Shown: piece by piece, positions 1-64,000 of the stretch
How the letters are laid out: every line of letters starts with the position of its first letter
Position numbering within the stretch: position 1 is the first letter of the stretch
Assembly: GCA_000091205.1 (NCBI GenBank)
Contig: AP006486.2
Direction: 5' to 3' (one strand)
Source of the DNA: Cyanidioschyzon merolae
Taxonomy: Eukaryota
DNA length: 64,000 nt
The notes under the pieces: generated by a model
Databases searched by the model: none
Seen by the model: only the letters and a program-made list of their open reading frames with translations
What the model was told of the DNA's origin: nothing
Position numbers and translations under genes: made by a program

Positions 1-99
1 CGTGCTATTTGATCAACAAGTCCAGTATTTGAGCTCTATTTGCGCAAACGGTGTCAGTTACCAGACGATAAACGCAACCTCTGCAGTGCAGGCTTCCAT

Positions 100-190
100 T
101 TCTCACGACTAGTGCAACCACCTCCATCACCAGCACCACCAGCATCACCACCAGCAGCAGTAGCAGCAGCGGTAGCCGCAGCACGACCAC
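100..190. repeat. Imperfect trinucleotide low-complexity tract (CAC/CAG/CAGCAG)
   Basis: Visible run 'caccagcaccaccagcatcaccaccagcagcagtagcagcagcggtagccgcagc'; both-strand ORFs over it are compositional artefacts. Confidence 0.6.
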
Positions 191-338
191 GTCCAGAACA
201 ACGTGTGGTCTGCGAGCGTACGCCAAGTGGGTGGCTTTTCCCTCTTGTGCAGTTTTTGGAGCTCCAGCTCCACGAACATTTCTACGCGAACAGGTTCCGT
301 TCGTCGAAGCTACGGAGCAGTAGCGACACAGCTCACCT

Positions 339-641
339 TCAAAGGTTTAGATAGTTTGCGACGCTGAGCAACTGCAGTGACTTCTCCTCCGGTACCGGGA
401 AGCGCGGCAACTCTGTCCCATACCAGTTGCACTCACACTGTCGGTAATAGTAGACGTAGTCTAGACACCATTCGAGCAGCTCCTCCTCGATATCGTTGAA
501 AGTTATGCAGCGCTCACGCTCTTCGCGAAACCCTGACTCCAGCATAGAGCGTAGCGTCTCGGAGACGGTTGCACAGTGGTAGTGCACGTAGAAGCAGCGC
601 CCACTTGCACCGACGATTTTCACATAGTCCGTAGGTTGCAT
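339..641 (-). CDS. Elongin C-like (Skp1/BTB-fold family) protein
   Basis: 100-aa ORF 'YVKIVGASGRCFYVH...CITFNDIEEELLEWCLDYVYYY...LPRFPVPEEKSLQLLSVANYLNL' is collinear with Elongin C (YVKLISSDGHEFIV...[24 protein letters not shown]), including the C-terminal hydrophobic LxxAANxL motif. Confidence 0.7.
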   Translation of the reverse strand: MQPTDYVKIVGASGRCFYVHYHCATVSETLRSMLESGFREERERCITFNDIEEELLEWCLDYVYYYRQCECNWYGTELPRFPVPEEKSLQLLSVANYLNL

Positions 642-2061
642 CCCATAAACCCGGCCGAGACCCTGCTATACGACTTTTTCGACTCGGTCCGTATTCGTCG
701 AGCAAACCACAGCAACCACTTGGATCTGCTCGGCAACTGCGGCGACTCGGCAGCAACGCCAACCCGTTGAGAAAAGTGTGTCTAGCAAAGTTACCAGCAG
801 CAGCTGCGTTCTTACTGCATTCGCTTCGGCATATGGATCATCCAAGTGACACCTCTGTCAGCATAAGATCGAGGAAGTCCACTTGCGTGGCCCGGTCGTA
901 GACCACAGAGTTTTGTTGTCCTCACATGATTACCAGCACCAGCCTCAGTATTCTTCTCCAACCGATTCCTTTCCCTTCGTCTCGTCTCCGGTTTCCAATA
1001 CACCGGTCTGTAGTCTCCCCAGCTCTATTGCCGGCTGTCGGAAGATGTTGCGGGTAAGGTTCAAGTCCCGATTCCGTCGTTCCCGGCTATTGTGGACGCG
1101 CTCCATGGAGAGACGGAAGTTGCGATCTATGTTTCGGTTCCTGTTTTCATCTTGTTTGTACACAATATCAGTGGACGTTCCTCAGGGGTGACATTTGAAT
1201 GTGGTCAGATGTTCGCCTATGTCTACAGCATCTCCTGATCGTCCTCCTCTTGGAGGCACCTCCGTGTATCGCGTGAACGCTTGCTTCATCATCGCTCTGC
1301 ACATGCCGTTGGCTTGTTCGGTAGGCTCCGCTGGATGCGCTCCTTGGGTTCCAGGTCAGGTGCCATGCGGAAGGATGACGGGCTTCTTCTGGGCGTTCCC
1401 GTCAACGAGTATGGTGTCCGTTGCACACGCAAGCGCACGCTGTCCCATTCGATAGAAGATTTTATGAGCGCGAGGTTGTTCGTATTGAATCCAGTGCCAG
1501 ACGGCGAATGCAGGCTGAAGATCAAGTCGAGAAATCTCGACTCGTCTGGACACCCCCTTTGTACAAAGCGATGATGCGCTCTCCACGAACGGCAATTGTT
1601 GCCGCTTCGACAAGCGATACTTGTTCTCGGTAGATGGTTTTGAATCCATTATCCCTCTGTGCGCTAAGAAGCACCGGACCGACCTGCGTGTATTCCTTCT
1701 ATTCCATGTTTTGTGCAGCACGGAAACCGGTCTCTCACGAAAATGGTCAGTTTTCCAGAATGAAAAGCAATACCAACGTTTCACTTGAAATCCTTCTATT
1801 CAGTGTTCAGCGGAGCAGGTAGACGAGTGCATCAGGTATTCATACGATAGCGTTTGGAGACTCGCACGCGCGCCCCATTTCCATACACCACTTCAGCTCC
1901 TTTTTGTCTCGCTTTGTGCGGACTTGCGCGAGCCAGGTACGATACCGTACCGAAAGCCGCTGTGGAAGCGTCGTATAGGACGCTCCCGGCACTGCCTTGC
2001 TAACGTCCCGAGCTCGAAGGCTGCTCGGAAGCAGGTACCTGGTACCTCCAGGCCAACGGCA

Positions 2062-2889
2062 ATGTTGGGCGTGATTGGTGGCACGTCGCTGTTCCACTCA
2101 CAGCGCTTTGCGGGCTTTGACAGACGACACGTCCATACACCATACGGGGAGGTCGTCTGCTATTGCGACAGTACAGAACCGTCTCTGGTATTCTTGCAGC
2201 GGCACCATGCGGACGCTCATCGTGGTGTTGACGCGTATACGCCTCCACACCGTATAAACCATCGTGCAAACCTGTACGCCTTAAAGCAAGTCGGCGTGGA
2301 CCGCTGTGTAGGTGTCTACAGTGTCGGATCTCTGAACCCCGCAATTCGAGTAGGGACCTGTGTGCTTACCCACGACTTTTGCTCCCTCGCGCAACTCTGT
2401 CGGGCGGAAACGTTTTATGACGAGGACATGCGAGGCCACGCAGTCATCCGCTTTGATCAGATGCTTCGCGACCGAGTTCTGACGTCGCTCAAGGATCTGT
2501 CTGCTGCTTCCCAGATTGGCGATTCGAAGACAGCAGAAACGTCGTCTAAGCAGTCGTTTGTCATGGCTTCAACGGCTTCTGCAGCAATGAGTTTCCACGA
2601 CGGTGGCGTTTACGTGCAAACCGCTGGACCCCGCTTCGAGACACCTGCCGAGGTTCGCATGCTGCGAACGTTCGGAGACGTGGTAGGTATGACTGGTGCC
2701 TCCGAGGCCGTCTGCTGTGGCGAGCTGGGAATCCCCTACATGCAAGTCTGCTTTGTCGATAACCTGGCGAATGGTCTGATCAGTGGAGCAGAACAAACGG
2801 AGATTGCTGAATTTCACGACAATGTGAAGGCTAATCTCAAACGCGTAGAGGTAATTATTGACCGAGTGATTGAGACGTTGCGACATTGA
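2062..2889 (+). CDS. 5'-methylthioadenosine / purine nucleoside phosphorylase (PNP_UDP_1 family, MTAP-like)
   Basis: The ORF spans 1924..2889; the probable start is the Met at 2062 ('MLGVIGGTSL', the family's N-terminal G-rich phosphate loop). 'HTPYGE...LQRHHADAH...NHRANLYALKQVGVDRCVGVYSVGSLNP' and 'VQTAGPRFETPAEVRMLRTFGDVVGMTGASEA' match MTAP/PNP signature regions. The stop is TGA. Confidence 0.8.
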   Translation: MLGVIGGTSLFHSQRFAGFDRRHVHTPYGEVVCYCDSTEPSLVFLQRHHADAHRGVDAYTPPHRINHRANLYALKQVGVDRCVGVYSVGSLNPAIRVGTCVLTHDFCSLAQLCRAETFYDEDMRGHAVIRFDQMLRDRVLTSLKDLSAASQIGDSKTAETSSKQSFVMASTASAAMSFHDGGVYVQTAGPRFETPAEVRMLRTFGDVVGMTGASEAVCCGELGIPYMQVCFVDNLANGLISGAEQTEIAEFHDNVKANLKRVEVIIDRVIETLRH

Positions 2890-4453
2890 GCGCTGTAACC
2901 TGGGCAGGGTATTGCAAGGTCTCGCGCTATCTCGCTTGAACGCCTCGTATGAGTCGTTCACCCGTAGAACGCTTTGAAATGGTGTCGAAACTGGAGCTTG
3001 TCGGATTATACGAGCGCTCCTTTTATAATGGAATGCTTGGTGCGAAAAAAGTATCAAGTGACTGCGCATTGCTGGATATTCGAGCACGATGACAAATAGA
3101 TCATGGCCGTGACAAGCGGCATTCGGACCGGCAACGCGGCAGCTGAGATTGTCTATGGCGCCGAATGCATACAGACTTGCTCTACCAGTTCTTTTAGATC
3201 GAAAGAACATGCGTTCAAGGATATTCGTTCGTTCCATTGAATTTGGGGCTCATCGACAAGTGCCCGCTCAGGCGGAAGCATTCGCAGAGGAGCCATACCT
3301 CCATGCAAACGCTTGCGAGCATGCGTACGGTTTCGTGCACGAATACATGCATACGCTCACAGAAAAACTCAGACAAATGCATATGAATACTAGCCCCGAT
3401 GCGTTGATACATGAGCATCTACCCGTGCACGTGCATACACGAACGTTCACCGCCGTGTACCTCGCTGCAGAAAAGACAAGTGCCTAACGTGCTTGATGGC
3501 GTTTGGCATCGAGGGTTCACCTCTCGGAAAGCATCGCATGCAGCCGGTGATCCGAAACGGATTCCAAAAGTCTCTGGATTCAGAGATACCAATATCAGGA
3601 AACTCTCTGTCGATCAACCGCAAGCAAGCAAGATTGTGCTTTGCAGCGTCGCTGTGCTCCATCAAGATCCATAAACATTTGCTCAACTCCATTATACCGT
3701 TGTTGTTGCATGATGCGAGACATTCACGTAGCGTATCCGCAAGCAAACGCGAGGTTTTTACAGTCTAGAACCCAGCCGGGGCATCGTTCGCGGCAATATT
3801 GGGCACTCAGGCTCCTGTGCTGACGCAGACCAGACTCTCGGTGTCGAGCTGCTACGCACACCCCGCGTATAACATAACATATGAGACAGGTACACATCTG
3901 TTTGCTCCATGCACGCCGGATGTAACCAAGGTCCCCACTGATGCGTGCTGGTCATTGGTCGTCGGGAAATCGATCACCATTACCACCATCATGATCATCA
4001 TTTTCAGCACTTGTCCGCTGGAGAATTGCTCGGCTCTTCTGTCCACGCATGCGGCAGCGTGCACTGCGCAGGGCCTGTAGAGACCATCACCCTACACGCA
4101 AATACTGAAAGCCTCGATCCCATCTTGGTCCACGCGAACGTTCTTACGTACGACCCGTGCACATGCAGGCGCCATTGTATTCACTGAATGAAACGAGTAC
4201 GAGCGGCGCGCGTGAACGCTCATCATTCCTTTCACGAAACTGGGGAAGCTGTGGACCAGGAGCCACGTCCAAGGCCAAGCGCCACCCGATTCAGTGTTTC
4301 GCATCTTGCCTCTTTCGATATCAAGCCTTGGGAAATGCGATCAGAGCGGACGCTCATCCGAACTCCACCCTTTGCAGTTCATGTCATGGGTGTGTACGTC
4401 CCGCGTCCAGAGAGATACCTCACAAACTGAAGGTGATCAGCGTGCGTCTCGCT

Positions 4454-5944
4454 CTAGTTCCGTGAAGCGTGTCGTGTGGTAGCAGCATAGCTGCCGTCCT
4501 CACCTCGCTGAGACCCCAGCGTGCGTATGCGCTGGTGCCAGTGTCGGATACGCTCAACGAGTTTCGCTTGCGAAATCGTCTGCAGTACTCCATCGTGGAC
4601 CACCCGGCGAGCACCTATCCAAACATCCGTCACTTGGTCCGGTCCCGCTCCATAAACCAAAGCCGAACACACATCGTGCACAGGCATTGTTGAGAGGCCA
4701 TCTGCAACTCGTACGGCAATGAAATCGGCTGCCTTGCCAGGTTCCAAGGAACCCAGCAAGTGGTCCAGTCCCAGTGCTCGGGCGCCTTGAATCGTCGCCA
4801 TACGCAGCACCTGATAGGCCGTAAGGCAATCGCTGCGACCTGTACTTCCTTTGGCCAAGAGCGCTGCAAGGCGCATCTCAGCCCACATGTCGAGTCGGTT
4901 GTTACTGGCAGCGCTGTCCGTTCCGAGGGCGACGTTGATGCCGGCGTCCAGCATCTTGGTAAGCGGAAAAACACCACTGCCCAGTTTCAAATTCGACGCT
5001 GGACAGTGCACGACCGAGGCACCTCTCCTGCGCACCAGCTCGATATGCGCATCCGTCACATGCACCATGTGCACAAGAGTCCAGTTTGCAGCCAACAGGC
5101 CGAGTCGCTCTAAGTTGTCCAGTGGCGCACCTGCAAACTCGCTGCGGTGGCAGACAAGTACCCCACGATCCAGCGTTTGACTCGCCTTCACCTCCGCAGC
5201 TGTCTCGTGCATGTGGATGTGCACCCGTCGGCCTTCATCCATCGCTCGTTTCCCGACCTCACGGAGGATTTCCTCTGATACCGAGTAAGTTGCATGGGGC
5301 GCGTAGCTGCTTTCCATTAAGGGAATCTCCCGGTGGGGATTTTCTGGCGAGTCCTTTAGGGTGCCTTCTGCGATGATCTGCGTCAAGCGGCTCGCTTTTT
5401 GAAAGTATTCTTCTGGGCCAGAGCCGTAGCGGCTCGGAAAGTCCACCACGACCATGCCGAGCACTGCACGCATGCCGGCTTCCCGGCACACTTGCGCGGT
5501 GACCTCTGGATACCAGTACATATCGTTTAGGGTGGTGCAACCGCTTCGCAGCAGTTCCGCAACCGCCAGCATGCTACCGTCACGAACAAAGTGCTCGTCG
5601 ACCAGTTCGCGTTCCAGTGGCCAGATCACGCTACGCAGCCAGGTGTCTAGCGCTTGATCGTCTCCAAGTCCTCGAAACAGGCTCATGGCAGCGTGTGTGT
5701 GCGCGTTGATCAGACCAGGAAGCAGAGCGTGCTCAGAGAGGCACACTCGCTCGGCGCTGGGGTACCGCTTCCACGCCTCTTCTCGCGGAAGAACGGCCGC
5801 TATCCGGTCACCCTCTAGAACAAGCGCGTGATCTTCCAGCCATAGCGGCTCGTTGGCATGGGTTTCATCCCATACTGGAAGCAGCCACCGCGCAGCTACC
5901 ACTTGTTGAGCGACGGAACGAGCGCTCCCACGAACCAGGGCCAT
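4454..5944 (-). CDS. Metal-dependent amidohydrolase of the MTA/SAH deaminase (MtaD / TRZ-ATZ) family
   Basis: 496-aa ORF with the family hallmark 'LINAHTHAAMSLFRGLGDDQALDTWLRSVIWPLE' (HxH metal ligands plus the RG..DD..L..WL..IWP.E motif). Downstream are 'HIHMHETAAEV' (metal-binding His) and 'ALGTDSAASNN' (catalytic Asp). Confidence 0.8.
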   Translation of the reverse strand: MALVRGSARSVAQQVVAARWLLPVWDETHANEPLWLEDHALVLEGDRIAAVLPREEAWKRYPSAERVCLSEHALLPGLINAHTHAAMSLFRGLGDDQALDTWLRSVIWPLERELVDEHFVRDGSMLAVAELLRSGCTTLNDMYWYPEVTAQVCREAGMRAVLGMVVVDFPSRYGSGPEEYFQKASRLTQIIAEGTLKDSPENPHREIPLMESSYAPHATYSVSEEILREVGKRAMDEGRRVHIHMHETAAEVKASQTLDRGVLVCHRSEFAGAPLDNLERLGLLAANWTLVHMVHVTDAHIELVRRRGASVVHCPASNLKLGSGVFPLTKMLDAGINVALGTDSAASNNRLDMWAEMRLAALLAKGSTGRSDCLTAYQVLRMATIQGARALGLDHLLGSLEPGKAADFIAVRVADGLSTMPVHDVCSALVYGAGPDQVTDVWIGARRVVHDGVLQTISQAKLVERIRHWHQRIRTLGSQRGEDGSYAATTRHASRN

Positions 5945-8900
5945 TCGAGAGCGAGTGCCCTACAAACTATTGCAACCGCAACGCACCGCCTGTCGAGGAA
6001 TGAGCGCTTTCGTTCAACGCTTCCCGTAACAGCACAGGGGTATGGATCTAGCTGGTGAAGTCGCACGAAAGCCTGGTTAATGGCGGCTTGTCTAATGGAG
6101 CTGAGAGGTATCGGTCGGTGTAGCGAAGAAGTCGCCGTTTGGCTAGCGCTCCTGCGGACAATCGCAAATTCGCTGTTTCGTGAAAACGATCGTGTGGCAT
6201 CCCGAGGGATGAAAAGTGGTTGCCTCTGTATGCGGCAACTCGAGTGCCTTGCAGCTTTTTGCAACCATAGGGACATCAGCAAGCATATGCCGTGCATACC
6301 ACGCCAGGATAGAATCCCAAGATAAAGAATGTTGTATGGTAGAATCCAAGGGTTCTGCAGCGAGAACAGCTCTCTATGCATACCAGTGAACTTTCGAAAT
6401 CTGGTACCCACATGCATTTTTTGTTTCTGTTTGTTGTTCTCGCAAGTATTCAATGGAAGGAATGTATCCTGCAGCTCGTAGAAAGGCCATGGAGAGCCTT
6501 GATGCTGTCGCTGCTCCCCAGAAGAGAACGGTCTTGGTTGTTCAGGTCAATCATTCTACCGAAAAAACGTGGCTTGACGAGACCACAAGTCTCGAAGTCT
6601 CCACTCTGGACGTCGTGAACTCATAACAGAGCTTGCCCAGTCCGATGTACTCGACTGCCTCCTTGTCAATCCATTCTTGGCTTCCGTTCTCTACCATATC
6701 CTATGAAAGGAGCCGCAGGATTTAGAGATTCCGTACGGTTCGTATGAAGGGTGATGAAGAGATTCAGTTGAATAGTGAAAGCGCACGCTTCCACCCGAGA
6801 GTATCGCGTACGGATCAACAAGCTATTGATTTCTTACTGAAGCACCAGCACTTTTCACAGGAGGAACTGGTGTTTGTCCAACTCGACCAGACTCCATCCG
6901 AGAGAAACTGGAGTCATGTATACGGATTGTCAGAGAGGGATAAACCAGTTTACGAACGGCGAGCAACGGCGAGCACATTGGAAACATGCGCCCTAGCGGC
7001 AATCGCGTCTTGTGGTAGACTAGAGATCGCGAAACTGACATGATCGTTGGACATCTCATTCTTTTCCAGAAGCTTTCTGTGGCTTCTCGTCGGCGCATAC
7101 ATCTGTGGTGCTCGTAGACACCGTCGTTTTCTATCGCTCTTTAGCGGTCATGGAGTACTCGACTGAGACTGGCCTTCAGCTGATAATTTTCGATCTGGCC
7201 TCCTCTGCCCTGCTGAATCGAGTCGAGGGCGTCTTCGCTGGTATCCACCTCCATTTTGACGCTCACGGATCAATGAACGAGTCTTTCGCATCCGCCATAC
7301 CGTCCTCCAACCAATCATTTTCAATGTTCACCAGCCCAGACCTGTGTTGCTGCGCATTTGCTCATGCACGGGAGGAAGCGCAGGGCCGCGCTTCGGTCTG
7401 CAGGCGTGCTTACAACGCGGAAGGTGAGGAAAACTTGCCCGAGGAATAACAGACACTTTCATAGAACAGCTTGTTTCGGTCCTACCGTCTAACCAGTGCA
7501 TATTCATCCCGGGGTAAAGGAGGGATACAGCGTATAGCATCCACATACACACCGTGCCGGCCCGTAGAGGAGAAGGAGAAGAAACCAATAGACAGAGAAG
7601 AGAAGCATCTTCACGAAAGGAAGATACAATGGAGCACAAACGATGAACTCATGACGCGGAAAGACCAATCTGCAATCGGTGTCAAGGCCTGCTATCAAAA
7701 CACAACTTCGGCATGTATCTTCCGAAACGTACGCTGCAGGACGCCAGTAGGATTCGCGTATCTTCGCTTACCCTGACACGTCTCATCAAGCATCTATTCG
7801 TAGCAGCACTGGACGCATGGCTGCCAGCTTTCACAACCCTACCGAGGTTCTCGATGAAACCTTCAAGCGACGACTGAAATCCGAGACAGAAAACGCACTA
7901 CGGCCTGATCAGCGGTTGAGCGCTGTGGAGAGGCGTTTTCCAGAATAGCTTGACGCGTCACCGCGTCGAGAAGAACCTCGCCTGCACCGGTACCAAGGGG
8001 TACCGACGCATTCTCAAGAGCCAAATCCATATGCGGGTCAATATCGAGCGCTTTATGCGACATTGGCACACGTGTATTTTGGGCGTTCGGCTCGCTGTAG
8101 CCTGGTCTTGCAAACCCCGAAAAGTGCAAACATATGGGAGGGATTCTTGGAGTGTCGATGGAAACGGGTGACGAGCTTGTGTTCGCGGAAGACATCGAGG
8201 CTGTTGCGAGTTCGGAAACGATGTCACAACGAGAACGAGAGTCGCTCCGCATCACTCAACTTGATGGTGCTGCTTTCGGCCTCGCTGCGGCGATATGCAT
8301 ATCCAAAGCATTTCTGGAACTCGATAGCCGCTTTGCTAGCGCCCTGTTATGCTATCTTTTCCTGAACAGAGTTATACAAAACGAAAGTGACGCTCATCCC
8401 GAATCTGAGGCGCCAGCTAGCCGCCTCACGCGTCCTGGCGAAGCGATCCCTATATACTACATCAAGGCTCACTGTATCACTGCAGGCACGTTCGTAACGT
8501 GCTGTATGGCCTCTTCGACGAGCTGCGACTGGCCCCTGCAGCCCAGCATCAAGAATTCGACGAGCTTCACGAAGGGCATTACGTTCGCTCGCTCGAGGTT
8601 TCACGTTTACTCGGAAGAGATGGGAAAAATTTTACAGGGACGATATAGACCAACGACATATCAGTCTATGCCTACTTTGTGACACCTATACATGAGTCTA
8701 GCAACCAGAATCCTTCGCAACCTTTCAAGGTAGATGCAGAGAATCACTTTCTGGTGAGCGTGGATCCCACGTCTAGCAAAATCATCGCCGTCGCCGTCCC
8801 TCTACATCAAGAGAACGGAGCCAAAGACCTGAAACCGAAACAGATCATATTCCTCAACTTTTTTAGAGCTCGGTACCATTCAGTGTCAGACGTGATGGAC

Positions 8901-9057
8901 CCCAAGAAGCAAACGAACATATGGAATGACGGTGACGGGACATGTTTCGATTCTCTGACCACCGTATCCAGCTGATCGGTGTATGCTTTGTAGGCTTCAG
9001 TCCGAGCGCGTATGAACGTCCAAACGGATCGTGCTAACGATATCCTCCAGAAGTATA

Positions 9058-9235
9058 CGAGGCCGCTAGAAGTGTACAACGGATACGGTTGCACACAGGC
9101 AAGAGGCATCCATTTTGCAGCGTGTTCATTGAATCGGAAAAAAAGAAGTTACCGAGGCCGCTAGAAGTGTACAACGGATACGGTTGCACACAGGCAAGAG
9201 GCATGCATTGTGCAGCGTGTTTATTGAATCGGATC
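9058..9235. repeat. Local tandem duplication (about 2 x 100 bp)
   Basis: 'gaggccgctagaagtgtacaacggatacggttgcacacaggcaagaggcat.cattttgcagcgtgtt.attgaatcgga' occurs twice head-to-tail; overlapping minus-strand ORFs share 'MPLACVQPYPLYTSSGL'. Confidence 0.7.
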
Positions 9236-10185
9236 AAGATAGTACTGAAAAGCCTCTTCGTTAGGTGGTAGCCTACGGCACTGGACGTTCTGTGACGCGC
9301 AAGAACTACACTCCCGCTGGTTCAGCGGCAGCGCACAACGAGTACGCGGACCGATACAGCACGTTCGCAGTCAAAGCGTTTTGAATGACATCAGCGCATC
9401 GCGAGCACAGGTGCAAGCTGAAACAGTTCACGAAGACGATCGTGAACCAGACCCGCGTTTCTGAAATGGTGAACAGTCCGATGACCGATCCTCAAGTACC
9501 GGAGCAGTCGAAGCTAACAAGCTTGCTTCGGTGCGATTCCACCCGCAAGTGCAGGCGAAAGCGCACGCTGCACTGACACTTGAACTCTTCGATGAACGGA
9601 CGGGAAAGTATCGAGCATCGGGAGCATCCGGTGGGTTTGTACACGTCGCACTCGCGAGTGAACCGCCTAGCGCTCAGAGTTGGCATCGTTTTGCAAAGTC
9701 GAGCACGTACGATGAGAGAAACATAAGCAATGGCCAGGAGAAAGGCGAACGGGTACCCGTTTGGGGCAACGTTCCGATATGGTTTGTTCCAGGAATCCAA
9801 TAAGGCTAGAGCGCCGTACATAAACATAAGGCACGGTTTTCCTAGGCAATTTCTGAATGACAATGTTGTCCCATCCTTCCAAGACGCCAAACCGACTGCA
9901 CCAGTTGACCCAAAGACAAGTCGCTTGGTTTCGAAAGCCTCCAGAGATTCTGCGGCTGCTCCTGTGCTTATTACGGTTGTCTAAACAGTATGCCGATGAA
10001 TCTTTGAATGAAGCGACGACATGACAATGACTAGAATACAGTGCACCGTCGATGGTGCACTCCAAGCAGTGCCGCTGTGAGCGCAGCGCCATGCCGCGTC
10101 CCCATTGGAACAACGATGCATTTTCTGATCAGGTTACACGCTTCGGCTGCATAGATGCAGGACATAGACCAAAGATTTTTACAGC

Positions 10186-12450
10186 TCAGCGAAGCTGTTC
10201 GCTACCAATGAGACCGGTGGCTTGGCGCGCGCGGCGCTGCAGCTGCACACGCCTACTGTGCTCGGCCTGCAACCGCTGAGCAGCAAAGACCTCCTGTCGG
10301 CGTCGGAGCACTCTCCCGGTTGCTCGCAGCTCACGTCGGAACTGCTGACGCAGTTTCTTATCCTCATCGGTTTGCTGGCTGGAACTGCGCCCCGCTCGGT
10401 CCATGTCCAGCCGCGGATTCAGCAACTTGGGCTCGTTCGCGCGATAGCGATGCCGCGGAGCTGTCGGCAGTGAACGCTCTGCTTTTTGTAGCGCTGCGGT
10501 GTATCGCTTGCACCAGGGCGGCAGGTCCGTGTCCATCACCAGAAACAATTCCCGCAAAGACGACTGTAATGCGACACCGAGCGGCAGCTGGAGGTACCGC
10601 TGCATCTGTGCGTTCTGTTCCAGTTGCTCGCAGAGTGTCCCTGTGGCGAGCGACAACAACGCCGGGTCGACCACGGCAGTGCTCGCTGGTACCGCGCACT
10701 GGTACAAGTGATCCAGAGCCTCCGAGGCGGATGTATCACGGGTGACACTGTTCTCGATGAGTCCATGGCGATCTGCGAACGACTTTGTGGACTGGCGAAA
10801 GAGCCGCAAGAGATCCAGCAACGCGCGCAGGAAAGCGTACGCATCGGGGTGGAGTCGTCCCGAGGCCAGCACCAAGCCATCGATCCATAAGTGTGCCAGG
10901 ACGATCAGCAAAGCCAGTGAGCGCCAAGTCGAGGGCGGCATTTCTGCGGTCACCGGATGCGAACCTGTCTGGGCGTCTAATGCCAGTGTCATACTGCCAA
11001 AGAACTCGCTGAGAAGCAGGGCGAGCGGTGCGGTTACCGGATGCCGAGATTGCTGCTTCGGAAACAGCCGACACAGTGCCTGCATGACTAGTGCCGCTGA
11101 CCAGAGTCGTCGCCAGCCAGCCTCTTCACAAGTCCAATGCATCCACTGATCTGGTGCAATACGCAGCAATTCCTCCAATCGTCTGAGCTGGTGCAGTGCC
11201 CACTGTCCGAGCGTGGCAGCAACATGACTACCGTGGTCACTGATCTCCATATCGGAAGCGGCGTTGCCAGCACCGACAGACACCAGACCTGGGGGTGATG
11301 CTTTCGCTGGCGAGGCAGATCGTGGACGCCATCTCCCGCCCAGAAAACGAGCGGCTTCCTCGTCAATCTTTGCGAGGCAGGTATCGAGTGCGGGGTTCTC
11401 ACGAATCGGCGGCATTTGTTGCCAGAGCTGCTCCAACGCGTGAAGCTGATGAGCCAGGGCCGAGTGCGCGTCTGCACCAGCAGCGTGCTGTGCGAGCGAG
11501 TCGCTGTGTGATTCATCGGGATCGGCATCGGAACTGAGCGAGTCAGGGTCCATTGGAAGCAACGGAGTTCCGTTCGCGTCTTCTGAAAGAAGCTTCTGGC
11601 TCATCGGTGTAGATTCAACAGAGAAAGTATCGTTGGTTAGCTCTTTTGCTGCAAGCAGGCCCAATGCGCGCTCTTGCCGCCGAGTTTCTTTGATGGACTC
11701 TGGTTCGGCGGGCTTCGAGCGGGGCTCCTCAGCTAGCTGCTGAAGCATCAGATCGTATTCATCCAGCGTTGCAACGGGTACGGTCGGGTGAGCATCTGCG
11801 TTCGCTGCGTCATTTTTGTTGGTGGATTTCCTTCGTACGAGCTGGTCGCTAAGCTCGCGGAACACTGCATCCAGACGTTCTGTTTGCTGCTCGTGAAGCA
11901 GGCGCTCCAACTGCCGCTCTTTTTTGACCCGTTCGCGCTGCAGTGCCCAGTTCTCCATGAGGTCTCTAAACCGAGGTTTTGAACGGGACGTTTCCGAGTC
12001 GCCGCCGGAATCATTCGTCTCGGTTGCAGCGAGCAGGTCAACTGCCCCGCCTACGTCCCCAGAACTATCGCTGCGATCGTCAGGGAGCGCATCAAACGAA
12101 TCCAAGGTCAAGTCAGTCTTATGTCGCTTGCGATCGAGCGTTCGGCCCGACTTGGCTGCATCGAGCAAAGGTTTCCCGTGATGCGTCAACGTCGTTGGGA
12201 CGCCACGATCCTCCTCGAGTTCCACCGGTGAGTCATCGCTGCCTTCGACACTATCCAGCTGGAAACGCTTCCGATCCCGTGAGTACTGTGACACCCGCCC
12301 CAACCGGGAGGGTTTATTCGAATCCCGGGTTCCCCGGAAAGCGGCATTTTCTCTGCTGGGCAGCGAGTTTCCCAGGGCGTTTCGTTTGGCGTCGAGCGTC
12401 CGCTCTCGTTTCCGGACGCCACGATTTATAAATCGATCAAAGAGGTTCAT
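10186..12450 (-). CDS. Hypothetical protein (754 aa), no recognisable domain
   Basis: 2.26-kb uninterrupted ORF on the minus strand. Acidic/Ser-rich N-terminal half and Leu/Ala-rich C-terminal half; no motif I can assign. Confidence 0.5.
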   Translation of the reverse strand: MNLFDRFINRGVRKRERTLDAKRNALGNSLPSRENAAFRGTRDSNKPSRLGRVSQYSRDRKRFQLDSVEGSDDSPVELEEDRGVPTTLTHHGKPLLDAAKSGRTLDRKRHKTDLTLDSFDALPDDRSDSSGDVGGAVDLLAATETNDSGGDSETSRSKPRFRDLMENWALQRERVKKERQLERLLHEQQTERLDAVFRELSDQLVRRKSTNKNDAANADAHPTVPVATLDEYDLMLQQLAEEPRSKPAEPESIKETRRQERALGLLAAKELTNDTFSVESTPMSQKLLSEDANGTPLLPMDPDSLSSDADPDESHSDSLAQHAAGADAHSALAHQLHALEQLWQQMPPIRENPALDTCLAKIDEEAARFLGGRWRPRSASPAKASPPGLVSVGAGNAASDMEISDHGSHVAATLGQWALHQLRRLEELLRIAPDQWMHWTCEEAGWRRLWSAALVMQALCRLFPKQQSRHPVTAPLALLLSEFFGSMTLALDAQTGSHPVTAEMPPSTWRSLALLIVLAHLWIDGLVLASGRLHPDAYAFLRALLDLLRLFRQSTKSFADRHGLIENSVTRDTSASEALDHLYQCAVPASTAVVDPALLSLATGTLCEQLEQNAQMQRYLQLPLGVALQSSLRELFLVMDTDLPPWCKRYTAALQKAERSLPTAPRHRYRANEPKLLNPRLDMDRAGRSSSQQTDEDKKLRQQFRRELRATGRVLRRRQEVFAAQRLQAEHSRRVQLQRRARQATGLIGSEQLR

Positions 12451-12639
12451 ACCTTAAGCTATGCGCTGAAGGTTGTAACCTACAGTAAAGTTGCTTGGGG
12501 CCTAACAAAGACTTCAGCGCTGCACGGGTGCGTCGCAAACGCTGCACGAAAAAAGATGCATTAAGGACTGGACAACAATGTGTGTGCGCATCAACTTAGC
12601 GCCTGCACGACGGGCACCGTCTGAAGGCGTGTTTTATGG

Positions 12640-12860
12640 GCTGTATCATTTCGGTACAGACGCTTCCTGCTGAAGCGTACACTGCTATGTATAGGTGCAA
12701 CGGCAATAGCGACGGACGCCAGTCGTTCCTATACTGTGGTCATGATATGACGGGCTGGTATCGTTGCGTTGGAAACGCTTCCTCTTGCTGAGTACGCCAG
12801 TGACCAAAGGTGCACCGCCCGTGCCGACGGAAGCCGGTCAATGCTATACTGAGGTCATGA
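12640..12860. repeat. Diverged tandem duplication (about 2 x 110 bp) upstream of the 754-aa gene
   Basis: 'acgcttcct.ctgaagcgtac...gacggacgccagtcgttcctatactgtggtcatgatatgacgggctgg' is followed by a diverged second copy '...gacggaagccggtcaatgctatactgaggtcatgatcgggc'. Confidence 0.5.
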
Positions 12861-14150
12861 TCGGGCTTTACTCTGTGCGACTAATTACAGAAGCATCCAC
12901 TTGCTCGCTCTATCAACAGAGCGAGATCCCTCTTCTGCATTCTCTAGTCTCCGGGAAGTAGCACCCCGCATTCATTATTGGAGAAATGCTTTTTCTGTCG
13001 TTACGTCCTCGTTTGGGAAATCTGCCTCATTCGATTCCACCACCAAAAACCAATGATGCCAGCCTGCTCGTAATGGCAACTCAGCGTTGCTCACTGGTCC
13101 CGAGAATGCGATTTACAGCGGGTGTTTCCTAAACTGCAAAGATCATTTGGCGACTGTGGAGCCCGTGCGCTCAGCCAGACTCTTTCAAACCCCTATTCGT
13201 GGTGGATGAGTGTTGTACGTATGGAATTGAAGCACTAGTTCCAGCTCCGAAACATGTATACGTGCCCTTCACAGACGCTGGACTGCTTCCCTGCTGAGAA
13301 ACAGTAGAGCAGAGTAACCTCGAATGCACTAGAAAGCTCCATAGTATCGATGCCGCATGCGTGGATGTTGCGAGTCCAGGACTCGTCAAGAGTACACGTG
13401 GTGAGGCTTGTGCACACGCCAGCCGCTTCGCCTGGCGTGTCTCAGCAAGGAATCGTTTTCTGACTAACAACGAATTTGACGGTTTCGCTGGTTTCGAGCA
13501 ACCAACAAACTGGTCCAGCTTTCGAAACAGTCCTAGCGCAGAACATCAGCAGGTCCGCACCTACATTACAGCGCTGCATCGGAGAGCGCGTCACGCACCG
13601 TGTCGCTCCCAGGTACGACGTCCTGCTTGGAGCCACAGAAACGAAATACGCGCTCTCAGCGCGGTATCGGAGTGTGTGGCAATGAGCCCGCACTCTGGGA
13701 GCGCATGCTTTCCGCGGTACAGCATCGCCAAGCGCTTCCAGCCGGAGCCGCCCACCTGATAGATGTACCAGCTGATAGACAGCGTCCATGTTGCTCGCAG
13801 AGCTGCAAATCATGAAGCACATGCTACACGGCTGCAATCGCTTGGACGCTCGTGTTCCAGCAGGGCAGGAAATAGTTTCGTGTTCGCATGTACCCGTCGA
13901 TACTCTGCGAAGAGTCTTTGAACCGAAAGAAAAATGATTGGACGGGGTATATCATTTATGTTTCAAGCAAGCGAGCTCTAGAAAACAGCGAAACTGCAGC
14001 TGGCCTGCCCGTCGACACGGAGCGCGACCCCGCACGCTTTAGTGCCCGTAACGAAAACCGGCCCGCACGGACTCGGAGGACGTGGCGCCTGCAGTTAGCC
14101 GCAGAGTCCCTACAACGATGTGGACATTCCTGGTTCGATATGGACATTGC

Positions 14151-14366
14151 CTAGAAACCCTCCTTCTTGCCTGTTCCCGTCACTAGGCTGTACATGCCGT
14201 TTCCGAGCGCAACGACCCCTACCAGTGCCACGCCGACCATTAACAGGTTTACATAACGGTCTCCAGGACGTACTTGATGTGTAAACCGCCCCTCTCTCTT
14301 CGCTTTCTGAATCTCCGCCATTAGTTCCGGAACACGATTCTTGTTTTTCGTGAGCTCCATTCCCAA
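14151..14366 (-). CDS. Small single-pass membrane protein (71 aa), hypothetical
   Basis: ORF 'MGMELTKNKNRVPELMAEIQKAKREGRF...NLLMVGVALVGVVALGNGMYSLVTG' has a charged N-terminus and one hydrophobic helix; no family assignment. Confidence 0.3.
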   Translation of the reverse strand: MGMELTKNKNRVPELMAEIQKAKREGRFTHQVRPGDRYVNLLMVGVALVGVVALGNGMYSLVTGTGKKEGF

Positions 14367-14741
14367 TAGAGAGCGCTACCGGTCAACGCTTGGCCCACAG
14401 CGAACGAACGCTGTCACTTGACGCCTTGCTGGGCGCCTGCCGCCCGTAGCAGATCGCCGCCCAGCGAGGCCGCGGATCGCGTGCCATCTGCTCCGTCCAG
14501 ATCCCCGGGGGCGGCAGGCGGACATCCATCAACGGACGGCCGCGTCCATTGTGTAACTTTAGGTATATATCTGGATATAATATATCCTTTAGGAATCCTG
14601 AGGACATATCCATGTCGCTGGTCTGAGGTACGGGATCGCCATTCAACTGCGTTACATGAGGGAGGCTTCGTGCGTTTCGCTGGCCCGGATAGTGACTTCG
14701 AGTGACCTGCGCGTTTTCTCGGGCAACGAGCCGCAGCAGGT

Positions 14742-15848
14742 TTGCTTCCACTCATGGACGCGAAATGGAGTCCTGTGGACCTAAATCGCGGGCCTCAGAT
14801 GATGCGGCCTGTTCAAAGTGCATTTCTTTCAACCGCAACACCCACAGTGCCTGTGCGTTTGCTGCCGAACCTGACACTCGTGCAGCGCTCTCGCAGTCGC
14901 GCACTAGACGCACTCCATTTGATCACACTCAGAACCCGCTGCATCTGGCCTTGGAATATGTCTGCAGCGCCTGGTGCGAACGAAGGCGACCCAGCGACGA
15001 AGAGCAACTCCGCGAACCGTTTTAATTCTAAGCGAACAGAACCCAGTTTGTTAAACTTGTTCAGTTGGGGAGAGTTGGATGATTCACGTGCGGGAACCGA
15101 GAACGACGATGAAGATGATGGCTACGACGATATTTCATCCGACAGTGATGTGGATCCAGTTCTCGACCGTGGACGCGTGTTCGGTGCTTGGTTAGACAAC
15201 CAGGTTCTGAGACTGGATCGGATCCAGAGCGCTGCGATGCAAGCACCGGGCCAGACGCTACAAGAGCGAGCCGAGCGGGCTTTCGCGCGAGGCGTACAAG
15301 CTCTAACTGACGGTCACTATGCCACAGCGAGCGATGCCATCTTCCAGGCATCCGCATTGCCTGGACAGCAGACTCGACTTGGCGGCGAATATCTGCTCTG
15401 GCTTGCCCAGGCACTCGATGCTCAGGGCAAGAATGCGCGCGCTCAAGAGGTTCTCCGACGCCTGCAGTATCACAAAGACAGAGACGTGCGCCAGGTAGCT
15501 GAGAGTCTATTGTTTATCCTGCAGGCACCGCGGCTGCGTCTCGGCCCAGAGTCTTTCGTGAAAATCGACCTCGACGCCCTCTTGAATCAGAATCGGGCAC
15601 GCGATATTCCCGGGTGGAAGAAGAGGCAACGGAGATACCGGTTCGGAAGCGGCTCCTCTGCAGCGCTCGCTGGCACTGGCAAGCGCCGCAGAGAGCCGAC
15701 GAAATATTCCCTAGAATGGTTCACGTCGCAGGAGAGCGTCTCTGCGGAGGAACTTGAACGCGCGAACCAAGCATCACGCGCGGCTATGCTTGCATCGTCC
15801 GGTGTTATGCTGCTCATTCTGTTTATGCTACGTTTTCTCGGAAGGTAG
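14742..15848 (+). CDS. Hypothetical protein with a TPR-like helical repeat and a C-terminal transmembrane anchor
   Basis: 368-aa ORF; a later Met ('MSAAPGANEG') may be the true start. Acidic tract 'ENDDEDDGYDDISSDSD'; TPR-like 'AERAFARGVQALTDGHYATASDAIFQASAL...LLWLAQALDAQGKNARAQEVLRRL'; hydrophobic C-terminus 'VMLLILFMLRFLGR'. Confidence 0.4.
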   Translation: MLPLMDAKWSPVDLNRGPQMMRPVQSAFLSTATPTVPVRLLPNLTLVQRSRSRALDALHLITLRTRCIWPWNMSAAPGANEGDPATKSNSANRFNSKRTEPSLLNLFSWGELDDSRAGTENDDEDDGYDDISSDSDVDPVLDRGRVFGAWLDNQVLRLDRIQSAAMQAPGQTLQERAERAFARGVQALTDGHYATASDAIFQASALPGQQTRLGGEYLLWLAQALDAQGKNARAQEVLRRLQYHKDRDVRQVAESLLFILQAPRLRLGPESFVKIDLDALLNQNRARDIPGWKKRQRRYRFGSGSSAALAGTGKRRREPTKYSLEWFTSQESVSAEELERANQASRAAMLASSGVMLLILFMLRFLGR

Positions 15849-16799
15849 CGCAAAGCCCGCCTATTTGCTCCAAGACTGAGCGTTTCGTTGTGCGGTGGAG
15901 CCACGGAATCCAACATTTCTATTTGTTCGCTTGTACACGGACATGATAAGTACGATTTACACACACCAGCGCTATGCAACAAGCGAGGCATTCGCATACG
16001 AACGATGTCCAGTATATCGGTCTAAACATCGAAAGATACTCGGTTCGGAGGATATTTAGCGGATGCAGTATGCAACGGTGCACCGCACGAGCGCAGCACA
16101 AGGTCCAGCCATTTCATATGTTTGCGCCGATGTTCCGCTTGAGTCACCAAGGAAAGGAACACCTGGTTTATTCGTGAGCCACTCGGTTGACCACTTACCA
16201 CAGCACGCTTCCTCGGCCGCAGACAGGCAAGCGATCTCGGGTATCGATGCGACTTGCTGAAGACAAAGTCGACCACTTGAATAGGTCCAAACCAGCCAGC
16301 TGCGGAGAGACTGGTCGGTCCCGTTCAGCCAGGCTTTCTTTGCGTGAGTTTCTGAGGTACACCCCACGCCCACCCTACACTGTTGAAGCTATTTGGCATA
16401 ACTTGAGCGTCCCAGTTGGACAGCAGAACACCAATAGACACGCGAAATTGAACCACGGCCGGCCGGGTCTCTGTCACGGAAGCTTGACGCGGTGACTGCG
16501 CTGGGTCTCCTATGAGGAACCGGTCGGACGACCACGAGCGATCCGTTCCACGATAGCACCGTCTGCCAGGACGTCAACAGCTAAGCGAAGCGTGCGCACG
16601 AGCGCATCCAGTCTCTCGTCGAAGCGCTCTAGCTGGGCTTCGAGCACCCGCAGCGCTACCACTGTGCGCTGGTACGCCGCTGCCGCCTGCCGTAGACACT
16701 CCGTTTCTCGTTGTAGCTGCTTCTCCCAACTGGCAGGCGATCCCTCCGTCGTCGACGTCTCCGCTGCCATGGAGAACACGCACACACCGACAACGAATG

Positions 16800-19395
16800 C
16801 CTTTTACAAGAAAAAACGTTGCTGCCGCAAGTGGTATAGTAGTGGCGACAAACGCACCGTAGACAAGGAGTCTTCAGCCGACGTGCAGACGCATCTCAGT
16901 CTTTCTCGACCGGCCACCCACTACTTCTTCCAACATTTTTTCATATAGTTCGAGTTTGAGAGGTTGTCCAACAAAATTCTATCTCGTCCACTCTGGAAGT
17001 CTATTCTCCAGCACCGCACGTCTCCTTATATTGATAGCGGCATTAATGTCTCGGTTCACAAACTCCATCCGTTTCTTGCCATCACTGGATGTACTTAATA
17101 ATGCGAGTAGTCCACGAACTTTCGCTCTCCTTTCCATTTGCTCCTCCGTCAACGGTCCGTGCTTTGCTATTTCCTCAGGGCTCCGCTAATACTTTTCCAT
17201 CTCGACCCTCTGAAGTGTACACCCCAGTTCATGGTGTGTATACGATGTTCGGAAGTCATCTACGGGTATCGTAACGAAACGCCGTGCGCACTCCTTGCAC
17301 GTTTTTGTCGTTGGAGCTGGTGTAATGCCTTTTTTCGACGCCCAGCGCCCTGCTCCATACGCTACTACGAGCCTCTGACTTTCATTCTCCCTCAGGGCGC
17401 TCAACTGATTGAAAAAGTTCGAGAACGCCCGCTGCTTCCCACAATACAAATTCATACGCAAACGAGCCCACCGGGGCTTGGTGGATTCTTTCCACAGGGC
17501 ATCCCAATGAGCAGCGCGAACTTCCATGAACTCCCGAAATGCTTCAAAGTCGGTTCCTCGGCTCGTCACCTCGCTCAAAGCTTCCAGGTGATCCCTCACT
17601 CCTGACTTCTAGGTCTCATTTTGTTTCCTCGCATTCATTATACCGGAATCCCGGTAGGATCTCGCTCTCGGGAACTTGAAAACTCGCATGTCTTTATGAC
17701 GTAAATTGTCGTCGACACTATCTTCCGCACGCTTGGGTACAGCGACGGTTATGATATTTGTGTTTCCGGGGTCCGCGCCAACGACAAAGCCGTTATCGTG
17801 CACTTTCTGTGTTGCACGATCCACCTCCTTCTTTTCTCGATGCTTCGCCGCGTCAACGACAAAGCCGTTATCGTGCACTTCGTGTGTCGCAGGATCCTCC
17901 TTCTTCGTACCTTCATCCTTCGCCACGGGCGGAGCTGGACGATCTGTCTTTAAGCGCCGATAGTGTACAGACATGGCTACTCCATCGTTTTCGATCATCC
18001 CAGTGAATACCTTTCGCTTGCTCACTTTCAGACGTTTGAAATCGACGAAATTCTTCTTCCAGTGCGTCTCCCGGCTTTCGCCGGAGAACTCCTCCCTGCT
18101 GACATTGAACTCCGGACTGATCTCCCTCATGATGCCGTAAAGGACGCCTGAATCGATAGTCACGAAATGTGACCTGATGTTGCACATTGGAACCACGTTG
18201 AAGCGCTTCCCCATTAGGAAAGCCTTCCGCCTCTCCCACTCTTCATTTGTCTCCTCATTCAGCTTCATTTCCGCCTTGCGTTCCAGCTCTCCGTCCAGCA
18301 ACACGAAATAGCGCAGGGCGAGGCGATAGTATCTTTCCTTATCTTTTTTCGACTCTGATAGCTTGTCTGTTGGACTCAGCAGCCCCAGTACCGCACGATG
18401 CTCTTCTACAACCGCACGGATGACAGAAGCTTCATTCGTGCTCTCGTTTGACGCCTTCTCTCCGACGAATTCGATCTCCTGTTCATGCTTGCGATCGTTC
18501 GTGACGCCATTGGTAATCGCCCATTTTCCTTTGCGAGCGATGCCAGGGTACAGCGCAAACACGGCGCGTATCATGAAGCGTTCGAGGTTCATAGTAAAAT
18601 GGTTCTTCAGGTTCCTGATGTACTTCATCGCTCCGTATGTGTAAATGCACCAGTCAATTTTGTATCGAGTACCGTCGAAGCTCTAAAAGGGATGTTTTTC
18701 GTGGAGGGCATGCACTAGCACATTTTCCCTCGGCGCTTCCGCTGTACCAAGCATCAGGTGTCGAATAAAGGTCTTATCGAGAAACCCGTCCGGAATCCCG
18801 ACCGTTTCCATCTGCGCCACGTCGCGATACATCTCCCTCGCCATATGCATCAGTCCTGAAGACGCCTTGACAATACTCTTGGAGTATGACGCAACACTGT
18901 TTTCGATAGCGTCTCGCAGCTTTTCCCTGTACGGATCCTTGATATTTTTAAGAAGACAGACTTTCACCACCTTCTTGTCGCACAGTCGTCTTTCGTGCCG
19001 CCTTCGACGCAGAGCGTCCCACTTTCAGTCCTTCTTCTCTTCCTTTTCTTCTGGACTTGGCACTGTTTTTCTGTTTTTTCTGGCAGCCCGCGACACTGGG
19101 CCTCCAGGATCATCGACTTGCTTTTCATAACTTCCTTTTTTTTGTTTTTTTTTGGAAAACAACGCTCCCTCCAACGCCTCTGATATAAACAGCGAGGAAA
19201 ACTTGAATAAACCAAACTGAGGGTTGAAATATAACTGAACTGAAAAGTACACTCTGCTATGACTTTAACGCAAATGCAACTTGTACTTGAGAGCAACACG
19301 CTCAAGATCGCGATCCCGTTTCCCTTCAACGACGACATGCGCGTCGTATCTCATGCCTGCCAGATATGGAGGTGCGCGTATCGACCGCGATGCCC
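16800..19395 (-). mobile_element. TnpB/Fanzor-like (IS605-OrfB-type, OMEGA nuclease) element, copy 1
   Basis: Minus-strand ORF fragments encode a Lys-rich NLS-like N-terminus (KKKQKKG...RKNRK), RuvC-I '[16 protein letters not shown]' (Asp near 17770), the zinc finger 'CKECARRF...SYTHHELGC', and RuvC-III 'RDINAAINI' (after the in-frame TAG at 17186-17188). About 180 bp of conserved 3' UTR reaches a sharp homology boundary near 16803 shared with three other loci. A subterminal palindrome 'cgacgacatgcgcgtcgt' lies at the 5' end (about 19335-19352). Confidence 0.7.
16980..19252 (-). pseudogene. Fanzor/TnpB-like nuclease gene, disrupted (frameshifts plus in-frame TAG) or intron-containing
   Basis: The coding potential is split over ORFs 19025..19252, 18683..18970, 17609..18628 and 17186..17599, then continues after the TAG to the stop at 16980-16982. 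The frame order differs from copy 3, so at least one copy is frameshifted. Confidence 0.55.
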
Positions 19396-19399
19396 CCTG

Positions 19400-20560
19400 G
19401 CACTGTATGGGCCGAGGGGCCCACCATGCGCACCCGGTTCAGTCGGATATCCATGCAGACCCCAACGCACCGCAAGAACACTTGGATGAAATCGATGCAG
19501 ATTTGGCTGAAGCGACGGTTATGCGAAAACACGCTCGAATCGTTCCCCAGAAATGTAGAAGGCTCCTACCGCCTCAAGCGAACTGTTCGAACAACCATAT
19601 GGGAACGTAGACACGGAACCAGTCGCGCCAGTAACGCCCGCCTTGACTCTATACCGGAACTACAACCTAGCATACACATGCGAGTACTGGTGGGAGGCGC
19701 TGGAGTTCCCGGGACTTGCTCGCGGTATCCAGTGGCTCGCCAAAATCCGCGTTGGTGGTTGCTGACTACCAGCACCTGCGCTAAACCATATAGGAACACT
19801 GGAATCGCAGTGGGAATCACACTGTCCCTGCTGTGGAAACGATAAACCCGAGACGCTGACATATTTAGGCTTACAGTGCGCGCGCTGGAAGCAGGAGCGC
19901 AGCGAGCTCCTTGAAGGACGGCATCAGCCGGGTATCACCGTGATAGTCGAAGGCCGGACACTCACTTTGAGTGCAGCACTGGCAACTGATGGTCCGCTAA
20001 CGGAGCCTCAGCGCTCATTCGTGGCCAACAGACTCACGTGCTACCTTCCAAGCGGAAGGTCTAGCGAATCGGACGCGCACACGGGTTTAGTATGCTTTCT
20101 GCGCCTATCCACTGTGGTGAGCGTCAAGCACAAACCCGCATTGCCAACCGACAACAACGCGTTCCATGCATGATCACGAAGGAGAGAGACGACTCCCAGA
20201 ATATATCTTAACGGCCAAGTGTCTCCAGCGTGTCGTGCCGCGAAGGCAAGCTTGCATCCGCAGACCGTCCGAGCACAAACTGACGACGAGACCCGATTCT
20301 ACGTCGGGTGAAGCACCCCTCGAGCCGACGCCCTCTGTGGTATGGAAAAGCCGTTCTAGCTCGATAAACTCTCTGCCCCAGCGGTTCAAGCGCAAAGGCG
20401 GATATGGAACGGCAGGTATTAGGTACCCACGACAGGACGTATGAGACGATCAGTATCTCCAAGAAGAAGTATAGGTAATGTAACTTGGAGGGAGGGGGCT
20501 TTATGGATATATTACCGCGCGCTGAAGTAAAACGCAAAACAAAAGAGAACGAAAAGAAAA
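19400..20560 (+). mobile_element. 5'-truncated non-LTR retrotransposon (LINE) remnant with a CCHC tail and A-rich 3' end
   Basis: Frame-2 translation around 19820-20173 gives 'HCPCCGNDKPETLTYLGLQCARWKQERSELLEG', the C..C...ET..[HY]L..C..W..ER zinc knuckle typical of LINE ORF2 C-termini. The 3' roughly 270 bp (20290-20560) is homologous to the 3' part of the SINE-like family and ends in 'aaaacgcaaaacaaaagagaacgaaaagaaaaag'. Confidence 0.35.
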
Positions 20561-20599
20561 AGCGCACAATAGGAGAATGCTGGCCCAAGTAAACGTCTT

Positions 20600-23125
20600 A
20601 TCAATAGAAAAATTGCCGTCGTTGAAGGGAAACGGGATCGCGATCTTGAGCGTGTTGCTCTCAAGTACAAGTTGCATTTGCGTTAAAGTCATAGCAGAGT
20701 GTACTTTTCAGTTCAGTTATATTTCAACCCTCAGTTTGGTTTATTCAAGTTTTCCTCGCTGTTTATATCAGAGGCGTTGGAGGGAGCGTTGTTTTCCAAA
20801 AAAAACAAAAAAAAGGAAGTTATGAAAAGCAAGTCGATGATCCTGGAGGCCCAGTGTCGCGGGCTGCCAGAAAAAACAGAAAAACAGTGCCAAGTCCAGA
20901 AGAAAAGGAAGAGAAGAAGGACTGAAAGTGGGACGCTCTGCGTCGAAGGCGGCACGAAAGACGACTGTGCGACAAGAAGGTCGTCAAAGTCTGTCTTCTT
21001 AAACATATCAAGGATCCGTACAGGGAAAAGCTGCGAGACGCTATCGAAAACAGTGTTGCGTCATACTCCAAGAGTATTGTCAAGGCGTCTTCAGGACTGA
21101 TGCATATGGCGAGGGAGATGTATCGCGACGTGGCGCAGATGGAAACGGTCGGGATTCCGGACGGGTTTCTCGATAAGACCTTTATTCGACACCTGATGCT
21201 TGGTACAGCGGAAGCGCCGAGGGAAAATGTGCTAGTGCATGCCCTCCACGAAAAACATCCCTTTTAGAGCTTCGACGGTACTCGATACAAAATTGACTGG
21301 TGCATTTACACATACGGAGCGATGAAGTACATCAGGAACCTGAAGAACCATTTTACTATGAACCTCGAACGCTTCATGATACGCGCCGTGTTTGCGCTGT
21401 ACCCTGGCATCGCTCGCAAAGGAAAATGGGCGATTACCAATGGCGTCACGAACGATCGCAAGCATGAACAGGAGATCGAATTCGTCGGAGAGAAGGCGTC
21501 AAACGAGAGCACGAATGAAGCTTCTGTCATCCGTGCGGTTGTAGAAGAGCACCGTGCGGCACTGGGGCTGCTGAGTCCAACAGACAAGATATCAGAGTCG
21601 AAAAAAGATAAGGAAAGATACTATCGCCTCGCCCTGCGCTATTTCGTGTTTCTGGACGGAGAGCTGGAACGCAAGGCGGAAATGAAGCTGAATGAGGAGA
21701 CAAATGAGGAGTGGGAGAGGCGGAAGGCTTTCCTAATGGGGAAGCGCTTCAACGTGGTTCCAATGTGCAACATCAGGTCACATTTCGTGACTATCGATTC
21801 AGGCGTCCTTTACGGCATCATGAGGGAGATCAGTCCCGAGTTCCATGTCAGCAGGGAGGAGTTCTCCGGCGAAAACCGGGAGACGTACTGGAAGAAGAAT
21901 TTCGTCGATTTCAAACGTCTGAAAGTGAGCAAGCGAAAGGTATTCACTGGGATGATCGAAAGCGATGGAGTAGCCATGTCTGTATAGTATCGGCGCTTGA
22001 AGACAGATCGTCCAGCTCCGCCCGTGGCGAAGGATGAAGGTACGAAGAAGGAGGATCCTGCGACACACGAAGTGCACGATAACGGCTTTGTCGTTGACGC
22101 GGCGAAGCATCGAGAAAAGAAGGAGGTGGATCGTGCAACACAGAAAGTGCACGATAACGGCTTTGTCGTTGGCGCGGACCCCGGAAACACAAATATCATA
22201 ACCGTCGCTGTACCCAAGCGTGCGGAAGATAGTGTCGACGACAATTTACGTCATAAAGACAAGCGTCTGCTGATGTTGTCAAGAGCTAGATATTACCGGG
22301 AATCCGGTATAATGAATGCGAGGAAGAAAATCGTTTCATGGAATTCAGGAATGAAAGATCACCTGGAAGCTTCGAGCGAGGTTACGAGCCGAGGAGCCGA
22401 CTTTGAAGCATTTCGGGAGTTCATGGAGGCTCGCGCTGCTCATTGGGATGCCCTGTGGAAAGAATCCACCAAGCCCCGGTGGGCTCGTTTGCGTATGAAT
22501 TTCTGTTGTGGGAAGCAGCGGGCGTTTTCGAACTTTTTCAATCAGTTGAGCGCCCGGAGGGAGAATGAAAGTCAGAGGCTCGTAGTAGCATACGGAGCAG
22601 GGCGCTGGAAGACCCAAAAGGGACTATGCCAGCTCCAACGACAAAAACGTGCAAGGAGTGCGCACGGCGTTTCGTTACGATGCCCGTAGATGACTTCCGA
22701 ACATCGTATACACACCATGGACTGGGGTGTACACTCCAGAGGGTCCAGATGGAAAAGTATTAGCGGAGCCCTGAGGAAATAGCAAAGCACGGACCTTTGA
22801 CGGAAGAGCAAATGGAAAGGAGAGCGAAAGTTCGTGGACTACTCGCATTATTAAGTACATCCAGTGATGGCAAGAAACGGATGGAGTTTGTGAACCGAGA
22901 CATTAATGCCGCTATCAATATAAGGAGACGTGCGGTGCTGGAGAATAGACTTCCAGAGTGGACGAGATAGAATTTTGTTGGACAACCTCTCAAACTCGAA
23001 CTATATGAAAAAATGTTGGAAGAAGTAGTGGGTGGCCGGTCGAGAAAGACTGAGATGCGTCTGCACGTCGGCTGAAGACTCCTTGTCTACGGTGCGTTTG
23101 TCGCCACTACTATACCACTTGCGGC
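20600..23125 (+). mobile_element. TnpB/Fanzor-like element, copy 2 (inverted relative to copy 1, about 97-98% identical)
   Basis: Same ORF set on the plus strand: 'MKYIRNLKNHF...', RuvC-I '[10 protein letters not shown]' (Asp at 22177-22179), and 'RDINAAINIRRRAVLENRLPEWTR' (Asp at 22899-22901). The 5' end is about 25 bp shorter than copies 1 and 3; the homology boundary is near 20625. Confidence 0.7.
20699..22968 (+). pseudogene. Fanzor/TnpB-like nuclease gene, disrupted
   Basis: Nonsense TAG at 21985-21987 (copy 1 has 'cac' His). A frameshift near 22610 replaces 'ASKKGITPAPTTKTCKECARRF' with 'KTQKGLCQLQRQKRARSA'. The in-frame TAG is at 22751-22753. Confidence 0.6.
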
Positions 23126-23194
23126 AGCAACGTTTTTCTTTCGAAAGGCGTTCGCTAGCAGCCTTCGATGATGCGTTCTTCGGGAACAGCTGCG

Positions 23195-23880
23195 TTTTTT
23201 TTTCTGATGAAAAAATGGTTAGATTCACTATGGATCCCAGAATTCGGAATGGATAATGGCTTTCGGGAAAGCGTCCACGATGAAGCGCCTACCTTCAAGT
23301 TCTATCACGCATACTTCCTCTCGGATATACTGGTCGTTTCGTATATTCTATCGTGCGCCGAGCCTGCCGTGAACACCCGCCGTAGCGCTTATACCACTGA
23401 AGCAGATGCCACACGGAGACAGAACGGCTTTGCCATACCACTGAAGGCATCGACTCGAGGCGTGGTTCCTCCGACGTGGGGTCGGAGTACATAATATATC
23501 TGGGAGCCTGTAAGCTGCGCAGACAGACGCACTGCCTGTGGCAGCGCGGAGCGATCTACAAGGAGTCCACTGTGACCACGGAGACGCCCAGACGCAGCAT
23601 CCTGCTCCAAGTCCCCGAATGAAATGCGTTGCGGACGAGTTGTGCAGGTATCGCCACAAAACCTGCCATTGGAGGAAGCATGAAGCACTAGCTAGCCCCG
23701 AAGACTCGTCCGGCTCGCGGGACCTTCCGCCTAGAAGGTAAAGTTTCGAAGATGCGGAAACTTTCCCCCTTTTCCATGAGTCATATCAAGGTCGAAAGAA
23801 ACTGTTATCGAGTTGCTAGTCAGTTGTTAGTTTCTGTTCTTTCGTCTCTAGGAGAAAGCTCGCTGCTCACGGTCGGGCAC
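23195..23880 (-). mobile_element. SINE-like non-autonomous retroposon, copy A (about 0.68 kb) with A-rich tail
   Basis: Collinear (about 85% identity by eye) with 29325..29990 and, in reverse, 49770..50455. The tail on the element strand is 'catcagaaaaaaa' (plus-strand T-run at 23203-23210). Confidence 0.5.
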
Positions 23881-24251
23881 AACTCGAGGGCCCACCAGTT
23901 CGAAAACTGGCTATTGCTGCTGCTGCCCCTATGCAACGCGCTGGAGTGCGCTCGCTCTACAACCTCCTGTCCGCGCCCTTGGCCAAAACTGACCACCTGT
24001 GATCAACGCGCGATCGCAGCGTTGTGTGGTTGCGTCGCTTCGCGAGGAAGCGCGCAGGCCCACGACCCGTGTGCGGATGACGCCGACATTGAGATCGCGC
24101 TCGCGATGGCGATCGCAAACAGACTTCAGGGCTCGCCGTTGTGCTCGCGACTCTGTTTCGTGAACAAAGCCTGCGCACTTAGCACGCTCATTTTATATCG
24201 ATTCATTTAGGAGCGCCAGCAGTGATCTAGAAGGAGAATAGAAGCGCTACA

Positions 24252-25328
24252 ATGTTGAGGTGCGACTTTTGTGAGACGACGGAGACGCCATTATGGCGCG
24301 CGGGCCCTCGCGGACCCAAGACTCTGTGTAACGCCTGTGGCGTGAAGTGGAAAAAGGGGAAGCTTGATGGCTTCGGTCCCGGTGCCTGTAATGTGCCCAG
24401 AACGCACACGGGAAAGAGGCATCCGCGAGCGGTATATGGAAGACCTCGTCGAGCAGGTGCCGTCGCGGATGCGCTGGAACTGCCTTCCCCGGAACGCAGC
24501 CTCAGCAAGTTCCGGGGAAGCGTCCGTCCGGGTTGGTATGTGCCGTCCGAACTCGAGTACTCTGGCAGAATTCAACACCCGAGGCGGAGTAGCTCGCCGC
24601 CTGAAACACGCTGTGCGTACGTTGACGTTGATCGTGAGGACTCAGCACCGGTCGTGCGAGAGCAGTTTGCGCCCTCTGTTTTCGCACCCAGTATTCCTTG
24701 TCGCGGAGAGAGCGCGCCTCTTAATATTGTGCGAAAGGATGCAGGTCGTGGTCCCGGAACACAACATACAACGTTACCGGCGGACCACTTGATTCGTGAG
24801 TCGCTGTTCGTTCGCGTCGATAGTGAACGGGCGTTGGCGTCGGACCCCATTGGGTATCCAGCGGCGATACCGTCCTGGGATGACGTCTCCATTGAATCGC
24901 TCTCCGAGGATGGTGACGGTGCCGACAACTACCATGACTTGGAGCTGAACCTGCCCGAACAAATGCCTCTGCCCGACGCTGCGCATACAAGTACGCACGT
25001 CCTCGGAGGTGAGCATGACTGGCGTCACGCCCAAGGCGCTGCATCTGGGGAAACTGCCTTGCCACTGCCACTGCCGCTGGCACCCGCGAAAGGCTCACTA
25101 ACGAAAACCATGGAACGTGAGCCTGTGGATGCTGCTACCAAAGGTGTCCGTCTGCTCCTAGATGCAGCGCGGTACGTGGAGTACGCGAGCAGCCCGCTCT
25201 CGTCGCAGTGGTCACCCCTGAGATCGGCATCGTCCAGCGCTCCGCCGTATCACCAGGCTGGTACCTCGTCCCCGAACCGTCTCACACCATCCTATCTAAC
25301 ACCAATGGTGCTGGAGAAGGACTGGTAA
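24252..25328 (+). CDS. GATA-type zinc-finger transcription factor
   Basis: The N-terminus 'CDFCETTETPLWRAGPRGPKTLCNACGVKWKKGKL' is a canonical C-x2-C-x17-C-x2-C GATA finger including the TPLWR and LCNACG motifs; the rest is low-complexity Ser/Pro/Ala-rich. Confidence 0.7.
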   Translation: MLRCDFCETTETPLWRAGPRGPKTLCNACGVKWKKGKLDGFGPGACNVPRTHTGKRHPRAVYGRPRRAGAVADALELPSPERSLSKFRGSVRPGWYVPSELEYSGRIQHPRRSSSPPETRCAYVDVDREDSAPVVREQFAPSVFAPSIPCRGESAPLNIVRKDAGRGPGTQHTTLPADHLIRESLFVRVDSERALASDPIGYPAAIPSWDDVSIESLSEDGDGADNYHDLELNLPEQMPLPDAAHTSTHVLGGEHDWRHAQGAASGETALPLPLPLAPAKGSLTKTMEREPVDAATKGVRLLLDAARYVEYASSPLSSQWSPLRSASSSAPPYHQAGTSSPNRLTPSYLTPMVLEKDW

Positions 25329-25364
25329 CGCATGTGAGTGGGTATTCGCCTGCCCCGCCGAGCG

Positions 25365-25540
25365 GATCATTGTCCATGGACGAGGCGTTCGGCGTACGTC
25401 ATCAGATGTGCAGCGTTTAACGCGAACGACGAGAGCACCTCCCGCGCTTCCGCGAAGGGAAGCATTGTCCACGGACAAGGCGTGTGCGGATGCGTCATCA
25501 GTTATGCAGCGCTTTACGGCAACGGTGCGAGCACGTCGCA
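25365..25540. repeat. Diverged tandem duplication (2 x about 85 bp) just after the GATA gene stop
   Basis: '..cattgtcca.ggac.aggcgt...cgtcatcag.t.tgcagcg.tt.acg..aacg..gagcac' occurs twice consecutively. Confidence 0.45.
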
Positions 25541-27641
25541 CCCGAGTCCCGTAGGTGCGCCTGTGTCGTGTGCGTTTACGAATGCGCATCCGTGACATTC
25601 GTGTCCCGCGTTACCGTCAGACACGCACACACGAAGCGTGTTGCCACTGAGCTGCCGTGCAATAGCGGCACGCTCTTCTAATCTCTAATCCTTAACCTTT
25701 TGAAACAACTGAAACTTTCAACCTCATTTCTATTTTACCCACACACGGTCTCCTGACATGAACTACAAATGTGATGTGGTCAAAAGAAGACGCATTCAGT
25801 CAGAAATATCGCTGATATGCGAGCGCCGACTTGGTACTAGTGCCGACGCTGTGCGTACCTCGACAGTGGACAGGCAGGGAGGCACACGGAGGTCATGTTG
25901 AACACAAATGCCGTGGCGGTATGGTGTTCGACTCCTGCCACCCGCTGGTCTCTTATCGAGGCCGCACTGATGCTGCTTGCCTGTTCGCGTCGTCGGTGCG
26001 TGCGCCGAGCGGCGGCAAAGCCTGTGCTTCGTATGTAACTTAGATTGAACGCATACCCGCAGATATCAAGTATGCTAACTCGTTTAACAGTAAAACTCAC
26101 CGAGTGTCTCTTGAACGAGTGCTGTTCTGTTCATCGCGCTGCGCATGGACTTGTTCTGGGAACGCTGCGTACCGCTCTTGACCACAGACATGCGGCTGTA
26201 TGGTGCGATACGCAGCGGACATCATCGCAGAGACAGTGTCCTAGATATTGGTAAAAGACAGTGATCACATCGGAGGCAGCTTCTAGTATCGCAGCGCAAG
26301 GGCGATGATCGCAGCGGGGGCGCATCCCGCAGGGCAGCACGAAGTTTGACCGAGAAACTGCTGGTGTGTGACTAGCCTCTCTCCGCATACACTCCAGGCC
26401 ATTAAGCAACGGGTCACGAACACCTGCAAAAACGATCGATTTTAGAGCTGTGCTTGAAGGCCATCGCCCCAGGCCCTGGACACGACTACTCGCAGAACTG
26501 CATAACCGGGACCGAAGAGAACCTGCTCCAGCATAATGTTCGGGTCATCGGTGTTTGTTGACAAGTCGGCGGTGGCTCGAGCTGCTCCATCAGTCCGTTC
26601 AGGAAGCTTCGCTCGCGACGTGTGTCCCGGGAAGCGATCGAACAGCCCTTCATTACAGAACGTTCACTTCCAGGCTTCCAAACTCGATATCGCGGTGGCA
26701 AGAGTGATCAGTGATGTACGTTCCACTGGCGCCGTTCTTGCCCCGTTGGCGCTACCAGCGACACACGAAAAACCACCTGTGGCGTTCTGCAGCAACGCCT
26801 GCTGTATCGGAAGTGCATGGCTTTAAACGAACGCGAAGCGTTACCAGGTGAGGTTTCATTGCAGCTCACGGGCTCGATGTTCTCGAGCAGCCTCGAGCCG
26901 TACGAGCGATCGCGACGAGCAGTCAAAACGAGACTGTGTTGCCTGGCTGCGAGGGGCGGCGTTCGTTCGGATTCCCTCGTTCAAAACACTACTGAACGCG
27001 ACTCTGCGTTTACCATCGGACGAAATCGCAGGCATTCGTTGAAGTTTATAAGAATGCTCGATGGGAGCGCATACTCCTGCTCTATTGCCAAGGTGTTCAT
27101 TGCCCAAGGCGATGGATGCTTTCTTCGCGAGCGCCAACGTCCACAACGAATGCACGTGCGTTTGTTGCGCATCGCCCGAAGCGTAGGTTGTCCCACACGC
27201 GGCTGCAGTTCGCAACAAAAATCGCCACAGACCCCTGTCGAACGTCTGTCAGAGAGATGGACTGGAAGCGCCGGCAAAGGCCAGCAGCAATCCCGCATCC
27301 GAACGAGACCTGCTAGCTTCATGAGTCTTAGATCAGGAGTCACCACGACGACTTCGGGCAGCGTGACCGCGCTATCCAAGCTTGCCGATGCGTCATCGCG
27401 TCAAAAGTGAGCGTCTTTGCTGCACACGATGCTCATGGCTTATGTCTGCAACACATTCGATTAGGACAGCTTCGCAAGCACCAGCTACGCACATCACCAC
27501 CGCATAACTGCAGTACAATAGGCAGCGAATCGCATGCCAGGCCGCTTATCGACCCAGCTATGCTTCTGTCTACTGCAGAGGCCATGGATCAGAACTCGCT
27601 GGAGTCTGGGCAGCGCCTTTGCTGGTGACTGCACCATGCCA

Positions 27642-29183
27642 CTACGGGATCTCCTCGGGGAGCACCGGGGACGCTGCCCCGAACACCCTTTGGATGTAGT
27701 CATTATCGAATCCTTGAAAAATTTGCTCACGTTCTGCAGTTGCCTTTGAACTGCCAATGCCAGCCTCTGGCACTGCATGTTCTGAATTGTCCGAAAGCGT
27801 GGTGTCTGTAGCGCATGTATGCCGACCAAGCGACAAGTGATGGCGACGAGCGCCGTGCTCACGTAGTGCCGCTTCAATGAGGGCTGGATTGGAACGCTCT
27901 TCTTTCTTGAATTTGTTCTTGATTTGTTTTCGGTTTCGATTGGGAAAGAGCTGCTCAATCATAGAATAGTTTTGACCGAAAGCTCGTAGCGCACGATAGA
28001 AAAGCGCAGTCTCCTCAGGCGGCCAGCGCTCACAAGAGGCGCGATTCGTGAAGGACGCAATGGTCGCAGCACCGCGGCGAGGCGCTCCAGTATGCGTTTC
28101 AACAGAGATGTTCTCGTTCTCTGCTGGACGCTGCTCGCTCGTTATGGCAGTGCGCAGAAGTCTCTGCTGCTCAGCGCGTATCGCTCGACGGTGGCGCTGG
28201 ACACGGCGCTGCAGATCGCACTCGACCGACGCTGGACCCGAAGCCGCTGACGCCATCGAAGCGTTACCTCCCACCGCACCAGCATGATCTGAATGCTGTT
28301 CAGGGTGCACGCTTTCTTGTCCAGCATCAGCGTGCGCATCCGCCACATGCGAAGCGGTGACGACTAACGAGCGCTCATCCAGGACAAGGTTGCCGCGATT
28401 ATCTAAGCGGACCTGTGGTGCAAGAACGACGGTATCTGCACCAGGGATCCGTCGGTCGAGCCTGTCGGATTGTGTGTCCTCCACGATAGCAGGCGATTCA
28501 TAGAGTCGTTCAGGAACCAACACATCACGTGTGGCTGGTGCCCCTGATACACCGCCTTGCCTAGGCGATGGGCCCTCGGTCTCTGCGGGTATCTGCAACC
28601 CGATGTCTTTCGCAGACGCTTCCGCAACTGTTTCTTCAGAGCCAGGTGAGCAGTGTGCGGTACCCGTACGGTTGTCAGCCTGTCGTCGACGGCGGTCCAC
28701 AGTTGGAGTGCGGTTGACGGGGCGCTGGCGGCTTCGTACGAGTTCTCGGATCCCTAGAGAGAGAGGATCAACGCTCATGGCTCCCGTATAACTTTTCTCA
28801 GCGTCTACTGCGCTTGCATCACTTGGTCGCGAGTGGCCCAGGCTGCTTCCGCCCGTCATTCGCGTGCGTTCAACATCCTGCACGAACCGAGACAACGGCG
28901 GAGAGACTAGCAGCCGTGTCATACCGCCCTGTTCAGAGACAGCTTCAGCGTCCAAATAGTCGTCCGAGCCGACATCAACTTCGGGGACGCTGCGTTGACC
29001 CGGAACTACGTGACTTGCGACCTCCGAGTGAGGAGCTTCGTTGACTCCCACAGTGCCGCTGGACGGGTGCGTGTTCGGCGACCTTGGGGTCTGCCGCGGC
29101 ACACGCCGTTGGCGCTTTCGCGAAGCACCCTCTGGCGGTAGTGAGGCTACCAACTCGATATTTTCAGTTGGTGAAGTCGACAT
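27642..29183 (-). CDS. SANT/Myb-domain protein, Bdp1-like (TFIIIB B'' subunit-type SANT)
   Basis: The 513-aa ORF contains 'ERWPPEETALFYRALRAFGQNYSMIEQLFPNRNRKQIKNKFKKEERSNPALIEAAL', which fits the Bdp1-type SANT (Myb_DNA-bind_7) signature W..EE..Fy.al..fG.d...I..lFp.R.RkQiKnKfkkEe..nP. The remainder is disordered and Ser/Arg/Pro-rich. Confidence 0.55.
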   Translation of the reverse strand: MSTSPTENIELVASLPPEGASRKRQRRVPRQTPRSPNTHPSSGTVGVNEAPHSEVASHVVPGQRSVPEVDVGSDDYLDAEAVSEQGGMTRLLVSPPLSRFVQDVERTRMTGGSSLGHSRPSDASAVDAEKSYTGAMSVDPLSLGIRELVRSRQRPVNRTPTVDRRRRQADNRTGTAHCSPGSEETVAEASAKDIGLQIPAETEGPSPRQGGVSGAPATRDVLVPERLYESPAIVEDTQSDRLDRRIPGADTVVLAPQVRLDNRGNLVLDERSLVVTASHVADAHADAGQESVHPEQHSDHAGAVGGNASMASAASGPASVECDLQRRVQRHRRAIRAEQQRLLRTAITSEQRPAENENISVETHTGAPRRGAATIASFTNRASCERWPPEETALFYRALRAFGQNYSMIEQLFPNRNRKQIKNKFKKEERSNPALIEAALREHGARRHHLSLGRHTCATDTTLSDNSEHAVPEAGIGSSKATAEREQIFQGFDNDYIQRVFGAASPVLPEEIP

Positions 29184-29324
29184 GTCACCCTGCAGCTGAA
29201 AGCACAGGCGAAACGGCGCTTTCCTGAACCGCTACCAGCCACGTAGATACAGCACTTTGAGCATTGAAAAAGTAAGGCTGCGGGCGCCTGCCGCAGTGCC
29301 GGTGCGCTGGCTCTGTTATCCCTT

Positions 29325-29990
29325 TTTTTCGATGACGAAACGTTTATATGGACCGTGGATCCCAGATTGCTGAATCCATACAGGCTTTCGGGAATGTTTC
29401 CATTATGCAGGGCAATACTCCCAAGTTCCGTCACGTATACTTCCTTTCGGATATACTGGTCGTGTTGTACATGCTATCGTTCACAGAGTACCCGCTGTGA
29501 GCGCTCGCCGTAGCGCCTTTACCGCTGGTGCGGATGAAGCGCGGAGACGGAACGGCGTTGGTATGCCCATAGACATGTAGGCTCGAGGCATGGTGCACCT
29601 GATACGGTGTCGGAGTACGTAGTAATTCTGGGAGCCTGCAAACTGCGTAGACAGACCTACTGCCTGCGGTACCGGGAGGCGATAAACTAGGAGTCCACCG
29701 CGACCGGGGTGATATCCAGATGCAGCTTAACTGCCCCTAGTCCTGGAATAAACTGCACTGCGGACGAGTTGCTCAGATCTCACTGAGGCACGAGGCACAG
29801 TGGGGAGCAAGAAGCGCAAGCGCGGCAAACTCGTCCGGCTCACGGGACCTTCCGCCTGGAAGGTAAACTAGCGATAATACGGAAACCTTTTCCCCTTTTA
29901 CCGTCTACGTTAGAGAGGGAAAGAAATCGCTATCTCGTTCCTAGTTCGTGGTTCGTCTCTGTTCTCTTTTCTATCCCACATCAATCTATG
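29325..29990 (-). mobile_element. SINE-like retroposon, copy B
   Basis: Homologous to copy A over its full length ('ggatcccagattgctgaatcc...', 'gtccggctcacgggaccttccgcctggaaggtaaac...'). A-rich tail on the element strand (plus-strand 'ccttttttt' at 29325-29333). Confidence 0.5.
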
Positions 29991-30049
29991 ATACCGAATC
30001 GCAGCTCGAGACGCTTCAGCGGTAGACATGTTCAATACACTTGGTGCGG

Positions 30050-30290
30050 TGTGCCTGCATGCTAGGGTGCGTTATTCGGATATGAACGTGTGTCTCTTGC
30101 ACCTCTGGCGGGTATTTTCACGAACGCTACCTGGGGAGGTTTCGAGCACCTGCACGCCACGATGCAGTGTTCCGATACCTGGGTTTACCTTTTGGCACCT
30201 CGTGGACGCATTTCCATGCACCCTTCACGGGCAGGTTTCGTGCAATTGCATGCTATGGCGTGGTGCTGGAATGCAAAAACGTGTCATTTG
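30050..30290. repeat. Degenerate minisatellite (about 7 units of about 28-35 bp, core 'tgcacctc.gg...')
   Basis: Recurrent 'ttgcacctctggcgg', 'gagcacctgcacgcc', 'tggcacctcgtggacg', 'atgcacccttcacggg', 'ttgcatgctatggcg' units. The ORF 30028..30330 over it is probably an artefact. Confidence 0.4.
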
Positions 30291-31657
30291 TGTCGTATGT
30301 CGGGGCTGTATACACGAGATCTGTTCATGACTGCAGATAAAGCGCGGTTTATGGCTCGCTATGCGATTACGTTCCCGTATCCGGAAGCGTTTGGCGAAAG
30401 CCCCGTTCGAACTTCGCTAACAGCGCAGGATGCCCATGACTTGTGTTTGCGGAGAACTCGTTCGTTCTGTCTGTCTCCGCAAGTCTCCCGGCAGATGCAT
30501 ACGAACATGGATTCTTGGCCGCTGCACCATATGGAATTTCCCGACGAATGCACCATCTGATGTAGAGCTCTTCTCGGATCGAGTTTCGCGAACGAGTCGC
30601 TCCACGACGTCCCAGACAGCTTTGTACGACTAGAAGAGTGTTGGAGCATCTTGCAGTCCAGAGAGATGTTCCCGTATCATGACCAAGCAACACGGCGCCC
30701 TCATGGAGCAAGTCGAAGTGCTCACCTCTAGCGCACGCTCTCCTGTGCGCCCCCTGGTACTTGCAACGCTCGTTCGCTCGAGTCCAGCGATGGATGCTGC
30801 TGTCTCACATGTACCTCACAAGCGAATCTCCGCTGCCTTGTCTGGGCGTCTCGAATGCGATGCTCGACGCTTTAGCGCCGAATCGTAGGTGCCAGTCGGG
30901 CACCGCCCGGTAATCCGCTCGGACTATGCGTTATGCGTCTCGTCAATCTAAACGAGGACCATTGCAATACGCTTGGAACTGCTGCACGGGTCAAGTGATG
31001 TGCCACGGTCAGCGCCGACCTGGGACTCGCTCCAAGCCACTTGTCCGTGTTGCATCGATCAGCGCTCATGCCGTGCACACGATGCTACCCCGAATTCCTA
31101 TTACACGCTTCATTTGGACGACCAGTGAGCATCCAAACAGCCGCTCACTTCAGGCTCTGGTGAATCCTCCGTACAAGGGGCGCTTGCACGACGATTTCTT
31201 TTCGCACTGGAAGAGCGGTCGGCCTCGTGACCCTGTTCGCTCGTTAGTCGACCAGTTGCTCAGGACCAGCACCCATCAGATGTCAACAAGACGTCACCTT
31301 CAGGGAATACCAAGCCCGTAGACCAACACATTCTGCAGGGAGTACCGAGCGCAGAGTATTTCTGATTAAAGCTTGCCTTACAAATGCCCAATGCATAGCT
31401 TCGTTGTATGAGGACACCAGCTTCTGCAAGGCGTGCTCCAGTCAGAAAGATTCTGCTTTGGGTACGCCATACACAAAAGCCCACTGCATAGCTTCATCCT
31501 ACAAGAAGGGCTGTCACGACGGCCTTGCGTCTGTTCTGGCAGCAGCGTCGGGTGCGCAACGTTGCGTCGTGGTGCGGTAGGGCCGCAAAGAACAGCAACG
31601 AAGGCTGTGCTTGGGGGGTTTTTTATCCCGGCAAAGAGCTCTTTTCGAGATTGGAAT

Positions 31658-33004
31658 ATGGCCTCTCCTCCAGTGACTGACTGGGCTGAGGATGAGGTGG
31701 AAGGGTTCGGAAGAAGCTATGAGGAAAGGCGAGGTCTATGGATGGGCGTTGGTGCGAAGTCACGTGGCGAGACCGTTGCTGGGCGTTCGGGCGTCGCTAC
31801 AGACGTTCATCTGGCACCGGAGCGCTCGTCCCAGTCTCATGGGGAGCACGCTTCTGTCCATGCCGCTGAAAGCACTGAGATCAAGCATAGCACTGTTCGT
31901 TCCACGCTTCCAGGATCTGCAAAAGTGGCAAGCGCACGTAAGGATCCCGGCAGCGCGCACCAGAGGGAGGGAAGAGCTGCGTCTTCCTGCCCACAGGAGG
32001 GCAGGAAGACGCGCTCGCCTGCACGGACGGGTATGCGGCAAGGTCTCGACGAAGCCTTTGGGCGTATATCCGTGCGCGCGGAATCACTGAATCCTCAACC
32101 CGCCGCAACAAAGAATGAAACAACAAACGGCGCACAGCAGGGAGCGCCTCCCGAGCCTGACGTCACGGAAGTGGATGCCTTGAATGCCCGCATCGTGAAG
32201 AATGCTCGAGACGAGGCCGAAGGGACCGAGCAGCTTCTGCGTGAAGACAGGGAGCGAGAGACGCGCTCGAGGCGTTTGTTTCCCACCGAGCCTCCCTACA
32301 GAGCGTACGTTGGTCACGTACCCGCTGGGGTCCAGGAGGATCAGATCCGACAACTGTTCCATGGTTGCCAAATCAGTCGTATCCGATTTCTGCGTCGAGC
32401 GCCTCTGGCACCGGAAAGCGGTAGCAAGGACCCAGGTGGAAACGCATCAGAGCTGGACTCGGGCACAAGCACGAAACACACAGTCGTCCGCGCTGCATTT
32501 GTGGATTTTGCAAACGCGGAATCCCTTTCCGATGCGCTGAAACGTCACGGCACCCTAATCGACGAATGTGCAGTTGTTGTGGACATTGCGCAATACGCCG
32601 GGAACCCAGCAACAGCGGATGCTTCTGGCTCAACGCGCACTGCACACAGAGGGCGGCATTCGTATCGAACACCCTCAGCAGCGCCTTCGGAACGTGTGGA
32701 CTCGCGGTTTGCAGGCCAGCACCGACGGGGAAACGCGCCCACCATACCTTTGAAAGGCGCAGCACTTGGGCATCATGTGAACGGCACTGGACGCACCGGA
32801 GCCAGCGCCCAAGGATCGCGGAGAGCTCGGGCCTCGCGTCAGGGATGGGTGCACGTAACAGACGGTCTCCGCCCGCAGATACTCAGAGAGCAGGACGGGA
32901 AGGCTTCTGCAGCACCTGACAAATCCAGTGGGTCCATATTGGCCCGGAACGACTTTGCAGTGCTGGCCTCGCTTGATTCGAGTTTGTCTGACGACGATGA
33001 ATGA
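31658..33004 (+). CDS. RRM-containing protein, eIF4B/eIF4H-like
   Basis: The ORF spans 31433..33004; the probable start is at 31658 ('MASPPVTDWAEDE', the W-[AS]-D-E N-terminal motif of eIF4B). RRM 'YRAYVGHVPAGVQEDQIRQLFHGCQISRIRFLRR...VRAAFVDFANAESLSDALKRHGTLIDECAVVVDIAQ' is collinear with the eIF4B/4H RRM (Y.AfvGNLP....e.i..fF.gl.IsaVRL.R....AfVeF...esl..AL). Arg/Asp/Glu-rich (DRERE) region downstream. Confidence 0.55.
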   Translation: MASPPVTDWAEDEVEGFGRSYEERRGLWMGVGAKSRGETVAGRSGVATDVHLAPERSSQSHGEHASVHAAESTEIKHSTVRSTLPGSAKVASARKDPGSAHQREGRAASSCPQEGRKTRSPARTGMRQGLDEAFGRISVRAESLNPQPAATKNETTNGAQQGAPPEPDVTEVDALNARIVKNARDEAEGTEQLLREDRERETRSRRLFPTEPPYRAYVGHVPAGVQEDQIRQLFHGCQISRIRFLRRAPLAPESGSKDPGGNASELDSGTSTKHTVVRAAFVDFANAESLSDALKRHGTLIDECAVVVDIAQYAGNPATADASGSTRTAHRGRHSYRTPSAAPSERVDSRFAGQHRRGNAPTIPLKGAALGHHVNGTGRTGASAQGSRRARASRQGWVHVTDGLRPQILREQDGKASAAPDKSSGSILARNDFAVLASLDSSLSDDDE

Positions 33005-33734
33005 AACAAACGACGCCGTACCTCGCTAGATTCTGTGCATGGCGGTGGACCGCAGCATGCTACTGGTGCCGCGCGGTGCTGGCGAACGCTCCGATGTCGT
33101 CGTTAGTCGTTGTCGTTGGAGCAGCAGCTGCGAGGCGCGCAGCGGAAGCAAAACCCGTGGATGCTTCTTGCCCATTTTACTGGATAAAGCAGGAATAGAA
33201 GATCATGCATCGGGCACCGCATGCCCCGAGTTTCTTGTTCGAGTCCCAAAGTCCGCCGGCACGCTGCGCATGTCCATTGTATTGCGGCACAAGTGAGCTT
33301 GCATCCTCATCCACGCCTTGAATCAAACAATGGTTATCATGTTGCAACGGGTTCACAACATGCGTATCACGTACACCACCAGTGTCGCAGATTCGAAAAG
33401 AGACGAACGGCAAGAGGCGTGCCCGCTTCCGCGACTCCAGTTGCGCACCTATACACTGCTGTATAGGAAATGCGGGAATTGTAAAGTATTCTATCCCAGC
33501 TGCTGGCTAGCGTCCTCTATCGATCGTGCCAATGTATCGATCTCAGTGTCTGTCCAGAGACCAGCCAGTTCAGCGGCATCCGCGCTATACCATCGTGCGA
33601 GACGCATCGACCGGGATGGATTCAAGCCCGGAGAGCGCACTGGATGCCTAAAAGAAATCATCGAGTAGACAAATTGAATCGAGGATAGCGGTCTTTGTTC
33701 TAACAAAATAAAATGGCGAGAGAACCCGACCTGT

Positions 33735-34545
33735 ACAGAGCAGTCTGCATCCGGGCCAGAAAAGGCATACGCATCCCAGCCTGCAGTGTCGTGCATTTCC
33801 GATAATCCGAATTACACATAGAGCAGTCTGCATCCCGACCAGAAAAGGCATACGCATCCCAGCCTGCAGTGTCGTGCATTTCCGATAATCCGAATTACAC
33901 ATAGAGCAGTCTGCATCCGGGCCAGAAAAGGCATACGCATCCCAGCCTGCAGTGTCGTGCATTTCCGATAATCCGAATTACACATAGAGCAGTCTGCATC
34001 CCGACCAGAAAAGGCATACGCATCCCAGCCTGCAGTGTCGTGCATTTCCGATAATCCGAATTACACATAGAGCAGTCTGCATCCGGGCCAGAAAAGGCAT
34101 ACGCATCCCAGCCTGCAGTGTCGTGCATTTCCGATAATCCGAATTACACATAGAGCAGTCTGCATCCCGACCAGAAAAGGCATACGCATCCCAGCCGGCA
34201 GTGTCGTGCATTTCCGATAATCCGAATTACACATAGAGCAGTCTGCATCCCGACCAGAAAAGGCATACGCATCCCAGCCTGCAGTGTCGTGCATTTCCGA
34301 TAATCCGAATTACACATAGAGCAGTCTGCATCCCGACCAGAAAAGGCATACGCATCCCAGCCTGCAGTGTCGTGCATTTCCGATAATCCGAATTACACAT
34401 AGAGCAGTCTGCATCCGGGCCAGAAAAAGCATACGCATCCCAGCCTGCAGTGTCGTGCTTTTCCGATAATCCGAATTACACATAGAGCAGTCTGCATCCG
34501 GGCCAGAAAAAGCATACACATCCCAGCCTGCAGTGTCGTGCATTT
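33735..34545. repeat. 83-bp tandem satellite, about 10 units, two alternating variants
   Basis: Unit 'cagtctgcatcc[g/c]g[g/a]ccagaaaaggcatacgcatcccagcctgcagtgtcgtgcatttccgataatccgaattacacatagag' repeats with an exact 83-bp period (ORF starts at 33812, 33895, 33978, 34061, 34144 all 83 bp apart). The array generates the chained 77-aa 'MHDTAGWDAYAFSG...' artefact ORFs. Confidence 0.9.
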
Positions 34546-34699
34546 GCAATGGAGTCACAGGGGCGCTGCCTATGATAGGGAGTGGGGCGCGTTCGTGGAG
34601 CATCCGCGAGGAAATGTTGAGCGCTTCTATTCGCTTTTTTATGGGTGCGCTTCTCAGGGCCCACCATATCGGACACAATCGTAGAGTGGTGAGGGCCTT

Positions 34700-35464
34700 T
34701 TGGAGTCGTCGTTGATGTCGACCTCTCCGATCCTTTTGAAACTGGTCATCCTGGGTGACTCTGGAGTAGGCAAGACTTCGTGTCTGGAGCGTTTCGTTAA
34801 TCGACGCTTCTCGCTGCAGTACAAGGCCACCATCGGAGCCGATTTTTTAACGAAAGAACTGGAACTTTTTGACGATAGCCCCTGCGACGAAGGCGTCACT
34901 GCTCCCAAAGAAAAAACAGGAACGTCGGAGCCTGGAGGCGCTGGTGTAGCGACTTGCGAGTTCAGCACCGAAGCGTGCGGAAGAAGACGGCAAGTGTGTC
35001 TGCAAATCTGGGATACGGCCGGACAAGAACGATACCAGTCACTTGGTGCTGCATTCTATCGTGGTGCAGACGGTTGCGCCCTCATGTTCGACTTTAGCGA
35101 GGCCAGTTCGCTCGCGAGTGTAACGTCGTGGCGCGAAGAGTTTCTGTTGCTAGCGGCACCACCAGCTGCGTCTACGTTTCCATTTGTGCTTCTGGGAAAC
35201 AAGGTCGACCTTGTGCGCTCCCAAACATCGGTATACGAAGCCACTCGCGAGCATGCGCTTTCGTGGTGTGCCGCTCATCACGCGATACCATTTTTTGAGA
35301 CCAGCGCTCTCGAGAATACGGGCATTGACCGAGCCATGACGACGCTGGCGCGAACAGCGCTTCTCTATCACGAACAGGTGCACAAAGCAGCCGGCTATGA
35401 ACCAGATGCCATTCTCGATTCCCTGCAAAACAACCGGGCGGCAGCGAATAACTGCGCGTGTTAG
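34700..35464 (+). CDS. Rab7-type small GTPase (Ypt7-like) with C-terminal CXC prenylation motif
   Basis: Collinear with Rab7 across all G-boxes: '[15 protein letters not shown]', '[14 protein letters not shown]', '[30 protein letters not shown]', 'LLGNKVDL', 'FFETSALEN'. Ends '...NNCAC' + TAG. Carries a roughly 37-aa insertion between the switch I region and 'WDTAGQ'. Confidence 0.85.
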   Translation: [254 protein letters not shown]

Positions 35465-38400
35465 TATCCTTTCCGCTGTCATTCGCGTGTGTATTTGTGT
35501 CTTCTGCACAGTCATTGCGCCACTTGATGGATCCACTTAGGGCGCAGAGACGCTAAATTGCTCACAGTGCTCGCGAATGATGTACTGGCAGCAGCTGTGC
35601 GGGGCACAAGACGCCGCAGGTGTTCATCCTACTCATTAGGTGACTGGAGGCACCTTTACTGCTTGTTCGGCGGATGTTGCTGGGCGATTCCTACTGGTTA
35701 GTAGCACCTCACCTTATTCGCTACGAGATGCAGATCAAAAATTGCCCAGATCAGTGAGTATGCTTCTCTAAATTGCCCCTAGAACGTTGTTCGATTGCAG
35801 CGGCATCGCTTCGAGTGCAACACACGTTTGCCCCTGTGTTCGTTGGCGACGTTTGTGTCTCTCGATCAGCACTGGTATTGAGAGTGAGTGAATGCATTGG
35901 TACCATTCAGGATGCATCCATGGCGAGCGATACTCAACCTGAAGGGCGCGTGTAGATGAACGAATATGCTGCATTTTTGTGTATGGAGTCGCGTACGTTC
36001 TCCCATTGGTAGTCACAGGTCAGATGGTGGCCCGTAAGTGCCTTAATGGATGGAATGTGCATCGGATTTGGTTTTAGAGTTGACGCCCAAACGCATGTGG
36101 CGAATTCGTTCTATCTCTCTGTGCTGATCGCGGAGCAGCGCATCCAGCGTCACAACAAGCGCCTACGGCAAGCTCGGCACCTAAAGAGTCGTTAGTCTTG
36201 CAGGCTGCGCGCTGCCAGTGATCGTATTTGCCGCGCTTTGCATGGCTCAGTTGAAGCACCACCTGCTCACGGCACGAGTGAGCGCAAGCGTGTCACCCGA
36301 TCAGCTTCTGGAGATTGGTAGGCATAGGAGGCGCCGACGGGTCCTGCTCTGCATATGCAGGTTACCTTAGCCCGAGCGATGACCACTTACGAGACGCCGT
36401 CATGTGTGCGGAGGATCGTTCGCAAAGCGGTTGCCTTCCAAAGCATGCGCATTTGTTTGTGGTACGCTATTTGGCAACAACATGCTGCGCCCATGTTCGG
36501 CACCGATCTGCGGCAGCGATGCACTCGAGTCCCAAAATCCCATGGATGCTCGCTGCGGTCAAAGTCGTATCGACCGCACGTCCAGGGGCCTCTTGTACAT
36601 AAGTGAATATTCGCCCTCGGATTGCAGCACAAGCATTCGGTGTGATCGAACTGAGGGCCATTTCATGACATCTGTCCAGAACCAAACCTGAGAGCGAGTT
36701 TGCGCCTGATCATCCCGCATTCGCAATCAACGGGAATGCGAGCGTCTGCGTTTCGTTCCGAACTCGCCTTTGTATTCCATTTTGATGATCGCCGCTGCGA
36801 CGCACAGAGCTTCAGGAGCTACAAGGACCTGAGCCTTGGTCCTCGTTGGCCCGATATGATAACACTGCGATGCGTTGCGTAATCCATTTGTACTGGGTGC
36901 TCGCAAGGCATCGCAGCCGGATGCCTGGAGGCCGTGCGTCTCGTGCACCTGACCGAATCCCGCGCCGAGTTGGCCACGGAGGCATCTGCAGCATTGCTTC
37001 CCGAATCACACCTGCTAATATTCATCGGATAAATCGTGCTCCGTACGAGACGCTCTCTCCTTGCCCGTGTTTCTCCACGCGCACAACCCGAGGAATGCGA
37101 TGCTGGTGAACGGTTCCCACCGGGAACTCGTATACGGAGACGAGTTTCGCGAGTCAGTCAGGGCAACTGCTGTTGACGAACCTTAAGTTTGCCGCGGTGG
37201 CCCTTGTGTTCTCAACATCTGCATCGACACCAGCATGCAACATGTCCACGACGATCGCACATCGTTCCAGCGCGATGCAGCAACATAGGAAAAGCGCCCA
37301 AGTTCTAACCGTCGCTTTAGATTAAGAACGAACGCTGAACTGCTCGCACTATCCCAGATTTTTGATTTATGGCCTTATTCTTTTAAATATACGTTCTCTG
37401 CGTTCCAAATGTAGTGATGAGGGCTACGGTACTCAAACGTCGATTTACGCGTCTCGAGCATGCTTACGGATCGGCACCTTTGACATTTTGCGCCAAGAAT
37501 CTGTGACGAAACTGGAATCAAGATGATTCGCGATGTCGTCGAGCCAGGGTCCGTAAAACAGCCGGTATCTTTATCCGATTCAGAAGCAGAACCCTACACT
37601 CTTCTCCATTCCACGTATTTGGCATGCTCTTATCGCGTATCCTCCAAGTTTTCGATCGTTCTGTTTCAAGTCAACTCGTGCGCGGAAATTCGCGCCCCTC
37701 GGCTTGTTACGGGAAAATACTCAGCGTCGTTCCTTGACGAATCCCTCCCAAGCTTATGCCAAATCTTCACTAAATTTGTCACGTCTAGTCAGCGACGCAG
37801 CTCGATGGACGAATTTGTCTCTCATTGTGGCCATGGACGAGCCAGCATACCAGAGTAGCACCACGACGGCTCTCACGGGAGATGCTCACAGAGGCTCCGA
37901 TCTCTTCTATTCGCACGGAAAAAGGTTTTGGAATCGAACTGTAGGATTCGTATCGATCACTCGCCATTGGGGCATGCGTCACCGCTTGGATCAAACGGAG
38001 CATTGACGATTCGAAGCTTCTCGTCTTGATGTCCAGTATGGGTCTCCTACTCGTGCTACTTTCATCATAGAGAACATTGCGTTCCTGAAATCATCCGCCG
38101 AACGGAATGCGCAGTGCACGCACGTGCGACGCAGCGCGTACTTGCCGATGAGATTGCTCACAACAATTCCGTGATCGGACAGTACAGACCGGACGCGGAC
38201 ACGCACCCAGCCATCCATAGGAGAGTTTGAGACACGTCAAGGCCGTGTACCGTGCGGTGAAGAATGCCTCCAGGCACCAGAGGACGTCCCTCAAAACAGA
38301 AGTTTGTACCGCCGATTTGACGACACTCGAGCACATGCAGGTGTCACTGCGACGAGCGGCACACCGAGCCTGTGCACAAAGCACACATCAATTGAAAAAC

Positions 38401-39067
38401 AAAGTCTAGATCGCAACTTCCGTCTATCCATGCTGGGCAACAGTAGCAGCTGGAAGCAGCGTCATGGGGCTCTGCACCCTGCTGTTACCACCCTTCGGCT
38501 GCTGATTAAGGTTTCTGGCAGAACGGAAAGACTGGAGCACTCAAAGTCCGAGATGTGAGAGTGAGGTGAAGGAACCATTCGCAGAGAAAACCCACATAGG
38601 CTGCTGTCCAAGAAACTGGTACGAGACTCAAACTTGGGCATGCTTTCCCGAAGAAAGTGCATCGACGATTGGCCTCCCGGGGGAATGCGCTGAGGCGTGC
38701 GGCGCGCACGCATCAGCGCCCTCGTGACGCGCATCCGTGCGCAACACCGCGCCAACGCCCGCCATTCGTTCGGCGCACTGCCTCTGCGCAGCAGCAGCGG
38801 CGATGAGCAGCAGCAGCAGCAGCAGCTCCAGGAACAGATTAGGCCTCTAGAGCGCTTGCGCTGCGTTTCGTTGATTCGCGTGTGGCGGGTCTTACGAGCC
38901 GGTCGTATTGTTCTCCTTGCCTGGTAGTATATTCTAGGTAGGCAAGGCTGTGATCTTTCGTTTGAGACCTATCAAAGGAACAGATCGGTGATACGAAGAG
39001 AAGAGAAAGCACCAGCGGTACGATCACAGTTGATCGCTAGCACCGACTTTACCAGCGTGACAGATAT

Positions 39068-41863
39068 TTGCGGGGTGGGTACGAAAACGGACGCCACACG
39101 AGCAACGTGGACGGATCAATCACTAGCATGCCATTCGAACGGAAACATCGCACAGCATCATTTCAGGATCTGGCGGTGGGCGTTGTCTCACCGCCGGAAA
39201 TGCGGCCGCAGCCGCTGGCTGTGAGTGGATCCACTACTCCCGTCGGAGTCGAGAGTCTGAGCAAAGTCTTGGGAACGATCGAGCTGAGTCCGGAGGAGGA
39301 GGAACGTCGCCGGCAGCTGCTCTGGTCGCTTATGTCATCGTACCTGGCACGCGACGTTTCATCCATTCAGAAGTACATCGTGAACCATCTGGAGTATTCA
39401 CTGGCGCGGACCAGGTACAACTTCGATCGCTCTGGTGCGTACTACGCGACGGCGCTTTCCGTGAGGGATCGCCTGATCGAAGCATGGAATGATACACAGC
39501 AGTATTTTACGGAGAAAGATTGTCGTCGCATGTACTACTTATCTTTGGAGTTTCTCATGGGTCGTTTCCTTGACAATGCGCTGATCAACCTGGGACTTCG
39601 AGAGCAGTACAGGGAGGCGCTCATCGAGCTTGGCTTTGACCTGGACGAGGTGGAAGCCGAGGAGCGAGAGCCAGGACTCGGTAACGGTGGCCTCGGAAGG
39701 CTCGCCGCCTGTTTCCTTGACTCGGTGGCAACGCTAAACTACCCAGGCTGGGGCTACGGTATTCGTTATCGCTACGGCATGTTCGAGCAGCGGATCAAGA
39801 ACGGGTATCAAATTGAGTTGCCAGACTTTTGGTTGACGCGCGGTAATCCCTTCGAGATTGAGCGCCTCGATGTGACCTATCCCGTGTATTTTGGAGGCAG
39901 CGTGAGTCAGTTCACTGACAATAAGGGAAACTTGCGCTTCAAATGGGAGCCAGCCGAGGCCGTGTTGGCGGTGGCATTCGATGTTCCTGTGCCCGGGTAT
40001 GATACATACAATTGCATCAATCTGCGCTTGTGGGACAGTAAGCCTGCGCGTGAGTTCGATCTTAGCTCTTTCAACGTTGGCGACTATTATAAGATTCTTG
40101 AAATGCGGCAGACGAGTGAGACGCTCTCCGCCGTCCTGTACCCGAACGATAGCACTGAAGCAGGCAAGGAGCTGCGCCTCAAGCAACAGTATTTCTTCGT
40201 TTCGGCGACGCTGCAGGACATCATTCGGAGGTTCCTGAAGAAGGACCGACCACTCACGCAACTTGCCGAAAAAGTGTGCATTCAGCTGAACGACACGCAT
40301 CCGACGATCGGGATTGTTGAAATGATGCGCCTTCTCCTGGACGAGTACGCATTGGGCTGGACGGATGCGTGGAAAACCGTCAAAGCGGTGTTCTCGTACA
40401 CGAATCACACGGTGCTGCCGGAGGCCTTGGAAAAGTGGCCTGTGCCACTCATGGAACGGCTCTTGCCTCGCCACATGCAGCTCATCTTCGAAATCAACTT
40501 TCGTCATCTCCAGGAGTATGCTCGTCTAAGCAACAACGATGGCCATCTGTTGGAGCGAGTGAGCATCATCGAGGAGGGTTTTCCAAAAATGGTGCGCATG
40601 GCCCAGCTGGCCGTCGTTGGCTCACATACTGTCAATGGTGTCGCGGAAATACACTCGGAACTCGTGCGAACCCGTCTCTTCCCTGATTTTAACCGCTTCG
40701 AGCCGAAAAAGTTTGTGAACATCACAAACGGTGTGACCCCTCGACGCTGGATACTGGAAGCAAATCCCGCCTTGAGTGCGGTGTTTTCCCGCTGGACGGA
40801 GAGCGATGAATGGATTTTGGATTTGAACCAGATCCGCCAGTTGGAACAGTACGCCGAGAACCCTGACCTGCAACGGGAATTTTTCGAAGCCAAAAAGGAA
40901 AATAAGCGGCGTCTCGCTGAATACATTCGAGAAAAGAATGGCGTCCACGTGGATGTGAATGCCCTCTTCGACATCCAGGTCAAGCGAATTCACGAGTACA
41001 AGCGCCAGTTGTTGAATATTCTCGGTGTGATTGCGCGCTACAATTTGATCAAGTCGGGCAAGCGTGATCTCGTGCCGCGGGTCTTCATCTTCGGAGGCAA
41101 AGCAGCGGCTGGTTACGCACAAGCCAAGCGCATCATTCGTCTCATTAATGGTGTAGCAGACGTGGTCAACAATGATCCAGATGTTGGCGACCTCCTGAAA
41201 GTTGTATTTCTCGAAAACTACAGCGTGTCTCTTGCCGAGATCATCATTCCGGCGAGCGACATTAGCGAGCATATATCGACTGCCGGCATGGAGGCGTCAG
41301 GAACGAGCAACATGAAGTTTGTGATGAACGGCGGTCTCATCATCGGCACTATGGACGGAGCGAACATTGAAATCCGAGAAGAAATCGGGCCGGAGAACAT
41401 CTTTATTTTCGGTCTGTTGGCTCAAGAAGTTGACCAGGCGCGCAATGAACTCAAGTACCATGGCTGGAAATGTACCGATGGGCGCTTCCAGAACGCACTG
41501 GGTCAGCTCAGTCGCGGTATGTACTGCGGTCAAGACACTTTTCAGGAAATTGTACGAGCCCTCGATCCAGCCAACGACTACTACCTGATCAGTCGCGACT
41601 TTACCTCGTATATGGAAGCCCAGGATCGCGTCGACGCTGCCTATAGGGACCAGCGCTCGTGGCTGGCTAAGTGTATTGTGAGCACGGCTCGCATGGGTAA
41701 GTTCAGTTCTGATCGCAGTATCCATGAGTACGCGGAGCGCATTTGGCGCATTGAGCCATGTGCCTATACACCGTCCAGCATCACATACAAGGAACCAGTT
41801 GAGGGTGTCTCAGAGCCCACCGCAGACGGTACAGCGCCGAAGACGACGCTCCGAGGAACGTAA
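39068..41863 (+). CDS. Glycogen (alpha-1,4-glucan) phosphorylase, GT35
   Basis: 931-aa ORF; the true start may be an internal Met ('MPFERKHRTAS', about 39128). Diagnostic blocks 'EPGLGNGGLGRLAACFLDS', 'QLNDTHPTIGIVEMMR', 'TNHTVLPEALEKW', 'RVFIFGGKAAAGY' and the PLP-lysine region 'ISTAGMEASGTSNMKFVMNGGLIIGTMDGANIEI'. Stop is TAA. Confidence 0.9.
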   Translation: MRGGYENGRHTSNVDGSITSMPFERKHRTASFQDLAVGVVSPPEMRPQPLAVSGSTTPVGVESLSKVLGTIELSPEEEERRRQLLWSLMSSYLARDVSSIQKYIVNHLEYSLARTRYNFDRSGAYYATALSVRDRLIEAWNDTQQYFTEKDCRRMYYLSLEFLMGRFLDNALINLGLREQYREALIELGFDLDEVEAEEREPGLGNGGLGRLAACFLDSVATLNYPGWGYGIRYRYGMFEQRIKNGYQIELPDFWLTRGNPFEIERLDVTYPVYFGGSVSQFTDNKGNLRFKWEPAEAVLAVAFDVPVPGYDTYNCINLRLWDSKPAREFDLSSFNVGDYYKILEMRQTSETLSAVLYPNDSTEAGKELRLKQQYFFVSATLQDIIRRFLKKDRPLTQLAEKVCIQLNDTHPTIGIVEMMRLLLDEYALGWTDAWKTVKAVFSYTNHTVLPEALEKWPVPLMERLLPRHMQLIFEINFRHLQEYARLSNNDGHLLERVSIIEEGFPKMVRMAQLAVVGSHTVNGVAEIHSELVRTRLFPDFNRFEPKKFVNITNGVTPRRWILEANPALSAVFSRWTESDEWILDLNQIRQLEQYAENPDLQREFFEAKKENKRRLAEYIREKNGVHVDVNALFDIQVKRIHEYKRQLLNILGVIARYNLIKSGKRDLVPRVFIFGGKAAAGYAQAKRIIRLINGVADVVNNDPDVGDLLKVVFLENYSVSLAEIIIPASDISEHISTAGMEASGTSNMKFVMNGGLIIGTMDGANIEIREEIGPENIFIFGLLAQEVDQARNELKYHGWKCTDGRFQNALGQLSRGMYCGQDTFQEIVRALDPANDYYLISRDFTSYMEAQDRVDAAYRDQRSWLAKCIVSTARMGKFSSDRSIHEYAERIWRIEPCAYTPSSITYKEPVEGVSEPTADGTAPKTTLRGT

Positions 41864-41895
41864 ACATCAAGTCCCGAGGGTGACGCGGAAACCGC

Positions 41896-42291
41896 TCAGC
41901 GACCAAGCGACTCGAGCTCGCCACCTCGTCGCGTGGTCTCGTCGATGACCTCCTTCATCGCTACCAAGTAGTTCACGCGACGCAACTTGCGCAGATCTTT
42001 TCTCAGAAGAAACCTCAGGTCACTCACATCGGGGTACTTTCGGCCACGCGTGTTCGCAACTTCAACACAGCGCTGCACGACAGCGGTGAGGTACGTCCGC
42101 AACAAGTCCTCGACAAGCTCAGCCGTATCACGCCGCGGCTGCCGCGCATCCCCGAAACCGTACAGCATCTGGCGAATTTCATTCTGGAATAAGCGCTTCG
42201 AAGCGTCTTCTTCGGGGTCGTTCGCGAAAAAAGCATCCCAGTCGTTTCCATCGCTGGACTGCATCGCACTCGCCGACTCGGTTCCTAGCAC
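41896..42291 (-). CDS. TFIID subunit TAF13 (histone-fold)
   Basis: 'KRLFQNEIRQMLYGFGDARQPRRDTAELVEDLLRTYLTAVVQRCVEVANTRGRKYPDVSDLRFLLRKDLRKLRRVNYLVAMKEV' matches the TAF13 histone-fold family (F..E...MMYGFGD..P....v.l.e.iv..yi......a.......k....D..FllRkD.kK..Rv..LL). Tail-to-tail with the phosphorylase gene at a 33-bp spacing. Confidence 0.75.
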   Translation of the reverse strand: MLGTESASAMQSSDGNDWDAFFANDPEEDASKRLFQNEIRQMLYGFGDARQPRRDTAELVEDLLRTYLTAVVQRCVEVANTRGRKYPDVSDLRFLLRKDLRKLRRVNYLVAMKEVIDETTRRGGELESLGR

Positions 42292-42903
42292 GAGGCCGCT
42301 GCCTAGACAACGCGACGTACGCAGATACTGTAAGCAATAATAGTGCTGATGCTGCCACTAACGAACCTCGAGCGCGTGTCAGGGCGCATACACGTCGTTA
42401 ACGTACCGCGGTGGCAGGCACGGCGAGCTTGGCGTATGCGCGATACGTAAATACATGCTGCGTTGGATAGCGACTCTGCTGCCGCATGGCGACGCTTTCA
42501 TCAGATGCGGCGCTGCTGGGAAGAAGGCCGTATCCGGTGCATCTGGATGGTAGTTTTGTATAATAATAGGCTTAAATGTCGTTGCGTTCAAAGGATGTGC
42601 AATCTTTCTGGAAGAAATGGAATATATGGGACAAAAAAGTACGGAAGGAAAAGCATCTTTAGGTCCATATATGAATAGATTGGACACTGCATTTCCTGGG
42701 TCCAATAACGCCATCGAACAAAATGGATATATCGGACAAAACATGTACGGAACGTGAAGCACCGTTCCCTACGTCATCAACACTAGACCTCGTGTTCTCT
42801 CGCCGATGCTCCGGAGCTATATGTACGGGATCGGGCGTGCGCCTGCGCGTTCCTCTTCTGGACAGGGCAGCATCTCGGTAGCAACTACTGCAGTGACTCA
42901 CGC

Positions 42904-43698
42904 GTGATGGTGTTTGTTGCACCTGTTCTACGACACGTGAGCAAGCACCGGGCAAGGAGCAAGCGACTGGTGCGCGCAAGCGTCAGCACGACGGAATGGT
43001 ACGTGCCGGCGACACTGGCCCCCAGGGTGTCGGTGAATAACACCCAGAATCTTCGCAACTGGAGCGCGCCAGTGCGAACCGTTCGCGTCCCTGTGGCTAC
43101 GGTAGGCGTTGGTTCCGTTGAACAGCACCAAAAGCACCTCGGACACCGCATAGCGTTTTGGCTTCGGCGCGAGACCCGTCTGCCGGACTGGGCTACCTTG
43201 ATGTTGGTGTCAGCGCTTCCTGTTGTTGAGCTACGCGGTGGCGTGCCGGTAGGGCTCTGGCTCGGTTTGTCGCCGGCCGAGACTTTTCTCTTCTGCGTTA
43301 TCGGCAACATGCTTCCAATACCGTTTCTAGTTTTTGGTCTTCGACACGAGCGGATGCGTCGCCTCGCGCGCCCCCTGTTGGACTCTGTGGCGCGGCGCCT
43401 GCCGAGTCATGCGAATACCCCGTCGAGTCAGGCGCTGGCCCTGGCCTTGTTTGTTGGCGTACCATTGCCGGGCACTGGAGCGTGGTCTGGCGCTATTGCC
43501 GCGTTCCTTCTGCAAATGGACATCTGGCTTGCGCTGGTCTCCATCGCGGCGGGCGTCGCGATCGCTGGCTGCATCATGATTGCACTCGTTCTAATGGGAC
43601 GCATCGGTGGACTCATTGTCGCGTTTGCGCTTTTAGGAGTTGGTGCTAGTGCGCTGTGGCGCATGCTGAAACCACCGTCGTCGGCGGAAAACTCGTGA
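42904..43698 (+). CDS. Polytopic membrane protein, 'small multidrug export' (PF06695/COG2426)-like
   Basis: 'LMLVSALPVVELRGGVPVGLWLGLSPAETFLFCVIGNMLPIPFLVFGL' and 'LALALFVGVPLPGTGAWSGAIAAFLL' resemble the conserved PIiElRGaiPlG...GN.lP and GvPlPgTGaWtGa blocks of that family. The true start is probably an internal Met ('MLVSALP', about 43198). Confidence 0.45.
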   Translation: MMVFVAPVLRHVSKHRARSKRLVRASVSTTEWYVPATLAPRVSVNNTQNLRNWSAPVRTVRVPVATVGVGSVEQHQKHLGHRIAFWLRRETRLPDWATLMLVSALPVVELRGGVPVGLWLGLSPAETFLFCVIGNMLPIPFLVFGLRHERMRRLARPLLDSVARRLPSHANTPSSQALALALFVGVPLPGTGAWSGAIAAFLLQMDIWLALVSIAAGVAIAGCIMIALVLMGRIGGLIVAFALLGVGASALWRMLKPPSSAENS

Positions 43699-46600
43699 CA
43701 TCAACGCCGCCGCATCTGAGTGGGTAAGGTCAGCAAGCTGCGTCCGCCTTTTGGCTGTTGGATCGCACCCAGTGGCATCATGGAGCTGTTCGGGACGATA
43801 TTTTGCTCTGATGCCAAGGGAGCACTCCTGGACACCGTGTGCGACTAGACAGTGGTGTCTGTACCGTCCGAGCGCGGAGCTTGTTTGCACCGACGTCTTA
43901 GACGGTGGTGTGCGAAAACGGTGATGTGGTGGTGGACGGCTTCTTGCGTCGTATAGCGGTACCGCCACTGACCCATTTACAAATATTCCAGCGGAAACGC
44001 AGGCCGATACAAAGTCAAGTATCGGAGCTCGGCTCGCTGCGTACGCATTACATTGTGCAAGCCTGGAGCGTCATGGTGGCTGTTCTCGCGCTTGCTCTGC
44101 GTTACGTCCGTGGACATTCCCAATCGGGGCACTGGAGCTGCAAATGCAACTTTGCAAGAATCCTTTTCGGTTTTGGGAGGCGATGGCGGGCGCTAACACG
44201 AGCATCTGGGGCCGAAAAAGTGCTTTTTAAGCATTTATCTACCAGCATCAGGGACACAAAGTGCACGCGACCTTATGAGCACACACCCCCGGATGGCGAT
44301 AGAGAGAGAGCATTGAACGCCAGTCGGCACGGTACTCTGCGACCTGTACGCTGTGGGCGTTACGAACGATCCCCGGTTCCTGGGCGATTCGACGCCCCGT
44401 GACTGGTGGTATGGGCGTCCAAGGCTGGCCTTGGCGGATCCGTTAGCCTCCGCCCTGTGCCTGGAACCTGCTGCCGTCGTAGTGCTGTTGCGCGATGCGT
44501 CTTGGGGCACGAGTACTCCAGAGGCGAGCGGTCTCCGTTCTGTCACGTGTGCGGCCAGCTGTGCATCGTTCGTTACGTGGAGAAGCTGCATTCAGAAGTG
44601 CAAGGAATCTTCTGAGGCGTGCAGCTCGATTCATAAGATTTAGGTGTCCACGGGGGATATGCATAGTGGAACTGTGAGCCACGGGCTGTCAGCTCCAAGC
44701 GTACGGCGTTGAGCACGGGCCCACAAGCGACGCGGCCATCTGTTTGATCTGATATGCACTCCTGAGTCGTCTGATCTTTTGAAGTCCAAGCAAAGTCGAC
44801 GCATCTACAGGGAATCTGACGCACGGACCTGAAATGCGGTCAATTTTGATGCAACCGAAGATTCTGGCTGGATGCGTTGGTGCTACAGCGTTAGAAATAC
44901 CGATGTGGTGCCTTGGTTCGCGATTCTAGGTTGCTTGCCTCGCAAGCAGGCATCGAGAGCACAGCGGTAGCCTTGTTCACGGTATGTAACTGCTCTAGAA
45001 TGCGAAGCGAGCGCAACTGCTGGCTGTTCACCGTAAGCAAACCAAATGATGTTCCGTGGATCCATAGCAGAGCGTCTGCCCGAGCAGGCAGCGTGACATC
45101 ATTGCGATCTGGATGTAACATGCTGGAGAACGATCCCTGAAGTCCCAAGGAGCGCTGGCCTCGACCTGGCTGCTGCCCAGATTGCTGGAATGCCGCGGTC
45201 TGCATGCCGCTTCTGCTTCTATATCAAACTTAAAAACGATCAGGTCATCCTGGCTTGCTCGAGTGTATACGCTAACGAGTGGACCTCATCCCATTGTCAT
45301 CAACAACAGCTTTTGAGATGTTTTTCAGCGACTTGTTCCTTTCCCTCTCTGTTTTCTTCGGATTTGAATACGTCGGACTCTCTTGTCAATCCAGCTTCAA
45401 TTTTAGCGGGCGAAGTATGTTCACACTAGCATTACCAGCTTGATTTCACTGTTCCTGGCTGTTGTCTAATCGTTTCATGCGCAGACGCAGATTGCGATGA
45501 TCGCTTCGCTTGGCGCTTGCACCTTCTCTGGGCGTATTCTCGATGCGCCCCTCACAGCAGTGACACTTAACTGTCGTAAGATATTCCCCAATGTCCAGCA
45601 CACGTCCTCCACCGAGGGCCATTCAGTGGCTCGCAAATGTATTTCTCTTCGCTTGGTACATGCCCTTGGCGAGCACAGAGGGCTCGCCTGGATGCGATCC
45701 TTCGGTTTCGATTCAAGAGCTGCACCCTGCGATCACTCGTTTCTGCAGTGCGGTACCGTCGGCGACTAGGTTGCCCGCTGCACCTGCAAACGCACAAGGG
45801 CCCATTCGATGCAAGCACTGTGGAATGTGATGTTGTCCGTGAAGGAACGACGCTCAGAATGAAAATCCATGGTGGAATAGGTATTGAGAAGAGTCGATCG
45901 GTTTATGCGCCCGAAATGCAAAAAGTTAGTGCACACTTTAGAAGAAATTATTGTTGCAGCTGTGCAAGTCCGAGTACAAGGCACTTCTACATACAAGCAA
46001 AAGAGACCGGATCTTCTGCATGCATAGATTTCGAGGGGTATCATGCTGCCGTGGAATGCCGTTCAGTGGATGCCCACAAAGAAAGAAAGATTTGTGCCTC
46101 GAGCTTGAACGGTTATAACAACGTTGCATGTGCAGAGAACATGCGACGTGAGCGTTCCATGTTGTCGATAGCCGACGTCGAGATTAATTCCCGTCAATTC
46201 AGGGCCCTGTATTGCTGCACCCACGAGATGCCTTGATACGCATAGATCGAAAAGCGTGCAGAGTGTCTGATTTTAGATTGCTGTATGAAACGAAGGGGGA
46301 AGCGTGGAGGCTCTTTCGTTTCCGCTAAAAAATGATATGGATGATATCCTTCATGAGACCTCGATCAAGGGCGTTGCGAATCATCTTGATCCCGGTGCAG
46401 AAACGAATTTCAGCGGCAAAGCGTCGACCTAGTCACTCCGAAAAACGACCAAGAATCCTAAAAATATGCGTACATTAGTTATCGTTTCTTACTGCATTCA
46501 AATGTCGAGAGTGTTCACTTATAAAGTGTTCGGAAAAATCGAATGCAAGGATAAAAGCGAGCGGTTTACTGTCCCATGAAAAAATATGACGGAAATGTCG

Positions 46601-47479
46601 CCAGCCTTGCAGTTCTCCACGCTAGAGAGGGCCCGTGCCTTACTTGGCAACCAAGTCGAGCGCGAAGCACGCTTGGCTACCTCCATTCCTGTCCTCGAGA
46701 AACGCAACCAGAGTTGCACTGCGGCGTTCGGAAGAATCCGAATGACGGCCGCCTCCAGATTCGTCACCCGCCACAATGGCATCGCTGGGGGCGCTGCATC
46801 GCCTCCTTGAGCGTCACCCGGCGGCTTGCACGCTCGGACCTGGAAGAAATCGCTTCAAGCGTTACGGTCTGCTGGTTGGTGCTCGGCTGTTCTGTGGTCC
46901 AGAGAATACCGCAAATCCCAGGTCGTTGAAGGCAATTACTGGCCCGGTCACGTGTCAGTGGGAACCGGTTCGATGTCTGCGCGCTTTGCTGCAGGCGATC
47001 TTTACACCAGGCGACGCCGAAAACATCGTCCTCGGTAAGCACTATCAAGCAGACTCTCGCTGCCTCATGAAACTCGCTGTCCAAGAGGCATGCAACAATC
47101 AGAAGCGTATAATTGTGTGTCCCCAAGCAGAAGCAGGCAGACTGACAATTACCAGCCACCTCGTTTCGCGCTTTGCTGGGGATGTGCTCGCAACAAAGCA
47201 CTGCTACCCCAGCGCCGCCGGGCTCCGGAAGCTCCACAGAGTTGTCTCCAATCGACATGGTGAATGTTCACCACTGTGCAACGGAGGACACGATAAGCGC
47301 AGCCTTGCGCCAATTCATCGTTGGTGTCTTGATGGAAGATGGCGTGTGAAATGCTGGTGGCATATCGAGAATGAGATCCAGGCCGCATTGCCCAGCGGTA
47401 TCCGCACGCACTGCCTAGAGAAAAGGCTGCACAAAGAATCGCGTTCACGCGCCTTATTCTTGGCCGGATGGAGAGCATG

Positions 47480-48391
47480 TTAGAAGCAGATCATCACAGC
47501 AATGGACTCGAGAAAGAGCAACGTTGCCACAGACAAGCACGCCATTCCCTGTACAGCAAGATACGGATTCAAACTAGGACGGATAAATGCGTACTGGCAT
47601 CCTGGTACGTTTCTACCAACTGGTCCACACAGAGGCGGAGCGGTCCCATCGCTAGCTCGATAGAACCCGCTGCACTGATAAATGTGCTGGAACAGACACC
47701 GGAGTTCCGGTCTCGTATCCCGCCAAGCAGCAAGCTCAGCTGACTCATCGCCTGCAGCATACACGATGCATAGCGCCGCCAGTAGCGCTAGCAGAACTGC
47801 GCAGAGCAGCGAGACTGTTCGGTAGAGAATACGCCAAGCATACTGTCTCGGAACAAGCGCACTTACGATCGCAAGCAGCAGCGTCAAGCTCCCGAGAACC
47901 ACGTACACAACTCCTTGTCCCAGGAACGCCCGGTATAGTCCGTTCCAGGCCAGTCGATTGACGAGTGCGTCCCCACTCTGCACCTGATTGTAGATGCCGA
48001 GACCAAGCACGGCTCCGGATGCAAGCGCCAAGTACGCGAGGAAGGCCGCCCGGTGCGCCGAAAAGCGTCGTCGACTGTTGTGCTTTCTCGGAGTCGTTAC
48101 CGCAACACTTGCTCTTTGTTGTGGTTGTTCTCCCTCCTGGGAAGCAGCGTTACTTTGTAAACCAAGGAGACCTTCCAAGTCGGCAAACCCGTGCGGGTCT
48201 CCATCAAGAGGCGGTGCAGAGGCAGCCTCGAGCTTCATGGGAGACCTGCGCAAAGTCCCCGAATCGACTCGATTGAAGATAAAATTGGCGCTGAACGTTT
48301 CTTTTCTGTTCCAGCGATGCATCCACAGCGTGTGCAGTCGGTGCCTGAACGCGACGAGGAGCAGTACGAGCTCCGTAAAAGTGTGAAGCAA
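47480..48391 (-). CDS. Four-TM membrane protein with tetraspanin-like topology
   Basis: Four hydrophobic helices: 'FLAYLALASGAVLGLGIY', 'VVYVVLGSLTLLLAIVSALV', 'LLCAVLLALLAALCIVYAAG', 'MACLSVATLLFLESIAVMICF'. A Cys-containing loop 'CLFQHIYQCSGFYRAS...PLCGPVGRNVPGC' lies between TM3 and TM4. The probable start is an internal Met ('MKLEAAS', about 48235). CSG replaces the CCG motif. Confidence 0.35.
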   Translation of the reverse strand: MLHTFTELVLLLVAFRHRLHTLWMHRWNRKETFSANFIFNRVDSGTLRRSPMKLEAASAPPLDGDPHGFADLEGLLGLQSNAASQEGEQPQQRASVAVTTPRKHNSRRRFSAHRAAFLAYLALASGAVLGLGIYNQVQSGDALVNRLAWNGLYRAFLGQGVVYVVLGSLTLLLAIVSALVPRQYAWRILYRTVSLLCAVLLALLAALCIVYAAGDESAELAAWRDTRPELRCLFQHIYQCSGFYRASDGTAPPLCGPVGRNVPGCQYAFIRPSLNPYLAVQGMACLSVATLLFLESIAVMICF

Positions 48392-49769
48392 GGCTTAGTT
48401 CAGCTTGAACGCCATCATGGTGGGTTTTCCCAGGGCGCAAGGGCCCACGAGCGCAAGGAACGGGAGGTACACAAGGGAGGACACGGACGCGGTGGCGCCC
48501 CTGGCAGCCTCGACGAGGAGATTTCTCGTGTTCTGAAAAAGAGTGGAGGAAAAGCTGAGGAGGCGCTGCGAATTGCACAGGAAGACGAAGAACCGTACGC
48601 GGAAGGAGAAGCTGAGGACGATGCTGAGGATGCGCACGCCGCAGAAGCCACAGGCACGGAGCCACTTGAGAACGGGTCCCTGGACGCTTCCGCACCGAGC
48701 AGTGCAACACCGGGGGAGAGCGTGCCGTAGAGACTATCGGACGTGTAGTTGGTCGGTGTCGCTGCGCCGGGAGTGTTCGTCGCGTTAGGAATGTTGGGGG
48801 AGTCTTGAGCTGCAACAGCAAAACGAGTCACTCGGGAGGTCTCAGTTCTGGTCGCGGGTCGACTGCGAGTGCTATTGAGAGCTCTGCACGTAAGTGTCAA
48901 ACATGTTCCGGAAACGGGCCAGTGGGACGACTTTTGCAACTCCTGGGCTTTGCGGTGTCTAGTATAGCGTTGTTTTCGGAACGGTCTCGAGACAGAAAGG
49001 GTTCGGCAATTCTAGTAGCAACAACCTGAATTGGACATACTGGACACGAGGCTGGCGCTCGCGGTTAACTGTTCGGAACATACGAATAGAAGAACAGTAA
49101 ACAATCTTTTACGAGTTGAGTGCGTTTCCCGGGCTATTGATGTAGCTCTCGAAATGATTGAAACGTCAGAGCACAGCATATATACTTGAGCGAGAGCCGC
49201 GCCCGCCGAGGATCCTCCGTGGATTCGAGGCCCTCCCATGAGATGCTTCAAGCGCTGAGACGTTGGCGAGACGCGGCGGCCGTGTGTAGAAATGATTCAC
49301 TAGGGAGCTTTCCAGGTCATTTTCATCATCGACAAAGAGGTTCGGAACGTTTTATGCTCAGAGTTTTTCCCGATTATCATGTCAGGGTCATGAATGGTTG
49401 TTCGCGGAAACTGTCTCGCCAGCAGGCGCGAAGATGACCTGAGAGACGAGCGTTGCAGCACGCCGAAGACTACTGGAGCCAATCTTCGACCGGTTCTCAT
49501 CACGTCGATGACTGTGCATGAACACATCTGGAATTCTGTAGCAGCGCAGTGCTTTCATGCGTTTCTGACGACGGAACCAAGAGGGCAACATCAGTAAAGG
49601 ATCTGTCGAAACTACAGGCCCGCGTCACGCTCGATGCTCTGCATATTTCGATATGTGGCATGGAGTCCATGCATCCCAATGCAAGTCCATTGATTGGTCG
49701 ACTCCGTATCTGATGCTTTTGTGGGAATATGCAAGTGGCATCCGTGCAAAACCTCCGGAACTGGAGCGG

Positions 49770-50455
49770 GTTGAGTGTGAAATTGCACCTAGGGTGCTGA
49801 CAAGCGACAAGCGCGGCATCGACGACTGCGAGAAAGAACTGAAACGAACCACTGACTAGCAGCTCGATAACAGTTTCTTTCGACCTTGATAGCAATCGAT
49901 GAAATCGGGAAAAGTTTCCGAATCTTCGAAAGTTTATCTTCCAGACGGAAGGTCCAGCGGTCCGGACGAGTCTGCGGGGCTAGTGCTTCATGCTTCCTCC
50001 AGTGCAAGGTGCTATGGCGAGACCTGCGTAGCTCGTCTGCAACACAAGCAATCGGGAAGTAGGGAAAGGAAGCCGCGCCTGGGCGTCGCCCTTGTCGCAG
50101 TGGACTCCTGGTAGATCGGTTCGCCCTGGCGCGGGCTCCCAGAACGATGATGTACTCCGACCCCGTGTCGGATGAGCCCTGCCTCGAGACGACGCCCTCA
50201 GTGGTCTTGCAAAGCCGCTACGTCTCAGTGCAGCATCTGCTTCAGCAGTATATCAGCGCTACGGAAGGTGCTCGCGGCAGGTACTCGGCGCAGGATAGAA
50301 CATACGAAACGACCAGTATATCCGAGACCAAGTATGCGTTATGGAACTTGGAGGTAGATGCCTTATGGCGGACGATTCCCCGGGAGCCATTATCGATTTC
50401 GAGTTCTGGGATCCATGGTCAATTGTCCACGGATTGTCATCGAAAAAAGAAATCG
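49770..50455 (+). mobile_element. SINE-like retroposon, copy C (plus orientation)
   Basis: The reverse complement of 49790-49900 matches the 5' region of copies A and B ('atcaaggtcgaaagaaactgttatcgag.tgctagtcagt'). The 3' end is '...gagttctgggatccatggtcaattgtccacggattgtcatcgaaaaaagaaa'. Confidence 0.5.
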
Positions 50456-50591
50456 ACCGCTGTGATCGAAGCGCTCGGGCCGAGGCGAGGCGCGATCTCG
50501 AATGCGGCGCGATCCAAGCGCTATGAGTATATATATAAATTTAGACGGTTGCATCGCCACCGGCATGGCGCGGTGTGCGCCAAGCAGAGAT

Positions 50592-50704
50592 CCAGTGATA
50601 GCTCACTCGCTTCCCATGCGAGGCTACGAGTTGGTAGAGCATTCGGCTGTAGTGGTACTTTGCATCTACCGAAGGGTCCCTGGTTCGAGTCCGGGTCACT
50701 GGAA
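50592..50704 (+). tRNA. tRNA-Tyr(GUA) gene with a canonical 15-nt intron and an additional 23-24-nt insertion in the D-loop; possibly a pseudogene
   Basis: Hand-folded: acceptor 'ccagtga'/'tcactgg' (7 of 7 pairs); 'ta'; D-stem 'gctc'..'gagc' with D-loop '...agttggta' preceded by an extra 'ctcgcttcccatgcgaggctacg'; anticodon stem 'ttcgg'/'ccgaa'; loop 'ctGTAg' (U33, anticodon GUA, purine 37); intron 'tggtactttgcatct' 1 nt 3' of the anticodon; variable loop 'gggtc'; T-arm 'cctgg ttcgagt ccggg'; discriminator A. A pol III terminator 'ttttttt' follows at 50707-50713. The architecture is near-identical to known tRNA-Tyr genes (…TAGCTCAGTTGGTAGAGC…CTGTAG[intron]…GGTTCGA.TCC…). Confidence 0.55.
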
Positions 50705-51389
50705 GATTTTTTTCGAAACTTGAGAATCTCGGGATCTGCTCGAAACCACTGCCTAGGTAAGTCATTTTCTGAATCGGGACTCTGCAGCAACTAGCCGATC
50801 CCCGAAAAATTTACAATTCTTGTTCGCAGCCTGCGCAAGGATACTTGCGTCCCGGCAGACGCTTGTCCCTTCCGCAAGCTCCAACGAGAGTGCCTGGAGG
50901 AATCATGTTACAGTCCGTCAAACATTCTAGGATCACCGGGTGCCGGGCATTTGGATAGTGCAAGGCCGCTGGATGCGTCTTTGCGAATTCTGTACACTCA
51001 CAGAATGGCTTCGCGTTTTGTTGATTCGTATCATATCCAGGCGCACAGTACGACACATGTGAGGAACGTGGACACAAGGCCGGAACCTGTGGAAAGAACG
51101 AATTTCCCGCGACTCCTGGGAGAATCTGCGCGGCATAAGAACAGCTTTGATTTCGCCGCACCACCAACCAGATGAGGACACACGGAGCAGTTGGCCGGCA
51201 GGTTTGTCCCGATCGCCGGATCTTCTTACAATGTAAACTTGGAGACTCGACAAAAAACCTTGCCCCCATTATGCGCTGCAATATATTAGAACAGGAGCCG
51301 TTCGCTAATTGCTCAACCGCGGTCTGTATTCGTTTATCCTGAATAACGATTCATTGGTTCCGGCACACACCTCGAAAGGAGGCACCGCC

Positions 51390-54145
51390 GCCTCCAAACA
51401 CCTCTCGAAAGTTCAACGACGTCACCGTTGTACAGTAGTGGCGAGTGACCCGCCCTAGACAAGAAGTCTCCGACTGCTATGCAGACGCCTCCGCGTCTTT
51501 CTCGACCGGCCAACTACTACTGCATCCAACTTTTTCTCATATACTTCGACTTTGAGAGGCTGTCCAACTATGTTCTCTCTTGTCGACTCTGGAGGTGTTT
51601 CCTCCAGCACTGCACATCGCCTTGTATTGATAGCGGCGATAAAGTACCGGCCCACAAACTCCATCCGTTTCGTGCCCCCGTTGGTTGTACTTACTAGCGT
51701 GAGTAGTCCACGAACTTTCGCTCTCCTTTCCACTTCCTCCTCCGTCAGCGGTCCGTACTTTGCTATTTCCTCAGGGCTCCTCTGGCAATTTTCCATTTCG
51801 ACCCTCTGAAGTGTGCACCCTAGCTCGTGTTGTGTGTAGGAGGTTCGGAACAGATCTATCGGTTTTGCAACGAAAAGCCTTGCGCACTCCTTGAACACCC
51901 TCGTCGTTGGAGCTGGCTTAGTGCCTTTCTTGGGCGCCCAGCGCCCTGCTCTGTATGCTGCTACTAGCCTCTGATTTTCACCCTCGTTCAAGGCGCTCAA
52001 CTGATTGAAAAAATTCGCGAACGCTCGCTACTTACCACAATACAGATTCATTCGCAAACGAGTCCATCGGGGCTTTATATACTCCTCCCACACCGCATCC
52101 CAATGCACAATGCGAACTTCCATGAATATTCCGAAAAGATTCAAAGTCCGCTCCACGGCTCGTCACCTTGCTCATAGCTTCCAGGTGCTTCTTCAGTCCA
52201 GCATTCATATCTCGATTTTCTTCCACTCATTCAATATACCGGATTCTCGATAGTATGTCGCTCTCGAGAACCTCAAAAGGCGCATATCGTTCTGACGAAA
52301 GTAACCGTCAGTAACATCTTCCGCGCGCTTGGGTACAGCGATGGTTACGATATTTGTGTTTCCGGTGTCCCCGCCAACGAAAAAGTCGATATCTTGCACT
52401 TTCTGCGTCACAGGATCCACCTCCTTCTTCTCTTCATGCTTCGCCGCGCCAACCATAACGTGGTTATCCTGCACTTTCTGTGTGGCAGGATCCGCCTACC
52501 TCTCATCTTCATCCTTCACCGCGCCAACGACAAGGTCGTTATCCTGCACGTTCTGTGTCGCAGGTTCCGCCCCCTTCTCATCTTGATCCTTCACCGCGTC
52601 AACAACAAGTTCGTTATTCTCCACCTCCTGCGTTGCAGGATCAGACTCCCCCTTTTCTTCATCCTTCGTGACGGGCGCAGCCGAGGGAGGGACTGGCCGA
52701 TCTTTCTTCAACCACCGATAGTGTACAGACATGGCTACTCCATCGGTTTCGATCATCCCTGTGAATACCTTTTATTTGCTGACTTTCACACGTTTGAAAT
52801 CGAAGATATTCTTCCACAAAGGCTCCCGGATTTCACCGGTGAGGTCCTCCCTGTTAACATTGAACTCCGGACTGATCTCCCTCATGATGCCGTAAAGGAC
52901 GCCTGAATCGATAGTCACAAAATGTGACTTGATGTTGCTCATTAGAACCACGTTGAAGCGCTTCCCCATTAGGACAGCCTTCCGTCTCTCCCATTCTTCA
53001 TTTCTTCCTCAAACAGCTTCATCTCCGCCTTCCGCTCGAGCTCCCGGTCCAGAAACACAAAATACCGCATTATGAGATAATAGTATCTTTCCTTATCTTT
53101 TTTCGACTCTGATATCATATCTCTTGGATTCGCCAACCACAGTACCGCACGTTGCTCTTGTCTAGCCGCACGGATCGCAGAAGCTTCGTTCGCGCTCTCG
53201 TTTACGCCTTCTCTCTGACAAATTCGACCTCATCTTCACGCTTGCGATCTTTCGTGATGGCCTTGATAGTCGCCCGTTTTCCATTGCGAGATAGGCCCGG
53301 GTAGAGTGCAACCACGGCACGTAACATAAAACGTTCGAGGTTCACTGTCAAATGGTCCTTCAGATTCGTGGGGTACTTCATGGGCCCATATGAGTGAACA
53401 TCCCGGTAACCCCAGTATCGAGTACCACTGAAGCTGTAAAAGGGATGTTTTTCGTGGAGGGCATGCACCCGCTCATTTTCCTTCCGAGCTTCCTCTGTGC
53501 CAAGCATCAGCTGACTAACAAAGGTCTTGTCGAAAAAATCTTTCGGAATCTCTACCGTTTCCATGTGGGTCACGTCGCGATCCATCTCCCTCGGCAAATG
53601 CATCAGTCCTGACAACGCGTTGACAATACTCTTGGAGTAAGAGGCCACATGTTTTTCGATAGCGTCTCGCAACTTACCCTGTAGGGATCCTTGATATGTC
53701 CAAGAAGGAAGGTTTTCACCACCTTCTCGTTGTAAAGTCGACTTTCTTGCCGCCTTCGATGTAGGGCCTCCTGCTTTCGGTTCTTCAGCTCTTCCTTTTC
53801 TTCAGGACTCGGCACTGCTTTTTGTTCTTTTCTGGCAGCCGGCGACCTTGGACCTCCAGGATCGTGGGCTTGCTTTTTCATAAATTTCCTTTTCTTGTTT
53901 TTTAAAGATAACGCTCTTTGAACGCTTCTGTTAGATACTGCGCAAAACACTTGACTAGACTTGTTTGAAGCTTGAAACGAAAATGAACAGAAACACTGTA
54001 CTTTGCTAGGACCTGAACGGAAATTTAACTTTTTTCCAGCTGAACAACACGCTAGAGATCATAATCACGTTTCCCTTCAACAGCGGCACGCGCGTCGTGT
54101 CTCATGTCTGTCTGATCTCCGAGGTGCACTCACCGAGCGCGATGC
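51390..54145 (-). mobile_element. TnpB/Fanzor-like element, copy 3 (diverged, nuclease-dead)
   Basis: Minus-strand ORFs 53603..53950 (NLS-like 'KNKKRKFMKKQAHDPGGP...'), 53202..53672, 52496..52756, 52205..52474 (RuvC-I '[17 protein letters not shown]') and 51455..52000 (zinc finger 'TSYTQHELGCTLQRVEMENCQ'). It reads through the position that is TAG in copies 1 and 2, but the RuvC-III motif has degenerated to 'GRYFIAAINT' (Asp->Tyr, tac at 51644-51646). 5' and 3' terminal blocks are homologous to copy 1. Confidence 0.65.
51455..53950 (-). pseudogene. Fanzor/TnpB-like nuclease gene, frameshifted and catalytically degenerate
   Basis: At least two frame changes relative to copy 1 (for example 'DPYRVSCETLSKNMW' versus copy 1 'DPYREKLRDAIENSV') and the RuvC-III D->Y substitution. 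Extra internal ATQ.V.DN.[LF]VV[DG]A repeats. Confidence 0.6.
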
Positions 54146-54837
54146 CTGCACCGCGCGAGACGCCTCAGCGATCGATGAAGGACACGTGTTCGACAACCCG
54201 CCTTGGCACATGCTTGTACGCATCGCACTGCAGCTGAAATAAACTATCGTAGATCGGAAATTGACGTAGAACGATCTCCTGCTATAGACTCTGTCGCTGG
54301 TGCCGACGCTACTGCCCATCGCAGTACCGCCCCGACATACAAGGGGCTGTTGGGGCCTGACACAAAACCCCTCGACGCTTCTATCAAAAGCGTAGCGTTC
54401 TCTGCAGCTTCCGCTTGTGTGGATGAGTTGTGCATCAATCTTCTCGTTAGGAATTTCATTTGTTTTATTGATCGTAACCAAACAAGGTAAGGTAGTATTC
54501 CTGGACTCGTATATGCGTCTGTTCGTGATGCTTGTTATGCATGCCGCACGGACGCTGCAATGAGGAAATGACCTGAATTGTGCTTCGATCTTGCGTCATA
54601 CGCTGGTACTGATGGCAGTTCAAGCCATTTGCATGCTATCGTCTTTGTCCAAGTTATGGTGCTTGCTACTCTCCCGGATCCGGTGATCTTGGTAGAGGCA
54701 TCGCATACATAGAGTGTCTATACTTAGCATTCCATTTGACCGACGCATCCGCCAAAAGCACATACTGTATTCTGATCTACTCTATAAGATTAGTTTCAAG
54801 AGCCTAACCCGAACATCGAGCCCGGAAGCGACAAAGC

Positions 54838-54950
54838 GAACAACGAATGCCTTTGAGAAAAACGCTGCCGCCCGCGGTGTACAATAGTGCCGAATGACCT
54901 GCCCTAGACATGAAGTCTCCAACTGACGTGCAGACGTTTGCAAAAAATAC
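54838..54950 (-). repeat. Solo 3'-terminal fragment of the Fanzor-like element (no ORF attached)
   Basis: 'acaacgaatgcctttgagaaaaacgctgccgcccgcggtgtacaatagtgccgaatgacctgccctagacatgaagtctccaactgacgtgcagacg' aligns with the 3' boundary block of copy 1 (16785-16890) and copy 3 (51400-51480), then diverges. Confidence 0.55.
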
Positions 54951-55527
54951 AGAGCACCGTAGGAAATTTCCTTATGCCTCCTCTACGGTATTCGTCGGAG
55001 AGCTGTGGTGAAGTCCATTTACGATCGTTGTGATTTCTGAGCGCAGCACTGCGGAACCCTTGGCACTACGTACTGGTGAAGTTGTTGTTCGAAATGGTCT
55101 GAGTTCTGCCTAGTTTCTGAAAAGGCATTGAGCGCTTGTGCTAGTTGCGCTGAACGCTAGACAATCTACGGGAGATTTAGCTCGGACTCTGGACAATTGA
55201 CGGGCGATCACTCGTGCCGCTACGCAAAAGAGGTTTTTGACTGGATACGCACACTTACGCGATCGATTCTAGCCGATGACGTGATCGGCAGCTTTCGCAC
55301 CGGAGACGACCTAACCCGAGAAAGTACAAGGCATGTTTGTCTCTGATCCGCTGTACCGGGGCTAAAGAGTAGTTCGCTCACCTGCTGTAAGTAGAGCACC
55401 GTTTCCGCTGGGTACCGAACATGACAGGTGCTTCACAGCTGGACATCGTCACCACTGCCAGCGTCCGCTTCCTTTGGTAATGCAGCGTTCGCCTGTAGCG
55501 CGCCGGCATCGTATGCTGCATCTTCGT

Positions 55528-56535
55528 ATGGGCCCGAAACAGTCGCAGATCGCCGTGGTCACTGGCGCGTCCTCTGGGGTCGGTCTGTATGCAGCTCACG
55601 CTCTGATCAACAAGGGCAACTGGCACATCGTCATGGCATGTCGTGACGTCGACCGGGCGGAGCGCGCAGCAAACAGCGTAAACCTTCCAAAGGACGCCTA
55701 TACAGTGCTGCATTGTGATCTGGCTGATTTCGCCTCTGTACTAAAGTTTGTGAAAGGGCTATCGAGTGTGGCGCGCGTCGATCACCTGGATGCCCTGATC
55801 TGCAATGCCGCAATCTGGCATCCGCGGGTCAAGAAACCGCGTTTCACGGTGGACGGCATCGAGAAAACCATGCAGGTATGCCATCTGAGCCATTTGCTTC
55901 TATGTCGGGAGCTGTTGCCGAAGCTGAAAATATCGCGCGGGCGCATTGTGTTTCTGACGACTCAGACACACTCGCCGGATTCGCTGCCGGGAAAGATCCC
56001 CCCGCAGGCTCGTCTCGGGGATTTATCTGGTCTAGCCGCGGGGCTTGATCCGCAGACGACGGACATGGTAGAAAGTGGCCCGTTTCAGCCCACAAAAGCT
56101 TTCAAAGACGCCAAAGCCGAGAACGTGTTGACAATGAAGGCGCTCAGTGATCGATACGGCCGCGACGGGGTGACCTCTGTGGCGATTTTCCCGGGATGTG
56201 TCGCCGAAAGCAACCTCTTCCGCGAAAAGCGTGGCTGGTTCCGGTACGTATTCTTCCCGATTCTTCAGAAGTATATCACTCGGCAATACGTTCCGAATGA
56301 TGAGGCCGGCCGCCGTGTAGCCGAAGTGGCGACCCAGGGACAGTTCTCGGACGCGGGCTCGTATTGTCAGTGGCGTGGCAAATATACGGAAGGTCGAGAG
56401 AAGACGAAATCGCAGGTTATTGAACCAACGTACGAAATCGACAAGGCAGATCAGCTATACGAACTGAGTCTTGATCTGATCGACCAGGCGTTACGGAGGC
56501 GAGGCCTCAAGTCGACTATCTTGGCCCCTGTCTAA
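55528..56535 (+). CDS. Short-chain dehydrogenase strongly resembling light-dependent protochlorophyllide oxidoreductase (LPOR-like), catalytic Tyr replaced by Phe
   Basis: The ORF spans 55474..56535; the likely start is 55528 ('MGPKQSQIAVVTGASSGVGLYAAHALINKGNWHIVMACRDVDRAERAA'). It is collinear with LPOR: 'ITGASSGLGLATAKAL..G.WHVIMACRD..KAERAA', 'LD.L.CNAA.Y.PTAKEP.FT..G.E..VG.NHLGHFLL', 'GDLRGLAGGL', 'YPGCIA.T.LFREH...F...FP.FQKYIT.GYVSE.EAG.R.A.VV'. The YKDSK catalytic motif reads 'AFKDAK' here (ttc at about 56113). Confidence 0.75.
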   Translation: MGPKQSQIAVVTGASSGVGLYAAHALINKGNWHIVMACRDVDRAERAANSVNLPKDAYTVLHCDLADFASVLKFVKGLSSVARVDHLDALICNAAIWHPRVKKPRFTVDGIEKTMQVCHLSHLLLCRELLPKLKISRGRIVFLTTQTHSPDSLPGKIPPQARLGDLSGLAAGLDPQTTDMVESGPFQPTKAFKDAKAENVLTMKALSDRYGRDGVTSVAIFPGCVAESNLFREKRGWFRYVFFPILQKYITRQYVPNDEAGRRVAEVATQGQFSDAGSYCQWRGKYTEGREKTKSQVIEPTYEIDKADQLYELSLDLIDQALRRRGLKSTILAPV

Positions 56536-59323
56536 GGTTTGTTAGTGATGAAAATGAGATGCGGCTTCGGAGCACAGACCGCTGCTTCTAGAACAGATGT
56601 AAGAGCAACAGCGTAACGATGAGACGACACCCCACTGTCACAATCGGATATTGAACGGATGGGTGGGCACTCCTCCTGATGTAGAGAACCAAAATTGCTT
56701 CGCGAGTCATGAAGCGTACTGCAATAGTGATTAATATAGCTATAGCTATGACCTACTTCGCATCGAATGCGCCAGAGTATGCTAAAATCGGTCGTCCGTG
56801 AGTGTAGAGCATATGTGCGGCCACTGCAGATAGCGTATCCGCTATGGAGTGTACGCGAAAGCGTTCAGAATTAGGGACATTTATTGTTGAATCTCATCGT
56901 GTGACCTGGTACTGAATATGAAATGCATCCGATTCTTTTTCTCCGGCCGTGAGACAGATGCATGGAATCAGGATTTTCCTGGTCCCTAGGAGCTGCCTGG
57001 GGACAGGGGATGCTATGAGTGCCCTCTTCCGAATTTGAATGGATTCTACGAGTTTCAGAGCGGTCTCTCATGTTATATTAGTGGGTCGTACCTTCCGGGC
57101 AGTGCGCTAGGACATGTCATTAGTCTGCGACAGCCGAGCGACAGCCATCGAGTGGCGGGCTAGAAGAAGCTAGATTACTACGGCACGGTGCTGACCAACA
57201 CAGCCTTCCCCGTGTGTACTGGGAAAGCGGTGCCGAAGAGGAGCAACGTAGGTCGTGTTTGAACACCGCCACTACGGGGAGGAAACGGGATGTACGATCT
57301 CCACAGATTTTACCCTTTCGAGGCAGATTCTGCCAAGAAGGCGAATCGTCAAATTGAAGGATGATTTCGGCTTTCAACTTCTACTCTGGGGGATTAATTG
57401 CGAATATCTAGTTGCGAGCATGTATTTAGCTTCTGTTTTCTTTTTTCTTTGGATACAGTAGGGCAAGCAGGTGAACCACGCAAGCAGCCCGCATGTTAGA
57501 TTGCGAAAAATATTGCAGAAGCGGGATCGTAGCATGAAGAAGCTCTAAACTCCAGATTGCGCCTTCGCATGCGAGAACATCCAAATAAACTCCGATGAAG
57601 CCGTAGCAGCGAGCCATCGAACACAGAACAATGCGAGAGGCCCAAGGAATGGATCATGGCTCCGCTCACTGACAGAGCCGGTGATCGTGCCTCCCGCGAA
57701 TCATTGGACAAAAGAGAACAAGGAATCCAGGGCAATATGTCTGGGGAGAGCGTTCAAGAAAAAAGGATATGTACTGGGCAATGTGCTGTATGAAAAGCAC
57801 ATTGCGAGACAGGTGCTGGCATCATTGCCTGAGCACGGTTGAAGTTCGACATAGAATTTGTCCGTAGACTTGGTCGCCAAGTCTCGCTGTTTGCTCGATA
57901 ACTATGCGGAGATTTTCGTGGATCCTGCTGGGAAGACTGTCGGATCGCCAAAGGTGTATATGGTACTTATAAATTGCCCGCTACTCAACTAAACAGTTAC
58001 GGAACGACGCCTCTGGGAATACAATTGTTCATGATGCTAGGCACCGTCTTGAAAAAGCAGCTACACATTCAGCGACTCTGATCAAGCAGGCAAACATGAT
58101 CTGATTTCAGTTCTCGAGCCCCCAGACGTTGGACCATTGTCTTGGCTGCTGCCAAAAGACCAATTCAGACTAGAGCATTTTCAAAGTTCAACAAGTTCCC
58201 ACTCCGAAATGCGAGCATGGATATTCATTGGTGTCATGACGCCCTTGGCGGGTTACGGATCGAGGCCGACATTCATGTAGACAGTGTCATCTGAAGCAAC
58301 AGAGCTCTCTTTCCGGGGCGGGGATGTAAACATACACTCCACGGAGGATTTTTCGGTATATTGGATGAAACGTGAGGAAGTCTCCGATTGTGAAAGTATT
58401 CTACGCGGATCATTGGTCTGCGCCAGCCCTGCAAATGCATGGTGATGCAAGGCTTGCCAGCGGCAGTTGAAATACATGCTCAAAGCTTACGCCGAATACG
58501 GTTAGATGAAGAAGTGACTTACGAGTTCCCACTTCGTGGGTTGATAGCTGAAGCATGGGTACGGACATGTGCGGGTGTTTTCGAGCAACGAGGCAGGGTC
58601 CCGAATCAGAGACCACATTCCTCGCGAGCAATATTGTTTAGTTTTCCTCGCAATAGAAATATTGGAGCTCACTAGTTAATGTTTCTTATCTAAGACAAAT
58701 ACCAATGGTACAGACCTACATAAACCTCCCAACTACTCAGCTTGGCTATCACCACGAGAACAGGACTGCAACACAATAAGTCTAACACGGAATATTTCCA
58801 CTACAATCGTCTTCCTAAAATATAAAATAGAAAATACGCCTTAGAGATTCATCTGCCTTTCAGGTGGAAGACGAACCTCAGCAACCGATAGTTCGTTATT
58901 CGCTATCCTTCTTACCCCAAGCCATAGTCTGTTGAGCCCTGCTGACTCGCACCTGGAAGGAGCAGTACTCGGGAGTTACTCATTCCAATGAAATCCCACT
59001 AGCCTATATATAGCTTTCAGTACCTCTCTCAACTTGGATATTTCGGACTATGAACCCCGAAATCCCTACGTCCGTTACGCTCCAGTCTCGACATCAACGT
59101 GAATTCTTCATCGCATCATGATGACTCCAATTCAAATTCCTCTGCAGTGCGCGCGCGCGTTTCGCGTTTTTGGCGCTATCACGTTGTGCGTTGTTGTATT
59201 GGCTTTCACAACACACGGCGGTTACGTTCGTGTTGACCATATCGAAAAAACAATAGTGAAGATATATTCACGCAAGAAAGAACAAATATCCGTATTTATT
59301 GGACTGAGAGAGCGTCGAACGAG

Positions 59324-62080
59324 ATGTTTCGAGCTCGCTCTCTGGCGCGTGGCCTGGGAGTTGCTGGTTGTCTATTGTTGGCGGCGACGTTTTCCGTGTC
59401 GGTTGTAGCTGCGTTGTCGCCTGTGAGTACGGTTAGCTGGACCTGGATAGGTGGAGAGACGGGCACAGGTAAGTATGGAAAGTATGGAACGTTGAACGAG
59501 ACGTCTCCAGAGAGTGTCCCTGGTGGACGTCAAAATCCAGCAGCCTGGGTCGGAAGTTCGAGCTTGGTATACTTGTTTGGCGGGTTTGGGAATGGAAACA
59601 CAACAGGGGGCTACCTCAACGATTTTTGGAGCTTCAACCTCACATCACTCGAGTGGATGTGGATAGGCGGCTCTTCAGACGTCAACAAACAAGGAGTATA
59701 TGGCACACTCGGCATAAGCAGCCCAGCCAATATACCTGGCAGTCGTTATGCAAGCGCATATTGGCAGGCGGACGAGCAGCACTTCTGGTTGTTTGGTGGT
59801 TTCGGCTCTGATGTGAACGGTAATGAGGGCGAACTGAACGATATGTGGCGGTACGATACTGAAACGGGAATCTGGACGTGGTTCAGTGGGAATGATACTA
59901 TTAACGCCAATCCAGTCTATGGACCGAAGGATATCTACAGTCAAATTTACAACCCCGGAGGCCGATATAGCGCGGCATTCTGGCTAGGCACGGACGGTCT
60001 GTTTTGGATTTTTGGTGGTGTGGGTATTGCGGGGGATTTTCTGTCAGATCTTTGGTCATTCAACCCTGTGACATTCGTATGGGCATACAGAGGCGGATCA
60101 CAACTTGTTAACCAGCCCGGTAACTATAGCGCACCTGGCGTGGCGAGCAACTCAAATGCCCCAGGTGCGCGCGGCGCCTCGTATACATGGACAGATTTTG
60201 AAGGAAATCTCTGGTTGTTCGGTGGCGCTGGCTACGGAAACAGCACAGCACGAGGACCAGGGGACTTGAATGATCTCTGGGTCTACAACATAAGCCAATC
60301 CGTATGGATTTTTATCACAGGGAATACCACTATTAGTAATCCAGGATCGTATGGAACTCTCGGTGCTTTCTCCCCAACCAGTTACCCAGGTGCAAGAGAC
60401 TCAGGCGTGAGTTTTGTGGATTCTTTTGGTAATCTACAGCTGTTTGGCGGTGAGGGATTCGCTAATACAAGCGAATCCTTTGGCAATTTGAACGATCTTT
60501 GGGTATTTGATATCACGCTTGGTCAGTGGGCGTGGATCAATGGCAGCCAAAGTGCGGATGCTCTTTCAGTATATGGAGTTTTGAACGAGTCCAGCTCGAG
60601 TGTTGTACCTGGCGGTCGCTATGGACCAGCTTTCTGGAATACAAGTGGGACCGATCCGATCCTATTTGGCGGATTTGGATACTCAAACACTAGCAGACCT
60701 GGCTATCTCAATGATGTTTTCGCACTGCGTGAAACGTTCTTTACGCCTACCTCTACGCCTACGCCAACATCAACGCCAACTGCTACATCGACCCCAACAT
60801 TCTCGGCAACCGCTTCATCTACGGCTACATCTACGATAACAGCAACCGTAACCTCGACGTTCACACTGACGCCAACGCCTACATCTACTCCGGTGTGCAC
60901 CAATGAGATCTGCGGTTCCCCGGGACAGTACACGAACCAGGACGCTTGCGAGCAAGTCGGATGCTGCTTCAACGCCCAGACGAACGCGTGCACCCTGAAG
61001 AGCGTCGCAGCGGCGTGCAGCGCTGTTCCAGTGACACAGCGCGTCCCCTGCGGCTGGAGCTACATCTATCCCGACGAGTGCACTGCGATACCGGGATGCT
61101 GCTGGCAGCCCACAGCGAACGGCATCCTCGCGCCCTGGTGCTACTACGACATCGACCATGCACCCCAGGCTTCTGTAGCGCTACAGGAGGTGCAGGCACC
61201 GGTTCCCGTCTGCCCGTCACCGGGAGCGCAGCGGCAGCCGTGCGGCAACGCGGGTATCAACCAGTTTACCTGCTATGAACAGGGCTGCTGCTACGACTCG
61301 CAGGCGCAGAACCAGTGGGTGCAGAACGGCAAGCAGCAGAGTGACTTTACGTCGAACCCGTACTGCTTCCAGCCCGAGAAGACGTGCGCGGTGGGTGAGT
61401 TTGAGCGCCAGCCGTGCACGAACGCGGTGAATCAGAACCAGCAGCTGACCAACAATAACATCAACAATAACCAGTTTGTGCGTCTGCTGAACACGCTGCT
61501 GTACGGAGAGCAGCACGGGACGCAGCGCACGAGCTACGCGCCGCAGCAGTGTCTGGAGGCTGGTTGCTGCCTGGGGCTCGGCAACGAGTGCTTCCAGCCG
61601 GTAACCGAGTACGTGTGCCAGACCTACGGGTATGTGTCGAACTCGCTGAGCGGCACGACCGGCAACGTATCGAACTCGAGCTATATTCCGTGTGGCCCGG
61701 AGTGCTGCAACGCCGAGACGCAGAACTGCACGTACATCCCGTTCAGCAACAACAATAACCAGCAGCAGCAGCAGCTGCAACTGCAGCAACAGCAGCAGCA
61801 ACAACAGGTGCTGCTGCCGTCGTTCTGTGTGTGCAAGGACCCTACAAAGCAGTGCGGGACGTACCTGATCCCTTCGGATAACCTTGTGAACAAGATGCGT
61901 TGCTGCCGCGCTGACGAGGAGTGCATCAACAACCAGTGTGTCGTGATTAGTTCAACACCGACTCCGAGTCCCGTGGCTGCGACAGCGACACCCTCTGCGA
62001 CGGTGTCTGCGACAGCTTCTGCGGCGGTGTCTGCGAGTGCGTCAACATCGGTTTCGGGTTCAGCTTCAGTTTCTGCTTGA
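59324..62080 (+). CDS. Secreted mucin-like protein: signal peptide + Kelch-type beta-propeller + Thr/Pro linker + multiple trefoil(P-type)-like Cys modules + Ser/Thr/Ala-rich C-terminus
   Basis: N-terminal 'MFRARSLARGLGVAGCLLLAATFSVSVVA' (signal-peptide-like). Six to seven repeats of 'W.W[IF].G....N..YG' and 'GGR...A.W......[LW][LI]FGG' (Kelch/galactose-oxidase-type blades). 'TPTSTPTPTSTPTATSTPT...' linker at about 60740-60900. Modules such as 'CSAVPVTQRVPCGWSYIYPDECTAIPGCCWQP' and 'CPSPGAQRQPCGNAGINQFTCYEQGCCYD' follow the trefoil pattern C-x-R-x-C-G...C...GCC[WFY]. A poly-Q/N tract and a C-terminal 'SATVSATASAAVSASASTSVSGSASVSA' tract are also present. Confidence 0.8.
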   Translation: MFRARSLARGLGVAGCLLLAATFSVSVVAALSPVSTVSWTWIGGETGTGKYGKYGTLNETSPESVPGGRQNPAAWVGSSSLVYLFGGFGNGNTTGGYLNDFWSFNLTSLEWMWIGGSSDVNKQGVYGTLGISSPANIPGSRYASAYWQADEQHFWLFGGFGSDVNGNEGELNDMWRYDTETGIWTWFSGNDTINANPVYGPKDIYSQIYNPGGRYSAAFWLGTDGLFWIFGGVGIAGDFLSDLWSFNPVTFVWAYRGGSQLVNQPGNYSAPGVASNSNAPGARGASYTWTDFEGNLWLFGGAGYGNSTARGPGDLNDLWVYNISQSVWIFITGNTTISNPGSYGTLGAFSPTSYPGARDSGVSFVDSFGNLQLFGGEGFANTSESFGNLNDLWVFDITLGQWAWINGSQSADALSVYGVLNESSSSVVPGGRYGPAFWNTSGTDPILFGGFGYSNTSRPGYLNDVFALRETFFTPTSTPTPTSTPTATSTPTFSATASSTATSTITATVTSTFTLTPTPTSTPVCTNEICGSPGQYTNQDACEQVGCCFNAQTNACTLKSVAAACSAVPVTQRVPCGWSYIYPDECTAIPGCCWQPTANGILAPWCYYDIDHAPQASVALQEVQAPVPVCPSPGAQRQPCGNAGINQFTCYEQGCCYDSQAQNQWVQNGKQQSDFTSNPYCFQPEKTCAVGEFERQPCTNAVNQNQQLTNNNINNNQFVRLLNTLLYGEQHGTQRTSYAPQQCLEAGCCLGLGNECFQPVTEYVCQTYGYVSNSLSGTTGNVSNSSYIPCGPECCNAETQNCTYIPFSNNNNQQQQQLQLQQQQQQQQVLLPSFCVCKDPTKQCGTYLIPSDNLVNKMRCCRADEECINNQCVVISSTPTPSPVAATATPSATVSATASAAVSASASTSVSGSASVSA

Positions 62081-63579
62081 GTATGCGCGTTGACGTTTAC
62101 GTCGTTTAAGGTCTATATCATGTCTATGCTGATCCTCTGTTATGACAATGTTGCAGACATGTACACAAGATCGGTGAATACGAATGAATGAACGAACGAA
62201 CGAACGAATGAATGCGGCTACAGATGTGCGCGGAGAGCACTCTGAAATCCTGCCGAGGGGGCGTGATTCAGAGGCGATACACATGGAACGACGGGGCAGG
62301 AATTCTCTCTCGGAACCTAAAGGAATGATTACCTATGAGCACGAGCGCGCCTATGACTATCGCTTTTTCGGCCACGTCGCTGAGTTGCAAAACTTTGCCT
62401 TCGTTGCCCCGGAAACCCGGTGCACAGGTTGCGACTAGCGAGTTTTGTGCGACGACGCAAACGGATGTAAGCATTGTAGGATTGATGTACTAGCTCGCAT
62501 TCTGTCCACGACTAGTAGTTCCAGAGCAAGTGCGGTTCGATCCGTGCAACTGAACATTTCACCAGAATACGGTATCCCTAGGGTAAGCGTACATATCAAT
62601 GAATCCATTTCATCTGCAGCAGCGTCGCTGAGTAAGCAAGTCGCAGAGTTACCAGCATCAGAGCGCATGTACAGCTCTAGCATCGAAAGCGCATATTGCC
62701 TGCTCCAAATGCGGAAGGGTCGTCTCAGAAGTTCTCAGACTCTTGCCTGCTGTCTGTTGGACAAAACGTGTACAAAAACGACTGTAGCGCACTGTTGGGA
62801 TCCAGTCCCCGATTTGGGCTTGTTGTCGAGAAAATGACTCCAAGCAGAGGGCGCAAGTAAGCTATAAGACCATGGACATGTCGCAAGCGTGCTAAATCGT
62901 AGAGGCAAGATAGAGCGCACAGCGAGATCCAGAGGGCGAATCTAGCCAAAGTGAGAGTTACCGCAGCACGGCGAGCAGAGTTGAAGGCAACCTGAGCGCT
63001 TTCTTTCTGTAACCGTACCTATCGATTATGTGCAAGGTGGTTGCGAGATGCCCTATGATTGAATCTACTGCTGATGAATGGAGGCTTGTCCTCCGGCCAA
63101 GGGAGCAACCGAGATGCAGAATATGATGTATCGACTAAAGAAGGTCTCAAGCTTCACGATTGACACAGTCGCGGATTCTTTTATCATATGGACGCCATCG
63201 CAGCAATATCTGAACGGGGCGGCCACCGACTAATAGTGTAAAGGATTGAGGTGCTTTTCGCAGACATGATCTTAATAAGCGACGGCAACCTGGATGCTGA
63301 CCTGAACTAGCGAGACCCTGCAGTGCCGACCAGGATCGCTTTGAGTGTAGACGGAAGGCAACAATAGCCGGCGCGATCGGGGCTCTTGGTTGTTGACGGT
63401 GTTTTCGTTGGTTGACCCGGGTCGCATGTGTCTCAAGAGACGGCGTGCGTTGTGCTCTGGCACGCTTGCGAGCACCGGTGCGACGGATCTAAGATGCAAC
63501 CCTAGGCAGAAAGGGTACCAGAGGTGTCATGATGATAGCCGAATGATAGTACCAGCAGTGGACGGGCGGAACAGCAAAT

Positions 63580-63996
63580 TTACGCTTCATTCGTTGCGGC
63601 CATGAAGTAGGTGCTTGCTGATGTGGCGAATGGATCGCTAATGCAGTAGTTTGTCATAGTCAATAGACTTGGCATATTGAAAGTGGTCAAAAGAGCTTGT
63701 CTGTCTGCTTCATGATAGTTGGAATGGTGATGTTGGATCGATAGCGGTAGCCACTTGAAAAATGCATGATCAGGCATCTTGTGCAGCGATAGCAGCCTGG
63801 CATCGAGCATAAACGCAAGACCTTGGATAGCAGCTTGCAGTCTGGCGATGTAAAGGAGGTTCTGGTGATGATCCAGTTCGACAGCAGAGATGGAGATATC
63901 TCTGGAAGAGGATACCGGAATCAGAGCAAAGATTCCGGATTCTCGAGAAACGGCGGCCAGGGAGGCAGACCCATCGATGAAGATGAAGGCTTTCAT
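63580..63996 (-). other. Possible RNase H-like fragment of a retroelement at the window edge
   Basis: ORF 'MKAFIFIDGSAS...GIFALIP...ISISAVELDHHQNLLYIARLQAAIQGLAF' loosely resembles an RNase H core ('f.DGS...G.g.......s..aEl.A...aL'). It is truncated by the window end, so the assignment is weak. Confidence 0.25.
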
Positions 63997-64000
63997 GACA

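What the first reader, a model, noticed from the sequence alone, without database searches (positions are those of the whole stretch)
16790..17200. Conserved 3' terminal block with a sharp homology boundary at four loci: candidate omegaRNA scaffold and guide junction
The non-coding stretch downstream of the nuclease stop is conserved among copy 1 (16803-16980), copy 2 (22968-23125), copy 3 (51390-51455) and a solo fragment (54838-54950). The shared core is '...gtRtaRTAGTGGCGA...cgtgcagacgc...tctcgaccggcc...'. Homology ends abruptly and the flanks differ at every locus. In TnpB/Fanzor systems the omegaRNA scaffold ends exactly at the transposon right end and the adjacent unique flank serves as the guide. 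These boundaries therefore predict four different reprogrammable guide sequences.
Basis: inference. Interest (0 to 1): 0.6.

Follow-up and report, generated by a model that had tools for sequence, protein, structure and literature searches.

The report
Right end of dead Fanzor transposons

Summary
The repeat and its sharp 3' boundary are real. They hold in 77 further distinct copies from metagenome contigs. The element is the published Fanzor1 family CMe-1A of Cyanidioschyzon merolae: copy 1 is 75% identical in protein to the published consensus.

The block is not all non-coding. The consensus ORF runs 39 codons past the stop in copies 1 and 2, which is a GAG-to-TAG mutation.

The true non-coding tail is about 70 nt: a short stem-loop, a conserved linker (CACUACUGUAC), and a 15-19 bp hairpin whose base is the element's end. 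The published consensus stops about 10-12 nt short of that end.

Both stems show compensatory changes (0 of 500 shuffles reach the observed values). The tail folds better on the sense strand in 42 of 43 cases.

The layout matches the SpuFz1 omegaRNA: a 75-nt scaffold starting after the stop codon, two stems and a linker, with the guide starting after stem 2.

An omegaRNA scaffold is therefore the likeliest function for the family, but this is inferred. No expression, binding or TAM evidence exists. All window copies carry nonsense or frameshift mutations and degraded hairpins, so four working guides here are unlikely.

The parts
16788..19394 (-). Copy 1 of the CMe-1A-type Fanzor1 element, a pseudogene. 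It has in-frame TAG stops at 18685, 17611, 17188 and 16981, and the start codon is lost.
   Evidence: BLAST self-comparison; six-frame translation and stop list; repaired translation 75% identical over 698 aa to the published CMe-1 protein.
16859..16981 (-). Ancestral C-terminal coding segment inside the 'non-coding' block. It runs from the mutated codon TAG (16981-16979, ancestrally GAG), through 39 codons, to the former stop codon (16861-16859, now TAC; TAG in the consensus).
   Evidence: Consensus ORF from 73-77 copies; published CMe-1 protein ends ...GRRLHVSWRRFV; copy 3 reads through this position; 16 of 73 copies end their ORF exactly at the consensus TAG.
16788..16858 (-). Copy 1 non-coding tail, the candidate omegaRNA scaffold. 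It comprises stem-loop 1 (16858-16841), a conserved linker (16840-16828) and the terminal hairpin SL2 (16827-16788). It is degraded in this copy.
   Evidence: Fold; covariance model hit at 16780-16864, 28.4 bits; family-level covariation.
20614..23162 (+). Copy 2, an inverted and 5'-truncated duplicate of copy 1 at 97% identity. It shares three of copy 1's TAG stops and has an extra stop and a frameshift.
23091..23162 (+). Copy 2 tail: SL1 at 23091-23108 and SL2 at 23121-23162. Copies 1 and 2 diverge inside the last ~10 nt of the SL2 3' arm.
   Evidence: covariance model hit at 23085-23126, 23.9 bits, E = 0.011.
51390..54146 (-). Copy 3, about 80% identical to copy 1. It has frameshifts and stops. 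Its ORF reads through the position of the copy 1/2 stop and ends at the consensus TAG.
51390..51454 (-). Copy 3 tail. SL1 is intact (51454-51440). SL2 is decayed.
   Evidence: Covariance model hit at 51390-51460, 44.4 bits; fold.
54834..54936 (-). Solo fragment: the last ~13 codons plus the tail of another copy. It lies about 690 nt upstream of copy 3, beside a protochlorophyllide-reductase-like gene. The same fragment sits at the same place in three related contigs, so it reflects one old event.
   Evidence: covariance model hits for the window at 54834-54909 (24.6 bits) and for L072 2528-2603 (56.9 bits), L035 1266-1351 and L016 955-1040; shared upstream sequence.
16768..16787 (-). Flank just beyond copy 1's right end, where a guide would lie if an omegaRNA were made. 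The equivalent stretches at the other loci are 23163-23182 (+), 51370-51389 (-) and 54814-54833 (-).
   Evidence: This is an inference from position only. The flanks are unrelated to each other.

Best explanation
[quoted passage not shown] The window therefore comes from that alga or a close relative.

The first ~120 nt of the block is the last 39 codons of the nuclease gene, exposed as 'non-coding' in copies 1 and 2 by a nonsense mutation.

The last ~70 nt is a structured non-coding tail that starts at the stop codon. It consists of a short stem-loop (GGCGNG...CNCGCC), a conserved single-stranded linker (CACUACUGUAC), and a 15-19 bp hairpin whose base is the end of the element.

In active family members this tail most likely serves as the omegaRNA scaffold. 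On this model it is transcribed with or after the Fanzor mRNA and bound by the nuclease, and the read-through into the ~15-20 nt of unique flank supplies the guide, as shown for SpuFz1.

Shown here: identity of the element, the coding overlap, the discrete end, the covarying stems and the sense-strand bias.

Inferred by analogy: transcription, binding and guide use.

In this window the three genes are pseudogenes and the tails are degraded, so these loci are relics. They could act only if an intact copy elsewhere loaded their RNA in trans.
For: Identity of the element:
- Copy 1's repaired translation is 75% identical (525/698) to the published CMe-1 Fanzor1 protein.
- The published DNA consensus tail matches the consensus derived here.
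- Bao & Jurka's description fits: about 3 kb, copies about 80% identical to the consensus, no TIRs, and a 5' 635 bp equal to TE-N2_CMe. TE-N2-like repeats are present in the window.
- A profile of the family aligns to another published Fanzor1 across the RuvC-I, VVAxGxG and IDEFxTS motifs (hhalign probability 95.5%, E = 1.4e-8).

Discrete end: seen in 77 distinct copies.

Structure:
- Covariance-model alignment of 59 distinct tails gives 86.8% of cells paired, against 82.6% in shuffles.
- 14 pairs show changes on both sides, against 8.1 in shuffles. 62 cells show such changes, against 28.4.
- No shuffle out of 500 reaches the observed values. Slid controls give a covariation score of at most 0.078, against 0.176 observed.
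- The inner SL1 pair is GC in 29 copies and CG in 22.
- SL2 variants such as TTCGA/TCGAA, TTCTA/TAGAA and TTTTTC/GAAAGG keep the pairing.

Strand bias:
- The sense strand folds better in 42 of 43 tails, with mean -17.0 versus -11.3 kcal/mol.
- 5 of the 24 pairs have G:U as the commonest state.

Constraint: diversity is 0.15 in the linker and 0.03-0.11 at the SL1 base. That is like codon positions 1 and 2 (0.15, 0.12) and below position 3 (0.26).

[quoted passage not shown] It has two stems and a 6-nt linker, no pseudoknot, and a 15-nt guide starting right after stem 2 (PMC10432273).

Intact tails fold with z = -3.9.
Against: - There are no RNA data of any kind, so transcription, 3' extension into the flank and binding are untested.
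- No Rfam family matches.
- No conserved motif that could be a TAM was found next to the left ends, beyond a variable T-run.
- Helices drawn in the coding overlap show no compensatory change.
- A terminal hairpin on one strand is also what a single-strand DNA transposition signal would look like.
- Among departures from Watson-Crick consensus pairs, G:U (47) is not significantly commoner than A:C (35), p = 0.22. The strand bias therefore rests on the consensus design, and the copies are related by descent rather than independent.
- The covariation alignment was fitted to the model.
- The window tails themselves do not fold better than shuffles (z from +0.46 to -1.49).
- The AlphaFold model was unusable (pLDDT 33.6), so the fold-level link to TnpB/Fanzor rests on sequence motifs and the literature.
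Confidence: 0.65

Rival explanations
1. The terminal hairpin is a DNA-level transposition signal. On this view it is a single-strand right-end structure recognised by an HUH-type or other transposase acting in trans, as in IS200/IS605, IS91 or Helitrons. It could act this way instead of, or as well as, forming part of an RNA.
For: - The hairpin sits exactly at the element's end.
- The family has no TIRs and no detectable TSDs, and its class is unknown (PMC3627910).
- The structure is strand-specific, which fits ssDNA as well as RNA.
- The common 5' boundary also starts with a small palindrome, GCGCTCGGTGAGCGC.
- Chlamydomonas Fanzors ride on Helitrons, and hairpins are general features of Rep transposons (PMC10288648).
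- A dead copy (copy 1 or 2) was duplicated with a near-exact right end.
Against: - No Rep, HUH or any second gene is present in the ~3 kb element.
- There are no Helitron-type TC...CTRR termini, and the hairpin is at the very end rather than 10-12 nt inside.
- About 21% of pairs are G:U, which suits RNA better than DNA.
- The covariance model of the tail finds nothing at left ends.
- SL1 and the conserved linker are not explained by this view.
Confidence: 0.2
2. The hairpins are an mRNA 3'-end element of the Fanzor gene (termination, processing or stability) with no guide function.
For: The structure starts at the stop codon, lies on the sense strand, and is conserved with compensatory changes.
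Against: - Every characterised TnpB or Fanzor uses its 3' end as an omegaRNA (PMC10432273).
- The two-stem-plus-linker layout and size match the SpuFz1 scaffold.
- The linker is conserved in sequence at the level of non-synonymous sites, which suggests specific protein contacts.
- The structure ends precisely at the element boundary.
Confidence: 0.1
3. There is no function. The block is conserved only because the four loci descend from one repeat, and the apparent structure is chance.
For: - Overall diversity of the tail (0.2-0.3) is similar to synonymous sites.
- The copies are related by descent, and the shuffle controls do not correct for that (caveat).
- The window copies do not fold better than shuffles.
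Against: - Compensatory changes occur in 14 of 24 pairs, with the slid controls far lower.
- GC versus CG alternate at one SL1 pair, 29:22.
- Three or more distinct SL2 sequence variants keep a 15-19 bp stem.
- The SL1 base and linker are less variable than third codon positions.
Confidence: 0.05

Closest known systems
CMe-1A / CMe-1 Fanzor1 family of Cyanidioschyzon merolae (Bao & Jurka 2013, PMC3627910; Repbase)
   Same: It is the same element. The protein is 75% identical over its full length. The C-terminus is the same (...GRRLHVSWRRFV) and so is the tail sequence. Copies diverge by about 80%. There are no TIRs. TE-N2_CMe-like 5' modules are present.
   Different: The published consensus ends at ...GAAAGGCG, in the middle of the 3' arm of the terminal hairpin. 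The copies show the element continuing about 10-12 nt to the base of that hairpin. The paper predates omegaRNAs and describes no RNA or terminal structure. The three window copies are not joined to a TE-N2 module at their 5' ends.
SpuFz1 omegaRNA of Spizellomyces punctatus (Saito et al. 2023, PMC10432273)
   Same: [quoted passage not shown] It has a short stem-loop 1, a single-stranded linker and a long stem 2, with no pseudoknot. The variable flank begins right after stem 2. Solo tails without a gene recall the S. punctatus 'ghost' loci.
   Different: There is no sequence similarity. The SpuFz1 element has 30-nt inverted repeats and a CA/TA target, whereas CMe-1A has no TIRs and no recognisable TAM. 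SpuFz1's RNA, binding and cleavage were shown experimentally, and nothing was shown here. The linker is about 11-13 nt here, against 6 nt.
ISDra2 TnpB omegaRNA and the IS200/IS605 right end
   Same: The RNA derives from the 3' end of the nuclease gene and the transposon's right end. It overlaps the ORF's end, and the guide is the flank. A subterminal hairpin could serve both transposase and RNA.
   Different: The TnpB omegaRNA has a pseudoknot and a longer overlap with the ORF. Here the helices drawn in the coding overlap have no covariation support. No TnpA is present.
Helitron 3' terminal hairpin
   Same: There is a strand-specific hairpin near the 3' end, no TIRs and no TSDs. Fanzor1 genes are carried by Helitrons in Chlamydomonas.
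   Different: There is no CTRR 3' terminus, no 5' TC and no RepHel gene. The hairpin reaches the very end of the element.

Membership tests
Fanzor1, family CMe-1A | Encoded protein is homologous to the published CMe-1 Fanzor1 consensus over its full length | tested here: met
   BLASTP gives 525/698 identical (75%), E = 0, for the repaired copy 1 translation. The window copies themselves are pseudogenes.
Fanzor1, family CMe-1A | TnpB-type RuvC motifs: D in GxDPG, the (V/I)DEFxTS glutamate, and D in RDxNAAxN | tested here: met
   Copy 1 has [15 protein letters not shown] (E to D in this copy) and NRDINAAINI. The consensus has VDEFRTS and NRDFNAAINI. A profile of the family aligns to another published Fanzor1 across RuvC-I, VVAxGxG and IDEFxTS (probability 95.5%). 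Pfam gives only a sub-threshold hit to PF07282 (E = 0.094). There is no PDB sequence hit.
Fanzor1, family CMe-1A | RuvC/TnpB fold | tested here: inconclusive
   The AlphaFold2 model built from 30 close homologues has mean pLDDT 33.6. No fold search was run on it.
Fanzor1, family CMe-1A | Element of about 3.2 kb whose 5' 635 bp equals TE-N2_CMe | tested here: inconclusive
   Many related loci have a TE-N2-like module directly upstream of the gene. The window holds three TE-N2-like copies (23198-23843, 29323-29965, 49832-50448), but none is joined to the 5' end of copies 1-3. Those copies instead abut a 1.2 kb repeat or other sequence.
OMEGA-type guide RNA (omegaRNA of TnpB/Fanzor) | Lies at the 3' end of the nuclease ORF and ends at the transposon's right end | tested here: met
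   The tail starts at the consensus stop codon and ends at the discrete homology boundary in 77 copies.
OMEGA-type guide RNA (omegaRNA of TnpB/Fanzor) | Conserved secondary structure supported by covariation | tested here: met
   SL1 and SL2 have 14 of 24 pairs with changes on both sides, and no shuffle out of 500 reaches the observed values. The sense strand is favoured in 42 of 43 tails. Caveats: the alignment was fitted to the model and the sequences are related.
OMEGA-type guide RNA (omegaRNA of TnpB/Fanzor) | Transcript extends about 15-20 nt into the unique flank | not testable with these tools
   No RNA data are available.
OMEGA-type guide RNA (omegaRNA of TnpB/Fanzor) | Bound by the nuclease and directs TAM-dependent cleavage | not testable with these tools
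   This requires biochemistry.
OMEGA-type guide RNA (omegaRNA of TnpB/Fanzor) | Conserved target-adjacent motif next to the left end | tested here: inconclusive
   Thirteen distinct TE-N2-type left ends begin with a T-run of variable length, and nothing is conserved upstream of it. The alternative 5' boundary (ATCGCGCTCGG...) abuts at least four unrelated sequences.
IS200/IS605-like or Helitron-like (HUH, single-strand) transposon | Encodes or is accompanied by a Rep/HUH transposase | tested here: not met
   The only long ORF in the ~3 kb unit is Fanzor. The neighbouring 255-aa ORF (L001 4832-5599) has no Pfam match. A transposase elsewhere in the genome cannot be excluded.
IS200/IS605-like or Helitron-like (HUH, single-strand) transposon | Helitron termini: 5'-TC...CTRR-3' with the hairpin 10-12 nt inside the 3' end | tested here: not met
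   The ends read ...GGCGTTGATGGTGC, with the hairpin base at the terminus and no CTRR.
Rfam families | Match to any curated RNA family | tested here: not met
   Only chance-level hits, with E at or above 0.097, all far below the gathering scores.

The most novel reading that the evidence does not exclude
CMe-1A may be a eukaryotic single-strand, hairpin-ended transposon that keeps the ancestral IS200/IS605 design: a TnpB-like gene plus a right-end hairpin that doubles as omegaRNA stem 2, but with no transposase gene of its own. It would then be mobilised either by an unrecognised enzyme in trans or by Fanzor-guided breaks and repair alone. Its right end may also be a recurrent site of chromosome rearrangement. 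Four diverged contigs share more than 2-3 kb upstream of one copy, yet their homology breaks exactly at the right end.
Probability: 0.1. Interest if true: 0.75.

Novelty: new member of a known kind. Interest (0 to 1): 0.33.

Why it matters
The finding gives a concrete, testable omegaRNA model for a Fanzor1 family that has been catalogued since 2013 but never characterised. The model is a ~70-nt scaffold with two stems and a conserved linker, and the guide would start after ...GGTG(C/T).

It also corrects the published right end of the element by about 10-12 nt.

The host is a thermo-acidophilic alga, and some copies in environmental populations keep open reading frames. The family could therefore be a source of a heat-tolerant compact nuclease.

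For genome annotation, the lesson is that the 'non-coding' conserved block is mostly decayed coding sequence. The loci in this window are relics, not active guides.

Tried and rejected
- **Whole 400-nt and 165-nt consensus folds (RNAalifold).** These gave almost nothing: -6.0 and -3.2 kcal/mol, with only the SL1 stem. MAFFT puts the two hairpin variants in different registers. A covariance model was needed to align them.
- **Long-range 9-bp helix.** CAGUAGUGG in the coding part could pair with CCACUACUG in the linker. Two local helices in the coding overlap could also be drawn. None has compensatory support, and variation gives mismatches. They are neither supported nor excluded.
- **Suppressed synonymous variation in the last 39 codons.** There is no clear signal. 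Diversity at codon positions 1/2/3 is 0.20/0.16/0.24.
- **Rfam.** No family matched.
- **Pfam, PDB sequence and PDB profile searches.** There was only a sub-threshold PF07282 hit.
- **AlphaFold2.** The alignment was too shallow and the model had pLDDT 33.6, so no fold search was run.
- **The 1.2 kb repeat between copies 1 and 2 as a 5'-truncated LINE with a poly(A) tail.** It has discrete ends at both sides in several loci, and its ORF has no Pfam hit. The idea was dropped as unproven.
- **Left end as a direct repeat of the right-end hairpin.** By eye, about 19 of 28 positions match between the TE-N2 start (TTTTTCGATGACAAAACGTTTACATTG) and the SL2 3' half. The covariance model finds nothing at left ends at E up to 1. 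This is weak.
- **The solo fragment as a recurrent left-end structure.** It is a single old event at one locus shared by four contigs.
- **TAM search at left ends.** It was inconclusive.
- **Exact-protein look-up of a host gene to name the organism.** Nothing was on record.
Full report
**What is in the window.** A self-comparison shows three copies of a ~2.6-2.8 kb repeat and one fragment.
- Copy 1 (minus strand, 19337->16794) and copy 2 (plus strand, 20614->23154) are inverted and 97.0% identical over 2544 nt.
- Copy 3 (minus strand, 54146->51427) is about 80% identical to copy 1.
- A ~100-nt fragment (minus strand, 54936->54840) matches only the last part of the repeat.

On the gene strand each copy encodes a long TnpB-like protein with [10 protein letters not shown](E/D)FRTS and NRD(F/I)NAAINI motifs. 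All three are broken.
- Copy 1 has four in-frame TAG stops, at 18685, 17611, 17188 and 16981.
- Copy 2 shares three of them and adds a frameshift and another stop.
- Copy 3 has several frameshifts and stops.

Copies 1 and 2 were therefore duplicated after the gene had died.

The surrounding genes are eukaryotic and uninterrupted: a Nop14-like ORF, and a protochlorophyllide-reductase-like ORF at 55474-56535 (my reading of its translation; it was not run against any family library). This points to an intron-poor alga.

**Identity.** A protein search found 46 relatives, nearly all from JGI metagenomes. A pattern scan of metagenome contigs found 349 coding relatives, of which 80 loci were fetched.

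The literature search led to Bao & Jurka 2013 (PMC3627910). It describes Fanzor1 family CMe-1A of Cyanidioschyzon merolae as follows: about 150 copies, each about 80% identical to a ~3 kb consensus, no TIRs, TSDs undetermined, class unknown, and a 5' 635 bp equal to a second repeat, TE-N2_CMe.

The paper's supplement holds the CMe-1 protein (734 aa) and the DNA consensus.
- Copy 1's repaired translation is 75% identical to that protein over 698 residues.
- The ~620-bp repeats I had found at 23198-23843, 29323-29965 and 49832-50448 begin with the first bases of the published consensus, so they are TE-N2-like.
- A profile of the family aligns to another published Fanzor1 through the RuvC-I, VVAxGxG and IDEFxTS motifs (probability 95.5%).

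The element is a known one. The window is from C. merolae or a close relative.

**The observation.** I extracted 77 distinct 3' ends and aligned them.
- Column identity is 80-99% up to '...TCGAAAGGCG' and then falls to the random level.
- Diversity is 0.62-0.76 beyond the end.
- The flanks of the four window loci are unrelated.

The sharp boundary is therefore real.

The block, however, is not simply non-coding. The consensus reading frame continues past the stop of copies 1 and 2 for 39 codons and ends ...GRRLHVSWRRFV-TAG. This is exactly the C-terminus of the published protein. Sixteen of 73 copies end their ORF at that TAG. In copies 1 and 2 the codon at 16981-16979 is TAG where copy 3 has GAG.

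**The tail.** After the consensus stop come about 70 nt. Folding each tail showed three parts.
- A short stem-loop lies immediately after the stop: GGCGNG-loop-CNCGCC.
- Next comes a conserved single-stranded stretch, CACUACUGUAC.
- Last is a long hairpin of 15-19 bp, for example CACCGUUGGCGUCGUUCGA-CUU-UCGAACGGCGUUGAUGGUG in L028.

The lower part of the long hairpin differs between sub-lineages on both arms in a complementary way. This is why sequence identity drops about 10 nt before the real end. Copies at different loci share the same 3' arm but have different sequence after it. The arm therefore belongs to the element, not to the flank. The published consensus stops at ...GAAAGGCG, inside this arm.

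**Tests of the structure.** I built a covariance model from eight clean tails.
- It found every tail and the solo fragments, and nothing at left ends.
- On the resulting alignment of 59 distinct sequences, 86.8% of cells pair, against 82.6% in shuffles.
- 14 of 24 pairs have changes on both sides, against 8.1 in shuffles. 62 cells have such changes, against 28.4.
- No shuffle out of 500 reaches the observed values. Sliding the partners gives covariation scores of 0.078 or less, against 0.176 observed.
- One SL1 pair is GC in 29 sequences and CG in 22.

The alignment is fitted to the model and the sequences are related, so these numbers are supportive rather than formal proof.

The sense strand folds better than its complement in 42 of 43 distinct tails (-17.0 versus -11.3 kcal/mol). 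Five of the 24 pairs have G:U as their commonest state. Later departures from Watson-Crick pairs are not biased (47 G:U versus 35 A:C), as expected for decaying dead copies.

The linker and the SL1 base are less variable (0.15 and 0.03-0.11) than third codon positions (0.26).

Helices that can be drawn in the coding overlap, including a 9-bp long-range pairing with the linker, show only one-sided changes and mismatches. No Rfam family matches.

**Comparison with what is known.** For SpuFz1, Saito et al. 2023 (PMC10432273) report the following.
- It is made of two stems and a 6-nt linker, with no pseudoknot.
- Stem 2 is long and partly dispensable.
- The guide of about 15 nt begins at the first base after stem 2.
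- 'Ghost' loci carry the RNA without the gene.

The CMe-1A tail has the same position, size and order of parts. It shares no sequence with SpuFz1, and the element has no inverted repeats.

It remains an inference. Nothing here shows transcription, binding or a TAM. The left ends gave no conserved motif beyond a variable T-run.

**Rivals.** A strand-specific hairpin at the very end of an element without TIRs or TSDs is also what a single-strand transposition signal looks like, and the two roles can coexist as they do in IS200/IS605. Against a purely DNA role:
- there is no Rep-type gene;
- there are no Helitron termini;
- G:U pairs are abundant;
- SL1 and the conserved linker would be left unexplained.

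A plain mRNA 3'-end element, or no function at all, fits the data less well.

**The four loci in this window.** Their tails score 24-44 bits against the model, versus 80-98 bits for the best copies. They do not fold better than shuffled sequence (z from +0.46 to -1.49, versus -3.9 for L028 and L079). With dead genes and eroded hairpins they are relics. They could matter only if an intact copy elsewhere in the genome loaded their transcripts.

The solo fragment is one old event. The same fragment lies at the same place, next to the reductase gene, in three diverged contigs.

**Verdict.** The finding is real, well explained and mostly ordinary. It is the right end of a catalogued Fanzor1 family. 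There are two modest additions: a specific covariation-supported scaffold model, and a right terminus about 10-12 nt beyond the published consensus.

Noticed in passing
window 51390-57441 versus L072, L035, L016: Four contigs about 17-21% diverged from one another share the whole stretch from the reductase-like gene, through the solo fragment and Fanzor copy 3, to the right end. Beyond the right end none matches the window and none matches another of the four. Possible explanations are rearrangement breakpoints at right ends, lineage-specific insertions there, or assembly joins.
   Followed up: partly
window 19396-20612 (also L001 4403-5600, L019 6734-7940, L079 2169-3316, L042 2501-3060): A ~1.2 kb repeat fills the gap between the heads of copies 1 and 2. 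It has discrete ends, one of them A-rich. It occurs next to Fanzor 5' ends in both orientations and also elsewhere. In L001 it carries a 255-aa ORF with no Pfam match. Its first ~300 nt is about 70% similar to TE-N2.
   Followed up: partly
window 23198-23843 (+), 29323-29965 (+), 49832-50448 (-): Three copies of a ~620-bp repeat match the start of the published CMe-1A consensus, so they are TE-N2_CMe-like. One begins only ~40 nt after the right end of copy 2. Each starts with a T-run and a small hairpin, for example TTTTTTC-TGAT-GAAAAAA.
   Followed up: partly
window 17773-17927, 22023-22177, 52369-52681; L001 7151-7450: A 75-nt (25-aa) tandem repeat lies inside the Fanzor ORF just upstream of the GADPG motif. 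Its copy number varies: two units in copies 1 and 2, about four in copy 3 and in P0001, and fewer in the published consensus.
   Followed up: no
window 18685, 17611, 17188, 16981 and the same codons in many metagenome copies: Premature stops recur at the same codons in many diverged copies (after ...RPPE, ...EMEKC and ...ENFxG). Most are TAG or TAA derived from CAG, TGG, CAA or GAG by transitions. This could reflect a limited set of one-step stop codons or a directed C-to-T mutation process.
   Followed up: no
window 54117-54146, 19365-19394; about 20 loci: The common 5' boundary of the Fanzor segment starts with a small palindrome (ATCGCGCTCGGTGAGCGC). It abuts at least four different upstream sequences: TE-N2, the 1.2 kb repeat in either orientation, and others. 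The Fanzor segment may therefore be a module that recombines with different 5' parts.
   Followed up: partly
window 33654-34617: A tandem array of an 83-bp unit, with about 11 units at 97-100% identity.
   Followed up: no
window 9049-9233: Two adjacent 90-nt direct repeats, 93% identical and spaced 95 nt start to start.
   Followed up: no

Follow-up and report, generated by a model that had tools for sequence, protein, structure and literature searches.

An inverted pair of decayed Fanzor1 copies in Cyanidioschyzon merolae, probably of the CMe-1A family and made alike by gene conversion

The window (the whole 64 000-nucleotide stretch of C. merolae DNA analysed here, from contig AP006486.2) holds two long and nearly identical sequences in opposite orientation, which raises the question of what they encode and of whether their likeness records recent movement. 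The answer that we consider quite probable is that they are inverted, decayed copies of the C. merolae Fanzor1 family CMe-1A around a 1.2 kb 5′ module, and that their identity arose by gene conversion within an old, dead pair. The copies and the module are as follows.

16794–19394, minus strand: Fanzor1 body copy A, pseudogene, about 2.6 kb (ATG 19126–19128, stop 16874–16876)
19395–20613, unstranded: spacer 'upB', a 1.2 kb 5′ module recurrent in the Fanzor transposon family
20293–20495: inverted fragment of repeat R2 inside upB
20614–23154, plus strand: Fanzor1 body copy B, pseudogene (ATG 20822–20824, stop 23073–23075)
about 51390–54146, minus strand: copy C, in a state of heavy decay with several stops and frameshifts; identity to A and B about 80%
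about 7950–9603, plus strand: fourth copy, a decayed relic

The first-pass annotation had reported an inverted pair of about 2.55 kb with about 97–98% identity, and the arms (16794–19337, minus, and 20614–23154, plus) are indeed 2544 bp long, 96.97% identical and 1276 bp apart. In copy A the identity to B ends at 19337 and the 5′ boundary common to the whole family lies at 19394; copy B lacks the first 57 nt of this family 5′ end, and the 3′ end of copy A probably extends about 10 nt past 16794. The upB spacer is about 82–86% identical to the sequence immediately upstream of Fanzor bodies at other loci, in B-like orientation at L017, L019, L031 and L032 and in A-like orientation at L001, L003 and L004; the Pfam search of its ORFs gave no match, and the spacer yielded no protein domain. 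Four ORFs in the flanks match C. merolae 10D proteins exactly (BAM79229, BAM79230, BAM79233 and BAM79234), and copy C has an ortholog (L075) in a 98%-identical strain. The earlier statement that several near-identical copies are present is thus correct as to the existence of further copies, but the near-identity is confined to A and B, the others being 80% identical or far less.

The initial description of the protein as TnpB/Fanzor-like can be sharpened to Fanzor1. The profile of the family alignment A2 matched three solved Fanzor1 proteins from the WED domain through RuvC-III (PpFz, 9cf0, E = 2.3e-25; SpuFz, 8gkh, E = 1.8e-19; GtFz, 9cer, E = 2.4e-11). The fold was modelled with AlphaFold2 on P0001, an intact relative with 69% identity to the repaired window protein across 93% of its length (pLDDT 78.7, pTM 0.76), and the seven best Foldseek matches of this model in the PDB are all Fanzor1 (best E = 2.9e-16, TM 0.70), with Cas12 variants appearing only at E ≥ 5e-3. 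Some other RuvC-fold protein might be suspected, such as a horizontally acquired bacterial TnpB, a relative of Cas12 or a transposase of unrelated origin, since single-sequence searches gave a sub-threshold Pfam match to PF07282 (E = 0.11) and no match in the PDB, and DUF8286 is the sole precomputed annotation. The probability of this is close to nil, as the profile matches span three solved Fanzor1 proteins, the Fanzor1 fold matches surpass any Cas12 match by over ten orders of magnitude, both host and flanking genes are eukaryotic, and the fingerprints are those of Fanzor. Yoon et al. described the DPG, Ealt and TDG fingerprints, of which DPG with Ealt, the Fanzor fingerprint, occurs in <1% of TnpB-family proteins (PMC10711439); all three, including the Fanzor1 TDG motif, were seen in alignments A2 and A6, RDxNAAxNI is also found in the family, and nine family members carry PF07282. 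In their intact form, the window elements are therefore predicted by sequence and model to encode Fanzor1.

The motifs originally quoted (RuvC-I, RDINAAINI and LVVAYGAGRW) are all readable in the translations of A and B, and their positions, with those of the neighbouring repeat, are given below.

17753–17779, minus strand: RuvC-I GADPGNTNI (DPG fingerprint, catalytic Asp), copy A
22171–22197: RuvC-I GADPGNTNI, copy B
52349–52375: RuvC-I counterpart in copy C, GGDTGNTNI
17243–17263, minus strand: site of the relocated RuvC-II Glu (Ealt), VDDFRTS in copy A
17027–17056, minus strand: RuvC-III NRDINAAINI, copy A
22893–22922: RuvC-III NRDINAAINI, copy B
51623–51652: RuvC-III in copy C, decayed to GRYFIAAINT
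17342–17371 (A) and 22579–22608 (B): LVVAYGAGRW
17773–17927, minus strand: 75 bp (25-residue) in-frame tandem repeat immediately upstream of RuvC-I, copy A, two units
22023–22177: 75 bp tandem repeat, copy B, two units
52369–52667: 75 bp tandem repeat, copy C, four units

The active site of SpuFz1 consists of D383, E541 and D606 (PMC10432273), and in the profile alignment the D, E and D of the family fall on these residues. The RuvC-I Asp, aligned with D383, is kept in 136 of 136 relatives, as is Glu in the Ealt column (VD[E]FRTS), aligned with E541. The suggestion that the Glu is relocated, with LVVAYGAGRW at the canonical site, was thus right, and the residue itself is now placed in VD[E]FRTS. 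In the window this position has become Asp in both A (17255–17257) and B (22692–22694) and Leu in copy C, within IDLFRTS (51839–51859); all three catalytic positions of copy C are altered or damaged. The 25-residue tandem repeat is disordered in the AlphaFold model. The proposed CxxC…HxxxxC zinc finger (CKEC…HxxxxC) was rejected, as its first Cys is Tyr, Phe or Ser in relatives; the real finger position lies directly after the relocated Glu and contains no Cys ligands. The CCCC finger is absent from the window protein and from about 80% of the 136 nearest cluster representatives, which suggests that the C4 zinc finger present in all solved Fanzors was lost in most of the lineage of the C. merolae protein.

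If intact, the body of about 2.6 kb would encode one protein of about 750 residues, a Fanzor1 with WED, REC and RuvC domains and a finger-less TNB domain, whose active site would be formed by the DPG Asp, the relocated Glu (VDEFRTS) and the NRDxNAAINI Asp. Its homology with SpuFz1, GtFz1 and TnpB predicts an endonuclease that is guided by RNA and cuts both strands of DNA. The copies diverge from one another by 15.5, 13.6 and 22.0% at the first, second and third codon positions, respectively, which is consistent with past selection on the Fanzor1 protein. All Fanzor1 copies in the window are, however, pseudogenes. Copies A and B have in common a 1 bp deletion (frameshift) behind the ATG as well as four in-frame stops, at 19025/20923, 18683/21265, 17186/22761 and 16979/22968 (A/B); a further in-frame stop at 17609 is private to A, and an in-frame stop at 21985 and a frameshift near 22610–22625 are private to B, so that each copy carries five premature in-frame stops. 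Given the shared frameshift and four premature stops, the private lesions of each copy and the replacement of the relocated Glu by Asp in both, the window copies are unable to perform RNA-guided cutting.

The identity of A and B is high and catalytic-looking motifs are readable in their translations, from which the first-pass annotation saw a recently mobile, potentially functional and uncharacterised Fanzor with a zinc finger and a long omegaRNA 3′ UTR; the terminal hairpin described below, which is well kept in B, would also fit this view. We regard it as highly improbable in the light of the five premature stops per copy, the common 1 bp frameshift and the second frameshift in B, the Asp at a position where 136 of 136 relatives have Glu, the missing finger ligands, a non-coding tail of only about 80 nt and the publication of the family in 2013 (PMC3627910). 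Moreover, copy B occupies the same site in the wild strains L083 and L090, which are 1.1–1.6% diverged from the window, and is therefore older than this divergence. The differences between A and B are also mosaic, ranging from 0 to 26 per 100 bp: there are none over about 400 bp in one stretch and about 350 bp in another, and two tracts are diverged.

17588–17687 (A) and 22264–22363 (B): diverged tract, 26 differences per 100 bp
17287–17387 (A) and 22564–22664 (B): second, weaker diverged tract

The five inactivating lesions common to A and B, together with this mosaic divergence, indicate that the 97% identity reflects duplication or conversion of a dead copy and not recent active mobility. 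A single, recent duplication in inverted orientation of a copy that was dead beforehand, by local segmental duplication or trans-mobilisation, with the divergent tracts arising later by ectopic conversion from other family members or by local hypermutation, would account for the shared lesions and for the 97% overall identity. Copy B also lacks both extreme termini, the first 57 nt and about the last 10 nt, as expected of a non-transpositional copy. Such a duplication nevertheless appears unlikely, although less so than recent mobility, because the junction of arm and spacer seen in B is 'native' independently at the four B-like loci listed above and that seen in A at the three A-like loci, and because in the hot tract A and B each carry their own derived changes relative to copy C and the family consensus. 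At another genomic site, L004 has the same body (minus)/spacer/body (plus) layout with arms about 82% alike, which likewise speaks against duplication; as its second arm is situated at the end of a contig and the 98% ortholog L001 lacks it, this arrangement could be an assembly join. Judged only by the pattern of differences, the likeness of A and B is best explained by gene conversion between them: the 97% identity would reflect concerted evolution between close inverted repeats, acting on a pair that was old and already inactive.

The non-coding 3′ sequence had been put at 180–400 bp, which proved too long: from the stops at 16874–16876 and 23073–23075 to the arm ends at 16794 and 23154, about 80 nt remain.

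16794–16873, minus strand: non-coding 3′ tail of copy A, with a CGCCACTACTrTAC box followed by a 10 bp type II terminal hairpin
23076–23164: equivalent non-coding 3′ tail of copy B

The terminal hairpin has a fold z-score of −3.3 in B and of −1.15 in A, where it is decayed; RNAalifold on the MAFFT alignment gave no consensus structure, and the element sequence had no match in Rfam. By the same homology, an omegaRNA would be transcribed from the 3′ end of the element; it would overlap the end of the ORF and include both the conserved CACTACTGTAC box and the hairpin at the terminus, with its guide portion presumably derived from flanking DNA.

Among known systems, SpuFz1 (PDB entries 8GKH and 9CEU–9CEZ), to which PpFz1 and GtFz1 are similar, shares the predicted overall fold (in Foldseek, E = 3e-16 with a TM of 0.70 on the target), the D383/E541/D606 positions with the Glu relocated beside the TNB domain, DPx in RuvC-I, TDG in WED and a basic N-terminus. 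The sequence identity is about 14%, and the C. merolae protein lacks the CCCC zinc finger seen in SpuFz1 and adds the variable 25-residue tandem-repeat insertion ahead of RuvC-I; in contrast to SPu-1, the C. merolae element has neither 30–33 bp TIRs nor a TA TSD. TnpB of IS200/IS605 and IS607 (for example ISDra2) is likewise a RuvC nuclease, whose omegaRNA is encoded at the right end and overlaps the gene's 3′ end, and IS200/IS605 elements similarly lack TIRs and TSDs and have subterminal hairpins at both ends, those of the C. merolae element being predicted structures. The C. merolae protein is, however, about 350 residues longer than TnpB, its Glu is relocated whereas that of ISDra2 is canonical, no TnpA gene lies nearby and the host is eukaryotic. 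The Helitron2-borne Fanzor1 elements CRe-1, CRe-2 and CRe-3 of Chlamydomonas (Bao & Jurka, 2013) share the algal host, a non-autonomous character with Fanzor1 as the sole ORF, hairpins close to either end, well kept 3′ ends alongside 5′ parts that vary or are truncated, and ORF-less relatives with the same 3′ end. In contrast, a search for the asymmetric terminal inverted repeats diagnostic of Helitron2 gave none (matched 5′/3′ pairs scored no higher than unmatched or shuffled pairs), no RepHel-encoding partner is known for the C. merolae element and its ORF has no introns.

The Fanzor1 find is real but ordinary, and the idea of an uncharacterised family does not hold, as the family has been known since 2013. 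For C. merolae, Bao & Jurka (2013; Mobile DNA 4:12; PMC3627910) listed a single Fanzor1 family, CMe-1A (Repbase), with about 150 copies of about 3 kb that are about 80% identical to the consensus, no TIRs, undetermined TSDs and a 5′ 635 bp segment corresponding to TE-N2_CMe. The window elements agree in species, in the single Fanzor1 ORF, in the identity between copies (80%), in the many degenerate copies and in signs that the coding capacity was retained over the long term; no TIR or TSD was found for the window copies, and in many related loci a non-coding repeat of about 640 bp, probably TE-N2_CMe, directly adjoins the body on the 5′ side, in contrast to the window, where it lies upstream of none of three copies. 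To judge from the published account and from its listing of one family for the species, the elements probably represent CMe-1A; in this comparison by description, nothing was found that contradicts membership. To the text of that paper can be added that the Fanzor 'body' sits behind at least three alternative 5′ modules, that it terminates in a conserved box and hairpin, and that it is a discrete 2.6 kb unit whose boundaries recur in about 50 copies.

The window holds four Fanzor1 members that differ in their state of decay, and the main value of the analysis lies in confirming the Fanzor1 family recorded for C. merolae. The inverted pair described in the first-pass annotation was recovered as two arms of 2544 bp, 16794-19337 and 20614-23154, which are 96.97% identical and lie 1276 bp apart, and it is joined by a third copy of ~80% identity and by a fourth, heavily decayed relic.

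Fanzor1 members of the window and the spacer of the inverted pair
16794-19394 (-): copy A, Fanzor1 element body
19395-20613: spacer between copies A and B
20614-23154 (+): copy B, Fanzor1 element body
~51390-54146 (-): copy C, Fanzor1 element body
~7950-9603 (+): Fanzor1-like relic

The first-pass annotation had recognized a TnpB/Fanzor-type gene and pointed to profile and structure comparisons as a check; both were run, and the recognition was correct. With the conceptually repaired 751-aa window protein as a single query, the best Pfam match was PF07282 at a non-significant E=0.11 and no match was found in the PDB, while many hot-spring metagenome relatives were recovered at 52-80% identity together with one at 28% (P0034); the precomputed annotation of these relatives was DUF8286 only. 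A profile of the close relatives alone (A1) also gave no match in the PDB, and the link to Fanzor emerged only after a second search seeded with P0034, which returned ~30 diverse full-length proteins, some of them with PF07282. The profile of the combined alignment, repaired window protein included (A2), matched the solved Fanzor1 proteins PpFz1 (E=2.3e-25), SpuFz1 (E=1.8e-19) and GtFz1 (E=2.4e-11), the next matches being IscB chains at E>=0.008. The fold was tested on P0001, an intact relative 69% identical to the repaired window protein, rather than on the window sequence itself; P0001 is almost complete, with only the start codon and the extreme C-terminus missing. Its AlphaFold2 model (pLDDT 78.7, pTM 0.76) was compared with the PDB by Foldseek, and the best seven matches were all Fanzor1 (E 2.9e-16 to 3.8e-13), followed by Cas12 variants at E>=5e-3, with no Fanzor2 or TnpB chains at E<1e-3. 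Homology and fold are thereby established. No further ORF with a recognizable domain was found in or beside the copies, as expected of a Fanzor1 in a eukaryotic transposon without an IS607 serine recombinase. The family is large, with 1,464 cluster representatives at E<=1e-30 and 8,424 at the looser cut-off of E<=1e-3. In all pairwise comparisons of copy A with the other copies, the divergence at codon positions 1, 2 and 3 is 15.5%, 13.6% and 22.0%, and in the RuvC half only it is ~12%, 12% and 25%; part of the family divergence therefore arose under purifying selection on the protein, as was likewise inferred by Bao & Jurka (PMC3627910).

All of the motifs quoted in the first-pass annotation can be read in the translations. 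Fanzor proteins are marked by DPG in RuvC-I together with a relocated glutamate that stands six residues ahead of the zinc finger, and TDG in the WED domain is typical of Fanzor1 (Yoon et al. 2023, PMC10711439); all three are present in the family alignments. RuvC-I reads GADPGNT in copies A and B and has decayed to DTG in copy C, and among 140 relatives the D and G never vary, while conservation of the P is 90% or higher. The canonical RuvC-II glutamate position is occupied by Gly (AYG), Gly or Pro being the replacement expected in Fanzor, and the suggestion of a relocated glutamate was substantiated, the residue being the Glu of VDEFRTS, which is Glu in 136/136 relatives and aligns with SpuFz1 E541. 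In the window copies, this column holds Asp in A (17255-17257) and B (22692-22694) and Leu in C, which is pseudogene decay. RuvC-III reads NRDINAAINI in A and B, with its Asp kept in 133/136 relatives. In SpuFz1, D383, E541 and D606 coordinate magnesium (Saito et al. 2023, PMC10432273), and in the HMMER alignment they correspond to the DPG Asp, the VDEFRTS Glu and the NRDxNAAINI Asp, which establishes the catalytic positions (D484, E656 and D725 in P0001). Conservation of the segment FTGxIxTDGV across the family is 90% or higher, and the TDG of this segment is kept in copy C and reads NDG in A and SDG in B. The placing of the relocated glutamate of this lineage in VDEFRTS could be useful to Fanzor workers.

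The C4 zinc finger (OrfB_Zn_ribbon) between RuvC-II and RuvC-III was described as 'strictly conserved' (Bao & Jurka 2013, PMC3627910). The finger that had been proposed at 'CKEC' is a misreading, because the relatives have Y, F or S in place of its first Cys, and the conserved KEC is part of a helix upstream of the relocated glutamate. The true finger position is ExxxxxxCxxC...CxnC, where the C. merolae group has none of the four ligands and reads EFRTSYTHHELGC...RGLLALVSTT. The CxxC...CxnC pattern is retained in 4/36 close relatives and in ~26-30/136 of the nearest cluster representatives (about one in five). Since the basal relatives that keep the finger do match PF07282, the absence of the finger is a lineage-specific loss within the family and no argument against homology.

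The metagenome relatives of the Fanzor1 clade in the wider alignments (A2 and A6) carry the D/E/D triad in 133-136/136 and are missing the C4 finger in ~80%. A large clade pairs an intact triad with the absence of a finger that is present in every solved Fanzor and TnpB. Only this clade without a finger and the sharply defined ends of the element merit follow-up; both could likewise be useful to Fanzor workers, and the classification is unchanged by either.

None of the window copies is intact. A 1-bp deletion immediately 3' of the ATG is common to A and B, which in addition share four in-frame stops and carry private lesions.

Stops and private frameshift in copies A (-) and B (+)
19025 (A) / 20923 (B): shared in-frame stop, TGA
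18683 (A) / 21265 (B): shared in-frame stop, TAG
17186 (A) / 22761 (B): shared in-frame stop, TAG
16979 (A) / 22968 (B): shared in-frame stop, TAG
17609 (A): private stop, TAG
21985 (B): private stop, TAG
near 22610-22625 (B): private frameshift

Copy C has sense codons at every position of a lesion shared by A and B, yet it has stops and frameshifts of its own. Introns or a variant genetic code as the cause of the stops were rejected because copy C and the intact relatives have sense codons at these positions and the frame is otherwise colinear. The window copies are dead. Immediately upstream of the RuvC-I strand there is a tandem repeat of an in-frame 75-bp unit (25 aa, KHEEKKEAxPATQxVxDNDFVV; 17773-17927, 22023-22177 and 52369-52667), with two units in A, two in B, four in C and up to ~6 in metagenome copies; this region is predicted to be disordered.

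The first-pass annotation held that the family might be uncharacterised, and this did not stand: the finding is already known, and concerns a large, old C. merolae Fanzor1 family. Its single listed Fanzor1 family, CMe-1A, has been on record since 2013 (Bao & Jurka 2013, PMC3627910), with ~150 copies, ~80% identity to the consensus, a consensus of ~3 kb, no terminal inverted repeats (TIRs), target-site duplications (TSDs) that are not determinable, some copies with intact ORFs and, at the 5' end, 635 bp that share 95% identity with a second element, TE-N2_CMe (PMC3627910). The properties described for CMe-1A all match, namely the species, the single family, the ~80% identity, the ~3 kb with a TE-N2-like 5' part and the lack of TIRs and TSDs, none of which were found at copies A and C. 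The window agrees with CMe-1A on all tested points, the family name being assigned from the published description. In many related metagenome loci, a ~640-bp repeat lies directly 5' of the Fanzor body, and this repeat fits TE-N2_CMe.

Copies of the ~640-bp repeat (R2) in the window, non-coding
23197-23840 (+): repeat copy
29323-29965 (+): repeat copy
49832-50423 (-): repeat copy
20293-20495 (-): fragment

These copies are 66-77% alike. One repeat copy follows the 3' end of copy B after 43 bp and another that of copy C after 1 kb, each oriented like the Fanzor copy it follows, and such positions suggest head-to-tail chaining of these elements.

The relic at 7950-9603 has 27-32% amino-acid identity to the CMe protein and to P0001 (tblastn E 1e-13 to 1e-25), and its sequence reads, for example, VSVDPTSSKIIAVAVP...FFRARYHSVSDVM. 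Nucleotide similarity to the other window copies or to the 80 related loci was not found. Either a far older insertion or a second family, unlisted for C. merolae, could account for it. Inside the relic there is a 90-bp tandem duplication (9049-9138 and 9144-9233, 93% identical).

The anatomy of the element was derived from 80 related loci. The Fanzor body forms a discrete ~2.6-kb unit with boundaries shared in ~50 loci: homology to other copies has its 5' limit at 19394 (A) and 54146 (C), B is without the first 57 nt, and the homology stops within ~10 nt of 16794, 23154 and 51390. At least three alternative modules precede the body at its 5' side, namely the ~640-bp repeat, the spacer 19395-20613 and the upstream sequence of copy C, and the 5' end itself carries a short GC hairpin, e.g. 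GCGCTC-GGT-GAGCGC. At the other end, the long non-coding 3' sequence of 180-400 bp assigned previously shrinks to the ~80 nt that follow the stop codon in A and B. These last ~80 nt contain an almost invariant CGCCACTACTGTAC box and, after it, a conserved hairpin of 10-11 bp that comes in two types of sequence, CGTTCGA/TCGAACG and AACGTTTTTC/GAAAGGCGTT. The stem is kept in both, in the second type via G.U pairs that are valid on the sense strand only. The fold z-scores of the hairpin are -3 to -5 in well-kept copies, -3.3 in B, -1.15 in A and +0.4 in C. In a MAFFT alignment of the 3' tails the registers of the two hairpin types do not coincide, and RNAalifold for this reason gave almost no structure; each register was instead judged manually and by folding single sequences. 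No Rfam match at E<=1 was found in 16000-24500. The box and hairpin fit a candidate omegaRNA end and/or a transposition signal, and together with the sharp ends they offer a concrete place for an omegaRNA search in C. merolae, an alga that is open to genetic manipulation and has efficient homologous recombination.

The 3' tail also occurs solo, as the box and hairpin of the last ~110 nt with no Fanzor ORF, at 54840-54936 (-), 700 bp ahead of copy C. A paralogous locus, L016 (~300-500), keeps this composite as well.

The near-identity of copies A and B had been taken as a sign of recent mobility. Their 78 differences are unevenly distributed, with none over stretches of ~400 bp and ~350 bp, 26 per 100 bp in a hot tract (17588-17687 / 22264-22363) in which A and B each carry derived changes of their own, and a second cluster at 17287-17387 / 22564-22664. 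Both arm-spacer junctions occur independently at other loci, and in a related genome the locus L004 has the same body(-)/spacer/body(+) arrangement at another site, with arms ~82% alike. Copy B also occupies its site in wild strains that are 1.1-1.6% diverged from the window. Taken with the five shared lesions, these observations point to an old, already dead inverted pair, the arms of which would have been homogenized by gene conversion. A single inverted duplication followed by patchy conversion is a possible alternative. The old dead pair is the preferred reading, and recent mobility is not supported, given the uneven differences, the presence of copy B in wild strains and the shared lesions. 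An empty site was sought in metagenome contigs containing the neighbouring GATA gene and none was found, all of these contigs ending inside copy B or just downstream and none of them spanning the whole pair.

The locus L004 (1-5677) and a second locus, L001 (4401-8415), lie on 98%-identical orthologous contigs that diverge precisely where the spacer module ends, beyond which one contig continues into the inverted second Fanzor body and the other, L001, is without the second arm and continues into a host 2OG-Fe(II) oxygenase gene. The difference could be a polymorphism, through insertion or rearrangement, or else a join made at a repeat during assembly, with the second arm of L004 being at the contig end.

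As to movement, the element has hairpins near both ends, as does Helitron2, and with the lack of TIRs and TSDs these hairpins might also suit an IS200/IS605-like element. Asymmetric terminal inverted repeats as in Helitron2, where the 5' terminal 8-15 nt are complementary to a stretch shortly before the 3' hairpin, were not found: the mean best complementarity (n=23) came to 4.17 with matched ends, against 4.19 with unmatched and 4.11 with shuffled ones, and matched ends are thus no better than the others. No Y1 HUH TnpA or other transposase was found in the window and the examined loci. The 5' GC hairpin, the 3' box and hairpin and the lack of TIRs and TSDs, as well as the head-to-tail chaining behind several short ORF-less elements and the ORF-less elements with the 3' tail alone, are the grounds for a single-strand-type reading. 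It is improbable, and put forward as a long shot, that the CMe-1A body is a transposase-less mobile unit of this type (IS200/605-like or rolling-circle), the only protein of which, a finger-less Fanzor1, would act with a 3' omegaRNA to maintain or spread the element by cutting empty sites, into which it is copied by homologous recombination.

By analogy with SpuFz1, GtFz1 and TnpB, an intact protein would bind an omegaRNA derived from its own element's 3' end and would cut DNA that matches the flanking guide sequence beside a short motif.

The C. merolae 10D proteins BAM79229, BAM79230, BAM79233 (GATA factor) and BAM79234 are matched exactly by four window ORFs. The Fanzor ORF fragments are absent from the protein collection searched and are therefore apparently unannotated. 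No Pfam domains were found in the ORFs flanking copy A at 16510-16785 (-) and 14742-15848 (+), and a domain search of the spacer and flank ORFs found nothing. The annotated C. merolae proteins BAM79231 and BAM79232 must fall between 12450 and 24252. At 33737-34545 there is a tandem array of an 83-bp unit in ~10 copies, 96-98% identical, the copy number of which appears to vary in related strains (loci L083 and L084).

Follow-up and report, generated by a model that had tools for sequence, protein, structure and literature searches.

The analysed stretch of DNA, called the window in what follows, is a 64-kb part of chromosome 4 of Cyanidioschyzon merolae 10D; it contains long intron-free eukaryotic ORFs, and three of its proteins (BAM79229, BAM79233 and BAM79234) match C. 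merolae 10D proteins exactly. Two kinds of repeat are considered here, a non-coding unit of about 0.65 kb and a 2.5-kb repeat with broken ORFs in which TnpB/Fanzor-like motifs can be recognised. The copies are intergenic, as was originally predicted, and lie beside a GATA gene, a Bdp1-like gene and a tRNA-Tyr-like locus. They are listed below by position; c1 to c3 are stated in the Repbase/CMe-1A orientation, and the consensus to which positions refer is that of CMe-1A, taken from supplementary file 2 of PMC3627910.

16756-20612, minus strand: full-length B-type element of 3.86 kb, consisting of the c4 module, arm 1 and a 3' extension of about 42 nt
19389-16799, minus strand: arm 1, Fanzor core, consensus 648-3168
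19383-20612, minus strand: c4 with its spacer, the 1.23-kb 5' module of a B-type Fanzor1 variant, about 85-88% collinear with L067 4396-5680 (T run 20608-20612; TE-N2-like part about 19975-20607; extra spacer of about 0.6 kb down to 19390)
about 19975-20612, minus strand: c4, a fourth and older copy of the 0.65-kb repeat, from alignment with c1-c3 and nhmmer (E=3e-48)
20614-23162, plus strand: arm 2, 5'-truncated Fanzor core, consensus 703-3169 plus about 12 nt
23195-23872, plus strand: c1, solo TE-N2_CMe copy, nhmmer E=8e-217, 82% identical to consensus 2-644 (T run 23195-23203; body 23205-23843, consensus 2-644; subfamily 3' extension to about 23872)
23180-23194 and 23873-23887: weak candidate duplication flanking c1, 10/15 matches
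29323-29971, plus strand: c2, solo TE-N2_CMe copy, 80% identical to consensus 1-643 (T run 29323-29329; TATCCC on both sides, at 29317-29322 and 29972-29977)
49831-50451, minus strand: c3, solo TE-N2_CMe copy, 75% identical to consensus 1-636 (T run 50443-50451; flanks CACAGCGGTCGAT at 50464-50452 and CGCAGTCGTCGAT at 49830-49818, 10/13 matches)
51108-51282, plus strand: degenerate TE-N2 fragment, profile positions 425-601, nhmmer E=3e-11, between Fanzor copy 3 and the tRNA-Tyr-like gene
51420-54146, minus strand: copy 3, Fanzor core, consensus 643-3145, about 80% identical to the arms
54856-54936, minus strand: isolated 81-nt fragment of the 3' end of a Fanzor element, consensus 3078-3158, BLAST 85%, E=2e-20
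57228-57448, plus strand: degenerate TE-N2 fragment, profile positions 446-664, nhmmer E=3e-7

The three full copies proposed at 23.2, 29.3 and 49.8 kb are present as c1, c2 and c3, and repeat finding, alignment and BLAST (E-values 1e-143 to 1e-40) give them sharp common boundaries and unrelated flanks. Their orientations had also been read correctly, with two copies on the minus strand and one on the plus strand when the A-rich tail is taken as the 3' end; the RNA or retroposon orientation of c1 is presumed to be the minus strand. In the Repbase/CMe-1A orientation, c1-c3 begin with a T run followed by CGATGAC... and end in ...GTTTCTGTTCTTTC. The tails quoted for c1 (catcagaaaaaaa) and c3 (gtcatcgaaaaaag) are both in place, and the A-rich end is constant in every copy examined. 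The end-to-end identity of about 85% given in the original prediction was too high, however; global pairwise identity over aligned positions is 72% for c1/c2, 80% for c1/c3 and 69% for c2/c3, that is 69-80%. The inventory was also incomplete, as c4, two fragments and the three neighbouring Fanzor repeats had been missed. With these included, the 64-kb window holds six TE-N2 pieces (c1-c4 and the two fragments), four of which adjoin 2.5-kb Fanzor-encoding repeats (c1, c3, c4 and the fragment at 51108-51282).

The nearby tRNA-Tyr(GTA)-like gene (50592-50703, plus strand) apparently carries two interruptions, one within the D-loop region and one following the anticodon; it was missed by ARAGORN and scored only 15.8 bits with the Rfam tRNA model. 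Highly disrupted tRNA genes are a reported feature of C. merolae, and a gene interrupted in this way is probably ordinary for its genome.

The 0.65-kb repeat is almost certainly TE-N2_CMe of C. merolae 10D, a non-coding, non-autonomous element that equals the first ~645 bp of CMe-1A, a 3.2-kb element carrying a Fanzor1 gene. The family is already known, having been catalogued in 2013, and is not new; re-identification of a catalogued repeat matters little for annotation. CMe-1A is the sole Fanzor1 family described in C. merolae, 3169 bp in length and present in about 150 copies, each about 80% identical to the consensus (PMC3627910), and its 5' 635 bp are 95% identical to TE-N2_CMe, of which there are about 70 copies (Bao and Jurka 2013, Mob DNA 4:12, PMC3627910). 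Both were described as being without inverted termini, with duplications not determined and the class listed as unknown (PMC3627910). The window copies agree with the Repbase entry for TE-N2_CMe in genome, sequence, length and lack of inverted termini, and the identities of c1, c2 and c3 over consensus 1-644 (82%, 80% and 75%) fit a family with members about 80% identical to their consensus. The three 2.5-kb neighbours, with the repeat itself placed at 16799-19389 (minus), 20617-23150 (plus) and 51420-54141 (minus), align to the remainder, consensus 648 (or 703)-3169, at 81-87%. One difference from the published TE-N2_CMe/CMe-1A consensus is that it begins at CGATGAC and so includes neither the T run nor the preferred YGA flank. 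The Fanzor-bearing element also matches a novel interspersed element with a truncated WSV486-like ORF reported in 253 copies from C. merolae (Nozaki et al. 2007, BMC Biol 5:28, PMC1955436), which averages about 3.2 kb and accounts for about 5% of the genome; that report did not set the 0.65-kb module apart. White spot syndrome virus, the source of WSV486, is itself listed as a Fanzor-carrying virus by Bao and Jurka (PMC3627910).

Searches of Pfam with the broken Fanzor ORFs and of the PDB (phmmer) with the consensus protein gave no match, and the Fanzor identity therefore rests on the published CMe-1 match together with the visible motifs GADPGNTN and NRDFNAAINI. Divergence across copies of the Fanzor ORF is 0.151, 0.122 and 0.197 at codon positions 1, 2 and 3, while the TE-N2 part diverges by 0.17-0.20; this codon-position bias indicates that selection acted on the protein during diversification of the family, when TE-N2 drifted. 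Within the same ORF, a 75-bp unit (consensus 2117-2196) is present in two copies in the arms (22023-22172 and 17773-17927) and in four in copy 3 (52369-52681), and represents in-frame expansion of a repeat within a linker of the protein.

As TE-N2 lies directly upstream of the Fanzor ORF in composite elements, it could be regarded as a working part of the Fanzor system, either an RNA (guide/omega RNA) or a regulatory module (promoter), maintained by selection. Such a role is extremely improbable. Conservation along TE-N2 is flat at about 0.8 per column, its divergence equals that of the third codon positions of the adjoining ORF, Rfam gives no matches, and solo copies lie well away from Fanzor genes. 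According to a review (PMC13565253), a Fanzor guide RNA would be expected at the 3' end of the gene, at or overlapping the end of the ORF and the right end of the element, whereas TE-N2 occupies consensus 1-645, upstream of the ORF at 906-3107, or stands solo. For the copies in the window, nothing indicates a present cellular function.

Further copies were available from several JGI metagenomes, which hold contigs 97.5-99.4% identical to the window. Scanning of metagenome contigs with a 20-base degenerate pattern gave 56 loci, 55 of them from a close strain, and about 30 further copies were examined in this way; one metagenome match (L056) was set aside as a chance match, and a scan of viral contigs returned no matches. 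According to consensus mapping and an nhmmer profile, the close-strain contigs carry about 17 distinct solo and 9 distinct composite copies. Solo copies stop at consensus 634-647; in composites, TE-N2 continues unbroken into the Fanzor part, and the junction is constant in the 9 distinct composites. Two copies share consensus 1-581 and the tail with the others, but have a different 45-nt far end. In the tree, c1, c3 and the other solos with duplications group in a clade of short branches within the composite-type sequences, distinguished by 10 diagnostic sites; c1 and c3 are sisters, and c2 groups with the composite-type sequences. The solo 0.65-kb copies are best explained as a younger lineage that branched off the composite element and was amplified independently. 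Head-to-head TE-N2 pairs also occur at run ends; at L042 (10277/10355), L019 and L053 a second head-to-head T-run pair is seen about 80 nt apart, and c4 and c1 are likewise paired in the window.

Several familiar classes of element do not fit the termini of the repeat. Terminal inverted repeats are absent, the best end-to-end inverted match scoring 6.5 in comparison to a shuffle mean of 5.8 +/- 1.0, and a MITE or other class II non-autonomous element was rejected on this ground and because the duplication length is not fixed. A solo LTR was also rejected, as TG...CA termini and a 4-6-bp duplication would be required, and the termini are instead a T run followed by CGATGAC... and ...GTTCTTTC; no LTR elements have been reported in the C. 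merolae genome (PMC1955436). The 13-copy consensus has stops in all six frames and no ORF in any of them, which bears out the earlier view that no ORF is conserved.

The A-rich tail, the variable duplications, the non-coding sequence and the many copies relative to few LINEs are all what would be expected of a canonical SINE, which would be transcribed by RNA polymerase III from an internal promoter derived from a tRNA, 5S or 7SL RNA and mobilised by a LINE. This identity is nevertheless very improbable and can be considered largely refuted already. No similarity to tRNA, 5S or 7SL was detected in Rfam at E<=10 in c1, c2, c3 or a composite junction, nor at the gathering score in the whole window, and ARAGORN found no tRNA in the repeat when run on the window and 11 loci; no such head had been recognised by eye in the original prediction. 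At 0.65 kb the repeat is also long for a SINE, and it derives from a 3.2-kb parent. An A-box/T-arm-like resemblance seen by eye at consensus 610-662 was discarded, being on the wrong strand and lacking statistical support. The name of SINE-like retroposon thus holds insofar as it describes a dispersed, non-coding, non-autonomous family with a retroposition signature, and fails for a SINE in the strict sense.

That signature is found at the T-run end and in the flanks. Every copy opens with 5-12 T residues (on the opposite strand, an A tail), and YGA stands before this T run in about 14 of the 24 distinct copies. The upstream flank of a copy resembles its own downstream flank more closely than it does the downstream flanks of the others (permutation 0/20000). 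In an ungapped duplication test allowing one mismatch, for which the 99th percentile of non-cognate pairs is 12 nt, six copies have duplications ending at the T run: L058 (14-15 nt), L052 (13), L064 (12), L034 (11), and L036 and L066 (10 each). Duplications were detected in about 6-8 of 22 solo or truncated copies, and the check for target-site duplications recommended at the outset therefore gave a positive answer, with lengths varying from 10 to 15 bp and the duplications abutting the A/T run in younger copies. No flanking duplication was found at the five A-type composites with both ends, which agrees with Bao and Jurka failing to determine any. It had been suggested that the retroposon reading would fall if the copies lacked duplications and were segments of something larger; they are indeed segments of a larger element, namely the terminal 0.64 kb of CMe-1A, but duplications are not absent. 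Truncation is one-sided as well. The L058 copy comprises only 283 nt beside the run and has a perfect 14-nt duplication, and copies ending at about 285, 581, 636-647 and 1084 all keep the tail; some tail-less fragments also exist.

Several of the duplications look alike and also resemble the 10 nt with which the Fanzor core begins (CGCGGTCGAT), a likeness that could reflect either a site preference or a site-specific mechanism acting at the DNA level. The idea that the leaders of composites retain the left end of the Fanzor element (GGCATCGCGGTCGAT) was abandoned, as the fit is no better for composites than for solos. The start of the Fanzor core forms a perfect hairpin, GCGCG-GTCGATA-CGCGC (window 19372-19389, minus strand; consensus 647-663), with a loop resembling the YGAT motif that stands ahead of the T run in many TE-N2 copies.

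The T/A run, the variable duplications abutting it and the truncation with the tail kept together indicate one-ended, target-primed-like integration at the A run; the signature is retroposition-like and is not that of a canonical SINE. The best explanation overall, and one that is probably correct, is that the repeat is TE-N2_CMe, copied by a target-primed retroposition-like process. We infer that the copies arise by such a process from the A-rich end, a more specific proposition for which the chances are about even. The RNA would be the strand chosen in the original prediction, antisense to the Fanzor gene of the parent, and would end in ...GTCATCG plus a few A residues. Copying from this A run would be primed by a nick in the target DNA, with a preference for positions right after YGA(T); an early stop of copying would yield copies of 283, ~580 or ~645 nt, or else of full length, and a second nick 10-15 bp away would generate the flanking duplication. 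The putative enzymes may be supplied in trans by the few non-LTR retrotransposons of the genome, which has 26 such copies, 3 of them with an intact RT ORF (PMC1955436); mobilisation in trans by a LINE is something that we only infer. An RT motif regular expression and tblastn with a human L1 RT segment gave no match in the 640 kb of sequence searched.

Among known systems, LINE-dependent retroposons without a pol III head (RIME/SIDER of trypanosomatids, and mammalian HAL1 and SVA) are alike in being non-coding or partly coding with an A-rich 3' end, in having variable duplications of about 10-15 bp and truncation away from the tail, and in amplification in trans, which is presumed in the case of TE-N2. 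In comparison to these, TE-N2 has no demonstrated sequence relationship to a LINE, and its parent carries an RNA-guided nuclease gene in antisense, which is unprecedented for retroposons. Also counting against retroposition are the shortness of the A runs and the selection on the Fanzor ORF, which would not readily be expected if an antisense RNA were passively retroposed. This selection, together with the statement of a 2026 review that no retrotransposon is known to carry Fanzor (PMC13565253), keeps a DNA-level mechanism alive.

According to such a mechanism, TE-N2 would descend, as a non-autonomous element, from a Fanzor1 transposon that is class II or unclassified, with the T run and 0.65 kb being the left end of CMe-1A; cuts staggered by 10-15 bp at a preferred motif (...CGCGGTCGAT), possibly with involvement of the Fanzor nuclease, would account for the duplications, and the solos would be one-ended or abortive products. 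This is possible, though rather unlikely. The repeat does form the left end of a Fanzor element through a junction that is constant in nine distinct composites, the Fanzor ORF evolved under selection, and the flank motifs resemble the 5' hairpin of the core (GCGCG-GTCGATA-CGCGC). The nearest non-C. merolae Fanzor, at 43% identity, lies beside a DDE_3 Tc1/mariner transposase ORF, which suggests that the C. merolae Fanzor lineage derived from a mariner-type DNA transposon. On the contig concerned (L068, JGI 3300008963), the Fanzor gene (1146-3254) is directly downstream of the DDE_3 ORF (53-958; Pfam E=1e-27), and the organism is more AT-rich. There is also a parallel in MCi-2, an unclassified Fanzor1 element of Mucor circinelloides (PMC3627910), which is likewise associated with Fanzor1, lacks inverted termini and has patterned duplications (11-12 bp). 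In both MCi-2 and TE-N2/CMe-1A one end is constant and the other variable; however, in MCi-2 it is the 3' side, where the Fanzor gene lies, that stays constant, and in TE-N2/CMe-1A it is the side upstream of the gene, and there is no sequence similarity between them.

Against a DNA-level origin, the element has neither a transposase nor inverted or subterminal repeats, the duplication length varies from 10 to 15 bp, and truncated copies keep only the homopolymer-run end, whereas a DNA transposon that has lost internal sequence normally retains both of its ends. No eukaryotic DNA transposon superfamily is known to show this combination of features.

The arrangement of the copies in the window also has to be considered in terms of segmental duplication of larger blocks rather than transposition. 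c1 and c3 are each found on the downstream side of a Fanzor core and share its orientation; arm 2 ends 33 nt before the c1 T run, and c3 is 0.97 kb downstream of copy 3. The two are also each other's closest relatives (80%; sister taxa), their 5' flanks are weakly similar (p about 0.01-0.08), and the Fanzor arms at 16803-19337 and 20614-23146 form an inverted pair, 97% identical, that represents an inverted duplication or gene conversion. It may thus be that c1 and c3 are paralogues from one duplicated block of Fanzor core and repeat and not independent insertions. As an account of the window copies in general, segmental duplication is improbable, since c2 and the ~17 distinct solos elsewhere have unrelated flanks and sharp common boundaries, the copy numbers in the literature are about 70 plus 150, the flanks of c1 and c3 show marginal similarity, and their loci differ over 0.93 kb; one pair at most would be explained, not the family.

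The arms are part of a larger structure. The B-type element at 16756-20612, with its 3' terminus set by comparison with L067, is collinear with the L067 contig copy at about 85-88%, and its flanks CCGTCGTCGA (16746-16755) and CCGTCGTTGA (20616-20625) form a 9/10 duplication abutting both termini. Arm 2 begins abutting the c4 T run. It appears that the B-type element split an older core, the remainder of which is arm 2, by nested insertion; homology of the left flank to consensus 648-702 is marginal (p about 0.04-0.07), and the 97% identity of the arms is most readily explained by subsequent gene conversion. Of the Fanzor ORFs recovered, only the one in L067 (6001-8259, JGI 3300050362 contig) is intact and nearly full-length, encoding 752 aa with 71% identity to the consensus protein. 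The B-type lineage with the 1.23-kb 5' module is a candidate for the most recently active one.

What is added for the TE-N2_CMe/CMe-1A class is therefore the T/A run, the YGA(T) preference, the 10-15-bp duplications, the one-sided truncation and a nested full-length insertion with a 9/10 duplication. A tentative extension is that the whole CMe-1 family, and not just the 0.65-kb solos, integrates in a target-primed manner from the A run with 10-15-bp duplications, carrying, in antisense, a Fanzor1 RNA-guided nuclease gene under purifying selection; alternatively, the long patterned duplications seen here and in Mucor MCi-2 would mark an undescribed Fanzor-associated mechanism of DNA insertion. 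This extension, with either outcome, is doubtful at present. Reviews hold that Fanzor on a retroposon-like element is nonexistent and would be expected to give no advantage (PMC13565253). If the features listed above for TE-N2_CMe/CMe-1A are confirmed genome-wide, it would be the first case of an element that bears a Fanzor and integrates with a retroposition-like signature, which would bear on the role of Fanzor nucleases when the host element cannot excise.

Two tandem repeats were also observed in the window. An array of an 83-bp unit at 33654-34617 has at least 9 copies, 97-100% identical; its copy number differs between the window and the metagenome contigs, which break there. At 9049-9233, a unit of 90-95 bp is present in two adjacent copies that are 93% identical.

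What the first reader, a model, noticed from the sequence alone, without database searches (positions are those of the whole stretch)
50592..50713. tRNA-Tyr(GUA) gene with a second, non-canonical insertion in the D-loop
The locus folds into a near-textbook tRNA-Tyr. It has the 37/38 intron that eukaryotic tRNA-Tyr genes almost universally carry (here 15 nt) and a downstream T7 terminator. However, the D-loop contains an extra 23-24 nt ('ctcgcttcccatgcgaggctacg') between 'GCTCA' and 'GTTGGTAGAGC'. This insert can itself form a 5-bp hairpin (ctcgc/gcgag). Non-canonical tRNA intron positions processed through bulge-helix-bulge motifs are known in archaea and a few unusual eukaryotic lineages. The alternative is a pseudogene or tRNA-derived SINE head. 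The SINE-like copy C ends only about 135 bp upstream.
Basis: seen in the sequence. Interest (0 to 1): 0.6.

Follow-up and report, generated by a model that had tools for sequence, protein, structure and literature searches.

The report
Red-alga tyrosine tRNA gene, two introns
This is the nuclear tyrosine tRNA gene of the hot-spring red alga Cyanidioschyzon merolae, split by a normal anticodon-loop intron and a second intron at the start of the D-loop; this kind of multiply split tRNA gene was described for this same genome in 2013, so it is real but not new.

Summary
Window 50592-50703 encodes a tRNA-Tyr(GUA) in three exons, split by a 24-nt insert at the D-stem/D-loop border (50605-50628) and a 15-nt intron at 37/38 (50653-50667). 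Standard finders miss it. With both inserts removed, ARAGORN calls a perfect 73-nt tRNA-Tyr.

The D-loop insert forms a bulge-helix-bulge-like motif. A 4-bp helix (U8-C11 with the intron's GCUA) is flanked by two 3-nt bulges, with a 5-bp intron hairpin. The standard cleavage rule gives exactly the canonical D-loop AGUUGGUA. Shuffled introns reproduce this geometry at about 5e-5.

Six window ORFs are exact matches to C. merolae strain 10D proteins. Soma et al. 2013 reported that 27 of its 43 nuclear tRNA genes carry 42 such introns. Fourteen of these are in D-loops and nine genes have two introns. [quoted passage not shown]

The pseudogene and SINE-head alternatives are not supported. Verdict: already known kind in this same genome, low interest. 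I could not view that paper's figures to confirm that Tyr(GTA) itself is listed.

The parts
50528..50540 (+). TATA-like upstream element (TATATATATAAAT), the presumed TFIIIC-independent Pol III promoter. It lies 52-64 nt upstream of tRNA position 1.
   Evidence: Read directly. Soma 2013/2014 report a TATA-like sequence within about 50 bp upstream of most C. merolae tRNA genes. It is unchanged in the three environmental relatives. Its function is inferred.
50541..50591 (+). Spacer and 5' leader between the TATA element and tRNA position 1. The transcription start has not been mapped.
   Evidence: Relative L005 carries 8 substitutions within 50549-50589 and none in the gene (Fisher p=1.5e-5). 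This fits a weakly constrained leader. The inference rests on a single lineage.
50592..50604 (+). Exon 1: tRNA positions 1-13 (acceptor 5' strand CCAGTGA, U8, A9, D-stem 5' strand GCTC).
   Evidence: ARAGORN cloverleaf of the spliced product.
50605..50628 (+). Intron 1 (24 nt, ACTCGCTTCCCATGCGAGGCTACG) at position 13/14, equivalent by sequence to 14/15. It interrupts the A-box region.

BHB-like motif of HBh' type:
- Central helix H: 50599-50602 (TAGC) pairs with 50623-50626 (GCTA).
- 5' bulge: 50603-50605 (TC|A).
- Helix h': 50606-50610 pairs with 50618-50622.
- Loop: 50611-50617.
- 3' bulge: 50627-50629 (CG|A).
   Evidence: The motif appears in the unconstrained MFE fold of the pre-tRNA. It is the MFE of the 31-nt motif model, at -10.0 kcal/mol. 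It is the best BHB geometry in the D region. Shuffle frequency is 4.5e-5.
50629..50652 (+). Exon 2: positions 14-37 (D-loop AGTTGGTA, D-stem 3' strand GAGC, A26, anticodon stem TTCGG, loop C32 U33 G34 U35 A36 G37).
50653..50667 (+). Intron 2 (15 nt, TGGTACTTTGCATCT) at the canonical 37/38 position. Its splice motif is only relaxed or weak.
   Evidence: ARAGORN -i calls it once intron 1 is deleted. Model energies are -0.3 to -2.4 kcal/mol. H has 3 bp plus a C32-U mismatch.
50668..50703 (+). Exon 3: positions 38-73 (A38, anticodon stem CCGAA, variable loop GGGTC, T arm CCTGG-TTCGAGT-CCGGG, acceptor 3' strand TCACTGG, discriminator A73). CCA is not encoded.
50704..50713 (+). 3' trailer AGA followed by T7 (50707-50713), the Pol III termination signal.
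   Evidence: Read directly. T-stretches follow most C. merolae tRNA genes.

Best explanation
This is the nuclear tRNA-Tyr(GUA) gene of Cyanidioschyzon merolae 10D, on a 513,455-bp record that I take to be chromosome 4. It is one of that alga's known BHB-disrupted tRNA genes and has two introns.

Proposed mechanism:
1. RNA polymerase III starts from the upstream TATA-like element. It does not use the internal A/B boxes, because intron 1 splits the A box. It stops at the T7 run. (Inferred from the literature on this genome.)
2. In the precursor, U8-A9-G10-C11 pairs with GCUA near the 3' end of intron 1, forming the 4-bp central helix of a bulge-helix-bulge-like motif. A 5-bp intron hairpin stacks on it. 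The two 3-nt bulges are UC|A and CG|A. (Shown by folding.)
3. The tRNA-splicing endonuclease (cmSen2/cmSen34 catalytic subunits) cuts after the second nucleotide of each bulge. Ligation joins C13 to A14 and gives the D-loop AGUUGGUA. (The cut sites follow from the established BHB rule. The enzyme is inferred.)
4. The D-stem can form only after this step, because its 5' strand was held in helix H. The folded mature domain then allows removal of the weakly structured 15-nt intron at 37/38. This order is inferred from the free energies, -10.0 versus about -0.3 to -2.4 kcal/mol. It matches the order found experimentally for C. merolae tRNA-Phe and tRNA-Ile.
5. RNase P, tRNase Z and the CCA-adding enzyme finish the 73-nt tRNA. 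(General knowledge.)
For: Organism: six ORFs of the window are exact full-length matches to C. merolae 10D proteins BAM79229-BAM79241, on one 513,455-bp record.

Gene:
- There is no tRNA call on the intact sequence.
- tRNA-Tyr(gta) is called after the insert is deleted in silico.
- The spliced 73-mer gives a perfect cloverleaf with C1-G72, A73, U8, A14, G18G19, U33, G53TTC and A58.

BHB motif at intron 1:
- It is present in the unconstrained MFE of the precursor.
- It is the MFE of the motif model, at -10.0 kcal/mol. This is close to the -10.9 to -11.2 reported for ectopic introns of tRNA-Phe and tRNA-Ile.
- The geometry occurs in 4.5e-5 of shuffles with the 5-bp h', and in 1.7e-3 with an h' of at least 2 bp.
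- The predicted cuts give an 8-nt canonical D-loop.

Class features reported by Soma 2013:
- 27 of 43 genes are intronic, with 42 introns of 11-69 bp.
- 14 introns lie in D-loops and 9 genes have two introns.
- A TATA-like sequence lies upstream and a T-stretch downstream.
- The non-canonical intron is removed before the 37/38 intron.
All of these match this locus.

Other support:
- Only Gly(CCC) is stated to be duplicated, so Tyr(GUA) should be single-copy and essential. This is an inference.
- In another red alga, Chondrus crispus, tRNA-Tyr has a D-loop intron plus a 37/38 intron, and splicing was verified by RT-PCR.
- Three syntenic environmental contigs, 96.5-98.8% identical over 1.7-8.2 kb, carry the gene with both introns unchanged.
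Against: - No expression or splicing data for this particular gene were available to me.
- The figures and supplement of Soma 2013 that list each gene are not held. I therefore could not confirm that Tyr(GTA) with these intron positions is in the catalogue.
- The motif lacks the outer helix h (0 bp), so it is a relaxed HBh' type rather than a strict hBHBh'.
- Intron 2 forms only a weak motif.
- The conservation evidence is weak. The relatives are very close, and the zero-substitution block also extends downstream of the gene.
- The whole-precursor fold is not unusually stable (z = -1.57).
Confidence: 0.93

Rival explanations
1. Pseudogene: a former tRNA-Tyr gene inactivated by a random 24-nt insertion in the D-loop, not expressed or not processed.
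For: Standard finders reject the locus. The Rfam tRNA model scores only 15.8 bits against a gathering score of 29. The A box is interrupted.
Against: - Every other tRNA feature is intact, and the spliced product is a perfect tRNA-Tyr.
- The insert has BHB geometry that places the cuts exactly where they are needed, with shuffle frequency 4.5e-5.
- The lineage-typical TATA element and T7 run are present.
- C. merolae has only 43 tRNA genes and only Gly(CCC) is stated to be duplicated, so a dead Tyr gene would leave Tyr codons undecoded.
- The locus is unchanged in three natural relatives, while the adjacent leader has changed in one of them.
Confidence: 0.03
2. tRNA-derived SINE head or part of the nearby dispersed repeat ('copy C').
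For: A dispersed repeat of about 620-640 bp ends 144-169 bp upstream.
Against: - Self-comparison shows that 50449-51426, which includes the tRNA, is unique in the window.
- The two other repeat copies (23223-23843 and 29324-29965) have no tRNA-like sequence next to them.
- ARAGORN and Rfam find no tRNA in those copies.
- The gene ends in a Pol III terminator rather than continuing into a repeat body.
Confidence: 0.01
3. The 24-nt insert is not removed and persists in the mature tRNA as an enlarged D-loop or extra hairpin.
For: The insert can fold as a self-contained 5-bp hairpin. With the D-stem enforced, the precursor still folds at -36.6 kcal/mol.
Against: - An insert between C13 and A14 would disrupt the conserved U8-A14 and G18/G19-T-loop tertiary contacts. 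This is general tRNA knowledge.
- The free MFE prefers the BHB conformer, at -41.5 kcal/mol.
- In this organism, D-arm inserts of this kind were shown by RT-PCR to be spliced out of tRNA-Phe and tRNA-Ile. The same was shown for tRNA-Tyr in Chondrus crispus.
Confidence: 0.02

Closest known systems
BHB-mediated disrupted (ectopic or multiple-intron) nuclear tRNA genes of Cyanidioschyzon merolae 10D (Soma et al. 2013, Sci Rep 3:2321, PMC3728597)
   Same: - Same genome.
- Intron length falls within the reported 11-69 bp.
- One D-arm intron plus one 37/38 intron.
- A BHB-like motif at the ectopic intron, with a free energy like the published examples.
- A weak motif at 37/38.
- Upstream TATA-like element and downstream T-stretch.
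- A box interrupted.
   Different: Nothing detectable. The only gap is that I could not see the figures that list Tyr(GTA) and its intron positions, so identity with a catalogued entry is inferred. It is not read from the paper.
Chondrus crispus nuclear tRNA-Tyr genes with two introns (PlantRNA 2.0, Cognat et al. 2022; bioRxiv 10.1101/2021.12.21.473619)
   Same: A red-algal tRNA-Tyr with a D-loop intron plus the canonical anticodon-loop intron. Splicing was verified experimentally there.
   Different: In C. crispus the D-loop introns always lie between positions 20 and 21. Here the intron lies at 13/14 (or 14/15), on the other side of the D-loop. Whether the two are homologous is unknown.
Archaeal non-canonical tRNA introns with a strict hBHBh' motif (Crenarchaeota, Nanoarchaeota; Marck & Grosjean 2003, Sugahara et al. 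2008)
   Same: A 4-bp central helix flanked by two 3-nt bulges. The cuts fall after the second bulge nucleotide. The introns occur outside 37/38, and several can occur per gene.
   Different: This is a eukaryotic nuclear gene with a T-run terminator and no encoded CCA. The outer helix h is absent, so the motif is relaxed (HBh'). The endonuclease is eukaryote-like (Sen2/Sen34/Sen54 homologues). Soma 2013 found no sequence similarity to archaeal disrupted tRNAs.
Ordinary eukaryotic tRNA-Tyr genes with a single 37/38 intron
   Same: C1-G72, A73, GUA anticodon, and a short intron 3' of position 37 that can pair with the anticodon (GUA/UAC). Many such genes came up in the metagenome scan.
   Different: These genes have no second intron, and they normally rely on intact internal A and B boxes.

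Membership tests
C. merolae BHB-disrupted nuclear tRNA genes (Soma 2013) | [quoted passage not shown] | tested here: met
   Six window ORFs are exact matches to C. merolae 10D proteins BAM79229-79241 on a 513,455-bp record.
C. merolae BHB-disrupted nuclear tRNA genes (Soma 2013) | Removing the intervening sequence(s) restores a canonical cloverleaf with a sensible anticodon | tested here: met
   ARAGORN calls tRNA-Tyr(gta) after the deletions. The spliced 73-mer gives a perfect cloverleaf.
C. merolae BHB-disrupted nuclear tRNA genes (Soma 2013) | BHB or BHB-like motif (hBHBh', HBh' or hBH) at the exon-intron junctions of the ectopic intron | tested here: met
   H is 4 bp, both bulges are 3 nt, h' is 5 bp and h is 0 bp, which makes it HBh'. 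It is the MFE of the model at -10.0 kcal/mol, with shuffle frequency 4.5e-5.
C. merolae BHB-disrupted nuclear tRNA genes (Soma 2013) | BHB-like motif at the 37/38 intron | tested here: inconclusive
   H has only 3 of 4 bp and h' is two G-U pairs. Energies are -0.3 to -2.4 kcal/mol. The paper accepts 'no H' motifs at 37/38, for example Phe at +1.15 kcal/mol.
C. merolae BHB-disrupted nuclear tRNA genes (Soma 2013) | Upstream TATA-like sequence and downstream T-stretch, with no signal between the exons | tested here: met
   TATATATATAAAT lies at 50528-50540 and T7 at 50707-50713. No run of four or more T's lies inside 50592-50703.
C. merolae BHB-disrupted nuclear tRNA genes (Soma 2013) | Precursor is expressed and spliced in vivo | not testable with these tools
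   No RNA data were available. The paper tested Asn, Phe, Ile and Gly, not Tyr.
C. merolae BHB-disrupted nuclear tRNA genes (Soma 2013) | Listed in the published catalogue (Figs 1-2, Suppl. Fig. S1) | not testable with these tools
   Figures are not held and no supplement is held. The text says the anticodon repertoire is sufficient, which requires a Tyr gene.
Strict archaeal hBHBh' intron | Outer helices h and h' of at least 2 bp on both sides of the two bulges | tested here: not met
   h is 0 bp. The strand 5' of H is the acceptor stem, and the 3' exon after the bulge does not pair with it.
Eukaryotic/archaeal-type tRNA-Tyr | C1-G72 pair, A73 discriminator, G34-U35-A36 anticodon, short variable loop | tested here: met
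   Read from the spliced sequence. That these are the identity elements is from general knowledge.
tRNA-derived SINE / dispersed repeat | Multiple dispersed copies that share the tRNA-like head and a common body | tested here: not met
   The tRNA region is single-copy in the window, and the repeat copies lack it. The whole genome was not searched.

The most novel reading that the evidence does not exclude
The D-arm intron of this tRNA-Tyr may be more than a neutral relic and may act as an obligatory folding or processing gate. Its central BHB helix uses U8-C11 and so sequesters the 5' strand of the D-stem. The 3' part of intron 2 can pair with the 3' strand of the D-arm. The mature domain therefore cannot form until intron 1 is cut out. 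This would enforce the order of splicing and possibly of intron-dependent modifications such as pseudouridine 35. In addition, its position (13/14) differs from the 20/21 D-loop intron of Chondrus crispus tRNA-Tyr. That would point to independent gains of a second tRNA-Tyr intron within red algae.
Probability: 0.1. Interest if true: 0.35.

Novelty: already known. Interest (0 to 1): 0.15.

Why it matters
Ectopic and multiple tRNA introns in a eukaryotic nucleus are unusual. They show that a eukaryotic splicing endonuclease can recognise BHB motifs away from position 37/38. They also show that Pol III can work without intact A/B boxes. However, this was established for this very genome in 2013, and for a red-algal tRNA-Tyr in 2022. 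The value of the present result is mainly practical. It is a worked example of a real, probably essential gene that ARAGORN missed under its default and intron-aware settings and that scored below Rfam's tRNA gathering threshold. It also shows that the first-stage reader can detect such genes from raw sequence.

Tried and rejected
- ARAGORN with default settings and Rfam at gathering thresholds found nothing in the window.
- An Rfam E-value scan gave only a partial sub-threshold tRNA hit (15.8 bits).
- ARAGORN -i on the window gave a spurious tRNA-Ser with a 2,666-nt intron that borrows this gene's 3' half.
- At a relaxed threshold, ARAGORN made four poor calls: 28270-28360, 46857-46987, 50631-50703 and 62461-62555. 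All have mismatched stems, and I rejected them.
- T-loop motif matches at 1058 and 40819 are not tRNAs. The flanks at 1058 do not pair, and 40819 lies inside the phosphorylase ORF.
- I tried to find the orthologous locus in Cyanidiococcus yangmingshanensis through the neighbouring kelch-repeat gene. Synteny upstream of that gene is broken, and L001 has no tRNA-Tyr. No deeper comparative or covariation test was therefore possible.
- An exact look-up of the kelch ORF found nothing, probably because the annotated start differs. Six other ORFs then matched exactly.
- The supplement of Soma 2013 is not held. Text searches for 'Tyr' in that paper gave no hits.
- The other papers I searched for 'tRNATyr' or 'merolae' do not mention the C. 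merolae Tyr gene explicitly.
- I considered conservation among three environmental relatives as evidence for constraint on the introns. The evidence is weak, because divergence is only 1-3.5% and the invariant block extends beyond the gene.

Full report
**Observation**

- The 5' part is a 7-nt acceptor strand CCAGTGA, then U8 A9, then the D-stem strand GCTC.
- Extra sequence follows, and then AGTTGGTA-GAGC.
- Next come the anticodon stem TTCGG and the loop CTGTAG.
- A 15-nt insert follows, then A38 and CCGAA.
- Next come a 5-nt variable loop and the T arm CCTGG-TTCGAGT-CCGGG.
- The 3' end is the acceptor strand TCACTGG, discriminator A (50703), and then AGA plus seven T's (50707-50713).

Standard tools do not see the gene:
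- ARAGORN in default mode finds no tRNA in the 64-kb window.
- Rfam at gathering thresholds finds nothing.
- A permissive Rfam scan gives only a partial tRNA alignment of 15.8 bits, against a gathering score of 29.
- Intron-aware ARAGORN on the intact locus finds nothing.

Deleting 22-25 nt at the D-loop insert makes ARAGORN call tRNA-Tyr(gta) with a 15-nt intron, in 26 of the 28 deletion variants tried. The 22-nt deletions at offsets -3 and -2 are called tRNA-Ala(tgc) instead. With both inserts removed, the 73-nt product gives a perfect cloverleaf. It has C1-G72, A73, U8, A14, G18G19, U33, G53-T-T-C and A58.

- The D-arm insert is 24 nt. An A lies at each border, so 13/14 and 14/15 are equivalent by sequence.
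- The neighbouring repeat ends 144-169 bp upstream, not about 135 bp.

**Source organism**

The window is 53.6% G+C and has long uninterrupted ORFs. One ORF has its best match, at 68% identity, in the cyanidialean red alga Cyanidiococcus.

Exact-sequence look-up of six other ORFs returned Cyanidioschyzon merolae strain 10D proteins BAM79229, 79230, 79233, 79234, 79237 and 79241. All lie on one 513,455-bp record. The window is therefore C. merolae 10D nuclear DNA.

**Anatomy of the D-arm insert**

The unconstrained minimum-energy fold of the precursor keeps the acceptor stem and T arm. It pairs U8-A9-G10-C11 with GCUA near the 3' end of the insert. UCA is left as a 3-nt bulge, and the CUCGC/GCGAG hairpin stacks next to it. 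This is a bulge-helix-bulge-like motif:
- Central helix H, 4 bp: 50599-50602 pairs with 50623-50626.
- 5' bulge: UC|A (50603-50605).
- Helix h', 5 bp: 50606-50610 pairs with 50618-50622.
- 3' bulge: CG|A (50627-50629).

The established rule is that the splicing endonuclease cuts after the second nucleotide of each bulge. This is general knowledge of BHB processing, and it is consistent with the anticodon-intron pair geometry at 37/38. Under that rule the intron is 50605-50628. Ligation joins C13 to A14 and gives the canonical 8-nt D-loop AGUUGGUA.

The supporting numbers are these:
- A scan of all possible BHB geometries in the precursor shows this one has the longest h' in the D region.
- Among 200,000 shuffles of the 24-nt intron, H forms in the required register in 1.4%.
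- H plus an h' of at least 2 bp forms in 0.17%.
- H plus a 5-bp h' forms in 0.0045%.
- The 31-nt motif model has -10.0 kcal/mol, which is its own MFE.

The outer helix h is absent. The motif is therefore the relaxed HBh' type, not a strict archaeal hBHBh'.

The 37/38 intron forms only a weak motif. It has three of the four H pairs, a C32-U mismatch, and energies of -0.3 to -2.4 kcal/mol.

**What is known**

Soma et al. 2013 (PMC3728597) searched this same genome with SPLITS/SPLITSX. They report the following:
- 27 of the 43 nuclear tRNA genes are intronic, with 42 introns of 11-69 bp.
- 17 introns lie at 37/38, 14 in the D-loop and 5 in the D-stem.
- Nine genes have two introns.
- The introns form hBHBh', HBh', hBH or 'no H' motifs.
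- No homologues of the A/B-box-binding TFIIIC subunits were found.
- A TATA-like sequence lies upstream of most tRNA genes, and a T-stretch lies downstream.
- RT-PCR on tRNA-Phe and tRNA-Ile shows that the ectopic introns (-10.9 to -11.2 kcal/mol) are removed before the 37/38 intron (+1.15 and -3.5 kcal/mol).

The present locus matches on every point that I could test:
- TATATATATAAAT lies at 50528-50540, 52-64 nt upstream of position 1.
- T7 lies 3 nt after the discriminator.
- The A-box region is split by intron 1.
- The ectopic intron has -10.0 kcal/mol, and the canonical intron has a weak motif.

The legend of their Fig. 1 says only tRNA-Gly(CCC) is encoded by two genes. I therefore infer that this is the single tRNA-Tyr gene and that it is essential.

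PlantRNA 2.0 reports that in another red alga, Chondrus crispus, tRNA-Tyr genes carry a D-loop intron (20/21) plus the canonical intron. [quoted passage not shown]

I could not view the figures or the supplement that list the C. merolae Tyr gene itself. None of the other papers I searched mentions it in the text.

**Related sequences**

A pattern scan of metagenome contigs looked for tRNA-Tyr genes with 0-30 extra bases in the D-loop and 0-30 in the anticodon loop. It returned 49 loci.
- Three of them (L005, L032, L045) carry exactly this gene with both introns.
- These three are syntenic with the window at 96.5%, 97.6% and 98.8% identity over 8.2, 6.7 and 1.7 kb.
- None has a substitution in the 112-nt gene, the TATA element or the T-run.
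- L005 has 8 substitutions in the 41 nt between the TATA element and the tRNA. Fisher p is 1.5e-5 against the gene and 0.005 against the introns alone.

This shows that the split structure is stable in natural relatives. It is weak evidence for selection on the introns, because divergence is low and the invariant block runs on downstream of the gene.

The remaining hits are ordinary tRNA-Tyr genes with no intron or one canonical intron. No uninterrupted copy of this tRNA appeared.

An attempt to reach the orthologous locus in Cyanidiococcus through a neighbouring gene failed, because synteny is broken there.

**Rival explanations**

- Pseudogene. The intact cloverleaf, the exact BHB register, the promoter and terminator, the minimal tRNA gene set of this genome and the stability in relatives all argue against it.
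- SINE head. The dispersed repeat (49832-50448, with copies at 23223-23843 and 29324-29965) does not include the tRNA, and its other copies have no tRNA beside them.
- Retention of the insert in the mature tRNA. This would break conserved tertiary contacts, and it contradicts the RT-PCR results for analogous genes.

**Mechanism**

1. Pol III transcribes the gene from the TATA element to the T-run. (Inferred.)
2. The intron-1 BHB forms. It holds the 5' strand of the D-stem. (Shown by folding.)
3. The endonuclease cuts at 50604|50605 and 50628|50629. (The positions follow from the BHB rule. The enzyme is inferred.)
4. After ligation the D-arm folds.
5. The 37/38 intron is then removed. (The order is inferred from the energies and from published analogues.)
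6. The ends are processed and CCA is added.

**Verdict**

This is a real, functional tRNA-Tyr(GUA) gene with two introns. It belongs to a class already described for this exact genome, so novelty is 'already known' and interest is low.

Noticed in passing
window 23223-23843 (+), 29324-29965 (+), 49832-50448 (-): Three dispersed copies of an element of about 620-640 bp, 66-77% identical, with patchy blocks of strong conservation. I saw no long ORF in copy C and there is no Rfam hit at gathering level. They show no tRNA-like features. Their nature is unknown.
   Followed up: partly
window 16803-19394, 20614-23146 and 51427-54146: A segment of about 2.6 kb is present three times. Two copies form a 97%-identical inverted pair, and the third is about 80% identical and lies just downstream of the tRNA-Tyr gene. 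It contains internal 75-bp tandem repeats (52369-52681). ORF 17609-18628 (-) has no Pfam match.
   Followed up: partly
window 33654-34617: A tandem array of an 83-bp unit, extending about 964 bp, with most copies 97-100% identical. It lies between the ORFs 31433-33004 and 34700-35464.
   Followed up: no
window 27642-29183 (-): This ORF is the C. merolae homologue of TFIIIB subunit B'' (Bdp1). It has a Myb_DNA-bind_7 domain and is an exact match to BAM79234. It is a component of the TATA-dependent Pol III initiation factor presumed to drive the tRNA gene 21 kb away. The proximity is probably a coincidence.
   Followed up: no
L010 1243-1306 (-) and L038 541-604 (+), marine metagenome contigs: A eukaryote-type tRNA-Tyr without an anticodon-loop intron has a 16-nt D-loop, ACATTTCATAGTGGTA. 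Many otherwise identical marine hits have AGTTGGTA instead. This could be a very short D-loop insertion or intron in an unidentified marine organism.
   Followed up: no
window 50631-50641 with 50661-50672: In the predicted MFE of the precursor, and of the intermediate that lacks intron 1, the 3' part of intron 2 plus positions 38-42 pairs with the D-loop and the D-stem 3' strand (UUGGUAGAGCA with UGC-AUCUACCGA). Both strands of the D-stem could therefore be held by intron sequences before splicing. I did not test this against chance.
   Followed up: no
window 59324-62080 (+): A 918-aa kelch/beta-propeller protein with a trefoil (P-type) domain. It is 68% identical to a Cyanidiococcus protein. 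The other close matches are mostly bacterial or metagenomic 'N-acetylneuraminic acid mutarotase'-like proteins at 35-40% identity over half its length. The exact ORF is not on record, so the annotated start probably differs.
   Followed up: no

Follow-up and report, generated by a model that had tools for sequence, protein, structure and literature searches.

The window analysed here, a stretch of 64,000 nt from Cyanidioschyzon merolae, carries three Fanzor-like copies. The third (copy 3) raises the question of what kind of relic it is, and how it relates to an isolated copy of the element's 3' terminal block (the solo block) that lies nearby in the same orientation. The best explanation, to which we assign a probability of about 0.9, is that the locus contains a single ancient member of the CMe-1 Fanzor1 family, now inactive and equipped with a variant 5' module, together with the stump of a second member upstream. 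This is ordinary transposon decay in an already described family. The features on which the argument draws are collected in Table 1.

Table 1. Features of the three Fanzor-like copies and of the solo block (positions in the window)
Feature	Position	Strand	Detail
Copy 1, full element	16794..20612	-	pseudogene, 5 stops and 1 frameshift
Copy 2, 5'-truncated inverted duplicate of copy 1	20614..23154	+	97% identical to copy 1
Copy 3, Fanzor-like element	~51382-54810	-	
Copy 3, 3' terminal block	51382..51488	-	46 element ends aligned, tails compared
Copy 3, degenerate Fanzor1 coding region	51455..53881	-	ATG 53881-53879 to TAG 51457-51455
Copy 3, RuvC-III catalytic Asp to Tyr	51644..51646	-	TAC; plus strand gta
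Copy 3, catalytic (relocated RuvC-II) Glu to Leu	51851..51853	-	CTG
Copy 3, RuvC-I catalytic Asp, kept	52367..52369	-	GAC, in GGDTGNTN
Copy 3, in-frame 75-nt tandem repeat	52372..52667	-	directly upstream of RuvC-I
Copy 3, non-coding leader	53882..54146	-	upstream of the coding region, common to copies 1 and 2
Copy 3, alternative 5' module (A5)	54147..54810	-	5' edge between 54749 and ~54818
Solo 3' block, putative 5'-truncated remnant of a second family member	54824..54937	-	98 nt plus tail

Family assignment and fold

A Fanzor1 family, CMe-1A, has been described in the C. merolae genome by Bao & Jurka (2013, Mob DNA 4:12; PMC3627910). Their description of the family gives ~150 old copies of ~3 kb with ~80% identity to the consensus, no TIRs, no established target-site duplication and a 5' part of 635 bp corresponding to TE-N2_CMe, and leaves the family unclassified. 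The window copies share with CMe-1A the host genome, a ~2.6-kb Fanzor1 gene and the 3' end, as well as the absence of TIRs and the presence of old, mostly degenerate copies ~80-88% identical to the consensus (0.87-0.88 for the consensus built here); including the 5' module, the window elements are 3.4-3.8 kb long. We assigned all three to CMe-1 by host, description and architecture. The host follows from three ORFs of the window that are identical to C. merolae 10D proteins encoded on a 513,455-bp chromosome; an exact look-up of a neighbouring 754-aa ORF gave no record. Three further repeats in the window (23197-23843, 29323-29965 and 49832-50448) fit the description of the 635-bp TE-N2_CMe, and 360 related stretches were found in metagenomes of related organisms. 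No inverted pair joining the two ends of copy 3 was found, as for the TIR-less CMe-1A.

A single-sequence search of the PDB returned only noise, and Pfam searches with the raw ORF fragments and with the repaired protein gave no significant match, the best being PF07282 (TNB; E 0.11). Searching the PDB with a profile of the family gave a sole match, SpuFz1 (8GKH; E 2.7e-4), in which the D/E/D residues were aligned, and hhalign gave 96% probability (E 3.5e-9). The alignment depth for modelling came from searching with a distant intact homologue (P0033), whose identity to the repaired protein of the window is 36%. Its AF2 model reached a pLDDT of 92.4; the top seven PDB matches in Foldseek were PpFz, SpuFz and GtFz (E 6e-19 to 1e-14), and TM-scores against Fanzor1 structures were 0.6-0.72. 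A model of a closer homologue (P0001), built on the shallow family alignment, had a pLDDT of 44 and was discarded. The predicted fold of the family is the Fanzor1 fold. Extending the profile search to more remote relatives recovered family fragments only.

The CMe-1 clade has the fold and D/E/D layout of SpuFz1, GtFz1 and PpFz (8GKH, 9CER, 9CF0; PMC10432273), comprising the RuvC-I Asp, the DE[YF]xTS Glu and the NRD Asp, and both it and known Fanzor1 have a basic N-terminus and, behind the ORF's 3' end, a conserved non-coding block, which in CMe-1 is putatively structured. Unlike these proteins, it lacks the CCCC zinc finger and falls below threshold for the Pfam TNB model; nor do the elements have flanking inverted repeats, which are 30 nt long in Spu-1. 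Active proteins of the Fanzor1 group work as RuvC endonucleases directed by a guide RNA, which the element encodes at its 3' end (PMC10432273). RNA guidance is established for relatives, and by analogy the CMe-1 family may have cleaved under the direction of a guide RNA from its own 3' end; the copies in the window are pseudogenes.

Loss of the catalytic site in copy 3

Copy 3 is a homologue of copies 1 and 2, as the sequence-only reading had stated: by BLAST, 51427-54146 is ~80% identical to 16831-19394 (copy 1) and 20614-23118 (copy 2). Its tandem repeat has 3.9 units of 25 aa, against ~2 units in copies 1 and 2, and the alignment shows an in-frame length difference of 162 nt. The frameshifts reported earlier are real. 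Column-by-column translation located 1-nt deletions at codons 69, 227, 294 and 561, a +1 insertion ~26 codons past the last of these, and premature stops at codons 372, 464 and 620, giving eight breaks (five frameshifts and three stops); a tblastn search with P0001 crosses frames -1, -3, -2 and -1.

At the catalytic site, copy 3 keeps one residue and has lost two. The RuvC-I motif, GADPGNTN in copies 1 and 2 and GGDTGNTN in copy 3, aligns to IDPN of 8GKH, and its Asp (equivalent to SpuFz1 D383) is D in 119/119 relatives; the retention of this residue, claimed earlier, was confirmed. So was the Asp-to-Tyr change in RuvC-III, where the VNRDINAAINI of copies 1 and 2 is replaced by VGRYFIAAINT in copy 3. 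The RD motif in question (SpuFz1 D606 equivalent) has the family sequence FVNRDFNAAINI, which GRYFIAAINT of copy 3 does not match; the column is D in all 119 relatives, and the codon is GAC in the orthologues and in every other family member.

In Fanzor1 the RuvC-II site is rearranged, with the canonical Glu replaced by Gly or Pro and an alternative Glu downstream (E541 in SpuFz1; Jiang et al. 2023, PMC10530073; numbering from PMC10432273). The CMe-1 family has VVAYGAG at the canonical position and VDEFRTS ~35 residues downstream, and in the profile alignment the Glu of VDEFRTS aligns with LDEYKTS/E541 of SpuFz1. This column is E in each of the 119 relatives; the motif is VDDF in copies 1 and 2 and IDLFRTS in copy 3. 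The loss of this Glu in copy 3 (VDEF to IDLF) was missed in the sequence-only reading. The label nuclease-dead is not supported for copy 3, as it suggests a possibly functional inactive protein. With an ORF broken eight times and two of its three catalytic residues replaced, copy 3 is incapable of RNA-guided cleavage altogether, and the Asp-to-Tyr change is one more neutral hit, later than the lineage split.

The zinc finger said to be retained in copy 3 is not there. TCKEC of copy 1 is unconserved (VFKEC in copy 3, AYKEC in P0001), no CxxC occurs from the DEFRT(S/T) motif to the RD motif in any of the 119 relatives, and the interval in CMe-1 carries THHELGC...C without a second cysteine pair. 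A CCCC zinc finger between the TS and RD motifs is part of the Fanzor1 motif as Bao & Jurka describe it (PMC3627910) and of the NUC domain of Saito et al. (PMC10432273). Its absence weakens strict motif membership, not the match in fold or catalytic site. Judging from the aligned proteins, the whole clade combines an invariant D/E/D triad with the lack of the CCCC finger. A near-intact ORF of a relative is found in L001/L008, with a possible A-run frameshift at ~codon 22.

The 3' blocks and the 5' modules

The 3' block of the family is a conserved stretch of ~100 nt that overlaps the stop codon and has a terminal hairpin with two mutually compensated versions. RNAalifold found a single helix, of 3 bp, across 33 block sequences. 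Helices drawn by hand were 72% paired, compared with 39-60% in slid controls, with few compensatory changes; folding z-scores for the whole block averaged -0.8 and covariation statistics were modest. Scans against Rfam and for tRNAs gave no match. By analogy with characterized Fanzor1 systems, the block may encode a guide RNA. In copy 3 it consists of ~90 nt with short palindromes and a weakened terminal hairpin, followed by a ~17-nt tail, and it appears to mark the 3' end of the element; homology to the orthologous locus L071 ends at 51394.

The solo block is present and far beyond chance: 54875-54936 is 84% identical to 51426-51487 by BLAST (E 8.6e-13), and the match to the family profile in nhmmer has an E of 8.5e-20. 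Homology covers 54840-54937, with a tail to ~54824. The block had earlier been drawn as 54838-54950, and this part of the claim does not stand, as 54938-54950 has no homology to the element's 3' block. Nor does the gap of 0.7 kb that was thought to separate the block from copy 3, which runs merely to the end of homology with copies 1 and 2; 54147-~54810 belongs to copy 3 as its A5 module. Because copy 3 has this ~660-nt 5' module of its own, only some tens of bases separate the solo block from the true 5' end of the element.

The A5 module is absent in copies 1 and 2 and occurs upstream of Fanzor at five non-orthologous loci (L061, L007, L066, L031 and L069). The TE-N2 5' part of 635 bp was not found in copy 3, where the unrelated A5 module stands instead. 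Since A5 replaces the TE-N2 module, copy 3 is a sister sub-variant of CMe-1A, not strict CMe-1A, and does not feature in the description of the family in PMC3627910. The 5' module of copy 1 is 1.2 kb long, partly TE-N2-like (20293-20495, 71%), and opens with the TE-N2 5' motif. Family elements have swappable 5' modules (TE-N2 and A5).

Given the 3' subterminal hairpin and the absence of TIRs and target-site duplications, we also considered whether the elements are Helitrons. Helitrons begin with TC at the 5' terminus and finish with CTRR at the 3' terminus, which a hairpin precedes by 10-12 nt. The family's terminal hairpin sits ahead of a 15-17-nt tail, the tails end in ...CCAGGGGT, ...GCTGCCGT or ...GTGTGTG rather than CTRR, no Rep/helicase was seen, and the assignment was rejected. 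A general LINE-like series of 5' truncations was likewise rejected, as most internal copies have 5' ends no more than 64 nt apart. The solo block itself resembles 5'-truncated relics such as those of LINEs in keeping the 3' end, lacking the 5' part and diverging neutrally; in contrast to such LINEs, full-length copies predominate in the CMe-1 family.

History of the locus and rival explanations

Copy 3 had been placed at the old end of a within-window age series, to be checked by pairwise divergence. There is no real age series, because the distances to the family consensus are nearly equal for copies 1, 2 and 3 (0.131, 0.134 and 0.147). Copies 1 and 2 are separated by a K2P of 0.029, and the identity elsewhere is ~80%, the norm for the old CMe-1 family as described by Bao & Jurka (PMC3627910). 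Copies 1 and 2 are also pseudogenes themselves rather than intact references, a state that had been overlooked. They share premature stops at codons 35, 149, 702 and 771, so the young duplication copied an already dead element, and this 97%-identical inverted duplication is the only young event in the series. No target-site duplication was found at the junctions of copy 2; a full TE-N2 copy begins at 23197, 43 nt past its 3' end.

The history of copy 3 can be read from orthologous metagenome loci, in which the solo block and the element are present and the catalytic Asp and Glu are kept. Positions 1-6795 of L071 match 59303-52519 of the window at 80% identity, spanning an LPOR-like gene, the solo block, the 5' module and the Fanzor gene. 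None of the seven lesions of copy 3 that were checked is present in L071 or L072, and the orthologues' Fanzor frames are broken at other places. Distances between paralogues and between orthologues are similar (both ~0.2-0.25), which would fit a burst of the family not long before the lineages separated. The shared presence of block and element implies that the arrangement is older than the lineage split and that copy 3 decayed afterwards. Because the codon-294 frameshift is perhaps common to a further orthologue (L027), some of the decay could be older than part of the lineage splitting. Synteny with L071 ends exactly at the 3' end of the element, which indicates some rearrangement at the locus.

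Under the explanation we prefer, the last ~115 nt of a second CMe-1 member would have come to lie directly upstream of copy 3 in the same orientation, either as a 5'-truncated insertion or as a full copy that was largely deleted. The missing part of that member would have had to cover the neighbouring protochlorophyllide-reductase gene, both its promoter and its coding region. On this explanation, the two pieces stood at the locus before the lineage of C. merolae 10D separated from its hot-spring relatives, when the ancestral element still had its catalytic Asp and Glu; neutral decay then gave every lineage a different set of lesions. The earlier proposal of a cluster decaying in place is borne out to the extent that copy 3 is a dead, decaying element and that the solo block derives, in truncated form, from the same family. 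A mutated, frameshifted copy with a stump is what is expected in an old family of ~150 copies known since 2013. The locus does offer a dated example: the orthologous locus in hot-spring Cyanidioschyzon-like genomes retains the catalytic residues, which places their loss in 10D after the split. The by-products outweigh this main finding, namely the zinc-finger-less D/E/D clade, the swappable 5' modules and the recurrent head-to-head and head-to-tail arrangements of elements.

That copy 3 is instead a domesticated, inactive Fanzor, serving the host as an RNA-guided DNA binder, would fit the retention of the RuvC-I Asp beside two replaced catalytic residues; the eight frame-breaking lesions refute it, the distance to consensus equals that of other dead copies and the orthologues are broken at different places, so that we give this reading practically no credence. 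We attach as little weight to the view that the solo block stems from an unrelated repeat sharing the Fanzor 3' sequence, which the sequence-only reading had named as grounds for rejection. A profile search of ~0.8 Mb (the window and 82 related loci) found 79 blocks; 75 lie directly after a Fanzor ORF, and the other four represent a single orthologous locus, that of the solo block. Its stems, hairpin region and tail also follow in the same order as in full copies. A functional, stand-alone guide-RNA (omega-RNA) locus, used in trans by an intact Fanzor, is very improbable. The block does occupy the position where characterized Fanzor systems encode their guide RNAs (PMC10432273) and has been kept at the locus in at least three lineages. 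The model would be the 'ghost' Spu-1 elements of Spizellomyces punctatus (Saito et al. 2023), which have similarly lost the nuclease gene and kept terminal sequence; they retain both terminal repeats and number 134 loci, whereas the solo block is a 3' stump, found at one locus among the data examined, with degraded stems. Nothing upstream of the last ~100 nt remains, two mismatches interrupt one of the inner stems, the terminal hairpin has lost its fold (z = +1.3) and identity among orthologues (0.63-0.71) is not above that of the flanks (0.63-0.85). The block diverges about like its flanks, as expected of a relic. Gene conversion, considered for the differing hairpin versions in the orthologous solo blocks, was rejected on the same comparison, as the block is not more diverged than its flanks.

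A less remote, but still unlikely, reading is that the solo block and copy 3 are one product of transposition, for example where a donor array was copied by read-through or in tandem (head to tail). The tail of the solo block stops ~4 nt before TCGATG, which resembles the 5'-terminal motif (a T-run and CGATGA) of TE-N2/B copies and of the 5' module of copy 1; at copy 2, TTCGATGATG directly follows the 3' tail, ahead of the full TE-N2 copy. L069/L065 and L060/L061 likewise have a 3' piece of Fanzor located upstream of an element of the A5 type. However, the spacing there is 390-885 nt with no precise junction, most A5-type and B-type elements have no block upstream, and the resemblance at TCGATG covers few bases and is missing in L061. 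We therefore hold only very tentatively that the abutment of a 3' end and a 5' start, at copy 3 as at copy 2 and TE-N2, is a footprint of movement by elements with interchangeable 5' modules. Such a footprint would reflect head-to-tail or read-through copying, or else insertion directed to the site just behind a 3' end already present. If true, it would offer a first clue to how CMe-1 and TE-N2 transpose, a question that dates from 2013.

Copy 3 and its family

Copy 3 belongs to a transposon family that is already known; it is an ordinary decayed copy with the stump of a neighbour beside it. The family, CMe-1A, is a Fanzor1 family of the C. merolae genome with ~150 copies, each ~80% identical to a consensus of ~3 kb and some still intact; it was described as having no TIRs, an undetermined TSD and an unknown class (Bao & Jurka 2013, PMC3627910). 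The 5' 635 bp of CMe-1A is TE-N2_CMe, a separate element with roughly 70 copies (PMC3627910), and the second repeat of the window (~650 nt), also located directly upstream of the Fanzor gene in most related loci, fits this published description. In the window, its copies all start with a T-run followed by CGATGA; one begins 43 nt past the 3' end of copy 2, and another is found ~950 nt beyond copy 3 on its downstream side. The C. merolae 10D proteins BAM79229, BAM79233 and BAM79234, encoded on a chromosome of 513,455 bp, are matched exactly by three ORFs of the window.

Coordinates of features in the window
Feature	Position	Strand	Remarks
Copy 1	16794-19394	-	~80% identity with copy 3
Copy 2	20614-23154	+	~80% identity with copy 3
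Copy 3	51427-54146	-
RuvC-III codon, copy 3	51644-51646	-	TAC (Tyr); gta on plus strand
Catalytic Glu codon, copy 3	51851-51853	-	CTG
RuvC-I Asp codon, copy 3	52367-52369	-	GAC
75-nt repeat, copy 1	17773-17927		~2 units
75-nt repeat, copy 2	22023-22177		~2 units
75-nt repeat, copy 3	52372-52667		3.9 units
5' module, copy 3	54147 to ~54810	-	5' edge between 54749 and ~54818
Solo block	54840-54937	-	tail to ~54824
Protochlorophyllide-reductase-like ORF	55474-56535		gap to solo block 54938-55473
~650-nt repeat	23197-23843; 29323-29965; 49832-50448		part at 20293-20495
83-nt tandem array	33737-34545		~9.7 units, 96-98% identical; unrelated to Fanzor elements
95-nt tandem duplicate	9049-9233		93% identical; unrelated to Fanzor elements

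The three copies were aligned, and columnwise translation of the alignment in a single corrected frame gave a protein of roughly 750-810 aa. As the sequence-only reading had it, copy 3 retains the RuvC-I Asp (GGDTGNTN) and carries Tyr in place of the RuvC-III Asp (VGRYFIAAINT versus VNRDINAAINI in copies 1 and 2), at the codon then named. The catalytic Glu is also lost, the family motif VDEFRTS having become IDLFRTS. The several frameshifts it reported were likewise recovered, as 1-nt deletions at codons 69, 227, 294 and 561 and a +1 insertion ~26 codons past the last of these; the corrected-frame translation also has premature stops at codons 372, 464 and 620. Independently, a tblastn search of copy 3 with the homologous protein P0001 gave frames -1, -3, -2 and -1. 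Further differences are a 3-nt deletion and an in-frame gain of 162 nt, which is the excess of a 75-nt (25-aa) tandem repeat. This repeat lies in frame directly before the RuvC-I strand, each unit repeating the 'DNDxVV' strand that runs into the catalytic Asp, and P0001 has 4 units.

Fanzor1 fold and catalytic layout

Pfam gave no significant match for the window protein, the only hit being PF07282 (E 0.11). A nine-sequence family profile searched against the PDB matched solely the Fanzor1 nuclease SpuFz1 (8GKH; E 2.7e-4) over ~360 residues, with the RuvC-I Asp, the family Glu and the Asp of the RD motif aligned to D383, E541 and D606 (numbering from PMC10432273), and hhalign against the matched segment gave a probability of 96% (E 3.5e-9). 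The structural model of P0033, a distant intact relative with 36% identity to the repaired window protein, reached a pLDDT of 92.4 with 119 relatives in the alignment. Its best seven PDB matches were the Fanzor1 proteins PpFz, SpuFz and GtFz (E 6e-19 to 1e-14, TM 0.6-0.72), followed by Cas12f and TnpB, and the D, E and D catalytic columns were invariant in all 119 relatives (alignment A6). The family therefore belongs with Fanzor1 in fold and catalytic layout, but it lacks the CCCC zinc finger, which was reported in earlier papers to be conserved in Fanzor/TnpB: whereas D/E/D is kept, a CxxC between the DE[FY]RT[ST] and RD motifs was found in none of the 119 relatives. Copy 3 thus had no zinc finger to retain, contrary to the initial suggestion; the TCKEC of copy 1 is not conserved, copy 3 having VFKEC there and P0001 AYKEC. 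The clade is Pfam DUF8286/PF26935; one of its members comes from Tetrabaena socialis, and hundreds more are metagenome proteins ~600-650 aa long.

The solo block beside copy 3

Across 46 element ends, no non-coding part is better conserved than the 3' block. It contains short palindromes (AGACG...CGTCT and GGGCG...CGCC), a terminal hairpin of 8-10 bp in two mutually compensated versions (CGCCGTTCGA-CTT-TCGAACGGCG and AACGTTTTTC-TTTT-GAAAGACGTT) and a G/T-rich tail of 15-17 nt; since several tail types are common to non-orthologous copies, the tail belongs to the element. Fanzor guide RNAs are encoded at this position in studied systems (PMC10432273), and the 3' block may by position be a guide RNA, although formal support for RNA structure in it was weak.

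The solo block shares homology with the final ~100 nt of the element (E 8.6e-13 by BLAST against the end of copy 3 itself; E 8.5e-20 against the family profile). Its start is abrupt, at the motif (G/A)CGTCTGCAC; the stems, hairpin region and tail of full copies follow, with their order preserved. A profile search of ~0.8 Mb, in loci picked because they contain Fanzor, found 79 blocks: 75 come directly after a Fanzor ORF, while the other four all represent this one locus, disposing of the alternative that the block is an unrelated repeat. The block and its shared orientation with copy 3 were correctly recognized, but the supposed 0.7-kb gap is not a spacer: it is the 5' module of copy 3, which also precedes the Fanzor gene at the non-orthologous metagenome loci L061, L007, L066/L031 and L069. 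The solo-block tail is therefore close to the true 5' end of the element, at a distance of a few bases to ~75 nt depending on edge placement.

The solo block behaves as neutral DNA: the orthologous blocks are 0.63-0.71 identical, no more so than their flanks (0.63-0.85), and in the window two mismatches in the inner stem accompany a terminal hairpin that no longer folds. The stump may be a truncated insertion, or it may be a remnant left by a later deletion; that it is a by-product of the copying mechanism of the CMe-1 family seems unlikely. It lies on the opposite strand to, and ~540 nt upstream of, the protochlorophyllide-reductase-like ORF, and a full-length copy here would have overlain that gene and its promoter region.

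Orthologous loci and the age of the copies

A metagenome scan returned 360 related stretches, and 80 loci were fetched. Loci L071/L072 and L027 are orthologous to the copy 3 locus; L071 1-6795 matches window 59303-52519 with 80% identity, spanning the protochlorophyllide-reductase-like gene (TIGR01289, E 1.5e-89), solo block, 5' module and Fanzor gene. The orthologues read VNRDFHAAINI and IDEFRTS, with the catalytic D and E in place. L071/L072 lack all seven of the copy 3 lesions that were checked, and one frameshift is possibly also in L027. Comparison of these loci places the tandem arrangement before the lineage split and the inactivation of copy 3, an independent event, after it. Between 10D and the L071 lineage, synteny runs without a break across 6.8 kb upstream, continues through the element and ends exactly at its 3' end (window 51394 / L071 7770), downstream of which no similarity was found, even by tblastx.

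K2P distances were 0.029 between copies 1 and 2 and 0.23 from copy 3 to either. The proposed within-window age series did not survive comparison with a consensus of 32 metagenome copies, from which the distances were nearly level (copy 1, 0.131; copy 2, 0.134; copy 3, 0.147), so that copy 3 is about as old as copy 1. Copy 3 represents a separate sub-variant, which differs in its 5' module and has extra repeat units. Copies 1 and 2, 97% identical and in inverted orientation, are not intact: a 1-nt loss at codon 2 and four stops (codons 35, 149, 702 and 771) are common to both, and each has private lesions besides. The sole recent event is the duplication of copy 1, by then already dead, into an inverted copy truncated at its 5' end. 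The initial reading of the sequence was correct, with some over-interpretation. Each of the four common stops is one base away from the sense codon that copy 3 has at that position (CGA, TAC, CAG, GAG); two of the changes are C-to-T, one of them at a CpG (CGA to TGA).

Most fetched Fanzor loci were broken, and an open frame of ~750 codons with an intact triad occurred only in L001/L008, where one nucleotide missing from an A-run near codon 22 puts the ATG out of frame. This near-intact member (L001 5800-8259 / L008 3183-5519) ends in ...RENFIG, upstream of the 3' block. The two contigs are 98.5% identical for ~9.9 kb onward from the 5' terminus of the 5' module (L001 4401 / L008 1659) and differ entirely upstream, where one has a 2OG-oxygenase gene and the other an inverted Fanzor copy; this divergence at the element boundary reflects structural polymorphism, paralogous duplication or an assembly join.

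Head-to-head Fanzor pairs around a single 5' module were seen at at least four different loci (window 16794-23154, L008, L063/L078 and L026/L082). Their junction positions differ between loci, and the pairs therefore look like independent events; in the window pair, the start of copy 2 coincides exactly with the 5' terminus of the copy 1 element (20612/20614).
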